Counted from the first letter of the stretch, positions 1 through 64,000 are shown. The stretch is 64,000 bases of DNA from Candidatus Bathyarchaeota archaeon (GCA_963806535.1 CAWDYC010000006.1:125545-189544), one strand, 5' to 3'. Numbers and translations are program-made. The notes: generated by a model from the sequence alone, not told the origin.

Positions 1-89
1 ATTCCGATAAATTTTGTATTGAAGATCATAGCGACATTGAAACTGTAAAGATTCTTCAAGTTTTTGAGAGAAAATTCAATCTCTACGTA

Positions 90-557
90 GTGTTCTCTGT
101 TGTTTATGGGTTTGTTTTTGTAAATTATATAGATATTATTTCAGGTGGTTTTAATGGTTATCACCTGTGGCTTATTATCATGTATTTTTTTCCTTTCATA
201 ACACTGTCAATATTTTTTCCCAGAAACTGGCAGTTGACTTTGGGGTTGGGCTTTATTGCTTCGTTGATGAATGATTTGTTCTATGGAGTTGTTAGAAACT
301 TGATGGGTTTCCCGCTTGATTTAAAATGGTATTACATTTCTTGGCTTATTCCGGGCAACGCCACTCTATTTCATTTGAACCTCGGCTTCGCGGTCCTTCC
401 TGTTATTTCATGGATGATGGCGCTCTCTATTTATGCAAGATTCATCGTGGTTTTCTTCTTACTGAGAACGTGGAAAATACAAGCAAAAGTTAGATGTGTA
501 AATGATGCACGGACAAAAAAGAAAGCTTTACTAAGTAAATTGGCAGAAAAATTCTGA
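90..557 (+). CDS. Hypothetical integral membrane protein
   Basis: 155-aa ORF with about 4 hydrophobic segments and a basic C-tail; start uncertain. Confidence 0.6.
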   Translation: MFSVVYGFVFVNYIDIISGGFNGYHLWLIIMYFFPFITLSIFFPRNWQLTLGLGFIASLMNDLFYGVVRNLMGFPLDLKWYYISWLIPGNATLFHLNLGFAVLPVISWMMALSIYARFIVVFFLLRTWKIQAKVRCVNDARTKKKALLSKLAEKF

Positions 558-596
558 TCGAACTCATTCACTACTTTCAGGTTTGCGTTGTCGAGG

Positions 597-1569
597 TTAA
601 GTTGCTGGGGCGGTTACGTTAAGCCAGATTTGTCCCCATGTTTGTTGGTATTGGTTTTGGTTTAGGGTTTGATTGTAGAGGTAGAGTTCAAATATTATTC
701 TTTGGTTCAAGCCTGGCTGTGTTAAAGTTACGTTTACTGGAAAGGTCCATGTTTGGTTGTTAGGTAATATTTGGCTAAACTGTTGAATTGGCGCTATAGG
801 AGCTGGGTTTACTGCTGTATCATTATTTCCAAGTTTTACCATAATGGTATAGTAAATTGGGCTGCCCATTTGGTTGCCAACATAACAATACAGGTTAACG
901 GTGTCACTTGCAACTACTTGATGAGGATAGTCGCCTAACTTCATGTTTGGCCCCAAGACACCTAATTCTGAGAATTGCTCACCTTGATTTTCTAGGAAGC
1001 ACAAATAATGAAACCGAAAAAAACGCTATAATAATGGTTATGCCTAAAAATATGGCACATAATTGTTCTGCTGTAATGATTAAGGATTTGTTATTTGCTA
1101 GGGGGTTTTTGGTTTTTATTCGATAGTTCTTTCGTAGATTAAACCAGATTCTCCAAAGTAATTTTGGACCAAAAGCATAGACAAGAATTCCTGCCAATAT
1201 TAGACTGACAGCAGATGCTACTGCAATTATAGGCAATACGTTTGATGCTGATTGCTGAGCTGCAATTGCTTGCTGCGTAACGTTTTGAGCAATTATTTGC
1301 GCTTGATCAACTAATGATTGTGCTCGTTGCGGATTTGTTGAATTCAATTGTTGGGCTTGCGCTGTCAAGTTTATGGCTTGGTTTAGTTGCTGTATGAGTT
1401 GGTTTGTGTCAGCGCCAGCGTTGGAAGCTTTGAGGATTGCTTTGTAGGCGCTATAGGTTGCGTCTTGTGCACTGTTGGTTGAGGCTGATTGACCATAGGT
1501 CATTGCGATCGCTGGAACTGTAATTAATAATAGCAGAAGAACTGTCATTAATTCTGTTGTTCTTTTCAT
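597..1569 (-). pseudogene. Frameshifted membrane protein: helical N-domain + TM + DUF1616 C-terminal-like domain (ORFs 979-1569 and 597-1004)
   Basis: Removing one A from the run at 988-991 (minus strand CCT AGA AAA TCA) joins ...SLFVLP to RNQGEQFSELGVLG. The paralogous pair 17504-18560 has the same two parts, including TM followed by GEQFS. Could be a sequencing error. Confidence 0.7.
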
Positions 1570-1671
1570 ACCCTCTCTCGTTCTCTGAAATAACGATTTC
1601 TAAGCATAAGACATATATAAAAATTGATAAGGATTACCTGTATTATCATCTCATTTGGAGGGAGCAGAGGG

Positions 1672-2250
1672 TTGAGTGCTGATTTAGATAAAATTATTTT
1701 GGAAACCGCTAAATCGCTAAATCAACCTATTGTTTCTGATCTTGTTGACAATTTGGTTAACAAAAAAGGCTTGAAATTCAAAGAAGCGACTAAAGCTGTC
1801 TACATTGAATGGAAAAAAGGCACTTTAGACCTAACTGAAGCTAAGCCTTCTTCATCCTTAGCAAGTTATCTTTTCAATCTGGAAAACATGTGGTTCTGGG
1901 GCACAACCATATTAGTAGCTTTTACGATGCTCGTTGTTTTCACTGTTGATAGCACTGTGCTGCTTTATGTTCGATATGTTTTAGGCGGCATTTTTATTTT
2001 ATTTTTGCCAGGGTTCATGCTTGTCTCTGTGCTTTATCCAAGGGGCCGAGAGATTGATGAGCTTGAAAGAGTGGCTCTGTCAATAGGTTTGAGTCTCGCT
2101 ATCGTACCGCTTGTCGGACTTGTGCTAAACTATACTCCTTGGGGAATAACTTTAACGCCAATTATGATTTCTTTGGCTTTTTTTTCAGAAGCACTGGCGT
2201 TTAGTGCGTTTGTAAGAAAATATCAATATTACAAGATAGGTTCAAAGTAA
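1672..2250 (+). CDS. DUF1616-family membrane protein
   Basis: Motifs LFLPGF..VSVLYP, IDELERVALSIGLSLAIVPLVGLVLNYTPWGI. TTG start at 1672 follows GGAGGGAG (track ORF starts at 1624). Confidence 0.8.
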   Translation: MSADLDKIILETAKSLNQPIVSDLVDNLVNKKGLKFKEATKAVYIEWKKGTLDLTEAKPSSSLASYLFNLENMWFWGTTILVAFTMLVVFTVDSTVLLYVRYVLGGIFILFLPGFMLVSVLYPRGREIDELERVALSIGLSLAIVPLVGLVLNYTPWGITLTPIMISLAFFSEALAFSAFVRKYQYYKIGSK

Positions 2251-2401
2251 TCATTACCGAACTTCGACACTTCTGCAAAATGTTTTGTTTACTCTCTTTT
2301 ATGGAAAAGCTTTAAACTTTAATAAAAAGGATGATACCGTAAATGGTCATTTAGGAGAGACGGGTGGGAATAGAGGGCGCTCCGACTTACTGGTGTAAAC
2401 A

Positions 2402-3157
2402 ATGAAACCTATTAGCAATTCATTCACTCTGCTTGGCGTTTGTTTAAGTCTGTCAGGCTTAACGCTGGTAGCTATAGCTTTCATTATTTTACAATCACCC
2501 CCCATCACGGCACTTGGACTATCAACCATAATTTTAGGTGCAGTTTCACTTGCTCTAGGAAGAGGCCAACCGAAAATTTCTCCAGAAGCAAGCGAGATAC
2601 TTTTGCAGTCTGGAATAGAAAATATTTCAGCAATAGTGGAAGAATTAGGCTTAAAATCCAATGCAATTTATTTGCCCTCTTCGATGACTTCTGGAAAGCC
2701 ACAGGCTCTTATTCCGTTACATTCGAATCCTCATCCACCCAAACTTGGGAACATTGTTTTGCCAAAACGGCTGATTGTTAAGCATGGTTCTAACCCTGAA
2801 GACATGGGGCTGTTGGTTACAACACCGGGATCCGCAGTTGCAGGCATGGTGACAACAAAATCTGATGCAGCAGAAGGAGACTTAGAGGCTGCTCTCACAT
2901 TTGTTCTTGTTAGCACAGTGGGCTTGGCCGACGGTGCGAAAGTAGCAATGGATGAAGAGAAAATTCGAGTTGAGATTTCTAACCCGCGTTTAGAATTCAA
3001 GAAAATGTGGGTTTATGAAAGCTTAGGCAGCCCTATCGCTTCCATAGTTGCTTCCGTAGTTGCTGAGGTCTTAGATAAACCAGTAACCGTCGACAACGAG
3101 CAATTCAGCAAGGGCAAATGCATTATCGAGCTAAAGTTGGCGGGGCGAAACTTCTGA
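2402..3157 (+). CDS. Conserved archaeal membrane protein (2 N-terminal TMs + soluble domain)
   Basis: 251-aa ORF, first gene of the operon ending in MoxR/DUF58; C-terminal LGSPIASIVASVVAE. Confidence 0.7.
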   Translation: MKPISNSFTLLGVCLSLSGLTLVAIAFIILQSPPITALGLSTIILGAVSLALGRGQPKISPEASEILLQSGIENISAIVEELGLKSNAIYLPSSMTSGKPQALIPLHSNPHPPKLGNIVLPKRLIVKHGSNPEDMGLLVTTPGSAVAGMVTTKSDAAEGDLEAALTFVLVSTVGLADGAKVAMDEEKIRVEISNPRLEFKKMWVYESLGSPIASIVASVVAEVLDKPVTVDNEQFSKGKCIIELKLAGRNF

Positions 3158-3417
3158 AAATTATAGAGAGATATATTCTATCTTTAGCCGTCACTTATGC
3201 CTTAACCACTTTTGCGCTTTCGTTCTACACCGCAAGCGGGCTAGATCTATTTGTTTCGATTTATATTGTTGAATATTTTATCTTGACGCTTCTACATTCT
3301 CCATTTAACGTGAAGACTCAAAAAACAACCAATTTGATCGGCTATTCGCTTTTTGGCATTTTCATAATTATCGTGGCGTTAAAGGTGCTGGAAATACTGA
3401 TAGGAGTAAGGTTATGA
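3118..3417 (+). CDS. Small 3-TM membrane protein
   Basis: Hydrophobic ORF whose stop overlaps the next start (ATGA at 3414-3417); true start may be CTG at 3154. Confidence 0.65.
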   Translation: MHYRAKVGGAKLLKIIERYILSLAVTYALTTFALSFYTASGLDLFVSIYIVEYFILTLLHSPFNVKTQKTTNLIGYSLFGIFIIIVALKVLEILIGVRL

Positions 3418-5384
3418 AGCGCCTTGCGGCTGTTCTAATTCTCCTTTTAGCCGTTTCTTTTCTTTCTCCGGTTATCACGGTTAAAGCTGCACCGGCACTC
3501 ATTCCACATGAGGACCCTTCAGGTGCCCAAAGCACCATGGATGCCTATTCTTTTCTTTCCCAGTATGCAGGCATTATGTCTCTTATTGCTAACGAACAAT
3601 ACGATAATGCCAGTAAGCTCACTGCACAGCTAAGTCATATTACTGTGCCACCAGACCTAAGCTATGTCATAAACAGATACAACAACATCACTCAACAACT
3701 TATCGGCACGTTATCAGACCTTCGAATTGCATTAGATAACGCCACTTCTCTTCTTAGTCAAAACAGATTAAACGAAGCTTCTCAAGCTCTCGATAACGCA
3801 AGCGTTTTGGTTGCCAGAGCCCAGATATTACTAGGTGACTTGCAAGACGCTACGGCGACCGTGAGTCAAAGGCTCGGCGTTTTTGCAGCGCCAGCTCAAA
3901 GCAACATTAAACAATCATATGATACCCTTCAAGGTCTTTTACAAAAACTAAACAACCTTATTAATCAATACCATCTGCTTTTACAGAACGCTAACAAACA
4001 AGCTGATGATATTAAGGCTAAACAACTTGATTCCACTCAACTTTCACTTAGCGTAAATCCAACAACAGCATTTGTCGGCGCGACAGTTACAGCTTCAGGA
4101 GTGCTCATGAGTGGCGGACAAGTTTTGCAAAACCGGGCTGTAGCGATACTTTTAAACGGAACTCAAGTTGCAAGTTTTGACACTAATTCAAATGGGCAAT
4201 ACTTTGCAGTTTTTACTGTTCCATATCGCTACGTAAAATCGATTACCGTTCAGGCACTTTATGCGCCTACAAGCAGCTTCGACAAAGCAACGTATCTAGC
4301 AGGTTTAAGCACAAAAATCTCGATTAGCATATTGTTCTATCAAACTTATCTTAACGTAACGATGCCTAATGTTGCTTATCCAGGTTTGAATTATATTGTA
4401 AGTGGAGTGGTAACATCCCAGAATGGATCTATTCTAAGTCAGAGAGCAGTCAACTTGCTTTTTGATGATAAAGTGGTTGGGCAAATTGAAACCAATCAGT
4501 CTGGCTTGTTTTGCATCGAAACTACTCTTAGTCCCCAAGCAGCGGTAGGAGTTCACAGCTTAACCGTAGGCGTTGATCCAGAAAAACTCTACGCAGGAGT
4601 AAGCCAAAATACAGCTATATCAGTCACAAAGCTTACTTCCAAACTAAACTTTAATGCGCCCTCTTTTGTTTTCCTTCCCTCAGCGTTGCATATTTCTGGA
4701 ACTGCAAGTTCCCCTTCAGGACCTTTAAAGAACGCTTTAGTTACACTGGAATTCGCAAGCATTTCAGACACAATTTCAACGATGGATGATGGCTCTTTCA
4801 ACTCAACAATGAATATACCATTGAGTACAATTTTTGCGGGAACTCAAGACATTAAAGTTTCCGTTCAGCCGGCTGAACCTTGGCAAGCATCGACTCAGAA
4901 AGACGCTAGCGTTTTTGTTTTGAACTCGGTTAGTACCGCATTTTCTCTTGTTGCTTCCTTCTCGATAGTTGGAGTTTTATGCCTGAAGTTTGCTAAGTCA
5001 AAACCCAAGAAAAATAAGGAAAAATTGGTTCAAGATTATTATTCAACATTACCGCAGACTTCAGCAATTAATGGAGCTGGGGCTTCCATTAAGGCTGAGT
5101 TCAAATTTGAGGGTATTAAGGGCAAAGTCTTGGAGGCTTATATTAAAGCTCTAAGAAGCATCGAGTACCTTTCCGGAATTACAATTAATCAAGACATGAC
5201 TTTGCGCGAGTTTTTGCACATTACCGAACGCAGTCTTGGTAATGCAGTTTATCAATTTACAGAGTTGACATTGCTGGCTGAAAGAGCCCTTTATTCTAAA
5301 CACATGCCTGAAGAGCAGGATTTGTTAAAAGCACAAAGTTTCGCAAACGAAATTGGGAGGATACTGAATAATGAAAACAAGTAA
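3414..5384 (+). CDS. Secreted/membrane-anchored protein with helical region, Ig-like repeats, TM and C-terminal DUF4129-like domain
   Basis: Signal peptide; beta-rich repeats (VTASGVL, IVSGVVT, ISGTAS); TM; C-terminal MTLREF...FTELTLLAERALYS typical of DUF4129. Confidence 0.75.
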   Translation: MKRLAAVLILLLAVSFLSPVITVKAAPALIPHEDPSGAQSTMDAYSFLSQYAGIMSLIANEQYDNASKLTAQLSHITVPPDLSYVINRYNNITQQLIGTLSDLRIALDNATSLLSQNRLNEASQALDNASVLVARAQILLGDLQDATATVSQRLGVFAAPAQSNIKQSYDTLQGLLQKLNNLINQYHLLLQNANKQADDIKAKQLDSTQLSLSVNPTTAFVGATVTASGVLMSGGQVLQNRAVAILLNGTQVASFDTNSNGQYFAVFTVPYRYVKSITVQALYAPTSSFDKATYLAGLSTKISISILFYQTYLNVTMPNVAYPGLNYIVSGVVTSQNGSILSQRAVNLLFDDKVVGQIETNQSGLFCIETTLSPQAAVGVHSLTVGVDPEKLYAGVSQNTAISVTKLTSKLNFNAPSFVFLPSALHISGTASSPSGPLKNALVTLEFASISDTISTMDDGSFNSTMNIPLSTIFAGTQDIKVSVQPAEPWQASTQKDASVFVLNSVSTAFSLVASFSIVGVLCLKFAKSKPKKNKEKLVQDYYSTLPQTSAINGAGASIKAEFKFEGIKGKVLEAYIKALRSIEYLSGITINQDMTLREFLHITERSLGNAVYQFTELTLLAERALYSKHMPEEQDLLKAQSFANEIGRILNNENK

Positions 5385-6276
5385 ACTCCTGCTTGCCTTA
5401 ACCTTAGTCATCATAATTTCAATGTTGACTTTGATTTGGTTCTTCCCGCCGAACGGAGATTTCAGGGTTGAAAATCCATCTTGGAACGGGCTTTCAACAC
5501 TTAACTCAAAGGCTAAACTCACTGTTATAGACACATTTGCTAATTTGCCCGCTAATCCTAAAGGAACTGCACTTCTTCTTGTGCCTTACGAGGCATTTTC
5601 TTATTCAGAGCTTTCACAACTAAAAAATTACGCTTTGAATGGGGGAACGTTGGTGATTCTTGACGATTATGGCTTTGGCAACCAAGTTCTGAATGGCATT
5701 GGATTGAAAATGAGATTTACTGGAGTGCCCATGTTAGATCCCCTTTATAATTATAAGGATAAATGGATACCGAAGATTACAGATTTCTCAAATTCTTCAA
5801 TTGCAGAAAATGTTAGTAGCATTGTCCTTAATCATGCTTCAAGCTTGAACAATACATCAGATTCTACCGTCATAGCTTATTCTTCCACGTTTAGCTTTCT
5901 AGACGTCAACGGTGACGGATCATGGAATAATAATGAACCTAACGGGCCTTTTCCAATCATAGCGTATAATACATTAGGTCATGGCAACGTTGTTGCAATT
6001 GCTGACCCGAGCCTTATGATTAACAGCATGATCGTTTTAGACAATAACTTACAACTCGTTAACAATGTTGTTAGTATACAGGATGGTAGCCCTAAGATTT
6101 TTGTTGATCAATCTCATTTACCCAAGGAACCATTAGATGATGCCAAAGCTACTATTGCAGCATTCTATGGAGCGATTTCTTCTACTGTTGGCACGTTAAG
6201 CTTAATAGCAGTGATAATAGTTTTATCTCTAAATTCAATGTGGCGGAAGGGAAAGAGCAATGGCAACAAACATTAA
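5371..6276 (+). CDS. DUF4350-family protein (GATase-like fold)
   Basis: NPSWNGLS, GGTLVILDDYG, GHGNVVAIADPSLMINSM; N- and C-terminal TMs; sits directly before MoxR. Confidence 0.75.
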   Translation: MKTSKLLLALTLVIIISMLTLIWFFPPNGDFRVENPSWNGLSTLNSKAKLTVIDTFANLPANPKGTALLLVPYEAFSYSELSQLKNYALNGGTLVILDDYGFGNQVLNGIGLKMRFTGVPMLDPLYNYKDKWIPKITDFSNSSIAENVSSIVLNHASSLNNTSDSTVIAYSSTFSFLDVNGDGSWNNNEPNGPFPIIAYNTLGHGNVVAIADPSLMINSMIVLDNNLQLVNNVVSIQDGSPKIFVDQSHLPKEPLDDAKATIAAFYGAISSTVGTLSLIAVIIVLSLNSMWRKGKSNGNKH

Positions 6277-7204
6277 AGACATAACTGGAATACCTGGCAG
6301 AATCCTTGATGAAGTATCCAAAATTGTTATTGGCAAAGAAGAAATAAAGGAAATGCTTCTGGTTGCTCTATTAAGCGAAGGTCATGTTCTGATTGAAGGC
6401 TTACCTGGAACAGCCAAAACCTTACTTGCAAAAACATTTTCCAGTGTAATAGGTGGAGAGTTCAAAAGAATCCAGTTTACGCCAGATATGTTACCTGCAG
6501 ACGTAACAGGATTTAATCTTTATACTCCTGACGGGAAGTCCAGATTCTTAGAAGGCCCATTGTTTGCGAATGTTGTTTTATCTGATGAGTTGAATCGAAC
6601 AACACCAAGAACACAAGCAGCTTTAATTGAAGCCATGCAAGAAAGACAAGTAACTATTGAAGGTAAAACCCATGTTTTGCCTAGACCTTTTATGATTATA
6701 GCAAGTCAGTTACCTTACGGATCTGAGGGAACTTATCCATTAACTGAAGTGCAGGCAGACCGGTTCATGCTTAGAGTTTGGAGCGACTACTTAAGTAAGG
6801 AAGATGAGGAGAAAGTTATTTCCAAGTTAGATTATATCGAAGAACCCGACATCAAAGCCGTTGCTTCACTCAAGGAAATTGCGAACCTTCAATCATCAGT
6901 CAAAAAGGTCCACGTGTCCGATGAAGTTAAAAACTACATAGTTTCGTTGGTAAGGTTTGCGCGTGAAGATCCAGATATTTTCACTGGCCCAAGCACCAGA
7001 ACCAGCGTTTCATTTTACAAAGGATCAAGAGCATTTGCCTTTTTGCAAGGAAGAGATTACGTGTTGCCAGATGATGTGAAGAAGTTAGCTATTCCGGTTA
7101 TGATTCATAGGGTGCGTGTTAAGCCTGAAGCCGAAATGGAAAATGTAAAGCCTATCAACATTGTTGAAAGGGTTCTCAAAAGTGTCGCTGTTCCAAAAAT
7201 ATAG
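6260..7204 (+). CDS. moxR: MoxR-family AAA+ ATPase
   Basis: Walker A EGLPGTAKT, RIQFTPDMLPADVTG, Walker B DELNRTTPRTQAALIEAMQERQVT, EGTYPL. Confidence 0.95.
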   Translation: MATNIKDITGIPGRILDEVSKIVIGKEEIKEMLLVALLSEGHVLIEGLPGTAKTLLAKTFSSVIGGEFKRIQFTPDMLPADVTGFNLYTPDGKSRFLEGPLFANVVLSDELNRTTPRTQAALIEAMQERQVTIEGKTHVLPRPFMIIASQLPYGSEGTYPLTEVQADRFMLRVWSDYLSKEDEEKVISKLDYIEEPDIKAVASLKEIANLQSSVKKVHVSDEVKNYIVSLVRFAREDPDIFTGPSTRTSVSFYKGSRAFAFLQGRDYVLPDDVKKLAIPVMIHRVRVKPEAEMENVKPINIVERVLKSVAVPKI

Positions 7205-7234
7205 TTAAGTCTAAGCTAAGCAGATGAAGAATCG

Positions 7235-8803
7235 ATGGCAGCAGTTACTGTTAAAATGGTTGCTAAAGTATATTATGTATCTGTGCTTTTGCTAGCTATT
7301 CTGGTTTCTCCGCTTCCACAATTGGTTTTGGCTCTTGTTTTGTTGGCGATTCAGCTTAGTTTGGCATATAGACAACCCAGAGGAAGCATAGGTTTGGTTT
7401 TTGCTTCTTTGATTTTTGCTCCCTTAGCACTTACCGCTGCGGTCGGTGGGGTCTTTGCTGTTTTATTGGCAGTTCCTATCTTATTGCTTTTAGACGGGAG
7501 CCTTAAAGAGAACGCTTCGGACCAGCGTTTTGGATTCAAGAGAGTCGGCAGAAGCGCCTCTGATGTTTTAAAAATCTTGATTGTAGCCACGGTCATTGTA
7601 TTTGTGTCTTCCGTCTTTTTGTGGAACTTAACTCTAATATTGACTGTTGCCATTTTAGCCGCCTATTTTGTACTTAGTTTGGCAAATGTTTTTCGTAAAA
7701 TTCCTAGAAGACCTTTTGAGGAATCAAAGACTTGGAACAGAACAGTAGTAGGTGAAACTGCAAGTAATTTGTCTTCTCTCAAGACAAAGTGTAATGTGCC
7801 CATTTTTGTTTCTCTGTCCTCTGCGGCTTCCTGGGTTAAGGTTGAACATTCAGAGTTTGTTTTACCTTCCGGTAGCGAGATGAATGTTGCTTTGAGTTTT
7901 ACGCCACCCTTAGCTGGGCCAAGCAAAATTTCGCTTCATGCTTTGGCCGTTGATTCTCACGGTCTAGTTTTGACTGGTCAGAATTTGGAGCCTGTTGATT
8001 TGCATATTATCCCAAGGGCTCAATATGCTCGTTGGCTTGCTGTGAAGTATCTTGAACGTACTGCGTCCGAATCAAATATGGTTAGTTCTGTTGTTTCTAC
8101 TTCCGCTGGTAAATCAGCTAAGAAAGAGGTAGAGTACTATGGGAGTCGTGAGTATCAGCCAGGAGATAGATGGAAGGATGTTGATTGGAAGCACACGTAT
8201 CTTTTTGGAAAGCTAATTGTTAAGGAGTTTGCAGGCGCTCAGGGACAGAATGCTATTTTGGTTGCAGATTTAACTGCCAAGAATGCTGAGGAAGCCGATA
8301 AGTTGGCATTTGATTTAGTAATGTCTGCATATACTTTTGCATTGGAGTCTTTGCCAACTGCTCTTGCAGTTTACAATTGTGATGAGGTGCTTGCAATGTC
8401 TCCACCACTCAATCCTAGAGAAGCATTGAAGAAAACACTACAATTAACAGAGAAGATAATCGTTGTTGAACCTTCGGAAAAAGTTTTGGAGCCCACTAAA
8501 ATGCGTAAGATTCGACGGTCAATAATTCTACTTGAGCAATCAAAAATGAACTCCAGTCAGAGGTTAGCTGAAGTTTTAAACCTTGAATATGAATCAAATA
8601 GGAAAACAGCACTAAATGACCCAGTCGGCAAAACGTTAATAAGAATCGTTGAAAGCATAATGCCACCTTCAACCATAACCGTTGTTTCCTCTTCGTCTTG
8701 CAATGAAAACATATTGAATGTAATTCTAGAAAAATTAGAAGACAAAGGATACAAAATCATAAGAACAGAAAGCACGCCAAAAAACAAAATTACTTCTATT
8801 TAA
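7235..8803 (+). CDS. DUF58 domain membrane protein
   Basis: EYYGSREYQPGDRWKDVDWKHT...LIVKEF signature; N-terminal TMs; directly after MoxR. Confidence 0.88.
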   Translation: MAAVTVKMVAKVYYVSVLLLAILVSPLPQLVLALVLLAIQLSLAYRQPRGSIGLVFASLIFAPLALTAAVGGVFAVLLAVPILLLLDGSLKENASDQRFGFKRVGRSASDVLKILIVATVIVFVSSVFLWNLTLILTVAILAAYFVLSLANVFRKIPRRPFEESKTWNRTVVGETASNLSSLKTKCNVPIFVSLSSAASWVKVEHSEFVLPSGSEMNVALSFTPPLAGPSKISLHALAVDSHGLVLTGQNLEPVDLHIIPRAQYARWLAVKYLERTASESNMVSSVVSTSAGKSAKKEVEYYGSREYQPGDRWKDVDWKHTYLFGKLIVKEFAGAQGQNAILVADLTAKNAEEADKLAFDLVMSAYTFALESLPTALAVYNCDEVLAMSPPLNPREALKKTLQLTEKIIVVEPSEKVLEPTKMRKIRRSIILLEQSKMNSSQRLAEVLNLEYESNRKTALNDPVGKTLIRIVESIMPPSTITVVSSSSCNENILNVILEKLEDKGYKIIRTESTPKNKITSI

Positions 8804-8930
8804 GCTCCAAGTAGAAATAATATTTAGCTGAGATACATAATCCTAATTAATCGTTTAATTTCTATTTACCATTACTAGACGTTAACAAACACCAATTCAT
8901 AGGATAAACAATCAACATTCTGGCGAAAAA

Positions 8931-9617
8931 ATGTTAGAAAAATTCAAAGAACAAAGAATTCGCATAGCGATCATAGTTATCGCAGCTGTCTTAATTTTTT
9001 ATGCTGTTGGAAATGCTACAAACCTGTTTGGGAATCCTGTCTTCTCAATGTTTTGGGTATTAAGCAATGAACAAGCTCATAGCGTGGCCATTTATGGCGC
9101 CGTAGCAGGAGTAGTCGCCGTGCTGGCAATTGGCTTAGCCATGACTCTTATCAAGAAACGGAAGACCCTAAAACCAGGGACAACATATAAGCCCGCCATT
9201 TCTAGCTTTAAACCTGCTACTTCCAGCATTAAAACACCTATTCAAACACCAGTTAAAGCCGCTCCTCCAACTATTTCACACCCAACTATTACACCAAAAA
9301 TGAATAGCAAAAAAGAAGAATACAAAACAGAACAAAAAATTGAGCCGATAAAACAACCAATCATCCAGCCTACAATACCGTCGGCGGCTCAAAAACCAGT
9401 TACACCAATCAATATACCAACCAACGGTCAAAACAAGACAAACAACCAAAAAATCAATACAGACAAACCAACTAGCGATAAATTATCTTGCCCGAACTGC
9501 AAAAAACAATTCGGTACACCCCTCTTCATGCTAGAATATGTTCAATCAAAACCAAAACTGGTTGGGCATTGCCCATACTGCGACCAAACTCTAGCTAACG
9601 TCCAAAAAGATGCTTAA
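8931..9617 (+). CDS. Membrane protein with P/T/K-rich linker and C-terminal zinc ribbon
   Basis: Two TMs; CPNC...CPYC at the C-terminus; first ~90 aa homologous to 18647-20539. Confidence 0.75.
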   Translation: MLEKFKEQRIRIAIIVIAAVLIFYAVGNATNLFGNPVFSMFWVLSNEQAHSVAIYGAVAGVVAVLAIGLAMTLIKKRKTLKPGTTYKPAISSFKPATSSIKTPIQTPVKAAPPTISHPTITPKMNSKKEEYKTEQKIEPIKQPIIQPTIPSAAQKPVTPINIPTNGQNKTNNQKINTDKPTSDKLSCPNCKKQFGTPLFMLEYVQSKPKLVGHCPYCDQTLANVQKDA

Positions 9618-9695
9618 GTATAACTAATCATTTTTTAAATTTTAGAGAAATAAGTTACTCTTTTAAGCTTACTGTATCTAATAAGAGCATGTCAG

Positions 9696-10676
9696 TTGCT
9701 GCAATCCAAAGAGGTAATTCAAATAAATGGAGTGGAAATGCGCTCAATGAGCAAACCAAAGGTACTTTTAGGCTTGATCGGAGTAATAGTTTTAGTTTGG
9801 GGCGTCGGCATTGTAACTCGCGTTTGGGCTAATCCAATCTTCGCCTCTTTTTGGGTTGTAAGCAACGGAATGGCAGAAGTTTTGTCTTATGTTGGAACAG
9901 GTTTTGGAGGCTTGTTGCTTGCATTGGCAGTAATAGCTTACTATCAAAACACCAACAGAGGGATAGCCAAAAATAGCATACTTGAAGCCTCACAAATTAT
10001 GCGCCCAATGAGCAAAGCAATTGTACTAGTAGGCATAATCGGAATAGGTTTTTTAGTTTGGAGCATCGGCACTCCAATTCATCTTTGGGCTAACCCAATA
10101 TTCGCTTATTTCTGGGTTACAAGCAATAATGTGTCAAAAGCTTTGTCTTATGTTGGAACATGTTTTGGAGCTTTATTGTTTGCATTGGCTGTAATATTCT
10201 ATTATCAAAACACACACAAGAGACCAAGCAAAAATAACATTGTTACAGCCTTACAAACGATGCATCCGATGGGCAAATCAACGATATTGCTAAGTTTGCT
10301 TGGAATGGTTTTTTTAGTTTGGGGTATTGGCATTTCAACTCGAATTTGGGCTAATCCAATTTTATCCTCTTTCAATGTTGTAAGTAACGGTGTGGCAGAT
10401 GCTTTGTCTTATGTTGCTTCAGGTATTGGAGGCTTGTTTCTGGCGTTATCTGTGATAGTTTACTATCAAAACACAAACGGGCGAACAGGCAAGATTCTTG
10501 TAGCTGACTCTTCCCATCCAACTAGACTCGATAGGTCTGAATTTTATGATGATAATTGGCAAAAAAAACTATTACACCAAACAGAGGCTGATAATGATGA
10601 GCATAGTCCATTTGTAATCATAAATGGAAGACGCACAAACTTAGGTTCCGAAGAGATGGAAAAAATTCTAGAATAA
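9696..10676 (+). CDS. Membrane protein with three tandem 87-aa hairpin repeats
   Basis: Repeats start at 9738, 9999 and 10260 (261-bp period), each W-ANPI-x-VSN-x-LSYVG-x-YYQNT. Confidence 0.8.
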   Translation: MLQSKEVIQINGVEMRSMSKPKVLLGLIGVIVLVWGVGIVTRVWANPIFASFWVVSNGMAEVLSYVGTGFGGLLLALAVIAYYQNTNRGIAKNSILEASQIMRPMSKAIVLVGIIGIGFLVWSIGTPIHLWANPIFAYFWVTSNNVSKALSYVGTCFGALLFALAVIFYYQNTHKRPSKNNIVTALQTMHPMGKSTILLSLLGMVFLVWGIGISTRIWANPILSSFNVVSNGVADALSYVASGIGGLFLALSVIVYYQNTNGRTGKILVADSSHPTRLDRSEFYDDNWQKKLLHQTEADNDEHSPFVIINGRRTNLGSEEMEKILE

Positions 10677-10699
10677 ATTTATTGATTTTTTAATTTAAG

Positions 10700-10912
10700 T
10701 CAGCGTGTGGGTCCAGGTTTTCTCCAGCATTCGGGGTTTTTGTAGGCTGTTTTTGGCCCTTCTTTCCATATTGTTTCCCAGACTTTTTGGAATTCTTGGC
10801 TTGTGAGTTTTTCATGATTTTGAATTTTAGTTATGATTTGCGTTGTTTCATCGTCTGGTTTATTTCCGTTTTGAGTAATTCTTAATGATTCAAGTAATCT
10901 TTCTTCGAACAT
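10700..10912 (-). CDS. Small hypothetical protein
   Basis: 70 aa; ATG preceded by GAAGGTAG; natural composition. Confidence 0.5.
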   Translation of the reverse strand: MFEERLLESLRITQNGNKPDDETTQIITKIQNHEKLTSQEFQKVWETIWKEGPKTAYKNPECWRKPGPTR

Positions 10913-10936
10913 TTTTCTACCTTCTTTTTCATATTT

Positions 10937-11065
10937 TTATATATTTGATTTTTTACTGCAGGATTTTGGCGCTGGAATATCCATTCCCCAAGATTTTTGG
11001 AGCGCTGCTCTGCATTTTTCAGCAAATTCGCTGTTTAGATTCTCGGAGAATTTTTCATGGGTCAT
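10937..11065 (-). CDS. Possible 42-aa small protein (MTHEKFSENLNSEFAEKCRAALQKSWG...)
   Basis: Translated by hand; AAAGGAAA before the ATG; directly upstream of 10700-10912. Confidence 0.3.
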   Translation of the reverse strand: MTHEKFSENLNSEFAEKCRAALQKSWGMDIPAPKSCSKKSNI

Positions 11066-11328
11066 TTTCCTTTCGCCTGTTCTCATACTTGATTTAGAGA
11101 GGATAAAAGCGATGTTTCAACCAATGGCATATGACAAAAGAGGTAATATTGCCGTAAATGTTGGTTTCCTAAAAAAGAATATGTTGATAACTGGATGGAT
11201 TCGTTCAGACTTCAAACACTTGACATAACTTAAAAGAATAATTAGATTAATTAAATCTCTGAACTGAGGTCGGGTCTTGTGGTTTCTCTGTTTAGTGGGT
11301 TTATTTGCGTTCTTTAAGCTCTGAGAAA

Positions 11329-11448
11329 CAAGTTGTTGACGGTTTTTGGGCAGGTTTTATTTTTTGTGCAATAAGTTGCTTTTTCAATTTGAAGCTTTAG
11401 ATTCTTTGCAGGTTGAGTGAAGAAAAGTGAAATTAAGTGAAAAAAAAA
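11329..11448 (+). repeat. Non-coding element, copy 1 (diverged inverted copy at 59041-59206), ending in 10-bp periodic AAGTGA units
   Basis: Blocks CAAGTTgTTGACGG, AGTTGCTTTT, GCTTT and TTTGCAGGTTG occur in the same order in the reverse complement of 59041-59206. Confidence 0.7.
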
Positions 11449-11740
11449 GGAAATTTCAATTAAGGATTTGTTTTGCGTGTTCTAGTTTGCTCTTATGAAT
11501 CTGAGCTTAAATCTCTCATAGATACATTATTTTTAGACATTTTAGGGTTAATTGACATTATTAGACAATCCAAGTTACGAGGATGACGGGATTGCGTTCG
11601 TGTCTAATCAACTGAAAAGTATTTGTTTTAGGGCGGCTGCAAAAAAGTTCAAGGATCGGCTGAGTTAATATCAAAAAATATTTGCTTACCCGATTGGTTA
11701 AATAGCAACAGAATCAACCCTTGAATATGGAAGCATTCAG

Positions 11741-12169
11741 ATGACTTTTAAATCTGAATTCTTAGCGTTAATCTTCGGTTTACTACTAGTTTTCATAACT
11801 TTCGGAGACCAACCCTTAGGAGCCCTGCAAGGGACAACCATAGGCAACCTTGACACCATATTTGGACTACGATTTTGGCCAATAATGGACATAATTTATC
11901 CTTTGTCAGCAATCGCCGTCTTTTTGTTATACGGTTGGGTAAAAGGTGGTGAATTAAGAATTAAACTAACAACTCTTCTGGTGTTCACTTCCTTTCTTGC
12001 GGTCCTTTTTCTTGTGAGCACAGACGATATTGCGCAAGTATTTGATCTCACAGTTCAACTTTCTAGAAACTATTGGATCTCTGTTTCGTTGACTTACCTT
12101 GTTGTCAGTAGCTTTGCTTTTTTCATTTATGGAAAACTTAATGAAAAGAAAATCAAATCAACATCATAA
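11741..12169 (+). CDS. Hypothetical 4-TM membrane protein
   Basis: 142-aa hydrophobic ORF. Confidence 0.7.
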   Translation: MTFKSEFLALIFGLLLVFITFGDQPLGALQGTTIGNLDTIFGLRFWPIMDIIYPLSAIAVFLLYGWVKGGELRIKLTTLLVFTSFLAVLFLVSTDDIAQVFDLTVQLSRNYWISVSLTYLVVSSFAFFIYGKLNEKKIKSTS

Positions 12170-12383
12170 GGAATAGTAATATGCACATCTAAGTTTTTTC
12201 AAAAGATTCAGAGTTCATATGATAGCCAAAAAACAAGACTGAATTCAATTCCGAATCATCTTTTTGCTCATAGAGGCTCGCCATAAAAACTATTAAATTG
12301 TGGGAAAGGTTAAAAACAGTGGCAAGTTATAGCTTTTGACATTAGCCTCCAACTAAATTAATTAAAACATCAGAAGAACAAAC

Positions 12384-15300
12384 ATGAAGAAGCTACAAAT
12401 CTTAATAATTATATTTCTAATTTCGTTAGCAGTCTGCACTTTTGTGAGCATCCAATCTGCAAAAGCTGCACAGAGCAATATTACTTTAAACCCAAATACG
12501 GGTCATATTGGTGACACAATTACGGTTTCGGGCACAGGTTTTGCCATCCTTCAGCCTATAACTATTAAATTTGATGGCACCACGGTTCCAACTTCTCCGC
12601 CTGCACAAGGAGGAATAGATGGTTCGTTTAGTGGTGCAAGTTTCACTGTTCCAACTACTATGATTGGTTCTCACACAGTTTCTGCCACCGACGGCACTAA
12701 CTCTGGGAACGCTCAATTTACGTTGACTTCTACTTTAACTGCGCCTACAATTTCAGCTTCTCCCAGCACAGTCGACCAGACTCAAACTTCCACTTTGAGT
12801 TCTACTACGGTGGTAACAGGTACTTCTCCATATACGTATCAGTGGATTCAGAAGGCTCCTGGCACCGGTAGTTTCTCTCCTATCTCCGGTGCAACTTCCT
12901 CTGGTTATTCTTTTGTAACAACCAGTTCTACCACTATTGGATCATGGAGTTTTGAGCTTCAAGTAACTGATTTAGCCTCGGCAATTGTGACTTCGAATGC
13001 CGTTTCTGTAACGGTGAGCGCTATTCCGACTGTGGGTATTGCGCCTGTTGGCCCATTATTAATGGATGCAGGTCAGAACCAAGTGTTTACCGCTACACCT
13101 GGCGGTGGTTACGGAACTCTATCATATCAATGGTATTCAGGCAGCACTCCGGTTTCTGGTGCCAACAGTTTAACTTACACTTATACTGCATCGGGGGCTT
13201 CTGTTTCTATTACTTGTAAGGTGACTGACAGCGCTCCTACTCCTATTACTTCTACTTCAAACACTGTTGCAATTACTGTGAGTGCTACGCCGACAGTGAA
13301 CATTACGCCGGTTGGTCCTCTTAGTATTGATGCAGGGCAGGCTCAGACTTTCACAGCTGCTCCGTCTGGCGGTTCAGGCACGATTCATTTTCAATGGTAT
13401 TTAGGGGGATCCGCTGTCTCAGGCGCTTCTGGTTCCACATATTCTTTCAGCCGCTCGGTCGGTTCTTACTCGGTTACCTGCAAGGTGACTGATAGCGCCT
13501 ATACTCCAATTACATCTGTTGATTCAAATGCGGTTGCTGTCACGGTGAATTCTGCTTTGGTCGCTCCAACGGCTTCTGCTACTCCATCCACGATGAATAA
13601 GGGTCAGACATCCACTTTGGCTTCTACAGCGGTTACAACTGGAACTTCACCATACACGTATCAATGGTTAAGTGAAGCTCCAGGAGAATCAAGCTTTAAT
13701 GCACTTGGCGGTGCCACTTCGAGCAGCTACAGTTTTGTCACTGATTCTTCCACGGCTAATGGTATTTGGAGCTTTGAGCTTAAAGTTACCGACGTTACAG
13801 GTGCTTCAATAACTTCCAACGTTGCAACTGTCTCTGTGACCGCTGCGCTTACTGTGAGTGTATCACCTACTTCCTGGAGTATGGATGTTGGGCAGTCCAA
13901 GACGTTTATTGCTACTGCAAGCGGTGGTTCAGGCAGTTACTCTTCAACGGGTTATCAGTGGTATGTAGGTGGGTCTGCTCAATCTGGTGCGACTTCATCT
14001 ACGTTTAGTTACTCTCTTGGATCCATAGGTTCTTACTTGATTACTGTTACAGTTACAGATAGTTTAGGTTCAACTTCCGCTCCGTCTTCACCTGCTTCGG
14101 TTGTTGTTAGTGCTTCACCGACAGTGAGCATTGCCCCTGCTGGTCCAATTACTTTGGATACTGGTCAAATCCAAGTGTTTACAGCTACATATAGTGGTGG
14201 TTCAGGCTCTCTTTCTTACCAGTGGTCTGTAGATGGTAATGCGGTTGGCTCCAATAGTGCAAGTTATTCCTATACTGCCACTGCTTCTTCACACTCAATT
14301 ACTTGTAAGGTGACAGATGGTGCTTCTACCCCCGTTACATCTTCTTCGAACGCAGTTTCAATTACGGCGAATTCTGCTTTGCTCGCTCCAACAGTATCAG
14401 CTTCTCCCAACACAATTAATCAGGGCCAGACCAGTATTCTGACTTCACCTTCGGTGACGACGGGTACATCTCCATACAATTATCAATGGTTTGAAAAAGT
14501 TCCATCAGGAACCTACACTACGATAGGCTCAAATTCTCCAAGTTTCAGTTTTGTAACTTCAGGTACAATGGTTACTGGCAGTTGGAGTTTCATCCTTCAG
14601 GTCAAGGACGCTTCAGGTAATGCAGTGAATTCTACTGCCGTCTCGGTTACTGTTAATACTAGTCCATTGGATCACTTTATTTTCGCTTCTTTCGGCGTTC
14701 AGACTGCAGGTACACCCTTTAGCATAACGATAACAGCTAAAAATGCTTTTAACAACACGCTTACAAACTATAGTGGAACTAACGCTTTGAATGTTTCAAT
14801 TGGAACTATTAATCCAACCATTACTGGTAACTTCATAAATGGTGTTTGGACTGGTTCAGTGACAGTCACAGGCGCTGGTTCAGGAGTTTGGCTTTCTGCA
14901 TCTGGTTCTGGTATGACTGGAACCAGTGGCAGCTTCACGGTTAATCCTGGAATACTCGATCATTTCACTTTTAGTTCAATTAGCGATCAAAGTTCAGGTT
15001 CTCCCTTTAACATAGCGGTTACTGCTCAAGACGCATTTAATAACACTGTTAAAAGCTATGTTGGCACACCATCTTTGACGTGCTCTGCCGGCTCGATCAA
15101 TCCATCTATTATGACTGCTTTTGTTGGAGGTGCCGGATCAACTTTGGTTACAATAGCTTCTAGCGGTTCCAGCGTGACCATTACTGCCACTGACGGCAGC
15201 CATACGGGTACGAGCAACTCATTCACTGTGACACTTGCAGCAACATCTAGCCCAACGCCAAGTCCCTCACCTCTACCCACTCCAACTCCCTCCACAGGTC

Positions 15301-15857
15301 CTACTGCAAGCCCTCAACCAACACTCACTCCAGCACCTACACCCGTACCAAACGCAATAACCATAACCACTTTGACGGATAGCGGCCAAAATGTATCTCT
15401 AACATTTCAGGGAGACATAACAAGTTCGACAATATCAAGCATCAGCATCACAACAGACGGATCTAACACAACAACAACGGTATCTTTAGCCATTGTCGCG
15501 CAAAGCAAGACTAATGGTTTTAATAATGTGACCATTCCAATTTCCGCCATTCCATATGGAACGACACCAACCGTTTATGTCAATAATGGAGTTGCTCAAA
15601 ATCAAGGGTACAGTCATGACTCCAAAAACTACTATATATGGTTCAAAACAGACTATTCTACATACGAATTATCAGTTGCTTTCGAAACACAACCTGCGCC
15701 CGCTAACTTTCCGATATGGGTGATATTAGCCATAGTCATCATTGTAGTCGTCTCTATTCTGGCAGTGTTTCTTCAAAAAACCTTTAAAACCAAAAACTTT
15801 AGGTTAGAAAAATATGAAAAAATAGCGAATAAATATTCTTGGTTTACAAAATCTTAA
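12384..15857 (+). CDS. Large cell-surface (S-layer/adhesin-like) glycoprotein with Ig/PKD-like repeats, PT linker and C-terminal TM anchor
   Basis: Signal peptide; repeats GTSPY.YQW x3, GG.G...YQW-type x4, LDHF.F x2; many N-x-S/T sequons; PT-rich linker; ...PANFPIW + TM + basic tail. Confidence 0.88.
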   Translation: MKKLQILIIIFLISLAVCTFVSIQSAKAAQSNITLNPNTGHIGDTITVSGTGFAILQPITIKFDGTTVPTSPPAQGGIDGSFSGASFTVPTTMIGSHTVSATDGTNSGNAQFTLTSTLTAPTISASPSTVDQTQTSTLSSTTVVTGTSPYTYQWIQKAPGTGSFSPISGATSSGYSFVTTSSTTIGSWSFELQVTDLASAIVTSNAVSVTVSAIPTVGIAPVGPLLMDAGQNQVFTATPGGGYGTLSYQWYSGSTPVSGANSLTYTYTASGASVSITCKVTDSAPTPITSTSNTVAITVSATPTVNITPVGPLSIDAGQAQTFTAAPSGGSGTIHFQWYLGGSAVSGASGSTYSFSRSVGSYSVTCKVTDSAYTPITSVDSNAVAVTVNSALVAPTASATPSTMNKGQTSTLASTAVTTGTSPYTYQWLSEAPGESSFNALGGATSSSYSFVTDSSTANGIWSFELKVTDVTGASITSNVATVSVTAALTVSVSPTSWSMDVGQSKTFIATASGGSGSYSSTGYQWYVGGSAQSGATSSTFSYSLGSIGSYLITVTVTDSLGSTSAPSSPASVVVSASPTVSIAPAGPITLDTGQIQVFTATYSGGSGSLSYQWSVDGNAVGSNSASYSYTATASSHSITCKVTDGASTPVTSSSNAVSITANSALLAPTVSASPNTINQGQTSILTSPSVTTGTSPYNYQWFEKVPSGTYTTIGSNSPSFSFVTSGTMVTGSWSFILQVKDASGNAVNSTAVSVTVNTSPLDHFIFASFGVQTAGTPFSITITAKNAFNNTLTNYSGTNALNVSIGTINPTITGNFINGVWTGSVTVTGAGSGVWLSASGSGMTGTSGSFTVNPGILDHFTFSSISDQSSGSPFNIAVTAQDAFNNTVKSYVGTPSLTCSAGSINPSIMTAFVGGAGSTLVTIASSGSSVTITATDGSHTGTSNSFTVTLAATSSPTPSPSPLPTPTPSTGPTASPQPTLTPAPTPVPNAITITTLTDSGQNVSLTFQGDITSSTISSISITTDGSNTTTTVSLAIVAQSKTNGFNNVTIPISAIPYGTTPTVYVNNGVAQNQGYSHDSKNYYIWFKTDYSTYELSVAFETQPAPANFPIWVILAIVIIVVVSILAVFLQKTFKTKNFRLEKYEKIANKYSWFTKS

Positions 15858-16020
15858 TCCACATACAATAAGATGAAATTACAGAAATGTAGGTTAACTC
15901 ATTATGCAAAATATAGATTGGCAAATAAGAAGCCTTAATTTTATTGAAGAAAAAATGTTTGCTGTCGAGCGTGATTTGATAAAGATTTGATGAGCAGTTA
16001 ACCGTCTTTATTTCAGGTCC

Positions 16021-16046
16021 ACTTCCTTCAGGAAGGGATTTTATAG
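16021..16046 (+). repeat. 26-bp direct repeat with internal palindrome, copy 1
   Basis: ACTTCCTTCAGGAAGGGATTTTATAG is identical at 17266-17291; core CTTCCT-TC-AGGAAG. Confidence 0.85.
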
Positions 16047-16266
16047 CTGCGTCTAATTAGGAAAATGCTTTTTTGCTTGCGATAGAACTCCTCTAAGCCG
16101 ATAAAATCATTAGATTTCTTGATTTTCGTTTCAATGACAAAATTAGAAATAGAAAAATTAAAATTTGACTTCGATATATTACAGTACTTTATATATAATC
16201 TTAAATAAGCGCCAGACTTCTTGGTTGCTAAACAAGGGATTGTAAAAAGAGAAAAGAGATGATTAG

Positions 16267-16962
16267 TTGCAAACAAAAGGAGAGCTTTTACCGTCAATGC
16301 AAGTTGTAATAGCTGCATTGAACGAAGAAGAAGGCATAGGACGTACGATTGCCGAAATAAACACTGAGTTAAACAATCCTCTTGTACTAGTAGTTGACGG
16401 TCGAAGCACCGATAGAACCGTTGAAATAGCCAAGAACATGGGTGCCGACATCCTTCTTCAAGATAAGCTCGGCAAAGGAAATGCCTTGGCAAAGGCGGTT
16501 GAACATTTGGATTCATCAGTTGAATACATAGTCATCACTGATGCAGACTACACTTACCCAGCGGAACATGTTCATGAAATGGTTCGCATTCTGCAGAACA
16601 ACTCCAATGTCGGTATGGTCTGTGGCAACCGATTTAACGGTCATCTTGATAAAAAAGCAATGCATGATGCTTTTTACATTGGCAACCGACTCATTGCTCT
16701 GACCCACAACTTACTAAATGGAGTTCCATTGAATGATCCACTTACAGGCTTGAGAGTGGTACGTGCCGAAATTCTCAGAAATTGGAAAGTAAAATCGCAA
16801 GGTTTCGATATAGAAGTAGAGCTAAACCATCATGTTGAACGTCAAGGCTTTACTATTTTCGAAACGCCTATTCAGTATAGACCTCGGTTGGGACAAAAAA
16901 AGTTGGGCATCAAACATGGTGCTGAAATTTTGAAACGAATAATGATGGAAACAACTTATTGA
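16267..16962 (+). CDS. GT2 polyprenol-phosphate glycosyltransferase (DPM1-like)
   Basis: VDGRSTDRT, GKGNAL, TDADYTYP, DPLTGLR, GFDIEVE, YRPRLGQKKL. Confidence 0.9.
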   Translation: MQTKGELLPSMQVVIAALNEEEGIGRTIAEINTELNNPLVLVVDGRSTDRTVEIAKNMGADILLQDKLGKGNALAKAVEHLDSSVEYIVITDADYTYPAEHVHEMVRILQNNSNVGMVCGNRFNGHLDKKAMHDAFYIGNRLIALTHNLLNGVPLNDPLTGLRVVRAEILRNWKVKSQGFDIEVELNHHVERQGFTIFETPIQYRPRLGQKKLGIKHGAEILKRIMMETTY

Positions 16963-17265
16963 CTCTGGCAAAATATCAAAATTGCTTGATCGCTAAACAA
17001 ACTCGGAATCGTGTCCATCCGATCTTTCTTGAGCTTAAGTTGAAGAAGGTATAAGTTAAGGCTTCAACAAACGATGCGAAATTATCCCTAAAATTAGGTG
17101 TCATAAATTCCCTTAACATTTTGGTTTTGTGAACTCCTGGCCTCTTAGCGATAATATAACCACATAGCAATTTACGAAAACTTTAAATCAAATCAAAAGG
17201 GAAAATATGTTTAAATTGGTGATGATCTCAGGTTCAGGCTATTTAGTCCCATTTTTTTCTTATCT

Positions 17266-17291
17266 ACTTCCTTCAGGAAGGGATTTTATAG
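17266..17291 (+). repeat. 26-bp direct repeat with internal palindrome, copy 2
   Basis: Identical to 16021-16046. Confidence 0.85.
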
Positions 17292-17503
17292 GTTACTTTC
17301 TTAACCTATAATCAATCAAAATCTTCAAATTTTTATTAAATTCAGAAAATTCTTTTTTTAATAGCCCTACATAAATAAAAAATGAGTTTAAACTTTTTGA
17401 TCTTAAAAGGTTTGGTTTTATTATAGACTTAACCTAAAACCTGTAAAAGGATCATTTAGTCGAGGGATTAGTTCTGAACAAACATGTTATCATAGTACTA
17501 ATC

Positions 17504-17977
17504 GTGATGCTTTCGGTTTTGGCAGTATTACCCGGTTTTCACCTACCATTGGTAAAAGCTAGTAATGAAACTACAAGCTTACAGGCGGCCGACGCTTCTA
17601 TCAATCAGGCGTTTACAAACGTCTTAGCGGCAGAAAAAGCAGGTGGCAACGTAACGCAGCTATTAGCAAAGCTAAATACTGCAGGAGCGCTTTTGGCGGA
17701 AGCTGAAAACGCTTATAACACGGGTAACTTGAATAATGTGATTTCAACGGCTGACAGTGCTCGATTAGTAGCCAATCAGGTTAATAGTGACGCGATAGGG
17801 CTTCGAAATTCAAGCATTACTCAATCCCAAAACAATCTACTATTTACCGTAGTTTTTTCTGTAATATCAGCAATTACTTTTGTTGTTGTAATGTTTTTAA
17901 TTTGGCGCCGATTTAAACGTGGATTTACCGAAAAATTGCTATCTTCAAAACCAAAGGTGGTGGAAAATGCAACTTAA
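17504..17977 (+). CDS. Membrane-anchored helical protein, paralog of the N-terminal part of 979-1569
   Basis: AF..VLAAEKAGGNVTQLLAKLN.A matches AY.AILKASNAGADTNQLIQQLNQA; possible CTG start at 17474. Confidence 0.75.
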   Translation: MMLSVLAVLPGFHLPLVKASNETTSLQAADASINQAFTNVLAAEKAGGNVTQLLAKLNTAGALLAEAENAYNTGNLNNVISTADSARLVANQVNSDAIGLRNSSITQSQNNLLFTVVFSVISAITFVVVMFLIWRRFKRGFTEKLLSSKPKVVENAT

Positions 17978-18560
17978 AGACTACAAAATTTTGTTTGTTA
18001 CCACTGTATTAATCGGTGTTATAATTCTTGCATCACCAACCATAGCGATTTTCATAAAAACCCCAGTTGGGGAACAGTTCTCTTCAATCTATATGCTTGG
18101 GCAAAATCATACATTTGATAATCTTCCGTTTAATGTCAAATCAGGCGTAGTTTATTCAGTCTATCTTGGAGTTACAAACTACTTGGAATCCTCTAATTAC
18201 TATACTTGCTCTGTCAAGTTAGCATCTCAAAATGATCGTCTCCCTGATCCGATACTTGGAACGCCAAGTTCATTGCCCACCTTGTATCAATACAAAACTT
18301 TTCTAGCTAATGGAGGAACATGGGAAGTGCCATTAACATTCGAAATAAATAATATCACTTTCTCAAACGAGACTTCGACGCTTTCTGACATAAGTATTAA
18401 TGGCTTAGATTATGCTGTTAATGAAATCTCAGTTTTCGATTCTAGCCGAGCCGGATATTATTACAACCTATTTATCGAATTGTCATTATACAATTCAACC
18501 TTGAACAGTCTAAATTATGATGGCAGATTTGTTACCTTAAATCTAAATGTTATTCAGTAA
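17967..18560 (+). CDS. DUF1616 C-terminal-like membrane protein
   Basis: TM followed by GEQFSSIYMLG; paralog of 597-1004; ATG at 17967 overlaps the end of the previous gene. Confidence 0.75.
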   Translation: MQLKDYKILFVTTVLIGVIILASPTIAIFIKTPVGEQFSSIYMLGQNHTFDNLPFNVKSGVVYSVYLGVTNYLESSNYYTCSVKLASQNDRLPDPILGTPSSLPTLYQYKTFLANGGTWEVPLTFEINNITFSNETSTLSDISINGLDYAVNEISVFDSSRAGYYYNLFIELSLYNSTLNSLNYDGRFVTLNLNVIQ

Positions 18561-18646
18561 ATCTAAGAAAACAGCATCACAAAATAATATTGCATAATTT
18601 ATTTTAAAAAACTCTTAGATATCTAATTAGATATTTTGGCGAAATA

Positions 18647-20539
18647 ATGTTAGAAAAATTCAAAGAGCATAAGATTCTTATAGCGATAATAATTGTTGCA
18701 GGTTTTTTAATATTTTATGTTCTTGGTATTGCGACTAACCTGTTTGCGAATCCTGTGTTCTCCATGTTTTTTGTTATTAGCAATGATACAGCTCATGAAA
18801 TTGCATATTTAGCGGTGGTGGGAGCAGTCGCCGCAGTTATAATCGGTCTAATTCTTCTTAAAAAACAAAGGATCATAGAACCAAAGACAATGTACAAACC
18901 CGCCATTTTTAGTAATAGAGCAACTAACCAATTACCAGATAAACCTGTGGATTTTTTGGGAAAAAGTAAATTCGCTTTTGTATCGCTTTTGATAGGTTTA
19001 GCCCTCTTTTTCTACTCTTGGTATAAAACTTATCCAATATCACTGAAATATCCTGGCGACGCTGTTTTTTATCATATATCGCCGTTCTACTGGATCAGCA
19101 TTCCTGTAGTATTAGGCTCACTTTACTTGATAGGTGTCTTTTCAAAAAGTCAACCTGTCAAATGTGCCATAACTGTTGCAATTATATTATTTGTGTACTC
19201 TTTATCCTTCTTCTACTTTACAATGCCTACATCTGATTCATCTTACTTTAGAGGATTATCTCAAAATTTTATAAATACTCAAAGCTTGAATCCATCTCTA
19301 TTTATCCATGAATATTATCAATGGCCATCTTTTTTCTTAATAACAGATATTGCAACATCCGTAAGCGGTCTACCTCTTATTAGTTTCGAATTTTTTCTAT
19401 ACGCTTTAATCGGCTCCTTGATAGCTGGATCATTATATGTTTATGCGGCGAAGCTCAACAAAAATGGCGCAATCATAGCTGTACCTTCATTTTTCTTTGC
19501 AATGTTTTACTTCTTAAACTATCAAGCCGTGCCTTTTTCACTCGCACTTGCTTTACTTTTTGCAATCTTCATGTTGGAAACCAGAAAAAAAACTACACCT
19601 GTAATAGTAACTATTCTAATTTTGTTCTTCTGCCTTTCAATCGCGCATAGCTTTGTGGCTTTATTCTATATTCTGTATCTATTGTTCCGAAGCCTTGTAA
19701 GCAGAAGTAAACTTTATGCGGAAATCTGCTTGGTCGCTACGAACATTTTTGTAATAACACAATTCAGTTTAAGCTCTTACTGGATTGGCCTAAATATAAC
19801 AAACCTATTCCGCTTGCCAACAGAATATAGTTCAATAGTAAGTGCAACGTTGACTGCAACATCCACAGTTCCAACTCCTATAGATACACTGTCTCAAACA
19901 CTATCAAGAGCATCTACAATCATTATTCTTCTAATGTGTCTAATTGGTTTCGTTGTTCTTTTAATTAAACGAAAACTAAGAGCCGTAGATGGAGCCATTT
20001 TTCTTGCCGGACTAGCTTACACAGTCTTGGGCCTTGCTTTGTCCTCTTTAGGCTCAAGGGCTATATCAATCCTTTTTATTCCTTTATCTCTTGGAGCTAT
20101 GTATTTCCTTGGTACAAAACTAAGACCTTATATAATAGCCCTTTTTCTGATAGTGTTATTACTGTTTGTCGCCATCCCAATTCATACTTCATTTACTAGT
20201 TACCCAATAACATTTCAAACAAAAGATAATCTTACCACATCAAACTTTATGATTGAGAAGTACAACTGGACTCCATTTAGCACAGTAATCGCTGACTCTG
20301 GCATGAGATGGTACATGCTACCACAAATCCAGGGAAAGGCTGAAATCGACACTAACCTCCAACCTCGTTTTTCACTTACAAATATTACAAATTATGACTC
20401 TATCATCTACTCAATCGGTCTAGCAAATACCCTTCAAAGCAATGGTATTTCCCTTGAGAATAATTCACAAAGCATTATGCACAGTTACAGTTTGGTTTAC
20501 AACTCAGGTCAATCATATATAGCGATAAAAAGCAAATAA
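18647..20539 (+). CDS. Multi-pass membrane protein, GT-C / polymerase-like
   Basis: About 14 TMs; loop motifs DSSYFRG and YYQWPSFF; extracellular C-terminal domain ending VYNSG; located in a glycan locus. Confidence 0.6.
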   Translation: MLEKFKEHKILIAIIIVAGFLIFYVLGIATNLFANPVFSMFFVISNDTAHEIAYLAVVGAVAAVIIGLILLKKQRIIEPKTMYKPAIFSNRATNQLPDKPVDFLGKSKFAFVSLLIGLALFFYSWYKTYPISLKYPGDAVFYHISPFYWISIPVVLGSLYLIGVFSKSQPVKCAITVAIILFVYSLSFFYFTMPTSDSSYFRGLSQNFINTQSLNPSLFIHEYYQWPSFFLITDIATSVSGLPLISFEFFLYALIGSLIAGSLYVYAAKLNKNGAIIAVPSFFFAMFYFLNYQAVPFSLALALLFAIFMLETRKKTTPVIVTILILFFCLSIAHSFVALFYILYLLFRSLVSRSKLYAEICLVATNIFVITQFSLSSYWIGLNITNLFRLPTEYSSIVSATLTATSTVPTPIDTLSQTLSRASTIIILLMCLIGFVVLLIKRKLRAVDGAIFLAGLAYTVLGLALSSLGSRAISILFIPLSLGAMYFLGTKLRPYIIALFLIVLLLFVAIPIHTSFTSYPITFQTKDNLTTSNFMIEKYNWTPFSTVIADSGMRWYMLPQIQGKAEIDTNLQPRFSLTNITNYDSIIYSIGLANTLQSNGISLENNSQSIMHSYSLVYNSGQSYIAIKSK

Positions 20540-20626
20540 AAACTATCAAGTGGCTATTTCAAAATTCAGTCGATACTTACCCAAAGCTTAGTTCAAACCC
20601 AACTTAACATCTATAAAAAACTGTAG

Positions 20627-21490
20627 CTACCTTTTTGTTGCCAAAACGATGTATTGCGATCCACTTGAGCGTAGAATCGGATATCCCTTATCAGCGTACC
20701 CTTGAAGTTTTTGTTGTATTTTTATTGATGATTCTCCCGGAAATAAATTGTAACCGCATAAAGTAAATGGACCAAATCCCACACTTGTACTCTTTAGCAC
20801 TTTCATACCGCACTGAACCAGCGTCTGGTCGAATTTTTTGGGCGAGTGCTGACGATAGGGAGGAGCGTTTTTCCAACAATTCATCGATGTGAGTAAACCT
20901 GCTCTTTCAAGTTTATATCTAAGAAATCTTCGAAGCTCTGCTATTGCAGGGAAAGTTATCGGATCAAGTAGGGTTGTTGCTCTTAACGAGTTATCCACGG
21001 TTAAGATAGCATGTCCGTTTGGCGATAGTACCCTTACTATCTCTGAAAGTGCCTTCTTAAAGTCGTGAAGCCATGGGATAACTCCTAAAGCAACAATTAG
21101 ATCAAAAGATCTATTGGGGTAAGATAACTTATGTACATCTCCAGTATGAGCATTAATCCTGTTAAGATTCCCTGTTCTTTTTGCATTTTCAATTGTAAGA
21201 TTTACCATTGCCTGAGTATGGTCAATGGCTTCCACGGTAAATCCACGTTTTGCAAGAGCTACAGCAAGATAACCTGCCCCGGAGCCGATTTCAAGAACAC
21301 GAGTTGATTTTGGAAGCGATAGTCCATCTACGTAGCTTAGAGCTGCAGTCTGCCTTTGCTGATAAATGATCCCCTGAATATCATTGTCTTGGTAGGTATC
21401 CCTCCAGTAAGTAGCCTGGGTATCAAAAAGATCATCTACACGTCTCTGAGAAAGGTTGGTTTCGGCATTTAAAGGTGACATATACAACAT
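20627..21490 (-). CDS. Class I SAM-dependent methyltransferase
   Basis: VLEIGSGAG, SFDLIVALGV, EIVRVLSPNG. Confidence 0.9.
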   Translation of the reverse strand: MLYMSPLNAETNLSQRRVDDLFDTQATYWRDTYQDNDIQGIIYQQRQTAALSYVDGLSLPKSTRVLEIGSGAGYLAVALAKRGFTVEAIDHTQAMVNLTIENAKRTGNLNRINAHTGDVHKLSYPNRSFDLIVALGVIPWLHDFKKALSEIVRVLSPNGHAILTVDNSLRATTLLDPITFPAIAELRRFLRYKLERAGLLTSMNCWKNAPPYRQHSPKKFDQTLVQCGMKVLKSTSVGFGPFTLCGYNLFPGESSIKIQQKLQGYADKGYPILRSSGSQYIVLATKR

Positions 21491-21629
21491 CTTAACTTAA
21501 ATCTTCTCTACTTAACAAATAAACGATTCAAATTGTCTTTTATCTTTATTTATTAGAATATCAAGAATCATTGGAGAAAAATAGATAACTATGAGCTTCA
21601 CTTAATCGACCCAAATGACTTAACAATCG

Positions 21630-22457
21630 GTGAATAAAATGGTTAACGTTAAATCAAATTCCCAACATAGGTTGCATACCACAGATTATCTAAAATCAAT
21701 TGGCGTTTCAGAAATTATGCCCGCAACAAGTCCATTCGACCCAGGTTATGACCTCGTTACTTTAGCGAGTCATCTCGAGCAGAGCCATCATCTTATTTCA
21801 ATTCTAAAGGTTTCTATGGCGTGCTGGATGATAGCAAATGAAGATGTCAGTCGAAAAAAGATATCGGCCGCAAAAAAATATGGCGTGCCAACAACAACCG
21901 GTGGAGGACCTTTTGAGGTTGCCTATGTCCAAGGTAAATTAGATAAATATCTTGACTTAGTGGCTGATTTTGGCTTTACCCGAATCGAATGTGGAGAAGG
22001 TTTCACTGACATCTCTCTAAACGCTAAAGAAATTGTGAAAATGGCAAACGATAGAGGCTTAGAAGTTCAATTCGAACTTGGCAAAAAACATGAAGGCGCC
22101 TTTACAAACGACATTGTAGATGCATTGATAGATCAAGGAAAAAAATGGCTTGAAGCTGGAGCTCTCCAACTAGTTGTTGAGGCAAGGGAAAGTGCAAAAG
22201 GAGTTGGGCTATTTGACAACGAAGGAAATCTTAACATTCAATTCGCAGACAGATTTGCCAATGCTTTTGGCCACGGAACTGTTATGTTCGAAGCACCAAA
22301 CAAGCCAAGTCAATTCGCCCTATTAGACCACTTCGGCAGAGATGTTCATCTTTGCAATGTTCGAATCGAAGAGTTATTGCGAGTTGAAATTTACCGAAGG
22401 GGCCTGCACTCAGATGCTTTTAACAAAGAAAATCTCCGTCCGAGACTGCCACAATAA
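21630..22457 (+). CDS. comA: Phosphosulfolactate synthase (ComA family)
   Basis: GGGPFE, IECGEG, ELGKK, VEARESAKGVG, FEAPNK..Q, LCNV..EELLRVE..RRGLHSD; adjacent to comB. Confidence 0.88.
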   Translation: MNKMVNVKSNSQHRLHTTDYLKSIGVSEIMPATSPFDPGYDLVTLASHLEQSHHLISILKVSMACWMIANEDVSRKKISAAKKYGVPTTTGGGPFEVAYVQGKLDKYLDLVADFGFTRIECGEGFTDISLNAKEIVKMANDRGLEVQFELGKKHEGAFTNDIVDALIDQGKKWLEAGALQLVVEARESAKGVGLFDNEGNLNIQFADRFANAFGHGTVMFEAPNKPSQFALLDHFGRDVHLCNVRIEELLRVEIYRRGLHSDAFNKENLRPRLPQ

Positions 22458-22474
22458 AACAGGAGAGAAAACAG

Positions 22475-23188
22475 TTGCCGTCAAAAGTAGTTGCTATCGA
22501 TTGCATAACCGAATGTTCAAAGCAATATGATAAAGAAACAGCAGTTATAGTCATTGATGTAATTCGGTCTACGACGGTGGCAGCAACAATTGTGGAGTCT
22601 GGAAGAAGATGTTTTTTTGCACCTTCAACTGAAGGAGCTATTCTTCTAAAAAAACGTCTCCAAAGGCCATTAATGGTAGGCGAAGTTGGCGGCAACATGC
22701 CCTATGGTTTTGATTTTAAAAACAGCCCAGTAGATGTTAAAAAATATCCTGATAAATCCAGACCAGTAATTATTGTATCTACATCTGGAATACCGCTACT
22801 TTATTCCTTGAGAAATTGCGGTTCACTTTACGTTGGGTGCTTGCGAAATTATACCGCGACTTGCAATTACCTTGCTAGACGTTATAGTCGCGTGAAATTG
22901 TTTGGAGCGCCCACCCGTGGCGAATTTCGTGAGGAAGATAAGTTGTGCTGTTCCTGGATTGCAGCAAGTCTATTGGAAGCCGGTTTCACTTGCGAAGATG
23001 CGAAAACCCTGCAAATTGTGAATAGTTGGAAGGATAAGTCAGTTACCGTATGTGGTGAAGGGAATAGTGCAAAATATCTTATAGAAACTAGGCAAAAAAG
23101 AGACCTTAATTTCATACTCAAACATGTAAACGACTTTAATTACGCTCTCACTATTGAGGGCGATGAGATTGTTAAGATACCAACTTAG
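22475..23188 (+). CDS. comB: 2-phosphosulfolactate phosphatase (ComB family)
   Basis: VIVIDVIRSTT, GEVGG...GFDFKNSP, STSG, GCLRN, FREEDKLC. Confidence 0.9.
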   Translation: MPSKVVAIDCITECSKQYDKETAVIVIDVIRSTTVAATIVESGRRCFFAPSTEGAILLKKRLQRPLMVGEVGGNMPYGFDFKNSPVDVKKYPDKSRPVIIVSTSGIPLLYSLRNCGSLYVGCLRNYTATCNYLARRYSRVKLFGAPTRGEFREEDKLCCSWIAASLLEAGFTCEDAKTLQIVNSWKDKSVTVCGEGNSAKYLIETRQKRDLNFILKHVNDFNYALTIEGDEIVKIPT

Positions 23189-23193
23189 ACTAG

Positions 23194-24435
23194 GTGACGA
23201 AAGCGTCTAAATTCACTATATCGGACACAAGAGTTCCTGTTGTTGTTTTGTACACTTATCATTACGGTCAATTAGGCCTTCTACGCACATTTGGGAGACT
23301 TGGAATTGAAGTGCACGGCGTAGATCCACATACAACTTCACCTGGCTTATTTTCAAAATATTGTCGAAAGAAATTTCTATGGGATGTTGACGGCAAAGAT
23401 CCTCAATCGTCAGTTCAATATTTACTAGCAGTTGCAAAAAAGATTGGGAAGCGTTCTATTCTGATACACACTACAGATAGTGGTTCAAGCTGGCTTGCGG
23501 AAAATGCCAACTCTTTGAGTGAAGGCTTTATCTTTCCAAAACTTCCAGCGCAGCTTGTTTATGCGCTAGCCGACAAAAAGGAGATGTATTTTTTAGCGAA
23601 AAAGTTTGGGATTCCGACTCCTGACGCATGTTTTCCCATTTCAATGGATGAAGTTCAAACCTTTTCAGAAGAAGCAACTTTTCCATTAGTCATGAAGGAA
23701 ATGTATCGGAGTAGGTCCCCACGCTTTGGCAAAAGAATGTTTATAGCAAACACTAAAACCCAATTACTGAACCTATACAAACTTCATGAAGACTTCTCTG
23801 AGCCCAGCTTTATGCTTCAGGAGTATATTCCTGGCGGAGACGACTCTATTTGGATGTTTAACGGTTATTTTAATGAGAAATCAGAATGCTTGTTTGGCAT
23901 AACAGGCAGGAAAATACGTCAATCTCCAATCCACAAAGGAGTCACTTCTTTAGGTATTTGCCTTCACAATTCTGATGTCGATCAATTAACAAAACATTTC
24001 ATGAAGAGCATAGGTTACAAAGGTATACTTGATATTGGATACAGATACGACTCTCGAGATGGAGAATACAAAGTTCTCGACGTTAATCCTCGCGTGGGAT
24101 CGAGTTTCCGTCTATTTGTTGCGTCAAATGGATTAGACGTTGCCAGGGCTGCATATTTAGACCTAACAGGTCAGCCAGTTCCGAAAAGTGAAATTATTGA
24201 GGGAAGAAAGTGGTTTGTTGAAGACAGGGATTTAATTTCCAGTATTAATTATCGTTTTGAAAAGAGCCTAACGTTTAGGCAATGGATGACTTCATATCGA
24301 GGCGTCCGAGAGAGCGCCTGGTTTGCATGGGATGATCTTCTTCCCTTCTTTGTCCAAAACTTAAGGTTTTCAAGAAAATTCATTTCAAGATCCGACAAAA
24401 GCACGTTAAACCCCTATAGAATTATCCCTAATTAA
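23194..24435 (+). CDS. ATP-grasp carboxylate-amine ligase (D-aspartate-ligase-like family)
   Basis: LRTFGRLGI, SKYC, DKKEMY..AKKFGIPTP, FPLVMK, LQEYIPGGD, GRKIRQ.P, D.RDGEYKVLDVNPR. Confidence 0.85.
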   Translation: MTKASKFTISDTRVPVVVLYTYHYGQLGLLRTFGRLGIEVHGVDPHTTSPGLFSKYCRKKFLWDVDGKDPQSSVQYLLAVAKKIGKRSILIHTTDSGSSWLAENANSLSEGFIFPKLPAQLVYALADKKEMYFLAKKFGIPTPDACFPISMDEVQTFSEEATFPLVMKEMYRSRSPRFGKRMFIANTKTQLLNLYKLHEDFSEPSFMLQEYIPGGDDSIWMFNGYFNEKSECLFGITGRKIRQSPIHKGVTSLGICLHNSDVDQLTKHFMKSIGYKGILDIGYRYDSRDGEYKVLDVNPRVGSSFRLFVASNGLDVARAAYLDLTGQPVPKSEIIEGRKWFVEDRDLISSINYRFEKSLTFRQWMTSYRGVRESAWFAWDDLLPFFVQNLRFSRKFISRSDKSTLNPYRIIPN

Positions 24436-24689
24436 GGCGTTTTTCTGGCTCTAAACGATTGATTATAATCTGCAGTTTTAAGTTTTATTAAACTTGCATT
24501 AAATCTGCTTCTATAAAGGGAATGCTTAAAGACTGAGAGTTAATTTGGATGTATGCTTAAATGACTAATAATATCCTTATATGTTCATCAATTTGAGTGA
24601 TTAACTGTGACCTCTAAAACGAAAAGAACCTTTGAGAAAGCTGCTACTTGGACTTGGCTCGAGCTAAACAGGTTATATAATGAAATTTC

Positions 24690-25323
24690 TTGGTGATTAA
24701 AATGGTATTTGCTTTAAAGACTATATTAGCTGTTGGAGCGCACCCAGATGACATTGAACTAGGCTGTGGCGGGACTATATGCAAATCTATCCAAGCAGAT
24801 TCAAAAGTTGTTGCTTTGTATATGACAAAGGGCGGGAAAACATTTGATACTAATGTGCGAATGAATGAAAGCATAAAAGCTATGAATATACTGGGGGTCA
24901 AAGATATTTATTTTGAAAATTTCCCTGACACTGAAATTCCCGATTCTTATCAAGCCATAAACTGCTTAGAAGAATATTTTACGAAGTACCAGCCAGACAT
25001 CGTACTTACGCATTCGGTCAATGATACTCATCAAGATCATAGGCGTGTAGGGTGGCTGGCTATGTCAGCGTTCCGGAACGTTGCAAAGATTCTTGCCTTC
25101 GAAACGCCTAGAGTGAAGGCCTGCAAACTTTTTGCCAACTTTTTTTGTTAACATTACAGGATTTGTTGATAAGAAATGGGAAGCATTGCGCTGCCATGTT
25201 TCTCAAAACGAAAAGCGATACCTCGCATATGAATCAACTGTCAATCTAGCGTTTTTTAGAGGAAGCCAAGTTGGAGTTCAATCAGCTGAGGCTTTTGAAA
25301 TTATCAAATATTTAGATGCATAA
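24690..25323 (+). pseudogene. PIG-L/LmbE-family N-deacetylase, frameshifted (ORFs 24690-25151 and 25132-25323)
   Basis: GAHPDDIELGCGG, DTHQDH; C-terminal KKWEALRCHVSQ...AEAF lies in the +1 frame; removing one base near 25116-25120 restores ETPRV.PANFLPTFFVNI. Confidence 0.85.
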
Positions 25324-26353
25324 TTTTGTACATGCCAAAACACTGGAGTTATATAGATTGGATGAAAAGTTTAAGGTCGCTGTCATTGGATTAGGCAAGA
25401 TGGGCCTATTGCACGCAAGTATATTGAGCACTCTACCAAACGTTGAACTGGTTGCCCTCTGTGATAAGAGTTCGTTGATCAGAAGATTCGGTCGAAAACT
25501 TCTCAAAGGGATACAGGTGGTTGATGATTCAGCGAAGATTTTAGATTTTAAACCTGACATCGTTTATGTAACAACCCCAATTCCATCCCATTATTCAGTA
25601 ATATCTGGTTTATGCTCCAATGGAGAGATGCCTCACTTGTTTGTTGAGAAAACGCTCTCTTCAAAATATGATGATTCGGTTAAACTAATCGAACTTGCTC
25701 AGAGATTTAAGAAAGCAAATATGGTTGGATACATGAAAAGGTTCTCAGTTACATTCAATAAAGCCAAAGAATTACTGGAGCAAGAGGCAATTGGTCAAAT
25801 AATTTCTTTTGATGCTTACGCTTTTTCGTCAGATTTCTTTGGGCTCGAAGAGAGCAAACAAGCTTCATCAAGAGGTGGGGTCATAAGTGACTTGGGCTCT
25901 CACGCGATAGATATGGCTTTATGGCTATTCAAGGAATTTGAACTCAAATCTGACTTAGAAAACAAGGTAACTAAGGATGTAGCACATTTTAATGTAGAAA
26001 ATTCCAAGGGAATTAAAGGAAAGTTTGAGATGTCATGGTCAAAAGAAGGCTATCATATGCCTGAAATTGGAGTATTAATCAGCGGAGATACAGGTAAAAT
26101 CAAGGTTAATGATGATTTGGTGGAATTGCAATCAAATTCCGGATCCACAAAGGCGTGGCATAGACATGATCTCCAAGATAATGTGGGCTTTCTGTTAGGA
26201 GATGCAGAATACTATCGAGAGGACGAATACTTCGTCAATTCAATAACTAAAAAATCTCAAATTGAATCGGATTTTGTTTCCGCCTCCAAGGTTGATTATA
26301 TAATAGAGAAAGTATCAGACAGAGCTGAAAACATTGCAGAAAAATCAAGATAG
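25316..26353 (+). CDS. Gfo/Idh/MocA NAD-dependent oxidoreductase
   Basis: VAVIGLGKMG, VTTPIPSH, FVEK, VGYMKRF, GGVISDLGSHAID. Confidence 0.92.
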   Translation: MHNFVHAKTLELYRLDEKFKVAVIGLGKMGLLHASILSTLPNVELVALCDKSSLIRRFGRKLLKGIQVVDDSAKILDFKPDIVYVTTPIPSHYSVISGLCSNGEMPHLFVEKTLSSKYDDSVKLIELAQRFKKANMVGYMKRFSVTFNKAKELLEQEAIGQIISFDAYAFSSDFFGLEESKQASSRGGVISDLGSHAIDMALWLFKEFELKSDLENKVTKDVAHFNVENSKGIKGKFEMSWSKEGYHMPEIGVLISGDTGKIKVNDDLVELQSNSGSTKAWHRHDLQDNVGFLLGDAEYYREDEYFVNSITKKSQIESDFVSASKVDYIIEKVSDRAENIAEKSR

Positions 26354-27242
26354 ACTATTACTTGTCGGAGATAACCCGTTCCATGGTATTAGTCATCTCT
26401 CCCAAGAAAGGGTTAGAAATCGGGGCAGACCGATAAATGACCCACACTTTGCCGCGAATTTGGTTGAAACTTCTATTCATAGCGGTGCTAACGGCTTCAT
26501 GTTTTCAGTTAGCGACACCACTTTATCAATACTAAACATACTAACTAAAGACACGACTATCGATCAAGTCAATCTCTATCCCCTAGTTCCTTACGCTTAC
26601 GAATATGTCAGACTTGCTACTCACGCAGGCGGAATACCTGGGCTAGGAAAAAGAATGGCTAAGCAAATTGTAAAATCACGAAATGCATCAGCAGCATTTT
26701 TTGGCTTAAAAGGAATCCTGACAGTAAACGGCATGGACTTAATGAAAGCCTATTTGGCATACGAAATTTCCAGAATAAAGACATCGGTCCATAAGAAAGG
26801 AATTGTGCGCTCAGTACTACTTCATGAAGTAGTGACTGATATGTGTCTAGCTTTAAACATAGATTCACTCTTCAAGTCCTACATTGAATTTTTGCAAAGT
26901 AGAAAAATTAAGCCAGGCTTTGAAACAAGAAATTTCCCCTTCCTTTTGAAAAAATTGGGTGAATGGGAGATTAATTCAGACGATATTCTGATCGCGGCTC
27001 CATTTAATAAAATTGGTTTTTACATGAATCCATCTAAAAATGAATGTGAAGTAGCCCTCTCAACTCTCCATAAACCCAACGTTATAGCTATGAGTATTTT
27101 AGCAGCAGGCTATCTTAAGCCCTCAGAGGCTATAGAATATATTGATAACCTCCCAAACATCAATTCCATAGTTGTAGGTATTTCAAGCGGGCAACAAGCG
27201 AGTTCAATATCGCAATTCCTTGTAAATAGCAGGCATTCATAG
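26334..27242 (+). CDS. Conserved hypothetical protein (possible aldo-keto-reductase-like TIM barrel)
   Basis: GDNPFHGISH, APFNKIGFYMNPS, IAMSILAAGYL, SIVVGISS; overlaps the Gfo gene. Confidence 0.6.
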   Translation: MQKNQDRLLLVGDNPFHGISHLSQERVRNRGRPINDPHFAANLVETSIHSGANGFMFSVSDTTLSILNILTKDTTIDQVNLYPLVPYAYEYVRLATHAGGIPGLGKRMAKQIVKSRNASAAFFGLKGILTVNGMDLMKAYLAYEISRIKTSVHKKGIVRSVLLHEVVTDMCLALNIDSLFKSYIEFLQSRKIKPGFETRNFPFLLKKLGEWEINSDDILIAAPFNKIGFYMNPSKNECEVALSTLHKPNVIAMSILAAGYLKPSEAIEYIDNLPNINSIVVGISSGQQASSISQFLVNSRHS

Positions 27243-27317
27243 CATAGATAAACTAAATTTACAAGAATATAAATCTCAGTTTAAGAGCAAACACCAATAC
27301 TAAATAAGGGATATTAT

Positions 27318-28550
27318 ATGGATAGAACTGCGCTGTGTATGCTTGCTCCAGAATTCTTACCCGTGTGGGGTGGCACAGGCTCATACACAGTTGAACTAAT
27401 CAAATCATTGCCAAAAAACGTAGACATCGATGTTATCACACTAAAACGAAGCATTGATGGAATGGCTAACGGTGCTAATAATCAAAGCATCATTGATTCA
27501 ATAATAAAACGACCGATAAATGTTCACTATCTAAGTGAGTCTCATGAAACATTTTTTTATAATTTCGCATTCCAAAGTGCTTGCTTCTTTAGGCTTCCAC
27601 TCATAAACAAAAAAGCTAATTTTGACTTGATTCACTCCCACTTAGTCCATATGCCGGACGTTTATCTGCAAATATTCAGGCAGGTCAATGTACCCACAGT
27701 TGTTACTTTGCATGGAACAATACAAATGCTTAGAGATCACGCTATAATAGCACGCGAACTATTTCATGATCTTGAGGCTGGGGAAAAATCTATCCTCCGC
27801 TTTTATCCAATAATTAGGCAACTGCAAGAGTTCTACGCAAAGCGCATAACGCGATTTATCGCTGTCTCTAAAGTGACCAAAGAGTTGGCTGTAAAACATT
27901 TAGGTGTTGATCCAAGCAAAATCAGCCTGGTATATAATGGAGTTGACACGGATCTATTTCATATTCCAGATGAAGATGAATTAAACATCAAGAACTCGAG
28001 ACCTTCAATTGTCTATGTAGGCCGGATTATTTCCAAAAAAGGGATTGATGTTCTTATCAAATCGATGCCCGAGGTTCTCAAGTTTTGCCCCAAAGCTCGT
28101 TTTATTTTTGTGGGCGGCGGCAACATATCCTTTTATAAAGAAATGATCAAAAGCAAAGGAATATCTAAGGACAATTATTTGTTCACAGGTCACATGGGCT
28201 ATTCAGAACGCTCAAAAATAATGCGAGAGGCAACCATCTTCGTAAATCCTTCCTTCTTCGAGAACTGTTCAATAAGTATACTTGAGGCAATGAGTAGCGG
28301 CTGCGCGGTTGTTGCTAGCAATGTGGGCGGAAATCCTGAACTGATACATTCTGGGCAGAATGGTTTACTTGTACGTCCGTTTGATCATGATGCTTTTGCA
28401 AAATCAATAGTTTCATTATTACAAGACGAGTCAGAAAACAGGTTAATAGGAAAAACAGCGCGAATGACAGTAGAAGAATCTTTCTCTTCGAAAAAATGTG
28501 CAGAAGAAACATACAAAGTATACAAGAAAACCATTAACTCGCATCAATGA
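27318..28550 (+). CDS. Glycosyltransferase family 4
   Basis: YNGVD, YVGRI..KKG, PSFFENCSISILEAMSSG, SNVGGNPE. Confidence 0.92.
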   Translation: MDRTALCMLAPEFLPVWGGTGSYTVELIKSLPKNVDIDVITLKRSIDGMANGANNQSIIDSIIKRPINVHYLSESHETFFYNFAFQSACFFRLPLINKKANFDLIHSHLVHMPDVYLQIFRQVNVPTVVTLHGTIQMLRDHAIIARELFHDLEAGEKSILRFYPIIRQLQEFYAKRITRFIAVSKVTKELAVKHLGVDPSKISLVYNGVDTDLFHIPDEDELNIKNSRPSIVYVGRIISKKGIDVLIKSMPEVLKFCPKARFIFVGGGNISFYKEMIKSKGISKDNYLFTGHMGYSERSKIMREATIFVNPSFFENCSISILEAMSSGCAVVASNVGGNPELIHSGQNGLLVRPFDHDAFAKSIVSLLQDESENRLIGKTARMTVEESFSSKKCAEETYKVYKKTINSHQ

Positions 28551-28608
28551 AAACCGATCACTAAAAAATATGCGCCTTCCTTAAACTCAAATCTAAAATT
28601 TTTCATCT

Positions 28609-29628
28609 TTGAAACCAAAACTTAGGAAAAGTCAAATAATGGCGATAATTAGCGAAACCCCTGAAATAAGCGTTATCTTGGCAACTAGGGGCGACAAAAC
28701 AGATTTATTAAAGAACTGTTTAGATTCATTGAAAAAACAAAAGTTTAAAGATTTCGAAATCATTATTGTGGCAAAAAAATTTCCCCAACAATTTCAAAGT
28801 GTTTTAGAAAGCGAGCAAATTAAATTTGTTGAGGAAAAAGGAACAACACTGGGTGCAGCTCGAAATTTAGGAGTAAATAATGCTACAGGGAAATTGGTTT
28901 CTTTTATAGACGATGACGCAGAAGCATCGCCTAATTGGCTAGAAAAAATAAGTTTGACCTTCTCTCAATTTCCATCAATTAGCTGCCTAGGCGGACCACA
29001 CTTTACACTTCAAGACAAATCCAAAAACGACCCCTTAAATTATGTCGAGGGTCTTTTTTTTGAAGGTCGTTCCCAAATAGTCTATTTTGACAAGTCAGCA
29101 ATTGGAAAAATTGCGGGTTGCAATGTAACTTATAAGAAATCGGTGTTTCAAGAATTAGGTTGTCTAAATGAGAATTTAAGAACTTGTGAAGATTGGGATC
29201 TTAATGGCAGATTATTAGAAAAAGGGTACACTCTCCGTTTTGATCCGGAGATTTGGGTTTGGCATCGCAGGCAAGGGTTAAAGCATGCTTTCAAAGGTAG
29301 TTCGAGAAGTGCACCGTTTTTCTTATCTTGGAAAACGCTTAAACTCGCAAGATACGAGCCTATCATTGCTTCGTTTTATGCTTCAAATTTACTCTTTATT
29401 TTACTTGTTATTTCTTTGTTTATTTCTCCATATCTCACTGTATTTTTATTCCTTGCATCTTTATTTGCATACGTTATCTTCAACGCGGTAAGAACTCATA
29501 CTTATAATCGTAAAATCATATATTTTCCACTGGTAGTTTTACTTACAGTTGCAAGAATTCTAGGATTCTATTTTGGCTTAGTTAAAAACGCAGCCTTTAG
29601 GTTACGTATTCTGATTTCACGTAAGTAG
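28609..29628 (+). CDS. Glycosyltransferase family 2 with C-terminal TMs
   Basis: GAARNLG, FIDDD, GCNV, EDWDL. Confidence 0.9.
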   Translation: MKPKLRKSQIMAIISETPEISVILATRGDKTDLLKNCLDSLKKQKFKDFEIIIVAKKFPQQFQSVLESEQIKFVEEKGTTLGAARNLGVNNATGKLVSFIDDDAEASPNWLEKISLTFSQFPSISCLGGPHFTLQDKSKNDPLNYVEGLFFEGRSQIVYFDKSAIGKIAGCNVTYKKSVFQELGCLNENLRTCEDWDLNGRLLEKGYTLRFDPEIWVWHRRQGLKHAFKGSSRSAPFFLSWKTLKLARYEPIIASFYASNLLFILLVISLFISPYLTVFLFLASLFAYVIFNAVRTHTYNRKIIYFPLVVLLTVARILGFYFGLVKNAAFRLRILISRK

Positions 29629-29747
29629 CAAATGCAACAATTCAGGCAGCAAATTCCACAGCAAAAATCTGCACAAAAAATTACGCCATTAAGCAAATAC
29701 ATTATGTTCATTTAATAATCAAAAATCGCCACAAGGTAAAATTTTAG

Positions 29748-30920
29748 ATGAAAGTATGTTTCGTTACTAACATCTTCCCACCAGACTCTTTGGGCGGTCC
29801 CGGAGAAGTTGTATATAACCTTCAAAAATTTATGATTAAACAGGGAATAGAAGCTTACGTATTTACATGTGGCACAAACGACCGAAGGTACGCCAAAACT
29901 ATAAGGACTTTCGGGGGTAAACGGCTTTTCCCTATTGTGAGCCCACTTTATTTCAAGAAAATTAAGAAAAATCACTTTGATATTATTAATTTCCATAGCG
30001 AAAGCGGTATGGGCATTGCTCCATTGATGTATTTTAATAGAACTTCTAAAATCATTACAACTTTGCATAGTGAAGTTCTGACTGAAAGCAATTCAACAAA
30101 AGCCGTTATGATCGCTGATTCAGTCATAGAGAACCTTAGTCAAGAAGAATTAATAACAAAACACCTGCTTGCTCTAATCAAAATCACCGGCATTTACATG
30201 GATATTGCAGTATCAAAACGAATCATCGCCGTATCAGAAAAAACTAAACAAGATTTCCTGAGACAACATCAAATTCCTCAAGAAAAAATATCAGTAATCC
30301 ACAACGGTGTTGACTCCCAGAGATTCAACCCAAAAGTTTCAGGAGAAGCTATCCGAAAAACTTACTCTTTAGGCAGTTCTCCGCTTATTCTAACAGTCAG
30401 CGGTAATATATTTATAAAAGGCACAGTTTTTGCTCTTTACGCTTTAGCCGAAGTTGCAAAAACTTTTCCTCAAGTGAAGCTTATTGTCCTTGGAGTTAGC
30501 GACAAGAATAAAGAGCGCCTCTACCCGATATTAAAGAATCTTGGAATTCAAAAAAATGTTTCTATTATAGGGTCGATTCCTAATTTTGAAATGCCTTTTT
30601 ACTATTCATCTTCTGATATAGTTCTATTTCCTTCTCTTTCAGAGAATTTTCCAATTGCTCTGTTGGAAGCCATGTCTAGTGCAAAGCCAGTCATCGCATC
30701 AAGGGTTGGGGGGATACCTGAAATTGTGAGCAACGGCAATAACGGAATTTTTGTTAGCCCAGGTAATATTGAAGAAATAGCCAAATCTCTCTTATATCTT
30801 CTTGAAAATCCATTAATCGGAAGAAAAATGGGTGAAATGGGGCGAAAAATAGTTCAAGAAAAATTTGATTGGGAAAAAGTAGGGAGAGCCTATTTGAAAG
30901 AATTCGAAAGTGTAATGTGA
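29748..30920 (+). CDS. Glycosyltransferase family 4
   Basis: HNGVD, PSLSENFPIALLEAM, SRVGGIPE. Confidence 0.92.
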   Translation: MKVCFVTNIFPPDSLGGPGEVVYNLQKFMIKQGIEAYVFTCGTNDRRYAKTIRTFGGKRLFPIVSPLYFKKIKKNHFDIINFHSESGMGIAPLMYFNRTSKIITTLHSEVLTESNSTKAVMIADSVIENLSQEELITKHLLALIKITGIYMDIAVSKRIIAVSEKTKQDFLRQHQIPQEKISVIHNGVDSQRFNPKVSGEAIRKTYSLGSSPLILTVSGNIFIKGTVFALYALAEVAKTFPQVKLIVLGVSDKNKERLYPILKNLGIQKNVSIIGSIPNFEMPFYYSSSDIVLFPSLSENFPIALLEAMSSAKPVIASRVGGIPEIVSNGNNGIFVSPGNIEEIAKSLLYLLENPLIGRKMGEMGRKIVQEKFDWEKVGRAYLKEFESVM

Positions 30921-32062
30921 GTATCTCCTTAGGTGAGAATTTGAATATATTATGTTTCTTTCCTGGAATGAGCATGCAAGTAAACGATAATGCTCATATG
31001 CTTATCAGACTCAAGGAAAGAGGCCTTAAATTAGTAATTGTAACTGGTAAGTCGATGGCTTTGAAAGGGGAAGGGAATCTTCCAATTTATGAAGACATGG
31101 ATGGCATTCCTATCCATAGACTTTATGAAAATCCTCAAGAAATGTTTCTTTTTCCAGGAAGAAGATTAAACGAGGTCTTGGAAATAGCTGAGGATCTTAA
31201 GCCTGATATAATACTTTGTGAGCCAGAGCTGAATATTAGGTTAGCACTTTTGGTTCAAAAACATCTGAAAAAACCCATAGTTCTCTTAGTTGAAAGTGCA
31301 GGACGACTTTTGTCAGGCGAAGTACATAGCACTCTTAAAATGAAAACTGTCATGTCTCTGTTTGGAATACCGCATGGCCCAAAATTCTGGTCCTGGTTAT
31401 GCGAAAAAGCCGACGTTTTGATTACAAGTAGTCCCAAAGATAACAAAATTCTCGATCAATTGTCGAAACACAATAAACCGGTATTTTATCTTCCATGGCC
31501 TTCACATATACCTGAAGGTTTCGAAAATGCCGTCAAGCGTGAAAATGGTGTTGGTCTGTATATCGGGTCACTCTATCCATTCAAAAACACACAAGAATTT
31601 GAAAAAACCTTACCGCTAATTTTGGAAAAAACGAAAACTAAACAATTTGTTGTGGTTGGGTCGGGCCCACATGCTTCTGTTGTTAGAAAAATCCAAAAAC
31701 AATACGGTCAATCAATACGTTACATAAGTCATTTGTCAAGAACTGAGTCGCTAAGATTGATGTCAGAGAGTTTCTACGCCTACACACCAATAAAAATAGG
31801 TGGATGGGGCTTCATTGGCGATTGTTGGAGTACAAAAACTCCTATTATAATGACTCATAATGATGACGATTATGTGCTTAACAATGTAAATGCTTTGGTT
31901 GCGGAAAATGAGAATGATTTTATTGAAAATATTAACCGCCTTTACAACGATAGTGAATTATATCAGAAGCTTCAGACGAATGGGTATGAAGAATACAGAA
32001 AGAGAAATGCAGCGGTCGTTGGCGACGCATTATATGATATTTTAGGGAAGGGATTACGATAA
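30869..32062 (+). CDS. Divergent GT4-like (GT-B) glycosyltransferase
   Basis: YIGSL.PFKN, VVGSGP, GWGFIGDCWS in place of the usual E-x7-E; true start probably near 30917-30940. Confidence 0.7.
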   Translation: MGKSRESLFERIRKCNVSISLGENLNILCFFPGMSMQVNDNAHMLIRLKERGLKLVIVTGKSMALKGEGNLPIYEDMDGIPIHRLYENPQEMFLFPGRRLNEVLEIAEDLKPDIILCEPELNIRLALLVQKHLKKPIVLLVESAGRLLSGEVHSTLKMKTVMSLFGIPHGPKFWSWLCEKADVLITSSPKDNKILDQLSKHNKPVFYLPWPSHIPEGFENAVKRENGVGLYIGSLYPFKNTQEFEKTLPLILEKTKTKQFVVVGSGPHASVVRKIQKQYGQSIRYISHLSRTESLRLMSESFYAYTPIKIGGWGFIGDCWSTKTPIIMTHNDDDYVLNNVNALVAENENDFIENINRLYNDSELYQKLQTNGYEEYRKRNAAVVGDALYDILGKGLR

Positions 32063-32155
32063 TAATATTTAGGGGTTTTGTATTTTTGTTGAGCAATAAC
32101 ACAGAAGTCTTAAATTACAATATCGTTTATATTAATCCTTACGATATCCGAAGGC

Positions 32156-33124
32156 ATGCTTAAGAAACATGCCTTTGCGATATGCCTTTGTTTGATAACT
32201 TGTTTCTCATCTTTAACTTTTAGCGTAATGGCTTTAAATTCAGCTCAGATCGCACTACCTTCGTATGGTAACGTTTTACTTACACCTACGTCGACTCCAA
32301 CGCCTACATCCACTCCATCGCCAACACCCACGCCTACACCTAATCCAACTGCAACCACATCACCAACTTCCACACCTCAGCCCACCACAACTCCGACACC
32401 GAGTCCAAAACCTACACCTTCTCCTACTCCAAAACCCACGTCCACTCCAACGGCAGCGCCCACATCAACACCAAAACCCACGTCTACCCCAAAACCAACA
32501 TCTTCTCCCACGCCCTCTCCTACCTCAACACCAAATCCGAACAATTTGGAGCCGCTAAACGCTTTCTACGCGGATATGAATGGTGCAGCTTCGTCGTATG
32601 CGTCGCTTGACACTACAGTTCAGCATAATGGGTATCCAAGCATCAAAGTGGGTCCAGATTACGTTCGAGGCACACGGGAAGTTGATGGAACATGGATAAG
32701 CGTAAAACCTGGCGACCATATAGTGTTTAGCTGCTGGATAAAAACGGCTGCTTTCAGTACGCCTTATACATGGGGTGAAGGTGGGAGTATTGGAATGGAT
32801 TTCTATATCCAGAGCAACTTGGGTTACGGAATAGCAACGTTGGACAGTGCAGGACATCAAGCTGGGCATCCTAGCGATGGTGAAAATGTGAATGATGTGT
32901 GCCGTGTTAAGTGGGGCCAAGATTGGACACAAGTAACCTGGGACATCCACGTACCAACACAATACTTCACTTATGTAACTATTTCAACCACTTCGCTTCC
33001 ATACGCACCTTATACCTGTAATCCAGTCCAGATTAATTCAATGGTTCCATGGTTCGAGGTTCGAGACGTAACTGATAATGCTTATGCTTGGTTTGCTAAC
33101 CCAACATTTTACGTAAACCCATAG
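32156..33124 (+). CDS. Secreted PT-linker protein with CBM-like C-terminal domain (paralog A)
   Basis: Signal peptide, PT repeats, [16 protein letters not shown] motif reminiscent of CBM4/9-type beta-sandwiches. Confidence 0.8.
32427..32979 (+). repeat. 553-bp inverted repeat, arm 1
   Basis: Matches the reverse complement of 48660-49212; one mismatch found by eye (ACA/TCA, Thr/Ser). Confidence 0.92.
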
Positions 33125-33264
33125 GTTTACTTTAAAATCAAAATGTAAAATCATAGTTAACCTGCCGGCTCAAATCTGACTAAACCATTATTTTCAATTT
33201 TTCCAATCATCGAGAAAAATGTTTAGTTCAATTAGTAATCCATTAAAAAGAAGTTGAATTAGAC

Positions 33265-34356
33265 ATGAACGTTTTGTATTACATGGAACCAGAGTTACAC
33301 GCAGGCTCGCAAGGCGGCGGCGTTTCTATGGTTGCTTACAACCTAACAAAAGCTCTGGCGCACCACGCAAATGTAACCTATTTTCCTTCGTATAAGGTGA
33401 CTTCACGAAGTTATCCATTTAGACTCTTGAAAGTATTTAGCCGATTTGCAGCAAAAGACTTCAAAATTATCCATTTTAATTTCAGTCCTGTCTTGAATAA
33501 TGGAAGCTACCTCTTGCTAAGATTGGCAAACAAAACAGGTGCTAGTACCCTCTTAAATATTCACGGAATAATTCAAGTAGAATACTTGTTAGATCGTCCA
33601 CATACGCGAAAGCATCGTTCAATTATGGAAACGGCTTTAATCAATACTCTTAGGGCGTGCAAACGTGCAGACCAAATAGTCACTTACTCCGAGTTTATGA
33701 AAAACCAGATAGTCAAGTGGTATGGGCTAAGTTCCCAAGAAATTGCTGTTATCCCTAATGGAGTAAATATAAAGAAATTTACCGATTTCAATGGTCAATT
33801 TTCCTTAGACGGGGATCCGGCAATTTTGTATGTAGGTCACCTATCAAAGTTCAAAAGTGTTGACATTTTAATTAGTGCTGTTTCAAGGCTTCGTTCTCAG
33901 CTTCCTAATATGAAATTACATATTGTGGGTTGTGGCAATAAAGAGCCTGCGTTGAGGTTGCTAGCGAAGGAAAACGATGTGGGAAATATAGTCATTTTTC
34001 ATGGGCAAGCTTTTCCGGAAACTATCCCTCTATACTATAAAGCGGCAGATTTTTGTGTTTTTCCCTCTATCCGTGATTCTTTTGGTTTGACGCTTCTTGA
34101 GGCGATGGCTTCAGGCGCACCAGTAATTGCTTCTAACAGAGGTGGCACGCCAGAAGTTATTACTCAGGGTGGAGACGGTATACTTTTTGAGCCCGATGTT
34201 GATAATTCATTGGAAAACGCTATACTTTCTTTGAGTCAAAACCAAGATTTAAGAAAGAAACTTTCGAGTAATGGCTATAGAAGGGTAGCATCAAACTACA
34301 GTTGGGATAAAATTGCTCAAAAGTACTTTTCTTTGTATAAGAACCTAAGTGAATAA
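33265..34356 (+). CDS. Glycosyltransferase family 4
   Basis: IPNGV, YVGHL..FK, PSIRDSFGLTLLEAMASG. Confidence 0.92.
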   Translation: MNVLYYMEPELHAGSQGGGVSMVAYNLTKALAHHANVTYFPSYKVTSRSYPFRLLKVFSRFAAKDFKIIHFNFSPVLNNGSYLLLRLANKTGASTLLNIHGIIQVEYLLDRPHTRKHRSIMETALINTLRACKRADQIVTYSEFMKNQIVKWYGLSSQEIAVIPNGVNIKKFTDFNGQFSLDGDPAILYVGHLSKFKSVDILISAVSRLRSQLPNMKLHIVGCGNKEPALRLLAKENDVGNIVIFHGQAFPETIPLYYKAADFCVFPSIRDSFGLTLLEAMASGAPVIASNRGGTPEVITQGGDGILFEPDVDNSLENAILSLSQNQDLRKKLSSNGYRRVASNYSWDKIAQKYFSLYKNLSE

Positions 34357-34435
34357 AAATAACTTGTTAAAAATACGCATGATGTAGAATCGGATTCCTC
34401 AGGCAATATTAAAGATCGGGCTTTATCGTGATTTT

Positions 34436-35302
34436 ATGGATGTTAATATAACAGTGGCATTGTCCGTTCACAACTCTGAAGATCATATCAAATCATGTAT
34501 TGAATCTATTTTGACTCAAACCGTAAGCGCTTTTGAAGTTGTGGTCGTTGAGGATCCACCATTTGATCGCACTGAAAAAATAATCAATTCGTTCAAAGAC
34601 AACAGAATTAGATATTACAGAAATGAGATCCGACTAGGGCTTTCTGGCAGCAGAAACAAATGTTTGAAACTTTCAAAAGGAAAGTTTGTGTTTTTTACAG
34701 ATGATGATTGTGTTGTTTCTCCAGATTGGATCAGACAAGGGATGCTTTCTATTGAAGAAAAGGATTGCATAGGTGTTGAAGGTAAGACATTTTATGTATC
34801 TAAGACATACACCCCAACAATGGTGGATAATGTTGTTGAAAATAAAACTGGCGGGCAGTACCCAACATGCAATATGGTTTATAAGAAAACTGTATTGGAT
34901 GAAATTGGTGGTTTTGATCCAAGATTTTCCTATATGGAAGATAGAGACCTCGCGTTGAGGGCGAAAAAGGCTGGCAGAATTGTATTTAATCCTGACATGA
35001 TTGTTTACCACCAAAAAAAGGCTTTCACCCCTAAGGAATTTGTCGCAACAGGAAAAGAAGTTCGAAACCGTGTGCTGCTTCGAAAAAAATTTAATGATAA
35101 AACCTTCTTCGCGTGGCGCATAGTCTATCCAATTAACTTATTGGCTATTCTTTGTCCTCCTCTAATTCTTAATAGTTTTTTTAGCAATAGATATAGAACC
35201 AAGGAGGATTTCGATTTATTTCCATTTGTTTATGTGAGATTAATATATGAACGCTTAACCTTCTGGGACATGTGCGTAAGAGAAAGAATTTTCTTAATTT
35301 AA
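34436..35302 (+). CDS. Glycosyltransferase family 2
   Basis: GLSGSRN, FTDDD, TCNM, GGFD, EDRDL. Confidence 0.9.
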   Translation: MDVNITVALSVHNSEDHIKSCIESILTQTVSAFEVVVVEDPPFDRTEKIINSFKDNRIRYYRNEIRLGLSGSRNKCLKLSKGKFVFFTDDDCVVSPDWIRQGMLSIEEKDCIGVEGKTFYVSKTYTPTMVDNVVENKTGGQYPTCNMVYKKTVLDEIGGFDPRFSYMEDRDLALRAKKAGRIVFNPDMIVYHQKKAFTPKEFVATGKEVRNRVLLRKKFNDKTFFAWRIVYPINLLAILCPPLILNSFFSNRYRTKEDFDLFPFVYVRLIYERLTFWDMCVRERIFLI

Positions 35303-35391
35303 CGTTGAAAACTTAAGAAATAAAAAACTAATTGTTGGCTGAGGAAAATTTGGAGTAAAATGGAATAAATAAAAATTGGGCTGATTGCAAG

Positions 35392-36300
35392 ATGCAAACT
35401 ACACCTGTCGAGAATAAGAAAAGTGAACCTTTTTTGAATCAAACTATTTCCTTTATTCCTGAGCCAACAATAAGTGTTGTAATTGTTAACTACAACAGAC
35501 CCCGCGAAGTTAGGGACGCGGTTGAAAGCTTGCTAAATCAATCTAGTAAACCTTTTGAAATCATTATAATAGATGATGCTTCTACCCCTCCTTTGGACAT
35601 GAAAACGTATAATTCTAAAATTAAAATAGTAAGATTTGATAGAGAAGTGGGCCTAAGTGCCTCAAGAAATTATGGCATAAATATTGCAACGGGAGACTTT
35701 GTGGCCTTTATTGATGATGATTGCATAGCCAGTAAGCAGTGGATTAAAGAAATTCAAAACGGAATTAACGCGGGTGCCGAAATATTGGGAGGTACCCTAA
35801 AACCATTTTTTAAGGCAACACCTCCGAAATGGTGGAATGAAGATGACCTAGGTTATTTTGTGGGTGTAGGAAATTCTGAAAAACAGCAAATTTGGGGCGC
35901 AAATATGATTTTTAAGAAAGAAGTATTTCAAAAAATCGGTGTTTTCAATCCAAATATAGGCAGACAAAAAGGAAAACTCCTAGCATTTGAAGACACAATT
36001 CTAATTTCTAAGGGTAAAGAGAATTTCAAAACACTATTCTTGCCAAATGCTTTGGTTTTACATTTGGTAAATGCTCGAAGGTTAACTCTTAGGTATATAA
36101 TTCGCTGGTCTTATAATCATGGAAGAAGCCGAAGAATCTCATTGGATTACGGCAAACTATCATTAGGGCATTCTTTGGCGGCGTCATCATTCTCTATCTT
36201 TAAGGCTATGATATTGTTGCTTGCCCCCATAAAATCTAAGAAGTCGTTCAAGATAATTCAAGTTTCAACTATGGTTGAATCATTCGGGTTTTTAATATAA
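35392..36300 (+). CDS. Glycosyltransferase family 2
   Basis: IDDAS, GLSASRN, FIDDD, GANM, FED. Confidence 0.9.
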   Translation: MQTTPVENKKSEPFLNQTISFIPEPTISVVIVNYNRPREVRDAVESLLNQSSKPFEIIIIDDASTPPLDMKTYNSKIKIVRFDREVGLSASRNYGINIATGDFVAFIDDDCIASKQWIKEIQNGINAGAEILGGTLKPFFKATPPKWWNEDDLGYFVGVGNSEKQQIWGANMIFKKEVFQKIGVFNPNIGRQKGKLLAFEDTILISKGKENFKTLFLPNALVLHLVNARRLTLRYIIRWSYNHGRSRRISLDYGKLSLGHSLAASSFSIFKAMILLLAPIKSKKSFKIIQVSTMVESFGFLI

Positions 36301-36382
36301 TAGTCAAAACCCGTTTATCAGAAAATTGCGGACGAAAAGCGATTATCCCCCATTAATTTGAGTGAGTAGGAGACTTTCCTAA

Positions 36383-37555
36383 TTGATTATTTGTCATGTT
36401 TGGCCCATCTTTTTCCCCATTGATGTAGCGGGTGTGGAACGTTACATATTGAATTTGTCTGACTTCTTGTCAAAACAAGATGAAAATCTGCATTTTCAAT
36501 TACTTACAGACAAGTCTGAAATTAGTTTTCTAAAATCGTTGACAATTTCCAAAAAAGAGAGAATTAATAGCTTAGAAGTATATCGATTAGGTCCTAACTT
36601 ATCAAGCCTTGTAGTAAAGGCGTCTTACAAAGTTCTTAATCACAAACCAGAAGTCATGGAGGACTTACTTACAATTAATCTTTATAGAGAGGCTGTTAAA
36701 ACTCCAGGAATCGACAAAGTTGATATTTTTCACGTTCACGGGTTTTGGCAACCAACCTTCCCAATGGTTGGTCTAATGTTGAGCCAACATTTTCATCGCC
36801 CCTTAGTTGTCACCCTTCATGGCGACTCCGTTGACCCAAATAATTCTTACTCTATGCCTCTAAGGTCTCCAAAAACAATTAAGGTGCTTAGTAGCGCTGC
36901 CGTTATAACTACATATTCACAAGATGCACTGAATACTCTTAAGGAATTAGGGTTGGTTCAAAAAAGTAGGTTAATACCTAATTTTGTTGAAGGAACACTA
37001 TTCAGTCGTCCATCCCCAAGAACTAATGATGCCGGAACACGAATAGTTATGGTGTCTAGGCTCAGTCAGGGTAAAGATCCCATAACTCCTATCCGAGCTT
37101 TTGCTCTAGCAAAAAAGGAGGTGCCTGAAGCAACTCTTCAAATTGTCGGGTATGGTCCACTTTATCCGTATATTGAAAGAATGATTCTAAAACTAAATCT
37201 TACTGGCTCAGTTACGTTAGTAGGTATGAAGTCAGATGTAAGAGACTTTTTATGGAATAATGATATCTATATTGGAACACGAGGCAGTTACATTGCTACG
37301 CTTGAAGCTTGGGCGGCTGGTCTGGCAGTTATTGCACCTAAGGCTGGAATAATGCAACAAGTAGTTTCTGATGGCAAAAATGGTTTGCTGGTGGCTCCCA
37401 ATGATATCAAGGAATATGCATCTGCAATGGCAAGATTAATGAAAGATAGACCTCTTCGAGCGGCAATTGCAAAAGATGGTTTGGAAACTTTGAAAAACCA
37501 TGATATCAGAACTATAGCGCCTTCAATAGCTAGAATCTACAAATCACTCATTTAA
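36383..37555 (+). CDS. Glycosyltransferase family 4
   Basis: GVERY, VTLHG, IPNFV, VSRL..GKD, LEAWAAG. Confidence 0.88.
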   Translation: MIICHVWPIFFPIDVAGVERYILNLSDFLSKQDENLHFQLLTDKSEISFLKSLTISKKERINSLEVYRLGPNLSSLVVKASYKVLNHKPEVMEDLLTINLYREAVKTPGIDKVDIFHVHGFWQPTFPMVGLMLSQHFHRPLVVTLHGDSVDPNNSYSMPLRSPKTIKVLSSAAVITTYSQDALNTLKELGLVQKSRLIPNFVEGTLFSRPSPRTNDAGTRIVMVSRLSQGKDPITPIRAFALAKKEVPEATLQIVGYGPLYPYIERMILKLNLTGSVTLVGMKSDVRDFLWNNDIYIGTRGSYIATLEAWAAGLAVIAPKAGIMQQVVSDGKNGLLVAPNDIKEYASAMARLMKDRPLRAAIAKDGLETLKNHDIRTIAPSIARIYKSLI

Positions 37556-37849
37556 TAAAGCTATAGCAGAAAACGTAAATGAAATAGATTTTCAATAAAT
37601 TGAAAATAAGGATTAAGTCATGGCTATCTTAACGAATTGATATGAAAATCTTAAATCCCATTTTAAATCTTGCCAATTCAATAAAAAATTAAATTGTATT
37701 TGAGCATCAGTCTTTAGATGCAGTTCCTAAAAAAAATCAAGTAATTTTGGTCTTTCAGACAATTGGGTCTCAAATTTGAGCATCAAGTTTGAAGAGTCTT
37801 AGAGATATATTCTCGCAAATTATTCAAAATCTTTGCCGAGGCCAAAAAG

Positions 37850-38938
37850 TTGTTTATTGAAAAAAATAACCGCCTTGTGTCAGTTATTGTTCTAAACTTT
37901 AATGGAGAAAAATATTTGATGCCTTGTCTTTCTTCTTTGCTAAGCAACAAATACCCAAATTTTGAAGTAATATTTGTAGACAATGCATCTACTGATTCAA
38001 GCTTAAAAATGGTCGAAAAAGCCTTTGGAAATGATAAGCGGGTCAGAATTTTCAAAAATACAAAAAATCTAGGTTTTAGTGCTGGGAACAATTTTGGTTT
38101 TAGTCAAGCACGAGGAGAATATGTTGTTTTTCTGAATAATGATACAATTGCAGATCCTAATTGGCTTGCCTCTTTGGTTGACGTAATTGAAAGAGACCAC
38201 ACCATTGGATTAGCAGGAAGTACAATTCTATCAATTGATGGCAAGAAACTTCGGGGAGCAGGTGGACTTTGGAGCGATTATCTTCTTTTTCTGTATCCTA
38301 TAGTCGCTGGAAAAGTGGGCGATTTTAAGTTTATTCCGACGATTGAAGTTTCATTTGCATCGGGTTGTTCAATGATTGCCAGAAGAGATTTTCTTGCAGA
38401 AATTGGATTATTTGATCCTGAAATACCTTACAATTATGATGATACTTTGTTATCTCTGAAAACTTGGCTGGCTGGCAAACAAGTAGTAACAGTTTCAAGT
38501 TCAAGAATATGTCACATTGGCGGCGCAACTACCAAAAAATTTTGGAATAAATATTCAACAGCTTTTTCTCTTATGAGTGCTAAAATGTGTTTAATATTTG
38601 ACGCTTATTATAAATTTACAGACTTGTTCACAGCTTTGTTCGTTCTGTATTTTTCAATTGCTGTTGAATCGGTGTTCTTAATAATAAACAGTAACTTGCC
38701 AGAAACTTTGGCAAATATTCAAGCTTCCATGTGGGTGCTTAGAAATTTTGGACATGTATGGACGAATCGATTGAAGCATTGGAGTAAGTCGAAAATCTCA
38801 CCTGAAAACTTACTTGAAAAATATGTTCGGATAAAACTTCAGTTTCCCCTTTGTGCGACGCCGTTTGGATTTAGACGCGTTTTTTACAATAATGCTTGCA
38901 GACAATACGAGAGCAAATTTCTACAAGCGGCAACTTGA
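37850..38938 (+). CDS. Glycosyltransferase family 2 (rhamnosyltransferase-like subgroup)
   Basis: VDNASTD, NLGFSAGNN, FLNND, YDD; paralog of 43543-44655. Confidence 0.9.
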   Translation: MFIEKNNRLVSVIVLNFNGEKYLMPCLSSLLSNKYPNFEVIFVDNASTDSSLKMVEKAFGNDKRVRIFKNTKNLGFSAGNNFGFSQARGEYVVFLNNDTIADPNWLASLVDVIERDHTIGLAGSTILSIDGKKLRGAGGLWSDYLLFLYPIVAGKVGDFKFIPTIEVSFASGCSMIARRDFLAEIGLFDPEIPYNYDDTLLSLKTWLAGKQVVTVSSSRICHIGGATTKKFWNKYSTAFSLMSAKMCLIFDAYYKFTDLFTALFVLYFSIAVESVFLIINSNLPETLANIQASMWVLRNFGHVWTNRLKHWSKSKISPENLLEKYVRIKLQFPLCATPFGFRRVFYNNACRQYESKFLQAAT

Positions 38939-38973
38939 ATTTGTAAAGTTTCTAACCATAAGGAGACCTTAAA

Positions 38974-39941
38974 ATGCCAAAGCTTTTTTTGACATTCGAT
39001 ACAGAGGATTTAATAAGCGAAAACTCGGTTCAAGGTCTCAAAAGACTCCTTGAAGCTCTGAAGAAATATGGGATGACAGCTTTATTTTTTATAACAGGAA
39101 ATATGGCTGAAAAACTTTCTGATTTTCCTGAAACCATAGACTTGCTAGACGAACATCAAATTGGCTATCACTCTTCAAGCCATTCCGTTCATCCGAATAT
39201 TTTCGAATTCACAGATGTGAAAGTTACTCGGACGCCATTCGAATTTCACTTATTCGAGAGACTTCTCATATCAATCCTTTAACAGGTGAGATTGAAGGGC
39301 CAGGAGGAATTAAATCGCTTCAAGCTCTTTTTCCAAAAAAACAGATTAATGCATTTCGAGCTCCCGGATACTGTTGGAGCCCCCCTCATCTGGAGGCACT
39401 TAAAAAACTAGGCATAACCCATGATTTCTCAGCACAAATCTGCATATACCCCATAAGCTATCGTGGAATAACTTTCTATCCATTCACTTCAATGCTCAAC
39501 AACTGGGATGGGTATTGGACCGGCGGAATGGGTCAACACTTTCGTCTTCAGCTATTCGTTCTTAAGCGTGAAACATCAGTTTTAACAATTCATCCAAGCA
39601 AAATGGTGAACAAATTTGACTGGGATTCAATTTACTACTCAAAAACTAAATACGTTCAACAAAATCCTAAAAAACTCATTAGACTACCAACTAAAAGCCC
39701 CATAGAAGTAGAGTATGTGTTTCATAAATTTGACTTGTTGCTCAAGCATCTATATACCCTCAAAAAAACACATCTTTTAGAAGTTACACCTAAACCAACA
39801 GCAACAAGTAGAATTTTACCCCCTACTATAAATGACCCCGAAAAATATTACAATCTTAGCATTAAATGGGCACAAGGGTATGGATACAATCCAAAGTTTA
39901 TTAAAAGCCATTTCTTCCAGTTTTTTGAGAAAACTCCATGA
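38974..39941 (+). pseudogene. Polysaccharide deacetylase (CE4/NodB-like), frameshifted
   Basis: LTFDTED, ALFFITG, HQIGYHSSSH. Adding one A at 39220-39222 opens a frame reading DVKSYSDAI...AFRAPGYCW...HDFS that is continuous with ORF 39492-39941. Confidence 0.85.
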
Positions 39942-39964
39942 AATAGTTCAGTGAAATTGAATAA

Positions 39965-41215
39965 ATGCCTAAATTTAGAAATATTTTAGTTAAGTTTTCG
40001 TTCATAGGTGATTTCCTGTCGCTCAAAGAAACGATTGCCAATACATTGCGTTATAGTGCGCGTACCCGTTCGGGAAGAGCACTCTGTTTAAGACTCGAGG
40101 ACTATCTTCGTGCTACTTCGCTTAACAGTAGTTCGAATCTGATACCCAAGGGTGCGCATTCAATAAAGGTTTCTAATATTATTAATATAGGCGGAGTAAA
40201 TTCTCAAAATGTGTACTCCTTGTCGCTTACCTATGTGGAAGCAGAAACCGCTCGACATCGCAAGCTTGTCTTAAAAACTTACCGCCCTCAAAACATAGAT
40301 CCCGTGTTAGAAGCGTACATTTACAATGAAGACCTCAGAAGATGGGTAAGAGAATTTCAGACTCTAAGAAGTCTTGGGCGTGTTGGCTTCCCTGTCCCAG
40401 AAGTATATCTTTGCGAGAATGATTCTAGTTTTCTTGGCTTCCCCTTTGTAATAATGAATAGAGAAGAAATTGTTCAAAAAATACCGACTGACTTGGATTC
40501 TTTTGCTGCTACCCTTGCCCATCTCCATAATCTTAGTGTGGCCGATTTAAAAATAGATGTTCTAAGATCTCCTGAGGACGAGTACGCCTTCGCGAGGCGT
40601 TGGCCTATTCACTTCAAGCATTATCTAAATCTTGAAAACAAACATGACAAAAGAATTAGGAAAGATTTTGATATAGCTGTACGATGGCTTGATTCAAATG
40701 CACCTAACACCTACTGTCCACAATACCGTTTGATTCATGGCGATTATCACCCAGCTAATGTCTCCTCGACCAAAGATTCTAGAATGATTGTTTTAGACTG
40801 GGAATCGGTCGAAATAGGAGATCCCGCATTCGATGTCGGTTATGCGTATCACTTTATTAAGTTTTTTAGTGATCCCACAAATCCAGATTCTGCTGAGAAA
40901 ATTGCCGAACGATTTGTATCAGAATATACGAGGAACTTTCATGGAGACATTAGTCGAAGTCTTGAATTTTACAAGATCGTTGGAATCTTAAGTATATCAA
41001 TTTATTGCAGTTCGGGCTTATCGAGTTTCACAAAAGCGTATAGTTATCACCAGCGACAAATTTTACCCACAATTCCCTTTCTTAGTGGACTGATCATTTT
41101 TCTGGGATTTCCATTTATTCGATGGCCATGGGTGGCTCGACAGCTTGGCGCTTCGAGTGATATATATTGGTTAAGATACTTTGAAAGCTTCATTGAGAAG
41201 ACAATGAAACTGTAA
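39965..41215 (+). CDS. APH/choline-kinase-family phosphotransferase
   Basis: LVLKTY, REFQ.L, FPVPEV, LIHGDYHPAN, LDWE...GDPAFD. Confidence 0.85.
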   Translation: MPKFRNILVKFSFIGDFLSLKETIANTLRYSARTRSGRALCLRLEDYLRATSLNSSSNLIPKGAHSIKVSNIINIGGVNSQNVYSLSLTYVEAETARHRKLVLKTYRPQNIDPVLEAYIYNEDLRRWVREFQTLRSLGRVGFPVPEVYLCENDSSFLGFPFVIMNREEIVQKIPTDLDSFAATLAHLHNLSVADLKIDVLRSPEDEYAFARRWPIHFKHYLNLENKHDKRIRKDFDIAVRWLDSNAPNTYCPQYRLIHGDYHPANVSSTKDSRMIVLDWESVEIGDPAFDVGYAYHFIKFFSDPTNPDSAEKIAERFVSEYTRNFHGDISRSLEFYKIVGILSISIYCSSGLSSFTKAYSYHQRQILPTIPFLSGLIIFLGFPFIRWPWVARQLGASSDIYWLRYFESFIEKTMKL

Positions 41216-41293
41216 AAAGCGAAATTGCGCATATTTTTACGCCGTTAGAAAGGATATTCTCAAAGTCACGTAGTAATTCGAGGCTGTATTGCC

Positions 41294-42103
41294 ATGAGTC
41301 GTTTTCTTGTGCTGTATACTTTTCACCGCGTGGATTCGTTGTCTTTGCATCGCTTAATGCGCATTGCAAAAATGAATCCAAACGTTACCATTATTCCTGC
41401 TTTTGGAATAGGAATGAAAAAATCCTATCTGAACGCATTTTATTCTGGGTCACTCCGTTATCGAAAGCTAGTGAATATCGTTAGCAAAAGAGTGGATTAT
41501 GTTCGTCGTAAAACTGAAATCGATGCACTTGAAGAGTATCTTGGAAAGATAGGGTTTTCACTGCATTGCGATTCTACACCAGACGGCAAGAACAATCAGG
41601 ACTTAGCGATAGTTAATTGGTTCGTGACTCAAGGAAAGAAATATGATTTTGATTTCTTAATTTACTTCGAATATGACATGTTTACTACTCAAAACATCGA
41701 GAATTTGTATGGAGAATACTCACATTTTGATGCGGGTTTTGTGAGTTATGGGAAAGCCAATCCACTTTGGTATCATTATAACCATCCTCCTGAAGCACGC
41801 CAATCAATAATTCAGTGGCTGAGGAAACATGGATCCAGCCCCATTCCTCATTCGTGTTTTTTCCCAGGGAATATGATTTCACGAAAAGCGCTATCTCGCC
41901 TTTCAAAGGTAGATTTCCCAATTGGATTTTGCGAATTACGATTACCTTCAGTTCTGAAAGGGTTAGGATTTTCATGCGCGAAACTTAATTTTCCCATGAT
42001 AAAGTTCTGCACTAGCAAGAATCAAGGATTTTCGAAGACTGAGATTGAAAAAAATCCGGAATGCGGTATCTTTCACCCGGTATATGACGATTTTGAAGCT
42101 TAG
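41294..42103 (+). CDS. Hypothetical protein, possibly GT-A fold
   Basis: YFEYD acidic motif, CELRLPS, FHPV; glycan locus context. Confidence 0.55.
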   Translation: MSRFLVLYTFHRVDSLSLHRLMRIAKMNPNVTIIPAFGIGMKKSYLNAFYSGSLRYRKLVNIVSKRVDYVRRKTEIDALEEYLGKIGFSLHCDSTPDGKNNQDLAIVNWFVTQGKKYDFDFLIYFEYDMFTTQNIENLYGEYSHFDAGFVSYGKANPLWYHYNHPPEARQSIIQWLRKHGSSPIPHSCFFPGNMISRKALSRLSKVDFPIGFCELRLPSVLKGLGFSCAKLNFPMIKFCTSKNQGFSKTEIEKNPECGIFHPVYDDFEA

Positions 42104-42113
42104 GAGCGAGACT

Positions 42114-43427
42114 ATGAAAATAGCTATTCTTGGCGGAGGGCTAACAGGAATTGTAGCCGGCTACTTGCTAAACAAAAAAGGCCTGGAATTTGAAGTTCTG
42201 GAAAAAGAGAAACAGCCTGGTGGTTTGGTAAGGACACTCCAAGAAACTGGGTTCACTTTCGACATAGGAGGGTCCCACATAATCTTCTCTAAAAACAGCG
42301 ATGTCCTAGATTTCATGCTTGCGCTACTGGGTGAAAACAAGACAAGGAACATAAGAAATACAAAAGTTCTCTATAATGGCTATTACATAAAATACCCATT
42401 TGAGAATGGCTTGGCAAATCTTCCAAAAGAAGAGACTTTCGAATGCTTGAACACCTTCATTCAATCCCTAATCAGGAAAGAGAAGGGAGAACTTGTTAAA
42501 CCCAATAATTTGAGAGAATGGTTCTATTACACATTTGGAAAAGGAATAGCTGAGAAATACCTAATTCCTTACAATGAGAAAATCTGGAAATACCCAACAG
42601 AAAACATTGGCCTTGATTGGGTAGAAAGGGTTCCAGCTCCACCAGCTGAAGATGTAATAAAATCAGCTCTAGGAATAGAAACCGAAGGTTATACGCATCA
42701 ACAACGCTTCTACTACCCAAAGACGGGAGGTATTGAAGCTTTAATAAAACCTATGGAATCAGAAATAAAAAGAAAAATAACATGCAATTTTGAAGTCAAA
42801 CATTTGAAAAAATCGGGCAGCATTTGGAAGATCACTTCTAAAAGAAATGAAGAAAAATCCTTTGACAAAGTGATCTCTACTATCCCAATACAAAGACTGG
42901 TCGAAGCGGTCGAAGCACCGACTGAAGTTAAGACCGCTTCAGCTCTACTCAATGTTAACTCTTTAATCACGGTTATGCTCGGAATTGACAAAGAAAAAAT
43001 CAATAATTTTTCGTGGCTTTATTTACCTCACATTGGCGTTCTACCTCATAGAGTGAGTTTCCCCTCTAATTACAGTCCTCTGGTAGCACCCCCTGGAAAA
43101 TCTTCAGTGTTAGCTGAAATAACCTGCCAGTTCGGAGATAGAGTGTGGAACATGGCGGAAAACAAATTGATGAATCAAACAATAGAAGATTTGCATAATC
43201 TTAGAATAATAGACAAAGCAAATGTATGTTTTTCGAAGGTTAAGAAATCGGAGTATGCATATGTAATAAATGATTTAAACTATACTCATATGTTACATAT
43301 TGTAAATAAATATTTTAGAAATATTGGAATAGACATTCTTGGGCGATTTGCAGAATTTAAGTACCTAAACATGGATGCTTGTATTGAAAATACAATGAAT
43401 TATGTGAAGACGCTGAATTCATTATAA
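42114..43427 (+). CDS. FAD-dependent oxidoreductase / long-form UDP-galactopyranose-mutase-like protein
   Basis: ILGGGLTG, EK..PGGL, FDIGGSH, PYNEKIW, FYYPKTGG, YAY, GRFAEFKYLNMD; ATG at 42114 after GGAG. Confidence 0.8.
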   Translation: MKIAILGGGLTGIVAGYLLNKKGLEFEVLEKEKQPGGLVRTLQETGFTFDIGGSHIIFSKNSDVLDFMLALLGENKTRNIRNTKVLYNGYYIKYPFENGLANLPKEETFECLNTFIQSLIRKEKGELVKPNNLREWFYYTFGKGIAEKYLIPYNEKIWKYPTENIGLDWVERVPAPPAEDVIKSALGIETEGYTHQQRFYYPKTGGIEALIKPMESEIKRKITCNFEVKHLKKSGSIWKITSKRNEEKSFDKVISTIPIQRLVEAVEAPTEVKTASALLNVNSLITVMLGIDKEKINNFSWLYLPHIGVLPHRVSFPSNYSPLVAPPGKSSVLAEITCQFGDRVWNMAENKLMNQTIEDLHNLRIIDKANVCFSKVKKSEYAYVINDLNYTHMLHIVNKYFRNIGIDILGRFAEFKYLNMDACIENTMNYVKTLNSL

Positions 43428-43542
43428 CATACCAAGTGACTATTGTCAGGTTTTTTGTTCTCGATAAAGTGTTTTCAATTAAAAAACTTGACGAACTACT
43501 TTTCTAATATGTGGGTAAAGATGGACATCTTTTTGCATTTGA

Positions 43543-44655
43543 GTGATTATTATGGAAAGGCCTTTGGTTTCGATTATCATTGTGAACTTTAATGGAAAAC
43601 GCTTTTTGAACGAGTGCCTTTCTACTGTGTTCGGGTCAAAATACCCTAACTTTGAAGTCATCTTTGTTGACAATGCTTCTACCGACAAAAGCTTAGACTT
43701 CGTAATTAAAGAATTTGCAAAGGATAGCCGTCTGAAAGTAATCAGAAATAGTGAGAATCTGGGTTTTGGTCCAGCCAACAATGTTGGTTTTAAACAAGCA
43801 AGAGGGGATTACATAGTTTTTTTGAACAACGACACTTCAGTGGAATCTGAATGGTTAACAACTTTGGTTGACGCATTGGAGAATGATAGAACAATAGGTT
43901 TGGCTTCAAGTCTGGTTCTTAACATGGATGGCCAAACAGTCCAGGCGGCTGGAATTCTGAAGTGCGATGTTTGGATGCGGGCCTGCGCCGGCTGTTGGAT
44001 TGGCCAGGGTAGCATTAGGTCCAAGGATGAATTTCCGAAAGTTTTCGAGATATCATCCGCAATTGGGGCTGTGATGATAGCTAAACGAGAATTCCTCAAG
44101 AAGATAGGTTTATTCGATCCAAAATATTTTTACTACTATGACGATGATTACCTTTCTTTCAAAACTTGGCTAGCAGGTAAGCGCGTTGTTGCAGTCTCAA
44201 GTTCCAAAATACGTCACTTTCTTGGCGGAACCAACAAGGTTGGTTCTAATGGGCATTTTGAATTCCACCATGGAGTAATTGGTAGCGTATCCCTTATTTT
44301 CGATATTTATCATAACTTGTTGGATTTAACCAAGGGGCTTTTCATTTTTTCTGCGCGCACCTATTTTTACGATTTGACGTCGGAGATTGTGCAGTCCCGA
44401 AGAATTACTGGATTTTGGGGAAGCATATCTGGTGCACTTTGGATCCTGAAACACTTCAAGTATATATGGGGAAACCGATTGAAACATTGGAGTAAAGCAG
44501 CCGTAGACGAAAAGACACTAAGGCATAGAATGATTAGGATAAGTATTCCTGCTTCTTATTACCTTGTTCCAAGATTGTGGCGCCTGTATTTTAAAAGTGA
44601 AACTGACAAATATCTAAAGTGCCTAATGTTGCTTCGCCAAAGGGAGTGCCTTTGA
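43543..44655 (+). CDS. Glycosyltransferase family 2
   Basis: VDNASTD, NLGFGPANN, FLNND, YDDD; paralog of 37850-38938. Confidence 0.9.
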   Translation: MIIMERPLVSIIIVNFNGKRFLNECLSTVFGSKYPNFEVIFVDNASTDKSLDFVIKEFAKDSRLKVIRNSENLGFGPANNVGFKQARGDYIVFLNNDTSVESEWLTTLVDALENDRTIGLASSLVLNMDGQTVQAAGILKCDVWMRACAGCWIGQGSIRSKDEFPKVFEISSAIGAVMIAKREFLKKIGLFDPKYFYYYDDDYLSFKTWLAGKRVVAVSSSKIRHFLGGTNKVGSNGHFEFHHGVIGSVSLIFDIYHNLLDLTKGLFIFSARTYFYDLTSEIVQSRRITGFWGSISGALWILKHFKYIWGNRLKHWSKAAVDEKTLRHRMIRISIPASYYLVPRLWRLYFKSETDKYLKCLMLLRQRECL

Positions 44656-44656
44656 C

Positions 44657-45607
44657 TTGGGTCTAACGGTTAAACATCGGTTATCCAAATACTCTCAGAC
44701 TTTTCCGGGCTCTAAAGAGCTCAGTAGGTTTTGGTTTGGCCTCAGAGGCAAAAGAATTTTCTCGCAAGAATTGAATAATCTTGCAGTTAAACGTGTGATT
44801 CCTAATAGATCCGAAAAGTCTGGAAATATCGGCGCTGCTTTCTGTATCGTGCATTTTAACGCCCCTGACTTTCTACTGCTTAACATCAAGCAACTCAACC
44901 TGATTTATCCAAATAACAAAATATACGTCCTAGATAACGGCTCACAAAAACTTTGTCTTGAAGAACTCATCTCTACACTTCGAGAGTTCAAGAACGTTGA
45001 ATTATTCTCTGTTAGCCCTGAAGCTATTTCCGATCACACCCTCGGACTCCAGTTTTTGTTGAATTATTCCGCTTCGAAACAAGATGAGTTTTCAATATTC
45101 TTAGATCAAGATTGTATTCTTTGCCGCAACTTGGATGATCTTTTGCTTAAATTCCAGTCTCAGAAGGACTTGCTTGTAATTGGAGCAAGAGATTCCCGCG
45201 TGCCTAAGATGATTCACCCGTCATTAATGATTGTGCAGCCAAAAAAAATCGTAAAAATTTTTGGGCAAATTGCTTTTTCTCCTCATCCGATGGCTTGGGA
45301 AGAACCAAGGGACAACAAAGGACATTTACATTTTAACGAACGGTATTACAGCATCTCATACAAATTTCGAGGGCACATTCTTTTCCTTGAACCGAAGGAG
45401 GAACAAAGCGAAATCCCGAATTTTACCAGCTATTATTATAAGGATATTATCTATGCATACCATGCGTGGTATAGTTCAAGGACAACCAATTTGTCAGTTC
45501 AAGATTCAATAGACGGAGTGCCAGTTTCTTCGATTCTAAACACAAGAAAAAAGGCATATGAATACATGGAGCAAACTCACAAATATTGCAGTGAGTGCTT
45601 ACCGTAA
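44657..45607 (+). CDS. Putative GT-A-fold glycosyltransferase
   Basis: VLDNGS, FLDQD (DxD-like), HAW. Confidence 0.6.
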   Translation: MGLTVKHRLSKYSQTFPGSKELSRFWFGLRGKRIFSQELNNLAVKRVIPNRSEKSGNIGAAFCIVHFNAPDFLLLNIKQLNLIYPNNKIYVLDNGSQKLCLEELISTLREFKNVELFSVSPEAISDHTLGLQFLLNYSASKQDEFSIFLDQDCILCRNLDDLLLKFQSQKDLLVIGARDSRVPKMIHPSLMIVQPKKIVKIFGQIAFSPHPMAWEEPRDNKGHLHFNERYYSISYKFRGHILFLEPKEEQSEIPNFTSYYYKDIIYAYHAWYSSRTTNLSVQDSIDGVPVSSILNTRKKAYEYMEQTHKYCSECLP

Positions 45608-45930
45608 AGAGTTCGAATTAACGCCTTTGAGAGAATATATTCATTGTTTTTCAGAACAATGCTAAAACTCCTAATAATAATTACAGCCAGATAGAATAGT
45701 TTGTTGAATAATCTTCTTTTCCTGAATGCGGTAATCTTCCGTTAAATCAAGTCTTGCCTTTCGAAACTTCTTGAAAACGTTCAAAATTCCTTTGCAGCGA
45801 AGGATTAACTCTATTATTTGGCTTGACAGTTTCAAAAATCTCGCGATGCCTAAATTAGTCTAATTAATCTAAATCTTATTAAATCCTTTTAACGGAAAGA
45901 AAGATAGAATTTAGTTGGAGGCAGATCTCA

Positions 45931-46653
45931 GTGAAGAAGAGCGCTAGGGAAATTGTCATTAAAACTTATTTAAAGCTGAATATTTTCAAGTATCCGCCTA
46001 TAGGATGGGTGAGATTTGGCGGATTGAGACGATTAGAACCTGTAAGTAGGTATTCAGCCGGTAGAGGCATTGCTGTAACGCGATATTATATTTACGATTT
46101 TCTTGCTTGCCACAGTAATGATATTAAAGGTCATGTTTTGGAGATCGAAGAGAATACATGTACAAAGAAATTTGGCGGAAACAGAGTAACACAAAGTGAT
46201 GTCTTGCACGTTTGGCCAGGAAATCCTAATGCAACAATTGTTGCCGATCTGACCAATTCCTCTTCCGATGCGATTCCTTCAAACTCATTTGATTGCATCA
46301 TTTTTACTCATACACTCCAGTGTATTTATGATGTGAAGAAGGCAATTCGAACATTACATCGGATTCTAAAACCTGGAGGAGTAGTGCTCGTTACAGGTGA
46401 TGGAATCAACAGAATCAGTAGAGGCAATATGGACAAATGGGGCGAATACTGGAAATTTACTTCTCTATCTTTACGTCTCCTTTTCGAGGAAGTATTCGCG
46501 CATGAAAATGTCGAAGTGAAAATATACGGAAATGTGCTTGCTGCGACATGTGTCTTGCATGGAATATCAGCTAGAGAATTAAAATCTAATGAACTTAGTT
46601 ATCGTTCTCAAGATTTTGAAGTGGTCATAGGACTCAGGGCACAGAAAGAATGA
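45931..46653 (+). CDS. SAM-dependent methyltransferase-like protein
   Basis: RYYI..FL, VLEI, SFDCIIFTHTLQ, LHRILKPGG, YWKFT. Confidence 0.8.
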   Translation: MKKSAREIVIKTYLKLNIFKYPPIGWVRFGGLRRLEPVSRYSAGRGIAVTRYYIYDFLACHSNDIKGHVLEIEENTCTKKFGGNRVTQSDVLHVWPGNPNATIVADLTNSSSDAIPSNSFDCIIFTHTLQCIYDVKKAIRTLHRILKPGGVVLVTGDGINRISRGNMDKWGEYWKFTSLSLRLLFEEVFAHENVEVKIYGNVLAATCVLHGISARELKSNELSYRSQDFEVVIGLRAQKE

Positions 46654-46902
46654 ATGTTCCCCTCGGACACCTCAAGAGGTTATCCAAAAATTATTATCGC
46701 AGATTTGTGACCCCTTTTGGAAATCACGTCTGTATAACCTTTAAAACATTCAGATCACGGTGCATTTTGCACGTTAATTGTTTAAATAGATGAAAGAAGT
46801 TGAGCAAAGCATAAAGTGAACTAGCTTGCCTGTTACTATTTGCCTACGAGTTTTTGCCCATAGTAATCTAATAGAAGATTAGACTTGTAAAAGAGCGAAA
46901 AA

Positions 46903-47508
46903 ATGATTAAATCCAAAGAAGACTACAAATTCTATTTGGCAGCCGACAAGCTCGCACTATGTATCGAACATAAACGTCCGCGCATGTTTCAAGACGATAC
47001 CTGGAAATTTGAACGACAATTACGCAAAGTTGAATATTTGGAAAATTGTGGTCATTCTCTAGAAAAAATTGAGGTTCTGCGCGCAAGGTTTAATCTTCAA
47101 AAATTAAGCGTAAAATTGGGTTTTGCTATTCCACGTAACGTGTTTGGCCCTGGGCTGTCAATTGCTCATGGAGGCCCCATAATTGTTCATTCAAAAGCTA
47201 TAATTGGTGAAAACTGCAGGATAGATAGGTGTGTCTCCATTGGAAGTATTCATTATCCAGCTGCTGCGCCAATAATTGGTAATAACGTCTACATTGGGCC
47301 AGGAGCAGTTATAGATGGACCAATTGAAATTGCAGACGGAATAGCCATTGGAGCAAATTCGTACGTTAATAAATCTTTTAAAGAAAGCAATATTACAATT
47401 GCAGGGTGTCCAGCAAAGAAAATATCCGATAAAGGTTCAAGCGCCTGTTGGTTTCGAGCAACCGAGCTTTTGCGGAAAGCTTCGTTGAATTCGCCCACCC
47501 AAAAATGA
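46903..47508 (+). CDS. Hexapeptide-repeat acetyltransferase (CysE/WcaB-like, polysaccharide-associated)
   Basis: VFGPGLSIAH, IGENCRI, APIIGNNVYIGPGA, IGANSYV, IAGCPAK. Confidence 0.85.
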   Translation: MIKSKEDYKFYLAADKLALCIEHKRPRMFQDDTWKFERQLRKVEYLENCGHSLEKIEVLRARFNLQKLSVKLGFAIPRNVFGPGLSIAHGGPIIVHSKAIIGENCRIDRCVSIGSIHYPAAAPIIGNNVYIGPGAVIDGPIEIADGIAIGANSYVNKSFKESNITIAGCPAKKISDKGSSACWFRATELLRKASLNSPTQK

Positions 47509-47684
47509 AAATCCAATCAAAATTGGCCTAATTCTTTGATAAACTTTTTTTTATTAAAGAATGAGTCAAAAACGTTGCCATAAAATCGATGGAAACTCGA
47601 AAAAACCAGGTTAGCAACAGATATTTCTTTGAAAGCTGGCCAATCATTTTGAATTTAAGGCTTTAGTCAGAATCGAAAATTAAG

Positions 47685-48407
47685 GTGAACAAGATGAATA
47701 AGCGTATAACTGAAGTAAGGAATGCTTTGGACTCTTTAACATTAAGCGATGCAGATAGAAATCACATTGCTAGCGAGGGTCTGGACAGATTGGTCGCCGC
47801 AGTACTAACCATGGTCTCGTTAAATGAGAAATCAACTTTGCTTGATGTTGGATGCGGGGATGGAACTGGTTCATATTGTATAGGAAAGATTTTCAACATA
47901 AAAGTGACTGGGTTAGATTTTGACTCAATATTTCTTCAGAGTGCTAGTCGAAAAATAAGCACCGTTGGCTTAAACATAGAAACACAAGATTTTCCCTTCC
48001 CTAATGAATGTTTTAGTAATGTCACTCTTATCGAGGTGATAGAGCATCTTGCAAAACCTGAACACTGTCTCAGTGAAATAGCACGTGTTCTTGCACCTGG
48101 AGGACAATTGACCATAACAACTCCTAACCTTGGATGTCTCTCAAACAGATTATCGATAATCAGGGGGAAAGACCCATTAAAAGTAGTTATTGGCGAACGG
48201 GCATATGACAGACATATAAGACTTTATGCAAAAAACAGTCTTCTAAATTTATTAGCAAACTGGTTCGAAATAACTAAGGTTTCATATTGCAATCCGCATG
48301 AGAGAGAAACATGGAAGGGAGTTTTTCGAGACGGACTTTGCATTTTTGACAATTCGTTAAAAGAAACAATACTAATAAGTTGTAGAAAATCAATCATCAA
48401 ACACTAA
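47685..48407 (+). CDS. Class I SAM-dependent methyltransferase
   Basis: LDVGCGDG, EVIEHL, RVLAPGG, TTPN, HIRLY. Confidence 0.9.
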   Translation: MNKMNKRITEVRNALDSLTLSDADRNHIASEGLDRLVAAVLTMVSLNEKSTLLDVGCGDGTGSYCIGKIFNIKVTGLDFDSIFLQSASRKISTVGLNIETQDFPFPNECFSNVTLIEVIEHLAKPEHCLSEIARVLAPGGQLTITTPNLGCLSNRLSIIRGKDPLKVVIGERAYDRHIRLYAKNSLLNLLANWFEITKVSYCNPHERETWKGVFRDGLCIFDNSLKETILISCRKSIIKH

Positions 48408-48523
48408 ATAATTTAGGAAATTGGCAAAAACAAAAAATTGTATTTTTCTGCTGTAGTCACATCCAAACGTTTCTTTGCTTACCTGAGATAACAAAAAAAG
48501 GGAAAAGTGGTTTTTTCGCAATA

Positions 48524-49936
48524 TCATGGATTGATGAACAGTGTTGGGTTAGCAAACCAAGCATTGGCATTGTAATATGTTTCGCGAACTTCAAACCAAG
48601 GAACAAGACTGTTAATGTGGACAGGATTACATGACTGTGCAGACCCCGCAGCGCCTGTTGTTACATAAGTGAAGTATTGTGTTGGTACGTGGATGTCCCA
48701 GGTTACTTGTGTCCAATCTTGGCCCCACTTAACACGGCACACATCATTCACATTTTCACCATCGCTAGGATGCCCAGCTTGATGTCCTGCACTGTCCAAC
48801 GTTGCTATTCCGTAACCCAAGTTGCTCTGGATATAGAAATCCATTCCAATACTCCCACCTTCACCCCATGTATAAGGCGTACTGAAAGCAGCCGTTTTTA
48901 TCCAGCAGCTAAACACTATATGGTCGCCAGGTTTTACGCTTATCCATGTTCCATCAACTTCCCGTGAGCCTCGAACGTAATCTGGACCCACTTTGATGCT
49001 TGGATACCCATTATGCTGAACTGTAGTGTCAAGCGACGCATACGACGAAGCTGCACCATTCATATCCGCGTAGAAAGCGTTTAGCGGCTCCAAATTGTTC
49101 GGATTTGGTGTTGAGGTAGGAGAGGGCGTGGGAGAAGATGTTGGTTTTGGGGTAGACGTGGGTTTTGGTGTTGATGTGGGCGCTGCCGTTGGAGTGGACG
49201 TGGGTTTTGGAGAAGATGTAGGTGCTGGCGTTGATGTTGGCTTCAGAGTGGGTTGTGGCGTTGTTGTTGGTTTAGGAGTGGATTGTGGTGGTGTTGTTGG
49301 TTTAGGTGATGAAGTCGCTGTTGGTGTAGGTGTTGGAGTCGTTGAGCTATAACCGGTTGCATATATGCTCATTGATCCGCGGTCGTCGGTTCCCCATATG
49401 GGTCCGAATGGATTCGCAAAGCCATTGGCAAAAGAACTGACAGCATTATGGTAACGTTGACCTGTTCCAGTAACCTCCACAATATTCACTTGAACGTTGC
49501 CCATTATAGCTAGTCCGTAAGTTTGACCTGAAGTTATTGTGTATCCGACTGGCAGCTTGAAATCAACCCATGAATAGCTTGTGCCTATACTCATACTGAT
49601 AGATTGTTCAAGCAAAGCACCCGCTGAGTTCCCATTCACTGCATATAAAGCTGTGATAGCATTTCCTGGTGATGCGCCCTCAACGTAAGCCACTATATCT
49701 GTTATTGTTTCAGAAGTTGTGCATTGGAAGTATGAAATAGATTGAGCATTGGGGTCATTACCATCAAAGTTACTGCCTATTGTTGTGTTTCCAAAAGTAA
49801 ATGTAGTTGTTGCGTTGACTGCAATCACTGAGAACATGCCTATAATAAACAGTATGCTTAGGATCAGTGACACTGGTTTTTTCATGCTTCTAAGACTTAT
49901 AGATTTTGGTGTCTTTTTCCATTTGATAGTTTTCAT
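48524..49936 (-). CDS. Secreted protein: N-terminal beta domain + PT linker + CBM-like domain (paralog B)
   Basis: Signal peptide; extra ~150-aa N-domain; C-domain nearly identical to paralog A. Confidence 0.8.
   Translation of the reverse strand: MKTIKWKKTPKSISLRSMKKPVSLILSILFIIGMFSVIAVNATTTFTFGNTTIGSNFDGNDPNAQSISYFQCTTSETITDIVAYVEGASPGNAITALYAVNGNSAGALLEQSISMSIGTSYSWVDFKLPVGYTITSGQTYGLAIMGNVQVNIVEVTGTGQRYHNAVSSFANGFANPFGPIWGTDDRGSMSIYATGYSSTTPTPTPTATSSPKPTTPPQSTPKPTTTPQPTLKPTSTPAPTSSPKPTSTPTAAPTSTPKPTSTPKPTSSPTPSPTSTPNPNNLEPLNAFYADMNGAASSYASLDTTVQHNGYPSIKVGPDYVRGSREVDGTWISVKPGDHIVFSCWIKTAAFSTPYTWGEGGSIGMDFYIQSNLGYGIATLDSAGHQAGHPSDGENVNDVCRVKWGQDWTQVTWDIHVPTQYFTYVTTGAAGSAQSCNPVHINSLVPWFEVRETYYNANAWFANPTLFINP
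48660..49212 (-). repeat. 553-bp inverted repeat, arm 2
   Basis: Reverse complement of 32427-32979. Confidence 0.92.
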
Positions 49937-50210
49937 TTTTCCTCTCTCTCTCTCTTGATTTTAGAACCTAATGGACGCTTGAGTGGTTTTATGGGTTTTT
50001 GCAAAACTGGTTAGACTAACTTGTCAACTTTGAATTAAAATTGCAAGAATCAATTTGACAACTTTGCAAAGTTTGCTTGACGTATAAATCAGATACATCT
50101 GTAAATTAGCTTGATTTAAGAAAGGATCAATTTACAGACTTTTTACCTTAGCTATTTGAAAAAACAAGAAAGCTAATACTTCGCAACCAAATGCCAGCAT
50201 TTCTGGAAAG

Positions 50211-51440
50211 ATGTTAAAACTTATTAAGAAAGATCACTCTCCCGTAAAGATTAAAAATGACTGTTTCAAAAGGTCTTACAAATTGACAAACCATATTCCA
50301 TTGTACAAGCCTCAAAACTCGATCGGAGACGAGGTCCTTGCTTCCATAAGAGAAGTTCTTGAATCTGGCTGGTTAACAATGGGTCCGAAAACGTTAGAGT
50401 TTGAGAAAGTGTTTGCTGACTATATTCGATGCAAACATGGTATTGCAACTAATTCTTGTACTTCAGCACTATACTTAGCTTTAGATGCTTTAAGTATCAA
50501 AAATGGTGCACCCGTTGTAATTCCAGTAAACACTTTTGTTGCTACTGCAAATGCAGCAAGATTGCTTGGCGCTGAGGTAATATTTTGTGATGTTGCGGAG
50601 GACGGAGAAATTGATGTTCAAAAATTAAGAATTATTCTTGAAGGGAATAACAAAGTAAAATGCGTTATTCCAGTTCACTTATACGGTTTCCCTTGCAAGA
50701 TGAACGAGATAATGCGATTAGCTAAAGAATATGACCTAAAAATTGTTGAGGATTGCGCTCAGTCAGTTGGTGCAGAATTTGAAGGTATGAAGGTTGGTAG
50801 TTTCGGCGACGCCAGTTGCTTTAGTTTCTATGCAACAAAAAACATTACAACTGGTGAAGGCGGCATGATGGTTACCAATAAAGAGGAGATAAAAAATAGG
50901 GCTTTGCTCATCAGAAACCATGGTCAAACCAAAAGTCCAAAGCAAAAAGTCGATAATTGGCGTTACGACGTTTCTGATTTGGGTTTTAATTTCAGGATGA
51001 GCGAGGTCCAAGCGGTAATGGGTTTAAAACAAATGGGCAGACTTTCTGCTATTACGGAATCCAGGCGAGAGATTGCGAAGAGGTACCATGAAGAACTAGA
51101 AAGTATCGATGGCATAAAAATGCTTCATGATCCAAACTCAGATTTTTATGCACAAGGAGTTTTCCATCTACTAGAAGTCGAGGTTGAGAAACCATATCCT
51201 TTGAAAAGAGACGCACTATATAGGTTTCTTAAGAAGAAAGGAATAATCACAGGGGTTCATTATCCTCCCGTTCACTTGTTCACCTATTACAAGAAGACAA
51301 CAAAATATAGAAAAGGAGATTTTCCGCAAGCAGAGGCTTTGTATTCAAAGATTCTTTCTCTTCCTATGTTTCCTTGGATGACGGAGCAAGAGTTCCAGAC
51401 GGTAATTTCTACTATAAAAGCAGGCGCTCGCATAAGTTAG
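50211..51440 (+). CDS. DegT/DnrJ/EryC1/StrS PLP-dependent sugar aminotransferase
   Basis: NSCTSAL, TFVATANA, PVHLYG, EDCAQ, SFYATKNITTGEGG, GFNFRMSE, LSLP; likely start TTG near 50283. Confidence 0.93.
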   Translation: MLKLIKKDHSPVKIKNDCFKRSYKLTNHIPLYKPQNSIGDEVLASIREVLESGWLTMGPKTLEFEKVFADYIRCKHGIATNSCTSALYLALDALSIKNGAPVVIPVNTFVATANAARLLGAEVIFCDVAEDGEIDVQKLRIILEGNNKVKCVIPVHLYGFPCKMNEIMRLAKEYDLKIVEDCAQSVGAEFEGMKVGSFGDASCFSFYATKNITTGEGGMMVTNKEEIKNRALLIRNHGQTKSPKQKVDNWRYDVSDLGFNFRMSEVQAVMGLKQMGRLSAITESRREIAKRYHEELESIDGIKMLHDPNSDFYAQGVFHLLEVEVEKPYPLKRDALYRFLKKKGIITGVHYPPVHLFTYYKKTTKYRKGDFPQAEALYSKILSLPMFPWMTEQEFQTVISTIKAGARIS

Positions 51441-51537
51441 TTTTTTAATTTTTAGATCTTGATTATTTGATTATATTTTCGTGCTTTTGTGTTTGGCATA
51501 ATTTTAATGTATGGAGCTACATGTTAAAAACTAAAAG

Positions 51538-52755
51538 TTGTTTGTTGTGCAGCCCAATTGTAAGAGTGATCCGCTGATAATGAAAATTCTTTTTACTGGT
51601 GTGGTACTTCAGCCTTCATGGCCTGGAGGAGAACCAAGCATTGCTCGTTTGTTAGACAAAGTCTTTACCGCTCAAGGCATTCAAGTGACCAAATCGTTTG
51701 TTCCCCGTGATCGTCCACGCAAGTGGAGTCCTCTAAATCCTTGGGTTGCACAATCTGTGTTGAACCAAAAAGTTGTTAGTCTTTATAAGCGCCAGATTGA
51801 AAAGGTTCGACCAGATATAATAATGAATTGGTATGACTTTGATCTATCTGCTTTTTGGGCAGGCGTAGTTTCAGGAATATCAACAATTGCTCAAGCTCAG
51901 ATTCTTTGGCCCGTCTGCACATTAAGCTGCCTTTTTAATGAGATAACAGAGTCGCCTTGTAATGGACCAAGCAAGAGCTGTGGTCTGTGCTTAGTAAAAC
52001 GAGCAAAATATAATCAGGAAATACCATCTTTCATACCATCTGTTGCATGTTTACCCTTTACTCAACTCTCAATGATGAGAATCAATAATATCAGAACAAA
52101 ACTTAGTCGTGCTTCGGCAATAGTTAGCGATAGTCAATTTCTGAAAACTATGATGGCAAAGCTTAACTATGATACTAGCAGGGTCCACGTGATATATAAT
52201 GGGGTTGATTTGAACGCGATCAAACCAATTTACTCGGTAAACAAGCAAAAAACAGTATTATTTCTTTCTAATCAAGTCAATAGGCAGAAAGGTGTTTACC
52301 ATTTTATTCAACTTTCGAAAAACCTTAAGCCAGAATTTCCCGCCGTGCGTTTCCTTTGGGTTGGTCAAACAGATGTGATAGGCAGTACGTTTGAAACCCA
52401 AGGTTACATTCACAATACTCAAGAATTACGAGAAATGTACAAATCTATTTATTTGCTTCTTTTGCCCTCTTTGTGGCCAGAAGCTATGAGTTACTCAGTT
52501 ATACAGGCAATGGCTGCCGGCAAACCAGTAGTTGCATATGATGTAGGGGCAAATAGGGAAGGAATTGTTCACGGAGAAAACGGTTTGTTAGCTGATTGGG
52601 GAAACGTTAACCAACTTTCGTCACATGTGAGGATCCTATTAAATGACGAAAAACTTGCGGAACGAATGGGTAGGAACGCAAGAAAACGCGCCGAAAAAAT
52701 GTTCGGCTTGGACCGAATGATAAACAGGTATAATAAACTTATAAAGGAAATTTAA
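51538..52755 (+). CDS. Glycosyltransferase family 4 with Cys-rich insert
   Basis: IYNGVD, QKG, PSLWPEAMSYSVIQAMAAGKPV; insert C-x3-C-x9-C-x6-C-x2-C. Confidence 0.88.
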   Translation: MFVVQPNCKSDPLIMKILFTGVVLQPSWPGGEPSIARLLDKVFTAQGIQVTKSFVPRDRPRKWSPLNPWVAQSVLNQKVVSLYKRQIEKVRPDIIMNWYDFDLSAFWAGVVSGISTIAQAQILWPVCTLSCLFNEITESPCNGPSKSCGLCLVKRAKYNQEIPSFIPSVACLPFTQLSMMRINNIRTKLSRASAIVSDSQFLKTMMAKLNYDTSRVHVIYNGVDLNAIKPIYSVNKQKTVLFLSNQVNRQKGVYHFIQLSKNLKPEFPAVRFLWVGQTDVIGSTFETQGYIHNTQELREMYKSIYLLLLPSLWPEAMSYSVIQAMAAGKPVVAYDVGANREGIVHGENGLLADWGNVNQLSSHVRILLNDEKLAERMGRNARKRAEKMFGLDRMINRYNKLIKEI

Positions 52756-52861
52756 AGTTTGGTTCAGTGAGCTTGATACTACAAGGTAGCCAAAAAATCG
52801 AAAATCAAGTTAACACGTTTAATAACAAAATCAATAATTGCTCGAGATAAGCAACAAATAA

Positions 52862-54004
52862 TTGTTATTGGATTATGAAACAATGCCTCAAATAATCTTT
52901 AGCCCGAAAAAAATTGAAGGCTACCTGTGCATGTCCTCTGAAGGTGGAGGTTTAAGCTTTGTTCCCAGTGGTGCGAAGGCTCTTCGAGTATTAAATCTAA
53001 ACGCTGCTTCTGGAGGTATGACTAATAACGTTTATTCGTTTCTGGTTAAGTTTTCAATAAATGGAATTGAACGCCATTTTGATCTTATTTTAAAAACTTA
53101 TCCTAAAAACATCGATTTATTATTTCAAACCTGTCGTCCAAATGAAGACATTAGAATTCACGTAAGAGAATTCCAAGCACTTAGAAGTCTGGAAAGCGCA
53201 GGTTTTCCAGTACCTCATGTCTATCTTTGCGAATCTGACTCTTCTTTCCTAGGCTATCCTTTTGTGATTATGCAAAGAGAAAAAGCCTTAATGCAAAGCA
53301 CAGACAATTTGGATTGTTTTGCTAAGACTCTTGCTCGACTTCATAATTTGGACGCGAACTTGTTAGATATTCAATCAATTAAATTCCCTCAGGATAACCT
53401 TGCCTATGCGAAAGAGTGGCTAGCTCATTTAAAATACGCAATGACCGCGACCAGGCACTACAGATGTCTCAAAAAAGATTTCGAATATGCAATTAGATGG
53501 CTTGAGTTGAATTTCTCAAATAGTTTCTGCCCACGATATAGTCTGATTCATGGTGAATATCATCCAGGTCATACCATAATGACGAGTAATAATACAATGA
53601 AAGTAATTGATTGGGAGAGAGTGGCCATTGGTGACCCAGCCTTTGATGTTGGATACGCGTATCATATGGTTAAGCTTATGTGCGACTTAAAAGGATCGAA
53701 TTCAGGCGATGAGGCTGCTGCTTATTTTGTCGCTCAATACTCGAAGAACTTTGAGGGTGATGTTCAACCTAGACTCAAATTCTATAAAGTGGTCGGAATT
53801 TTGGGAGTTACTATAGCGGTTAGCTCGTTTATGTCAAAACCGTTGGAAGCCTATAAACGATTTGGCTCCAAAACATTAGCGCGTTCGCTTGCTTTTCCAT
53901 TTTTGCCCTCTATTTTTTTGGCAAAAAAATGGATGAACTCTGATTTTGTTGTTTCTTATCTGCAATATTGCCAGAATTTTATCAAAGAAACTCTAAAACA
54001 ATAA
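52862..54004 (+). CDS. APH/choline-kinase-family phosphotransferase (paralog of 39965)
   Basis: LILKTY, REFQAL, LIHGEYHPGH, IDWE...GDPAFDVGYAYH. Confidence 0.82.
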   Translation: MLLDYETMPQIIFSPKKIEGYLCMSSEGGGLSFVPSGAKALRVLNLNAASGGMTNNVYSFLVKFSINGIERHFDLILKTYPKNIDLLFQTCRPNEDIRIHVREFQALRSLESAGFPVPHVYLCESDSSFLGYPFVIMQREKALMQSTDNLDCFAKTLARLHNLDANLLDIQSIKFPQDNLAYAKEWLAHLKYAMTATRHYRCLKKDFEYAIRWLELNFSNSFCPRYSLIHGEYHPGHTIMTSNNTMKVIDWERVAIGDPAFDVGYAYHMVKLMCDLKGSNSGDEAAAYFVAQYSKNFEGDVQPRLKFYKVVGILGVTIAVSSFMSKPLEAYKRFGSKTLARSLAFPFLPSIFLAKKWMNSDFVVSYLQYCQNFIKETLKQ

Positions 54005-54225
54005 GCATAGGCATCGTTTTGGGCTTCATAGAATCAAAAGGGCCGAGTTTCCTGATAACGCTCTTTCTCCAAATACAGTTGAGACAAATTAGAAATACTT
54101 TTTATCTTAAAAGTTGATTAAATATTAATTAGTTGCACTTCGGTGTTCTTTAGCTCGTGATTTTTCCCCAGATCGGCCAAGTTTGAAAACATTAAACTTA
54201 ACACGTTCTTGAAGCAGGTATACTT

Positions 54226-55083
54226 ATGCTCTTGTTCGATTCAATTAAAGAAAACAAAGAATTTATTCGAGCCATTATTGCTAAACATGGATCAAACGCT
54301 AATGCCAACAAATCATTATATGATTCTGAAGAAGTGGTAAATCTTTTCATTCCTTATTGTGATTTGCAAAAACCTGAGGAAACAATATTTGCAGAATTTC
54401 GAGAAAAACTTCACACCATGAAGATGCTTGATATTGGGGTGGGCGCAGGACGCACTACTGTTCACTTTGCTGGTTTAGCCAAAGAATACTTAGGGATAGA
54501 TTGCGCAAGCAATATGATAAAAGCGGCCAGAAAAAAATTCGAGAATTACCCCCAGAACATTTCTTTTGTGACTATGGATGCTAGTAAAATGAATCTTTTC
54601 AAGAATAACTACTTTGATTTTATTCTGTTTAGCTGGTGCGGAATAGATTACGCAGAACATGATGTTCGATTGAAAATCTTATCAGAAATACATCGTGTTC
54701 TTAAAATTGGGGGATTCCTTGCTTTTCAAACTCATAATTTAAATTACCAATTAAAAAACTGCTCCATTGAGTTATCCAAAAATCCATTCATACTTTTACC
54801 CAGAATTAATCATCTTCTGCAAATAAGATTGTTAAATAACAACGATACGTGGAAAACAATAAGAAACAGCTCTGGAAAAAAACGTTATCTAATTTTTCGA
54901 GACGAAACTCATAATTTTAGATTGATAACATACATTATTAGTCCTATTGAACAAATCAAACAACTAACCCTTTTAGGATTTACAGATATCAGAATTTTCG
55001 ATTTACAAAATGGAAAAGAAATTCGGAATCCAAATTCAACGACAGATCCATGGCTATATTTCGTAGCGACAAAAGCTGTCTAA
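54226..55083 (+). CDS. Class I SAM-dependent methyltransferase
   Basis: MLDIGVGAGRTT, FDFILFS..GIDY, EIHRVLK.GG. Confidence 0.9.
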   Translation: MLLFDSIKENKEFIRAIIAKHGSNANANKSLYDSEEVVNLFIPYCDLQKPEETIFAEFREKLHTMKMLDIGVGAGRTTVHFAGLAKEYLGIDCASNMIKAARKKFENYPQNISFVTMDASKMNLFKNNYFDFILFSWCGIDYAEHDVRLKILSEIHRVLKIGGFLAFQTHNLNYQLKNCSIELSKNPFILLPRINHLLQIRLLNNNDTWKTIRNSSGKKRYLIFRDETHNFRLITYIISPIEQIKQLTLLGFTDIRIFDLQNGKEIRNPNSTTDPWLYFVATKAV

Positions 55084-55534
55084 GAATCAATTATTTTCTT
55101 CTCAAATGATTAAAGCGAAAGGACAAACTACCTCAATTGTTCTGAATGTCAAAACGGCAAGTTAGTGAATAATCATCATACACATTTGAATATTAGCATT
55201 GGCAAAATTATTTTTTAAAAAAGAGGCGTTTTTTTAGTTTGCCTAGGCGATGAATTTAGTGTCTGAGCTATTTGCTGAAGTGCAAATTTTATTGAAATAG
55301 ACAAACCTTTTAGACTCCTTTTGTGAGTTCTTTTCGGCAATAAATATCGTCATCGATCAACTGTTTTTTCTGTATTTTCATTAATCCTACCGAAGGATAG
55401 GAATCTTGAACTAAAACAAGTTAACCGGCTCTGGCTAGTTTTATAACAAAAGCAGAACAATGCTTTTATTGAAACGTTTCTACTTGATATGAAACTACAG
55501 GCGACCGATTCCATACGACAAGGCTTGCCATTAT

Positions 55535-57136
55535 TTGAGTAGGATAAGGGAGGTTGGTTTCGTGGATAAAGCAACAGAAATGGGCAAAACTTCAGCAGTT
55601 GGTAGTGTACATTTGTTTCTTGGGGTTTCGATTTCTAGTATTATACTGGCAATTGGGACAGTAATTCTTGGCATATACATTCTTCCGGGCGCTTATGGAC
55701 TTTATGCTGTTGCTCTAATACCGATAGCAACTCTTTCACTACTCCAGGATTGGGGTATAGGTTCTGCTTTGACAAGATTTTGCGCCAAATACAGGGCAGC
55801 AAATGATACGATAGGACAACGAAACGTTATAAACGCAGGATTAATTTTCGGGGCTATCACGGGTTTGGTTTTGACTGTAATATCTTTATCACTATCCAAT
55901 TTTTTTGCTTTCACAGTTTATAACAAACCAGCTTCAGCGCTCCTAATCGCTTTCTCATCAATGACAATTTTTCCTGCAGCACTAATTTCTGGCATAGGAA
56001 GCATATTTACAGGTTTTGAAAAAATGAAACTTAACAGTTACTTAAGTGTGCTTTACGCCATCATGTATGGAGTATTAGCTCCCTTGCTTGTCTATTTTGG
56101 ATATGGAGCCGAAGGTGCCATAATAGGTTACGTTACTGCTATCATATTTCAGGCTGTAGTTGCGTTACTCTTTCTGTATTTTTTTATACTAAGAAAACTT
56201 CCTCATCCTAAAACAAGCAGGTCTGAGATATTTAGAACACTAAAGCCATTACTAAGATACGGTATCCCTTTGGGCATAGGTAATCTCATAAGCAATTTGG
56301 GAACTCCTGTTTTCTCTTTTCTTATGGCTACGTATGTAGATGCTTCAGTCATAGGAAACTATAAAATTGCGACCAATTTCGTGGTTATCATAACTTTTAT
56401 TACAGTTCCAATAAACAACGTTTTATTTCCAGCATTCTCTAAGATCACTAAAAATGAAACTAACCTTGTCAAAACCGTATTTGCTTCATCTATCAAGTAT
56501 GCTAATCTTTTCTTAATTCCAGCAACATTAGCCCTAATTGTACTTGCAAAACCACTTATTGGTACCCTTTACGGAAACAAATGGCCCTCTGCTCCGCTTT
56601 TTCTCGCATTAAGCTTAGTATTTTACTTGCTCTCGCTTTTTGGTAATCGTAGTACATCGAGTATCTTGTCTGCTTTTGCCGAAACAAAACTTTTAATGAA
56701 ACTGAGTTTGCTAAGTCTAATTATTGCAATTCCAATGGCTTTTCTTTTGGTGCCTTGGCTAGGCGTAATTGGACTAATAATAGGTCTCCCAATCGCGGCT
56801 TTGCCAAGCACATTCATAGCACTTTATCTAATATGGACTCATTATGGAGCCAAAGCTGACTTTGGCGTCTCAGCGAAAATCTTCCTTGCATCTACCCTTT
56901 CTACAGTTGCGGTTTATCTTTTCGTCAACTTTTTCAATGTTGCATACTGGATACTATTAGTGGGAGGGGCAATACTTTTTCTAGCTGTCTACATAGTTTC
57001 CGCTCCATTAATGGGCGCGATCAATCAGTCAGACGTTAACAACCTTAGAACTATGTTTTCGGGCTTAGGTATAATATCAAGAATACTGGATATTCCATTA
57101 AAAATAATAAGAAAGCTAACAAGAAATAAAAAATGA
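55535..57136 (+). CDS. Oligosaccharide flippase (Wzx/MOP family)
   Basis: About 14 TMs; YGLY, DWGIGSALTRF, IGNYKIA, VLFPAFS, WLGVIG. Confidence 0.9.
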   Translation: MSRIREVGFVDKATEMGKTSAVGSVHLFLGVSISSIILAIGTVILGIYILPGAYGLYAVALIPIATLSLLQDWGIGSALTRFCAKYRAANDTIGQRNVINAGLIFGAITGLVLTVISLSLSNFFAFTVYNKPASALLIAFSSMTIFPAALISGIGSIFTGFEKMKLNSYLSVLYAIMYGVLAPLLVYFGYGAEGAIIGYVTAIIFQAVVALLFLYFFILRKLPHPKTSRSEIFRTLKPLLRYGIPLGIGNLISNLGTPVFSFLMATYVDASVIGNYKIATNFVVIITFITVPINNVLFPAFSKITKNETNLVKTVFASSIKYANLFLIPATLALIVLAKPLIGTLYGNKWPSAPLFLALSLVFYLLSLFGNRSTSSILSAFAETKLLMKLSLLSLIIAIPMAFLLVPWLGVIGLIIGLPIAALPSTFIALYLIWTHYGAKADFGVSAKIFLASTLSTVAVYLFVNFFNVAYWILLVGGAILFLAVYIVSAPLMGAINQSDVNNLRTMFSGLGIISRILDIPLKIIRKLTRNKK

Positions 57137-57323
57137 TAGTGAAGCCCATTTTTATGTAATTCAAGGTCGCTTGTGCTTAGTTCATCCGCTTACTCCATTC
57201 CAGAACCAGTAACGCTTGTTACATACCTTCGTTTCTCAAATTAGGTCAAGTTAACAATAAAGAAAAGGGGAATTTCCTTATTTTTATTTTCGAAATAACA
57301 ACTGAAATTATTGTGATAAGAGG

Positions 57324-58736
57324 CTAGGGATTGATGTATAATGATGGGTCTGCAAACCATGCATAGGCATTATCAGTTACGTCTCGCGCATCAAACCATG
57401 CGACCACGGAGCTAATCTGTACTGGGCTGCAAGTGTGGACTCCATTGGTCGTAACATAAGTGTAGTAATTAGTTGGAACATAAACATCCCAAGTTACTAA
57501 TGTCCAGTCGTTTCCCCATGGTACACGGCAAGTTCCCGCCACGTTTTCGGCGTCATTTGGATGTCCTGCTTGGTGCCCTACACTATCAACAGTTGCTATT
57601 CCCGTTCCCTGCGAACTGCTTAAGTAAAAGTCTAACCCGATTCTTGCGCCAGAATATGAGTCTTTACTTGAAAATGCCGCTGTTTTAATCCAAGCGGAAA
57701 ATACTATGTGGTCGCCTGGGTTTACGCTTAACCATGCTCCGTCTACTTCCCGTGTGCCTCGAACGTAATCTGGACCTACTTTGATGCTTGGATTTCCATT
57801 GTGACTAATTGAATTGTCAAGAGTCGTGTAAGACGAAGCTGCACCGTTCATGTCTGGATAAAAAGCGTTTAGTCCCTCCAAATTGTTTGGAGCTGGGGCT
57901 GGGGTGGGAGTTGGAGTTGGTTCAGGTGTCTGAGTTGGAGTAGGGGAAGGTGTTGGCGTTGGATCTGGTGTTGGGATTGGTGTAGGTGTTGGAGTAGCTG
58001 TCGGGGTCGGACTTTCTGTTGGCGTTGGTATAGGGGTAGGTGAAGGCGTTGCAGTTGGGCTCGGTGTCGGATCAGGGGTTGGCTCTGGTGTGGCATTTGG
58101 TGATGGTGTTGTTGTAGGCGTTGGTTCTGGCGCTGCAGTCGGAGTAGGAATCGGCGTAGATGTTGGCGATGGAGTTGATGTGGGCATCGCAGTTGGACTT
58201 GGTGAAGGATTTGGGGTTATCATAATAGGACTGGGAGTGGGGGTTGGCGTGGCAGTAGGTGTTGGCGTTGGGTTATCGGTTGGAGTTGCAGTAATGGAAG
58301 GTGTAGAAATGGGTGAAGGTGATGAAGTATCAGTTGGGGGTAGTAAAGTTGCATATAGATTTGATGTTGGATTTGGCTTTATGCCAGGTAAATGTAGAGA
58401 ATTGGTTGATGTCGTTGAGTGTATAATCGGTGTTGGTCCTGGAGTAGGCGTTGGAGTACCTGTCAGTATTCGAAGATTTAAATCAATTGCAGTTGAATTT
58501 TTGACGGGGTCAGGTGTTATCCCTTGGGCGGCCGTCACAATAAAGATTGACACCATACTTACTACTAATAATAGGCTTATGAAGAAAACTGCCGGTTTTT
58601 TAAGATTCTTAAAGCTGATTTGATACAGCTTCTTCATTTTGGAACTTAACGAAAATAGTAAACGAAAAAATAAACCAAGAAAAAGAACCAATAGTTTTTC
58701 GAATTTGCGACTACTTATCTTTTGATATTTTTTCAA
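57324..58736 (-). CDS. Secreted long-PT-linker protein with CBM-like domain (paralog C)
   Basis: [19 protein letters not shown]...[14 protein letters not shown]...NAYAWFADP; long PT linker. Confidence 0.8.
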   Translation of the reverse strand: MKKYQKISSRKFEKLLVLFLGLFFRLLFSLSSKMKKLYQISFKNLKKPAVFFISLLLVVSMVSIFIVTAAQGITPDPVKNSTAIDLNLRILTGTPTPTPGPTPIIHSTTSTNSLHLPGIKPNPTSNLYATLLPPTDTSSPSPISTPSITATPTDNPTPTPTATPTPTPSPIMITPNPSPSPTAMPTSTPSPTSTPIPTPTAAPEPTPTTTPSPNATPEPTPDPTPSPTATPSPTPIPTPTESPTPTATPTPTPIPTPDPTPTPSPTPTQTPEPTPTPTPAPAPNNLEGLNAFYPDMNGAASSYTTLDNSISHNGNPSIKVGPDYVRGTREVDGAWLSVNPGDHIVFSAWIKTAAFSSKDSYSGARIGLDFYLSSSQGTGIATVDSVGHQAGHPNDAENVAGTCRVPWGNDWTLVTWDVYVPTNYYTYVTTNGVHTCSPVQISSVVAWFDARDVTDNAYAWFADPSLYINP

Positions 58737-59040
58737 TTCCTCTCTCTCTCGCGTTGCTGCAATCCCTTAAACACTTGTTATGTTTTTAATATTTTTTTGA
58801 GAATTGAAATTACGTACTTTGTCAAGTTCAGCAAAACGGGGTTTATTGTCTTTAACAAGATTTGTTAACTACACTTAACAAGCAAGTGAACGATTATTCC
58901 CCATTAAGGAAGGCTTAGATGAAAGTTTCTTGGTACCTGGATGTTTTCTTCCGTTTTATTCTGGCAGAGATTTGAAGATTATGATGGTTAATGTATGAAG
59001 CAATAGACGGCAGTTATTTTTTAAGCAACTTAGATTGCAT

Positions 59041-59206
59041 TATTCATTTTTCTTCACTTATTTTGACTTTATTTGACTTTTCTCGACTTATTTTAACTTT
59101 TATTGACAATTTTTGACGCAACCTGCAAACAAACCAAAGCCTAAATCAGAAAAGCAACTCAAAACACAAAGAACAAAAAATGCACAAAAAATCCGTCAAT
59201 AACTTG
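59041..59206 (-). repeat. Non-coding element, copy 2, with eight degenerate 10-bp tandem units (59041-59120)
   Basis: tattcatttt/tcttcactta/ttttgacttt/atttgacttt/tctcgactta/ttttaacttt/tattgacaat/ttttgacgca, then a region homologous (inverted) to 11329-11415. Confidence 0.75.
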
Positions 59207-59240
59207 CTGCATAAGTCCTGACAAGGCATCCGTCTTGGAG

Positions 59241-59966
59241 TCAGGGGCAATGTTGTTTGTACCACATTTTCATATATGAATTCACTACATCTCCGTGGTA
59301 GCAGTTTCTCGCTGAGTTGAAGCTGAGGATTTCTCTGTTTTTTTCATTTAGATTGTAATAAGTGATTTCTGAAAACATGCTTTCTTTGTCTGTGACTTCT
59401 TTGTTTCCGAAAGCTGCAAGTTTTGATGCTTCGTTGACTGCGTTGCCCATCCAAACTACTTCTCCTACGCTGCTGCCTTTGTAGCCGGCTTTCACTGCTA
59501 AGGCTTTCCCATATGACACTCCAATGCCGATCTTTATTTCATTTATGTTATTTTTCTTAAATTTGTAATTAATTATGTCAACCAATGTGGAGATTTTTGC
59601 TCCAGTAGAAAAAACCTCGTCAACGTCCTCTTGATATGGGGTATTAAAAACGCCCTTTACACAGTCGCCTACGATGTTTATTTCTGCACACTTTGGGTTG
59701 CCATTCATGACTGCCATAACTTCAGAAATGGACGCTCGGTAAAGTTTAACGTGCGCAATGTTTGTTTGAGAATCGGTTAGTTCGGGTGACTTTCGTATAT
59801 CCACGCAGAGGACACAACATTTAACGTAGAATCCATTGATGTATGTTAATTCGTTGCGGGATGGGATCTGGTCTCGTTCCTCATAACTGCTGTCTTGGGC
59901 GGATAGTATTTGGTTGATTCTGTCAACGCTGTCTTTTACATTGTACTCTGCATGGTCAGTTTTCAT
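59241..59966 (-). CDS. Stand-alone class III nucleotide cyclase (adenylate/guanylate cyclase fold; PycC-like)
   Basis: Metal-binding CVDIRKS and IVGDCV, IGIGVSYG, WMGNAVNEASKL; no TM or sensor domain. Confidence 0.85.
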   Translation of the reverse strand: MKTDHAEYNVKDSVDRINQILSAQDSSYEERDQIPSRNELTYINGFYVKCCVLCVDIRKSPELTDSQTNIAHVKLYRASISEVMAVMNGNPKCAEINIVGDCVKGVFNTPYQEDVDEVFSTGAKISTLVDIINYKFKKNNINEIKIGIGVSYGKALAVKAGYKGSSVGEVVWMGNAVNEASKLAAFGNKEVTDKESMFSEITYYNLNEKNREILSFNSARNCYHGDVVNSYMKMWYKQHCP

Positions 59967-60060
59967 TAAGTTTCATCTCATCTCCAGCCAGCCGATTGAT
60001 ATGAGTCTTGCGCTTGCTATCGCTAAGATTCTTTCGCCTAAGGTTGTTCACTCTTGTTGT

Positions 60061-61002
60061 TTAAACAATTGATGAGGTTCTCTGAACTTGAGCGTTTACA
60101 GCATCAGCCAAAGCTTTACACGCTGCTTGCCTAGCATCTAACGAGGTATCAGTCTCCAACTTTACTAGCTCTTCACGCAAACTCTCCATTTGCCCCATAA
60201 CAGCCTTCTTTTTTGCCTCATAATCCTCATCTAGTTTACGTTGATCGGCGGCAAAATTCTGCTGTTCACTCTCTAGCTGATTTTTGGCAGACTTTAGGTC
60301 CAGCCTCATTTGGGGAACTTTATCATCAGTCTTCTTTTTGAGAATTTTCCGTTTACTATCCTCTTCTACTTGGCTTAGAACCTGACGTTCCAGGTCGCGC
60401 ACACGATTTGAAAGTCGTTGAAGTTCCGAGTCTTTTTCATCGCTGAGTTCTCTCGCTTTTTCAGCATACTCCTTATCCGTTTCCACAAGAAGATGATTAT
60501 GCTCAGTTAAGGCCTTCGCAACCGTAGAAATGTTTGATTCCTCCATTTTCTTCTTTGAAAATACATTTCCAACTTCAAGAACAATCTGCGAACGATCCTT
60601 GACAAACTGCTCATCCACCTTTACTTCAGAATCAGACTCAAAATCCGAAATCACCTGATGTAGATTAGTAAGCCAAGCATCGTAGTTTTCAGAAAAAGGT
60701 GAAGTATAAAAAACCTGGGACCCAAGCTGATTTGACTTTTTAACCGTTTTCTCCGCAAGCTCTTTTACATGAACTAAATTTCTTTCTGAAACTGACTCAT
60801 CACTCGCGGGTAATTGAGGTTTTTCTGCTCCCATCAGCGCTCTTAACGAGTTGATTTCCTCCTTCAAAGCGGCGATATCACTTGCTAAGACGTTAGATTT
60901 AGCTTCCGCTATTCTTTTGAGTTCTTCTATTTCTGCCAAAAGGTTTAATTTTTCAGACTCCAAATTTTTAAGTTTATCAACTGTATTCTTAAGACTACTC
61001 AC
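60061..61002 (-). CDS. Coiled-coil hypothetical protein
   Basis: E/K/L heptad-rich; GTG start at 61002 after GAAAGGGGGA (track start 61122). Confidence 0.75.
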   Translation of the reverse strand: MSSLKNTVDKLKNLESEKLNLLAEIEELKRIAEAKSNVLASDIAALKEEINSLRALMGAEKPQLPASDESVSERNLVHVKELAEKTVKKSNQLGSQVFYTSPFSENYDAWLTNLHQVISDFESDSEVKVDEQFVKDRSQIVLEVGNVFSKKKMEESNISTVAKALTEHNHLLVETDKEYAEKARELSDEKDSELQRLSNRVRDLERQVLSQVEEDSKRKILKKKTDDKVPQMRLDLKSAKNQLESEQQNFAADQRKLDEDYEAKKKAVMGQMESLREELVKLETDTSLDARQAACKALADAVNAQVQRTSSIV

Positions 61003-61455
61003 TTGAATATTCCCCCTTTCTTCTTGGGACACAATATCTTTTTTTACACTTAAAACTTTTGCATCTATGACCGGTAAACAACAACGCTGGGCTGCAAAAA
61101 CGAGGCCCAATGCGCTTAGCATGATTTGCCCACAAAAAATTCAAAGCCAATTACAAAATCGCTAAAATATTAACAGGTATTCTTGAACCATATAAATAAT
61201 ATTTCAACAGTTTTTTTAAAAACATTGCTTTTTATAAAGAACAACATTTCAAATATAACAATTCTGATCTGATGCTAACGACAATCAAACAATTTAGCGC
61301 TATTTATGAACAGATTTATAAATAGCTATGGACAACTAGGCAAACAAATCAGTATTGAGGGAGAAGGGGAAGATCTCAAGTGAAAACAATCAAAAGAATT
61401 AGCGCTAAGGGTATTCTTTATTGCCTCTTCTCCACAGCTGCAAATTCAGTCTCTG

Positions 61456-64000
61456 GTGAAGAAAGTGAAAAAATCTAAATTCTTAACATTAATCATTGTC
61501 ACAATAATTTTCATACAGTTATTTGCATTTTCGAGTCTAATTCAAGTAAACGGTTATTCAACCTCTTTGCGAGCATCAGATTCCAATTCCCAAAATAACA
61601 TTCAAAAAGCCACAATTGCCAGCGGTCAAAACTTGTACAGCTTTCTCAACTTGATTAATCTTAACAAACATGACATTTTTCAAAACCGCAGTGTAGATCA
61701 TATAGTCATAAGTCCAAAGAAGGCAACGATTGTTGCTGGACAATCCCAAACATATGTAGCTTTTTCATATAATAGAGCAGGACATAGTCGCGACGTTTCG
61801 ACTCTTCCAGGAACAGTTTGGAGTATTGACAGTGGCGCCGGAACTTATGTTTGGACAGGCAACTCTATGCAAGTCACTAAAGAAGGCACTTGGACAGTTA
61901 CCGCAACTTACAAAGGAAAATCTGATACAGCTTCCTTAACAGTAACTCCTGCAAACTCTATTTCCCCAAACTGTGATGAACTGGATTACATCACCGCTTC
62001 CATCGATCCAACAACTGTTTCGGCACCCGACATTGTTACTGGAACGGCTACCGCATTTGACACCTCCGGAAACAGCTGGGATATAAGCAATCTGGCCACC
62101 TGGAGCATTCTCGAAGGCAACGACGGCGGATCCTGGTCAGGAAACATTTACACGTCCAATACCGCTGGAACTTATACAGTTCGAGCTCTCTGTGAAGGCG
62201 TGAGCACAACTGTTTCTCTGACTGTTACTCATTCCACCGACGCAGCATATCTATCATACATTACCGCTTCAATAGATCCAACAACAGTTGCAGCACCAAA
62301 CATCGTAACTGGTACAGCTACTGCTTATGATACGTTTGGCAACAGCTGGGATATCAGTACGTTGGCAACTTGGAGCATTCCTGCTGGTGGTGACGGCGGT
62401 TCATGGTTAAACAATGTTTACGCTTCGAATATGGCAGGAGATTACAATGTTCAAGCTGTTTACGAAGACAAAGTTGCTTCTGCAAGTTTGACCGTTACCC
62501 ACGCAACCGACGAAGCTTATCTCACCTACATTACTGCTTCGATGAATCCAAATAATGTCGCCGCACCCAACATAGCGATTGGTACGGCAACGGCTTATGA
62601 CTCATTTGGAAATAGTTGGGACATAAGTACCATTGCCATGTGGTCTATCCAGGCTGGAGGAGATGGAGGCTCTTGGTCTGGAAATATTTACACATCACAA
62701 GTAGCTGGCACTTATACGGTACAAGCAGCATATCTTAGCAAAACTGCTACTGCCGAGCTAACTGTCACCCATGCAACAGGCCAAGCTTATCTTGACCACA
62801 TTTCCATCGCACCTAAAATAGCCACAGTAAATGCTGGCATTTCACAAGCATACACTGCCACTGCATATGACATATTCGGTAACAACTGGAGCGTAACCGC
62901 AGTTTACAGCAGTATGAATTCAAGCGTTACTGTAACTGGTAACTTAGCATACTCAAATTTCACCGGTAGCTATCCACTGAAAGGAACTTACAATGGACTA
63001 TCTGATACTGCTACATTAACAGTTACTGGGCACTTACCGAACATTGCCTCTATTGCGGTATCGCCCAAAACAGCTTTGATTTTAGCCGGAGCAACTCAAA
63101 CTTTCACTGCTGCTGCTTCAGATGGGTACAACACATGGGACGTTACTAGCATAGTTACATGGAGCATCGACAGCGCCGCAGGCGGTTCTTGGAATCTAAA
63201 TAAATACACTTCGGCCTACAATGGGACTTGGACAGTAAAGGCAACTCTTGGAACACTTTCAGACTCTGCAACTTTGACTGTAATAGCAAATTCAGGGCTG
63301 TTAAACCATATAGTCATCAGTCCAAAGACATCGTCGGTTGCTGCAGGAATACCGGAAAAGTTTACGGCCACAGCCTATGATCTATTTGGCAATAGCTTAG
63401 GAGATGTTTCTTCGCTAACAACCTTTAGTTGTCTTGGGGCTACAGTAACGGGAAACTCTATTAAAACAAATAATGTTGGTTCCTACATTGTTACAGCAAA
63501 TTACACTGGATTAGCTGATGTCGGAAGTTTAACGGTTACTGGTTACGTCGTAACTTTCACTGAGAGCGGATTGAAGACCGGAACAAGTTGGAACGTAACT
63601 TTCGGAGGCCAAAACTACTCTTCTATAACTAGCACGATATTCGTCAGTAATTTATCAGCACAAAGCTATACATGGAACACTTCAAACAACATTCAAAACG
63701 GCCAAACAAGATACATTCCAGGTCAAATATCCGGCAGTTTTTCAGTTCCAAGCCAAGTGGCACAGAACATAGTCTATTCGACGCAATACTTGGTCACCTA
63801 TGCAACGACTGGAAATTTCTTATCTGTCTCAGTTACAGCAAGCGAGTGGGTTAACTCAGGCGGCAAAATTACCGGTTTATTCCCTACTCAAGTCATTAAC
63901 GGACTTCAGGATACACGATGCAACTTCCTAAGCGATAACCGTTCAGCAACCATTTCCCAGCCAACGACAATTACAGGAACCTACCAAACCCAATATTACC
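61456..64000 (+). CDS. Large secreted surface protein with Big-2-like Ig repeats (partial, runs off the window; absent from the ORF track)
   Basis: Translated by hand: VKKVKKSKFLTLIIVTIIFIQLFAFSSL signal, open to 64000; three ~90-aa repeats (YITAS..P..V.AP...G.ATA.D..GNSWDIS..A.WSI) at 270-bp spacing; later VTFTESGL..GTSWNVTF repeat. Confidence 0.85.
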   Translation, partial: MKKVKKSKFLTLIIVTIIFIQLFAFSSLIQVNGYSTSLRASDSNSQNNIQKATIASGQNLYSFLNLINLNKHDIFQNRSVDHIVISPKKATIVAGQSQTYVAFSYNRAGHSRDVSTLPGTVWSIDSGAGTYVWTGNSMQVTKEGTWTVTATYKGKSDTASLTVTPANSISPNCDELDYITASIDPTTVSAPDIVTGTATAFDTSGNSWDISNLATWSILEGNDGGSWSGNIYTSNTAGTYTVRALCEGVSTTVSLTVTHSTDAAYLSYITASIDPTTVAAPNIVTGTATAYDTFGNSWDISTLATWSIPAGGDGGSWLNNVYASNMAGDYNVQAVYEDKVASASLTVTHATDEAYLTYITASMNPNNVAAPNIAIGTATAYDSFGNSWDISTIAMWSIQAGGDGGSWSGNIYTSQVAGTYTVQAAYLSKTATAELTVTHATGQAYLDHISIAPKIATVNAGISQAYTATAYDIFGNNWSVTAVYSSMNSSVTVTGNLAYSNFTGSYPLKGTYNGLSDTATLTVTGHLPNIASIAVSPKTALILAGATQTFTAAASDGYNTWDVTSIVTWSIDSAAGGSWNLNKYTSAYNGTWTVKATLGTLSDSATLTVIANSGLLNHIVISPKTSSVAAGIPEKFTATAYDLFGNSLGDVSSLTTFSCLGATVTGNSIKTNNVGSYIVTANYTGLADVGSLTVTGYVVTFTESGLKTGTSWNVTFGGQNYSSITSTIFVSNLSAQSYTWNTSNNIQNGQTRYIPGQISGSFSVPSQVAQNIVYSTQYLVTYATTGNFLSVSVTASEWVNSGGKITGLFPTQVINGLQDTRCNFLSDNRSATISQPTTITGTYQTQYY

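Follow-up and report, generated by a model that had tools for sequence, protein, structure and literature searches.

The methanogen proteins ComA (M. jannaschii structure 1qwg) and ComB (family structures 1vr0 and 2yyv) convert phosphoenolpyruvate (PEP) and sulfite to phosphosulfolactate and then to sulfolactate. Homologues of both, encoded by yitC and yitD, make sulfolactate outside coenzyme M metabolism in Bacillus subtilis; to our knowledge that system has neither a ligase nor a methyltransferase, and its product stays free in the spores. Among ATP-grasp enzymes, D-aspartate ligases of the Aslfm type (COG3919) couple small anionic acids to amines of cell-envelope precursors. Known routes to sulfur-containing anionic glycans are sulfoquinovose and PAPS-dependent O-sulfation. 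In the Campylobacter jejuni HS:2 capsule, the TupA-like ATP-grasp enzyme Cj1438C is reported to form an amide on capsular glucuronate (PMC11800379).

The window analysed here, a stretch of 64,000 nucleotides from a Candidatus Bathyarchaeota archaeon, shares the ComA and ComB families with methanogens in the same adjacent order, and the same chemistry is expected of the pair. Its relevant features are as follows.

20627..21490, minus strand: class I SAM-dependent methyltransferase, cassette member (PF08241, 71 bits)
21630..22457, plus strand: ComA-family phosphosulfolactate synthase of the cassette subtype (PF02679, 168.5 bits)
22475..23188, plus strand: ComB-family 2-phosphosulfolactate phosphatase (PF04029, 114.5 bits)
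23194..24435, plus strand: ATP-grasp carboxylate-amine ligase (weak Pfam and NCBIfam matches; predicted ATP-grasp fold)
24690..25323, plus strand: PIG-L family de-N-acetylase, frameshifted (PF02585, 95.8 bits, N-terminal part)
25316..26353, plus strand: Gfo/Idh/MocA NAD(P) oxidoreductase, candidate sugar dehydrogenase (PF01408, PF22725)
26334..27242, plus strand: conserved hypothetical protein, predicted TIM barrel, distantly aldo-keto-reductase-like (AlphaFold/Foldseek)
27318..38938, plus strand: nine recognisable GT4/GT2 glycosyltransferase genes and one unassigned ORF (Pfam Glycos_transf_1, Glyco_transf_4, Glycos_transf_2)
50211..51440, plus strand: DegT/DnrJ/EryC1 sugar aminotransferase (PF01041, 388.5 bits)
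55535..57136, plus strand: Wzx-type polysaccharide flippase of the window's glycan locus (PF13440 and PF01943, 98-99 bits)

The cassette genes and their products

Gaps of 17 bp between the ComA stop (22457) and the ComB start (22475) and of 5 bp between the ComB stop (23188) and the ligase start (23194) make the cassette compact, the ComB and ligase starts (TTG and GTG) each being the earliest start codon past the preceding stop; 139 bp separate the divergent methyltransferase from ComA. Every gene that a preliminary description had assigned to this comA-comB-ATP-grasp cassette and its neighbourhood is present where it was placed. A Pfam scan of 53 ORFs of the window bears out the reported lack of comC and comDE, yielding no match of the ComC type (Ldh_2) or the ComDE type (TPP decarboxylase), and none to sulfoquinovose synthase or sulfotransferases.

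Both Com proteins are well above the cut-offs of their Pfam families (25.2 bits for PF02679 and 26.4 for PF04029). Solved ComA structures align over approximately 220 residues of the window ComA, including conserved blocks (1qwg, E 7e-35; 24fo, E 6e-35; 1u83, E 4e-15), and ComB matches 1vr0 (E 3e-12). ComA scores 171.5 against the archaeal ComA model TIGR03849 (cut-off 280), and ComB is under the cut-offs of all NCBIfam equivalogs (77 against 235 at best); thus, the same function as in the methanogen enzymes is not guaranteed. The window ComA is 57-88% identical to the ComA proteins of 70 related loci, across domains, and among 59 cassette ORFs conservation reaches 95% or more at 98 of 275 positions. 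The N-terminal motif by which the preliminary description had delimited a ComA subtype is a real signature, SPFDPGY being exact in 51 of those 59 ORFs.

The ligase has weak Pfam matches (CPSase_L_D2, E 1e-5) and 4093 homologues at E<=1e-5, but no characterised close relative. Its AlphaFold model (pLDDT 83.8) predicts an ATP-grasp fold, for which the top Foldseek matches are generic: PurK, biotin carboxylase and the L-amino-acid ligases RizA and BL00235, with TM of about 0.6. K168, QEYI 209-212, D296, N298, P299 and R300 are invariant in all 27 aligned sequences; as in other ATP-grasp enzymes, these motifs would bind ATP and Mg2+. Homologues are named 'D-aspartate ligase' or 'carboxylate--amine ligase' in source databases, and the former name, adopted in the preliminary description, turns out to be an automatic label that they carry; searches of NCBIfam, PDB and Foldseek gave the window ligase no match to a curated model or structure of the Aslfm type.

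Recurrence and distribution of the cassette

Genome contigs were searched with an alignment of the ligase, which confirmed 435 stretches, and the best 80 were kept as loci. ComA and ComB are both encoded in 69 of these, in 68 cases within 3 kb of the ligase, so that their tight linkage in the window cannot be put down to chance; this recurrence supports ComA, ComB and the ligase as one conserved functional unit. By record titles, which are those of metagenome-assembled genomes and may contain binning errors, the loci belong to nine phyla, and the cassette occurs, besides Bathyarchaeia, in Acidobacteriota, Ignavibacteriota, Bacteroidota, Chloroflexota, Pseudomonadota, Gemmatimonadota and others. 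Many of the carriers are soil bacteria. A specifically archaeal route, as first proposed, does not fit this distribution, in which 58 of the 69 cassette loci are bacterial by title. ComA identities of 57-88% across domains and nine phyla imply transfer of the cassette as a unit and strong constraint; we read it as conserved and horizontally mobile.

Eleven of the 80 loci lack a full ComAB pair, two of them ending at a contig edge. Beside the ligase, two of the eleven (L012 and L013) carry an octopine-dehydrogenase-like gene, a methyltransferase and an Asp/Glu-racemase-like gene, and four others (L045, L072, L076 and L080) carry an SbnB/ornithine-cyclodeaminase-like gene. Replacement of ComAB by other small-acid or amine modules is expected if neighbouring genes supply the small substrate of the ligase. 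The loss of ComAB is scattered over the ligase tree (9 changes, with 58-60 of 500 label shuffles equally good), indicating that sequence clades of the ligase do not track its partner module.

The methyltransferase is an integral and often fused member of the cassette, not a bystander: a homologue is found in 48 of the 80 ligase loci, within 5 kb of the ligase in 46, and of 55 long ligase homologues, 38 carry a fused methyltransferase domain, 36-44% identical to the window protein, in both domain orders. The preliminary description correctly set a divergent methyltransferase beside the cassette, but its placement outside the unit does not stand. The divergent orientation is that of the window; in most bacterial loci the gene is co-directional and upstream of ComA. 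The protein itself reaches no NCBIfam model. A LarA-type 2-hydroxyacid racemase gene lies inside or adjoining the cassette in six loci, and 2 of the 55 long ligase homologues include a LarA-like domain, one of them being a ligase-methyltransferase-LarA triple fusion. The LarA homologue of the cassette has its best scores with nickel-dependent malate racemase models (174 bits, under cut-off). The position of LarA supports a free 2-hydroxy acid as ligase substrate. Another four of the long homologues are tandem ligases.

Glycan context and neighbouring genes

The proposal that the cassette belongs to a surface-glycan locus is upheld beyond the window, in which nine glycosyltransferase genes, the DegT gene and the flippase gene follow it. 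Of the 69 cassette loci, 41 contain two or more labelled families of glycan genes and nine contain one; six further loci have a glycan Pfam match, bringing those with polysaccharide-biosynthesis genes to at least 56 of 69. Nineteen Terriglobia loci have the cassette placed co-directionally between two genes, one for a priming sugar transferase, identified as a polyprenyl glycosylphosphotransferase (418 bits to TIGR03025, cut-off 296), and one for a polytopic flippase-like membrane protein. These loci also contain genes for Wza, Wzz, a tyrosine-kinase-like ATPase, UDP-glucose dehydrogenase and Wzy_C. Ten of the 69 showed no glycan gene, four of these being short contigs; one (L056) is situated among housekeeping genes (nusA, infB, truB), and two (L032 and L044) are flanked by unrelated genes.

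The PIG-L gene reported after the ligase is indeed present from 24690, but the window copy is frameshifted: tblastn with the intact protein of a related locus (L003) divides it over two frames, ORFs 24690-25151 and 25132-25323, because of a single extra base near 25115 in comparison with the closest relative (L010). L003 and L010 themselves encode unbroken homologues of approximately 209 amino acids. PIG-L is matched in 12 of 14 Bathyarchaeia loci, in 11 of them no more than about 400 bp past the ligase; in the remaining one, L012, it lies 3 kb downstream. Of these loci, L012 and L013 are without ComAB. PIG-L is missing from nearly all bacterial cassette loci. Fifteen bacterial loci encode a CE4 deacetylase, and the cassette is complete in 14 of them. 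Among the 80 loci, the Gfo/Idh/MocA gene is seen in Bathyarchaeia only, and its best NCBIfam matches, inositol 2-dehydrogenase (81 bits) and UDP-GlcNAc 3-dehydrogenase (77 bits), are both far under cut-off. The DegT gene is 26 kb from the ligase, and DegT-like matches occur in just 7 of the 80 loci; it is a possible but distant source of amino sugar.

The ORF at 26334-27242, which closes the range covered by the preliminary description and was left undescribed there, has no sequence match in Pfam, NCBIfam or PDB. It has 2266 homologues, the named ones among the matches listed being called 'hypothetical protein' or, in a few JGI records, 'DUF486 family'. Its AlphaFold model (pLDDT 81.5) is closest in Foldseek to 4exa (TMq 0.58, E 3e-6), and a homologue follows the Gfo/Idh/MocA gene in six Bathyarchaeia loci.

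Proposed pathway and alternatives

The best reading of the cassette, to which we give somewhat better than an even chance, is that it decorates a surface glycan with sulfolactyl groups; we infer which molecule is the acceptor, how sulfolactate is bound to it and where methylation takes place. By family membership, ComA would add sulfite to PEP to form phosphosulfolactate, and ComB would remove the phosphate to give 3-sulfolactate, which LarA, where present, may invert at C2. The ligase would convert the only carboxylate of sulfolactate to an acyl phosphate and transfer it to a free sugar amine on the nascent glycan or on a nucleotide- or lipid-linked precursor, producing an N-(3-sulfolactyl) residue. 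The likeliest source of the amine would be de-N-acetylation, by PIG-L in Bathyarchaeia and by CE4 enzymes in many of the bacterial loci, and gene fusions suggest that the methyltransferase modifies the sulfolactyl moiety, for example at its 2-hydroxyl. Our literature search found no published description of this cassette.

Sulfolactate might instead be attached differently, its 2-hydroxyl forming an ester with a ligase-activated uronic-acid carboxylate or its carboxylate an amide with an amino-acid or peptide branch; we regard this as unlikely, if worth keeping in view. ATP-grasp enzymes such as VanA can make esters with 2-hydroxy acids, UDP-glucose dehydrogenase belongs to the Terriglobia loci, and FemAB-like GNAT proteins, encoded in 11 ligase loci and fused in 4 of the 55 long ligases, could install an amino-acid branch; Cj1438C is reported to activate the sugar's own carboxylate (PMC11800379). 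However, neither UDP-glucose dehydrogenase nor a FemAB-like protein is encoded in the window or in the Bathyarchaeia loci, the archaeal pairing of deacetylase and ligase is better suited to a sugar amine, and an ester would be labile on a surface polymer. Decidedly less probable is a soluble small sulfonate, such as a methylated sulfolactyl amide serving as osmolyte, signal or storage compound, the position in glycan loci then reflecting co-regulation or island structure. In principle the four cassette genes could suffice by themselves, Bacillus spores accumulate sulfolactate in free form, and ten cassette loci, including the three in housekeeping or unrelated surroundings, showed no glycan gene; yet at least 56 of 69 contain such genes, 19 have the cassette co-directional between priming transferase and flippase-like gene, and conservation alongside the cassette extends to neither a dedicated exporter nor a gene that would supply an amine.

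That this ComA- and ComB-like subtype delivers another 2-hydroxy acid (lactate-, glycerate- or malate-like) to the ligase, with no part for sulfite or sulfolactate, seems improbable to us: the scores of both proteins under equivalog cut-offs, the closeness of the LarA neighbour to malate racemases and the promiscuity of ComB phosphatases towards 2-phospho acids would allow it, but the match to ComA structures extends over conserved blocks, we know of no other reaction for the ComA fold, and the extreme conservation of the ComA subtype argues for demanding, specific chemistry. Least credible of all, and already disfavoured, is a role in coenzyme M biosynthesis that would mark methane or alkane metabolism. 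It is suggested by the family names and by the one locus in 80 labelled Methanomicrobiales, an 8.9-kb contig; against it, the 53 window ORFs are without ComC- or ComDE-type matches, ComA is under the archaeal equivalog cut-off and the cassette recurs in glycan loci, which speaks against coenzyme M synthesis. Because the cassette is found mostly in non-methanogens by record titles, ComAB here is not a coenzyme M marker, as the preliminary description had maintained.

Comparison with known systems

Unlike the methanogen pair, ComA and ComB of this type stand with an ATP-grasp ligase and a methyltransferase within glycan loci, chiefly those of non-methanogens, and in the window they are not followed by ComC or ComDE; both window proteins are under the curated equivalog cut-offs. 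B. subtilis YitD (1u83) is more distant from the window ComA than is methanogen ComA. Many homologues of the window ligase are called 'D-aspartate ligase' by JGI, and the variant loci L012 and L013 have an Asp/Glu-racemase-like neighbour; unlike the Aslfm-type enzymes, however, the window ligase has no peptidoglycan context, the window contains no racemase, and the ligase's neighbours are expected to supply a hydroxy-sulfonate, not an amino acid. Cj1438C offers a precedent for the sulfolactyl-glycan reading, being an ATP-grasp enzyme of a polysaccharide locus that is reported to attach a non-sugar group by amide linkage (PMC11800379). The window ligase is of a different ATP-grasp subfamily, with no TupA-like Pfam match, and in our proposal the small molecule bears the carboxylate, whereas Cj1438C is reported to activate the carboxylate of the sugar and add an amine. 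If the proposal is correct, the cassette would place a permanently anionic, C-S bonded sulfonate on a surface glycan, pointing to an undescribed way of giving sulfonate charge to cell-surface sugars. A surface glycan with a negatively charged sulfur group would also be the end product of sulfoquinovose and O-sulfation, but here sulfur would be introduced by adding sulfite to PEP and would reach the glycan within an acyl group.

A glycan locus with a ComA-ComB-ligase cassette

The window as a whole is a large glycan locus, and within it the genes for ComA, ComB and an ATP-grasp protein (hereafter the ligase) are as tightly linked as the preliminary description had claimed: measured in the ORF listing from the first possible start codon in both cases, the gaps are 17 bp between comA and comB and 5 bp between comB and the ligase gene. 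ORF listing and profile searches also agree with the other gene calls made there.

Features of the glycan locus (window coordinates, strand, product)
20627-21490, minus strand: class I SAM methyltransferase (PF08241, 71 bits)
21630-22457, plus strand: ComA (PF02679, 168.5 bits)
22475-23188, plus strand: ComB (PF04029, 114.5 bits)
23194-24435, plus strand: ATP-grasp protein (weak Pfam matches only)
24690-25323, plus strand: PIG-L (PF02585, 95.8 bits)
25316-26353, plus strand: Gfo/Idh/MocA oxidoreductase (PF01408, PF22725)
26334-27242, plus strand: 302-aa ORF without Pfam, NCBIfam or PDB match
27318-38938, plus strand: GT4/GT2 run of nine glycosyltransferase genes
50211-51440: DegT, downstream part of the locus (profile search)
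55535-57136: Wzx-type flippase, downstream part of the locus (profile search)

Farther 3', profile searches of the window find two APH-type kinases, several methyltransferases and a hexapeptide transferase. The APH-family phosphotransferase genes at 39965-41215 and 52862-54004 lie within the glycan locus, and another, unrelated APH-like family comes after the cassette in 18 Terriglobia loci; APH genes in glycan loci suggest phosphorylated sugar or decoration intermediates. The 630-aa product of 18647-20539, next to the methyltransferase on its upstream side, lacks a Pfam match, has about 14 predicted hydrophobic segments and is 40-52% identical to matches in six Bathyarchaeia loci; it may be a membrane glycosyltransferase or polymerase. 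Partial pieces of the archaeal membrane-protein family DUF1616 occur at 1624-2250, 17504-17977 and 17919-18560, with profile positions 4-119 in one ORF and 153-272 in another 16 kb off; the overlapping pair 17504-17977 / 17919-18560 is seen again in Bathyarchaeia loci. Upstream of the glycan locus (5371-8803) are a DUF4350 protein, a MoxR-type AAA ATPase (AAA_3, 180 bits) and a DUF58 protein. The locus is flanked by two large proteins in which PKD-like and Big_3 domains are weakly matched (12384-15857, 1157 aa; 61456-63999, more than 848 aa); these are probably surface proteins and possibly targets of glycosylation. A minus-strand gene beside the locus (59241-59966) codes for a small protein that matches PF00211, the adenylate/guanylate cyclase catalytic domain, at E 2e-8.

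The 302-aa ORF has 2266 homologues, of which the named ones listed are called 'hypothetical protein', with a few JGI labels 'DUF486 family'. Foldseek with its structure model (pLDDT 81.5) gives a TIM barrel without specific function, the nearest solved structures being aldo-keto-reductase-like (TMq 0.58), and the ESM Atlas places it among unnamed clusters only, a weak lead being an aldo-keto-reductase cluster (0.75). An Rfam scan of the window found no RNA family, and a scan for sigma-70 promoters and terminators, with models ill-suited to archaea, gave background levels.

Conservation and spread of the cassette

One genome per species was scanned from the ligase side with an alignment of 27 ligase homologues, giving 509 pattern matches and 435 confirmed loci, of which the best 80 (L001 to L080) were kept and searched for partners by tblastn with the window proteins. 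The co-occurrence of ComA, ComB and the ligase in other genomes, which the preliminary description had put forward as a check, is borne out: both ComA and ComB are present in 69 of these best 80 of 435 loci, and in 68 of the 69 the ligase has the two of them within 3 kb. The set is partial in three loci, two being cut by a contig end (L005 and L036) and one having ComA only (L024); the remaining 8 of the best 80 have neither. A methyltransferase homologue is found in 48 of the same 80, within 5 kb in 46, and its usual position in bacteria is immediately before comA and in the same orientation. Identities to the window proteins are 57-88% for ComA (median 71%), 36-80% for ComB (median 43%) and 48-75% for the ligase (median 52%). 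The linkage is real and strongly conserved.

The closest related loci are all labelled as Bathyarchaeia or Bathyarchaeota MAGs, so that the window itself most probably belongs to these archaea. By record titles, which are MAG labels open to binning errors, the loci as a set come from Bathyarchaeota, one Methanomicrobiales contig, Ignavibacteriota, Bacteroidota, Chlorobiota, Acidobacteriota, Chloroflexota, Pseudomonadota and Gemmatimonadota; the specifically archaeal system first envisaged is in fact mainly bacterial. The window ComA shares 76-81% identity with its counterparts in L014-L019 (Ignavibacteriota, Bacteroidota and Methanomicrobiales), which greatly exceeds the usual level for genes that two domains share by vertical descent and indicates inter-domain transfer of the cassette. 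In a quick maximum-likelihood tree restricted to the 78 ligase ORFs with 330 aa or more, the archaeal ligases are nested among sequences from Ignavibacteriota, Bacteroidota, Chlorobiota and Chloroflexota; since the root is arbitrary, we claim no direction of transfer. If correct, the cassette documents transfer of a glycan-decoration module between domains.

Glycan genes around the cassette

From the loci, 1338 ORFs were clustered by blastp and single linkage, and one representative of each recurrent family was annotated, 41 with Pfam and 17 with NCBIfam, so that family labels are extrapolated from a single member; one family (f10) reflects spurious antisense ORFs in high-GC genomes. The typical Terriglobia locus runs from a Wza-type exporter, Wzz, an AAA/PEGA ATPase, a tyrosine-kinase-like ATPase and a NusG-like protein through UDP-glucose dehydrogenase, an epimerase and a priming polyprenyl glycosylphosphotransferase (417.6 bits, above the TIGR03025 cut-off of 295.6) to the methyltransferase-ComA-ComB-ligase cassette; there follow a polytopic flippase-like membrane protein with 8-9 predicted hydrophobic segments, an APH-like kinase, an FkbM methyltransferase, a Wzy_C protein, a beta-helix protein, a CE4 deacetylase, a GT4 and WecG. 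In 19 loci the cassette has the priming transferase on one side and the membrane protein on the other, all in one direction. With their priming transferase and their Poly_export, Wzz and Wzy_C Pfam hits, the bacterial cassette loci are of the Wzx/Wzy exopolysaccharide type, and all XrtA/PEP-CTERM-specific models score below cut-off in them. Ignavibacteriota and Bacteroidota loci also carry genes for AMP-dependent ligases, FemAB-like GNATs, CE4 deacetylases, GT2 and GH9.

A Pfam rescan of the 28 loci with fewer than two labelled families covered 116 further unlabelled ORFs of at least 200 aa within 6 kb, leaving out four ORFs of more than 1000 aa.

Glycan genes at the 69 loci with both ComA and ComB
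At least two labelled glycan families: 41
A single labelled glycan family: 9
Clear glycan Pfam hit, no labelled family: 6 (L051, L054, L057, L065, L066, L075)
DUF354 directly after the ligase, no labelled family: 2 (L048, L059)
Ambiguous, no labelled family: 1 (L053)
No glycan gene found: 10 (L014, L016, L018, L019, L020, L030, L032, L044, L052, L056)

Four of the last ten are contigs of 7-12 kb, and L056 lies among nusA, infB and truB. When 12 bacterial neighbour families, including the flippase-like (f6), APH-like, LarA, SbnB-like, CE4 and FemAB-like families, were compared with the window by tblastn, nothing was found at E<=1e-3; accordingly, bacterial and archaeal loci have only the cassette in common.

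Deacetylases are found in both. The observation that a PIG-L gene follows the ligase stands on its profile match (95.8 bits against 28.2, residues 13-127 of the first ORF), but the reading frame of the window copy is broken: it has one extra base near 25115 relative to L010, the frames split at about residue 143, and the L003 homologue, intact with 209 aa, matches the window in two different frames, the L010 copy being intact as well. The break is either a pseudogene or an assembly error. PIG-L hits occur in 12 of the 14 Bathyarchaeia loci (all except L009 and L064, and thus including the ComAB-less L012 and L013), starting no more than about 400 bp after the ligase in 11 and 3 kb downstream in L012; L048 has a 37%-identical match 1.7 kb after its ligase. 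Of the 15 bacterial loci with CE4 deacetylase families, 14 carry the complete cassette. This linkage fits a de-N-acetylated sugar as the source of the amine and does not prove it.

ComA, ComB and the coenzyme M question

The window ComA covers positions 14-243 of the 243 of PF02679 (168.5 bits; cut-off 25.2) and aligns over about 220 residues (47-266) with solved phosphosulfolactate synthases (PDB 1qwg, E 7e-35), its K153 pairing with K137 of 1qwg, which we take to be the catalytic residue. It falls below the cut-off of the NCBI archaeal ComA equivalog TIGR03849 (171.5 bits against 280) and by its sequence is a distinct subtype, for which the N-terminal motif singled out in the preliminary description is a good mark: SPFDPGY is exact in 51 of the 59 ORF-called cassette ComAs, in which 98 of 275 positions are at least 95% conserved. 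ComB matches PF04029 (114.5 bits; cut-off 26.4) and PDB 1vr0 (E 3e-12) and lies under every NCBIfam equivalog cut-off, the best being NF002057 (77 bits against 235). By family membership, the two enzymes are predicted to make 3-sulfolactate from PEP and sulfite.

Coenzyme M synthesis by this cassette is effectively excluded. The preliminary description had noted the lack of comC and comDE, and indeed no ComC- or ComDE-type Pfam match was found among the 53 window ORFs scanned; moreover, the cassette is not confined to methanogens, alkane oxidisers or alkene oxidisers, being spread by record titles over nine phyla, mostly Acidobacteriota. The further claim that comAB here is not a coenzyme M marker therefore holds. 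If our reading is correct, a comA or comB match is no safe sign of coenzyme M or methane metabolism in metagenomic data, those from Bathyarchaeia included.

Fusion proteins and lactate-racemase homologues

A search for longer ligase homologues gave 55 proteins (among them P0247-P0295), which were sorted by blastp against the cassette proteins.

Domains joined to the ligase in 55 long homologues
Cassette-type methyltransferase, 36-44% identical to that of the window, in both domain orders: 38
Methyltransferase plus LarA-like domain (triple): 1, counted within the 38
Weaker methyltransferase match (22-24% identical): 3
LarA-like domain only (ligase-LarA): 1
FemAB-like GNAT domain: 4
Second ligase copy (tandem): 4
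AMP-binding and carrier-protein module: 2 (P0281, P0291)
Other: 3

With the triple fusion, the LarA-like domain occurs in 2 of the 55 (P0273, P0288). A family with the lactate-racemase N-terminal domain is also encoded within or beside the cassette in six loci (L015, L030, L035, L054, L070, L074); among curated models it scores highest, still below cut-off, with those of nickel-dependent malate racemases (174 and 168 bits), and sulfolactate is the sulfonate analogue of malate. If the substrate of the ligase is a free 2-hydroxy acid, a 2-hydroxyacid racemase beside the ligase or fused to it would be expected. These fusions tie the methyltransferase and a LarA-type enzyme functionally to the ligase. 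Against PDB, the window methyltransferase finds generic class I methyltransferases only. P0294 joins the ligase to a methyltransferase and a sulfotransferase domain.

Ligases without ComA and ComB

Two Bathyarchaeia loci encode ligases 62-63% identical to that of the window without ComAB (L012:9992-17833 and L013:9117-18260). In both, the ligase is followed by a gene of the octopine/nopaline dehydrogenase family and another methyltransferase. An Asp/Glu-racemase-like gene comes next in L012 and immediately precedes the ligase in L013. Farther downstream both loci encode PIG-L and Gfo, and beyond them L013 has the TIM-barrel ORF and L012 a DUF362 protein. These neighbours are possibly an alternative 'acid module' for the same ligase. 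In the bacterial loci L045, L072, L076 and L080, an SbnB/ornithine-cyclodeaminase-like gene (about 8800-9965; 267 bits, below the cut-off of 327) takes the place of ComAB directly upstream of the ligase. FemAB-like GNAT genes are close by in L072 and L080. Thus the ligase stays in glycan loci while the adjoining small-molecule module varies.

A separate specificity clade of ComAB-less ligases was considered and rejected: on the ligase tree they are scattered, requiring 9 changes, a number as low as which was obtained in 58-60 of 500 label shuffles. Partner swaps are accordingly recent, and ligase clades do not predict the partner.

A proposed pathway to sulfolactyl glycans

Starting from 3-sulfolactate that ComA and ComB would form from PEP and sulfite, the ligase would make sulfolactyl phosphate and pass the acyl group to a sugar amine, the methyltransferase would modify the same sulfolactyl moiety, and the LarA homologues would fix the configuration at C2. 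The core of the preliminary description, in which sulfolactate from ComAB is used by the ligase to decorate a glycan, survives every comparative test run and is independently supported by the fusions and by the LarA neighbours; its chemistry in detail is what we infer. It is a real possibility, short of probable, that this cassette of four to five genes (methyltransferase, ComA, ComB and ligase, with or without a nickel-dependent sulfolactate racemase), horizontally spread over at least nine phyla of bacteria and archaea and frequent among the Acidobacteriota of soil and the Bathyarchaeia of peat, decorates exopolysaccharides with a methylated 3-sulfolactyl amide, a third, unrecognised biochemical route to sulfur-bearing anionic glycans in which sulfite is added to PEP to give a C-S bond, and that the ligase is a modular 'acid-capping' enzyme whose neighbours choose the small acid.

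Rival readings concern the linkage, the product and the acid. Sulfolactate could be joined by an ester or amino-acid-branch linkage, a reading to be set beside the deacetylase genes and the amine that they could supply. The product could be soluble, and here the ten cassette loci in which no glycan gene was found stand against the 41 with two or more labelled glycan families and the 19 in which the cassette is set between the priming transferase and the flippase-like protein. The acid could be other than a sulfonate: both ComA and ComB score below their equivalog cut-offs, against which stands the alignment of ComA with solved phosphosulfolactate synthases.

In the literature searched, outside which lie most subscription journals and supplements, no paper was found in which ComA or ComB is tied to an ATP-grasp ligase or to polysaccharide, and the word 'sulfolactyl' is absent; the available portions of PMC4641369, PMC7324677, PMC11796062 and 10.64898/2026.04.28.721461 do not address the cassette. 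If correct, the sulfolactyl amide pathway would give surface glycans a decoration of a new chemical class, an acyl group with a carbon-bonded sulfonate, and would be a new fate of sulfite and sulfolactate in soil and peat, in hosts (Terriglobia, Ignavibacteria and Bathyarchaeia) that are abundant and poorly understood.

Comparison of the ligase with known ATP-grasp enzymes

The ligase has 4093 homologues at E<=1e-5, automatically labelled 'D-aspartate ligase', 'ATP-grasp carboligase' or 'carboxylate--amine ligase'. Its structure model (pLDDT 83.8) has the three-domain ATP-grasp fold, with at least 500 PDB matches at E<=0.001 in Foldseek; among the matches listed, all are ATP-grasp enzymes or carboxylases containing such a domain, and PurK, biotin carboxylase and the L-amino-acid ligases RizA and BL00235 are neighbours at TM about 0.6, generic relatives that give no functional lead. 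By sequence, PDB yields only marginal biotin-carboxylase matches (E 0.03). K168, Q209-E210-Y211-I212, D296, N298, P299 and R300 are invariant in 27 of 27 aligned ligases and are presumably the ATP- and Mg-binding positions of the superfamily. If correct, our reading offers a testable function for a large unannotated family of ATP-grasp 'carboxylate-amine ligases', for their fused methyltransferases and for a branch of the LarA family, which may be a sulfolactate racemase.

The name 'D-aspartate ligase' comes solely from JGI automatic labels, and no curated D-Asp ligase model is among the NCBIfam or Pfam hits of the window ligase. D-Aspartate ligases of the Aslfm type have a peptidoglycan context and an adjoining aspartate racemase, whereas the neighbours of the window ligase are ComA, ComB, PIG-L and glycosyltransferases, and a racemase-like neighbour of this type is found only in the variants L012 and L013. 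The TupA-like ATP-grasp Pfam family is absent from the ligase hits at E<=0.001. The nearest precedent for an ATP-grasp enzyme that decorates a polysaccharide is, according to the available part of PMC11800379, Cj1438C of Campylobacter jejuni, which amidates capsular glucuronate. Cj1438C is a member of the TupA-like subfamily, to which the window ligase shows no match, and works with the opposite polarity. We rate the cassette as a glycan-decoration set of known enzyme families with a new building block.
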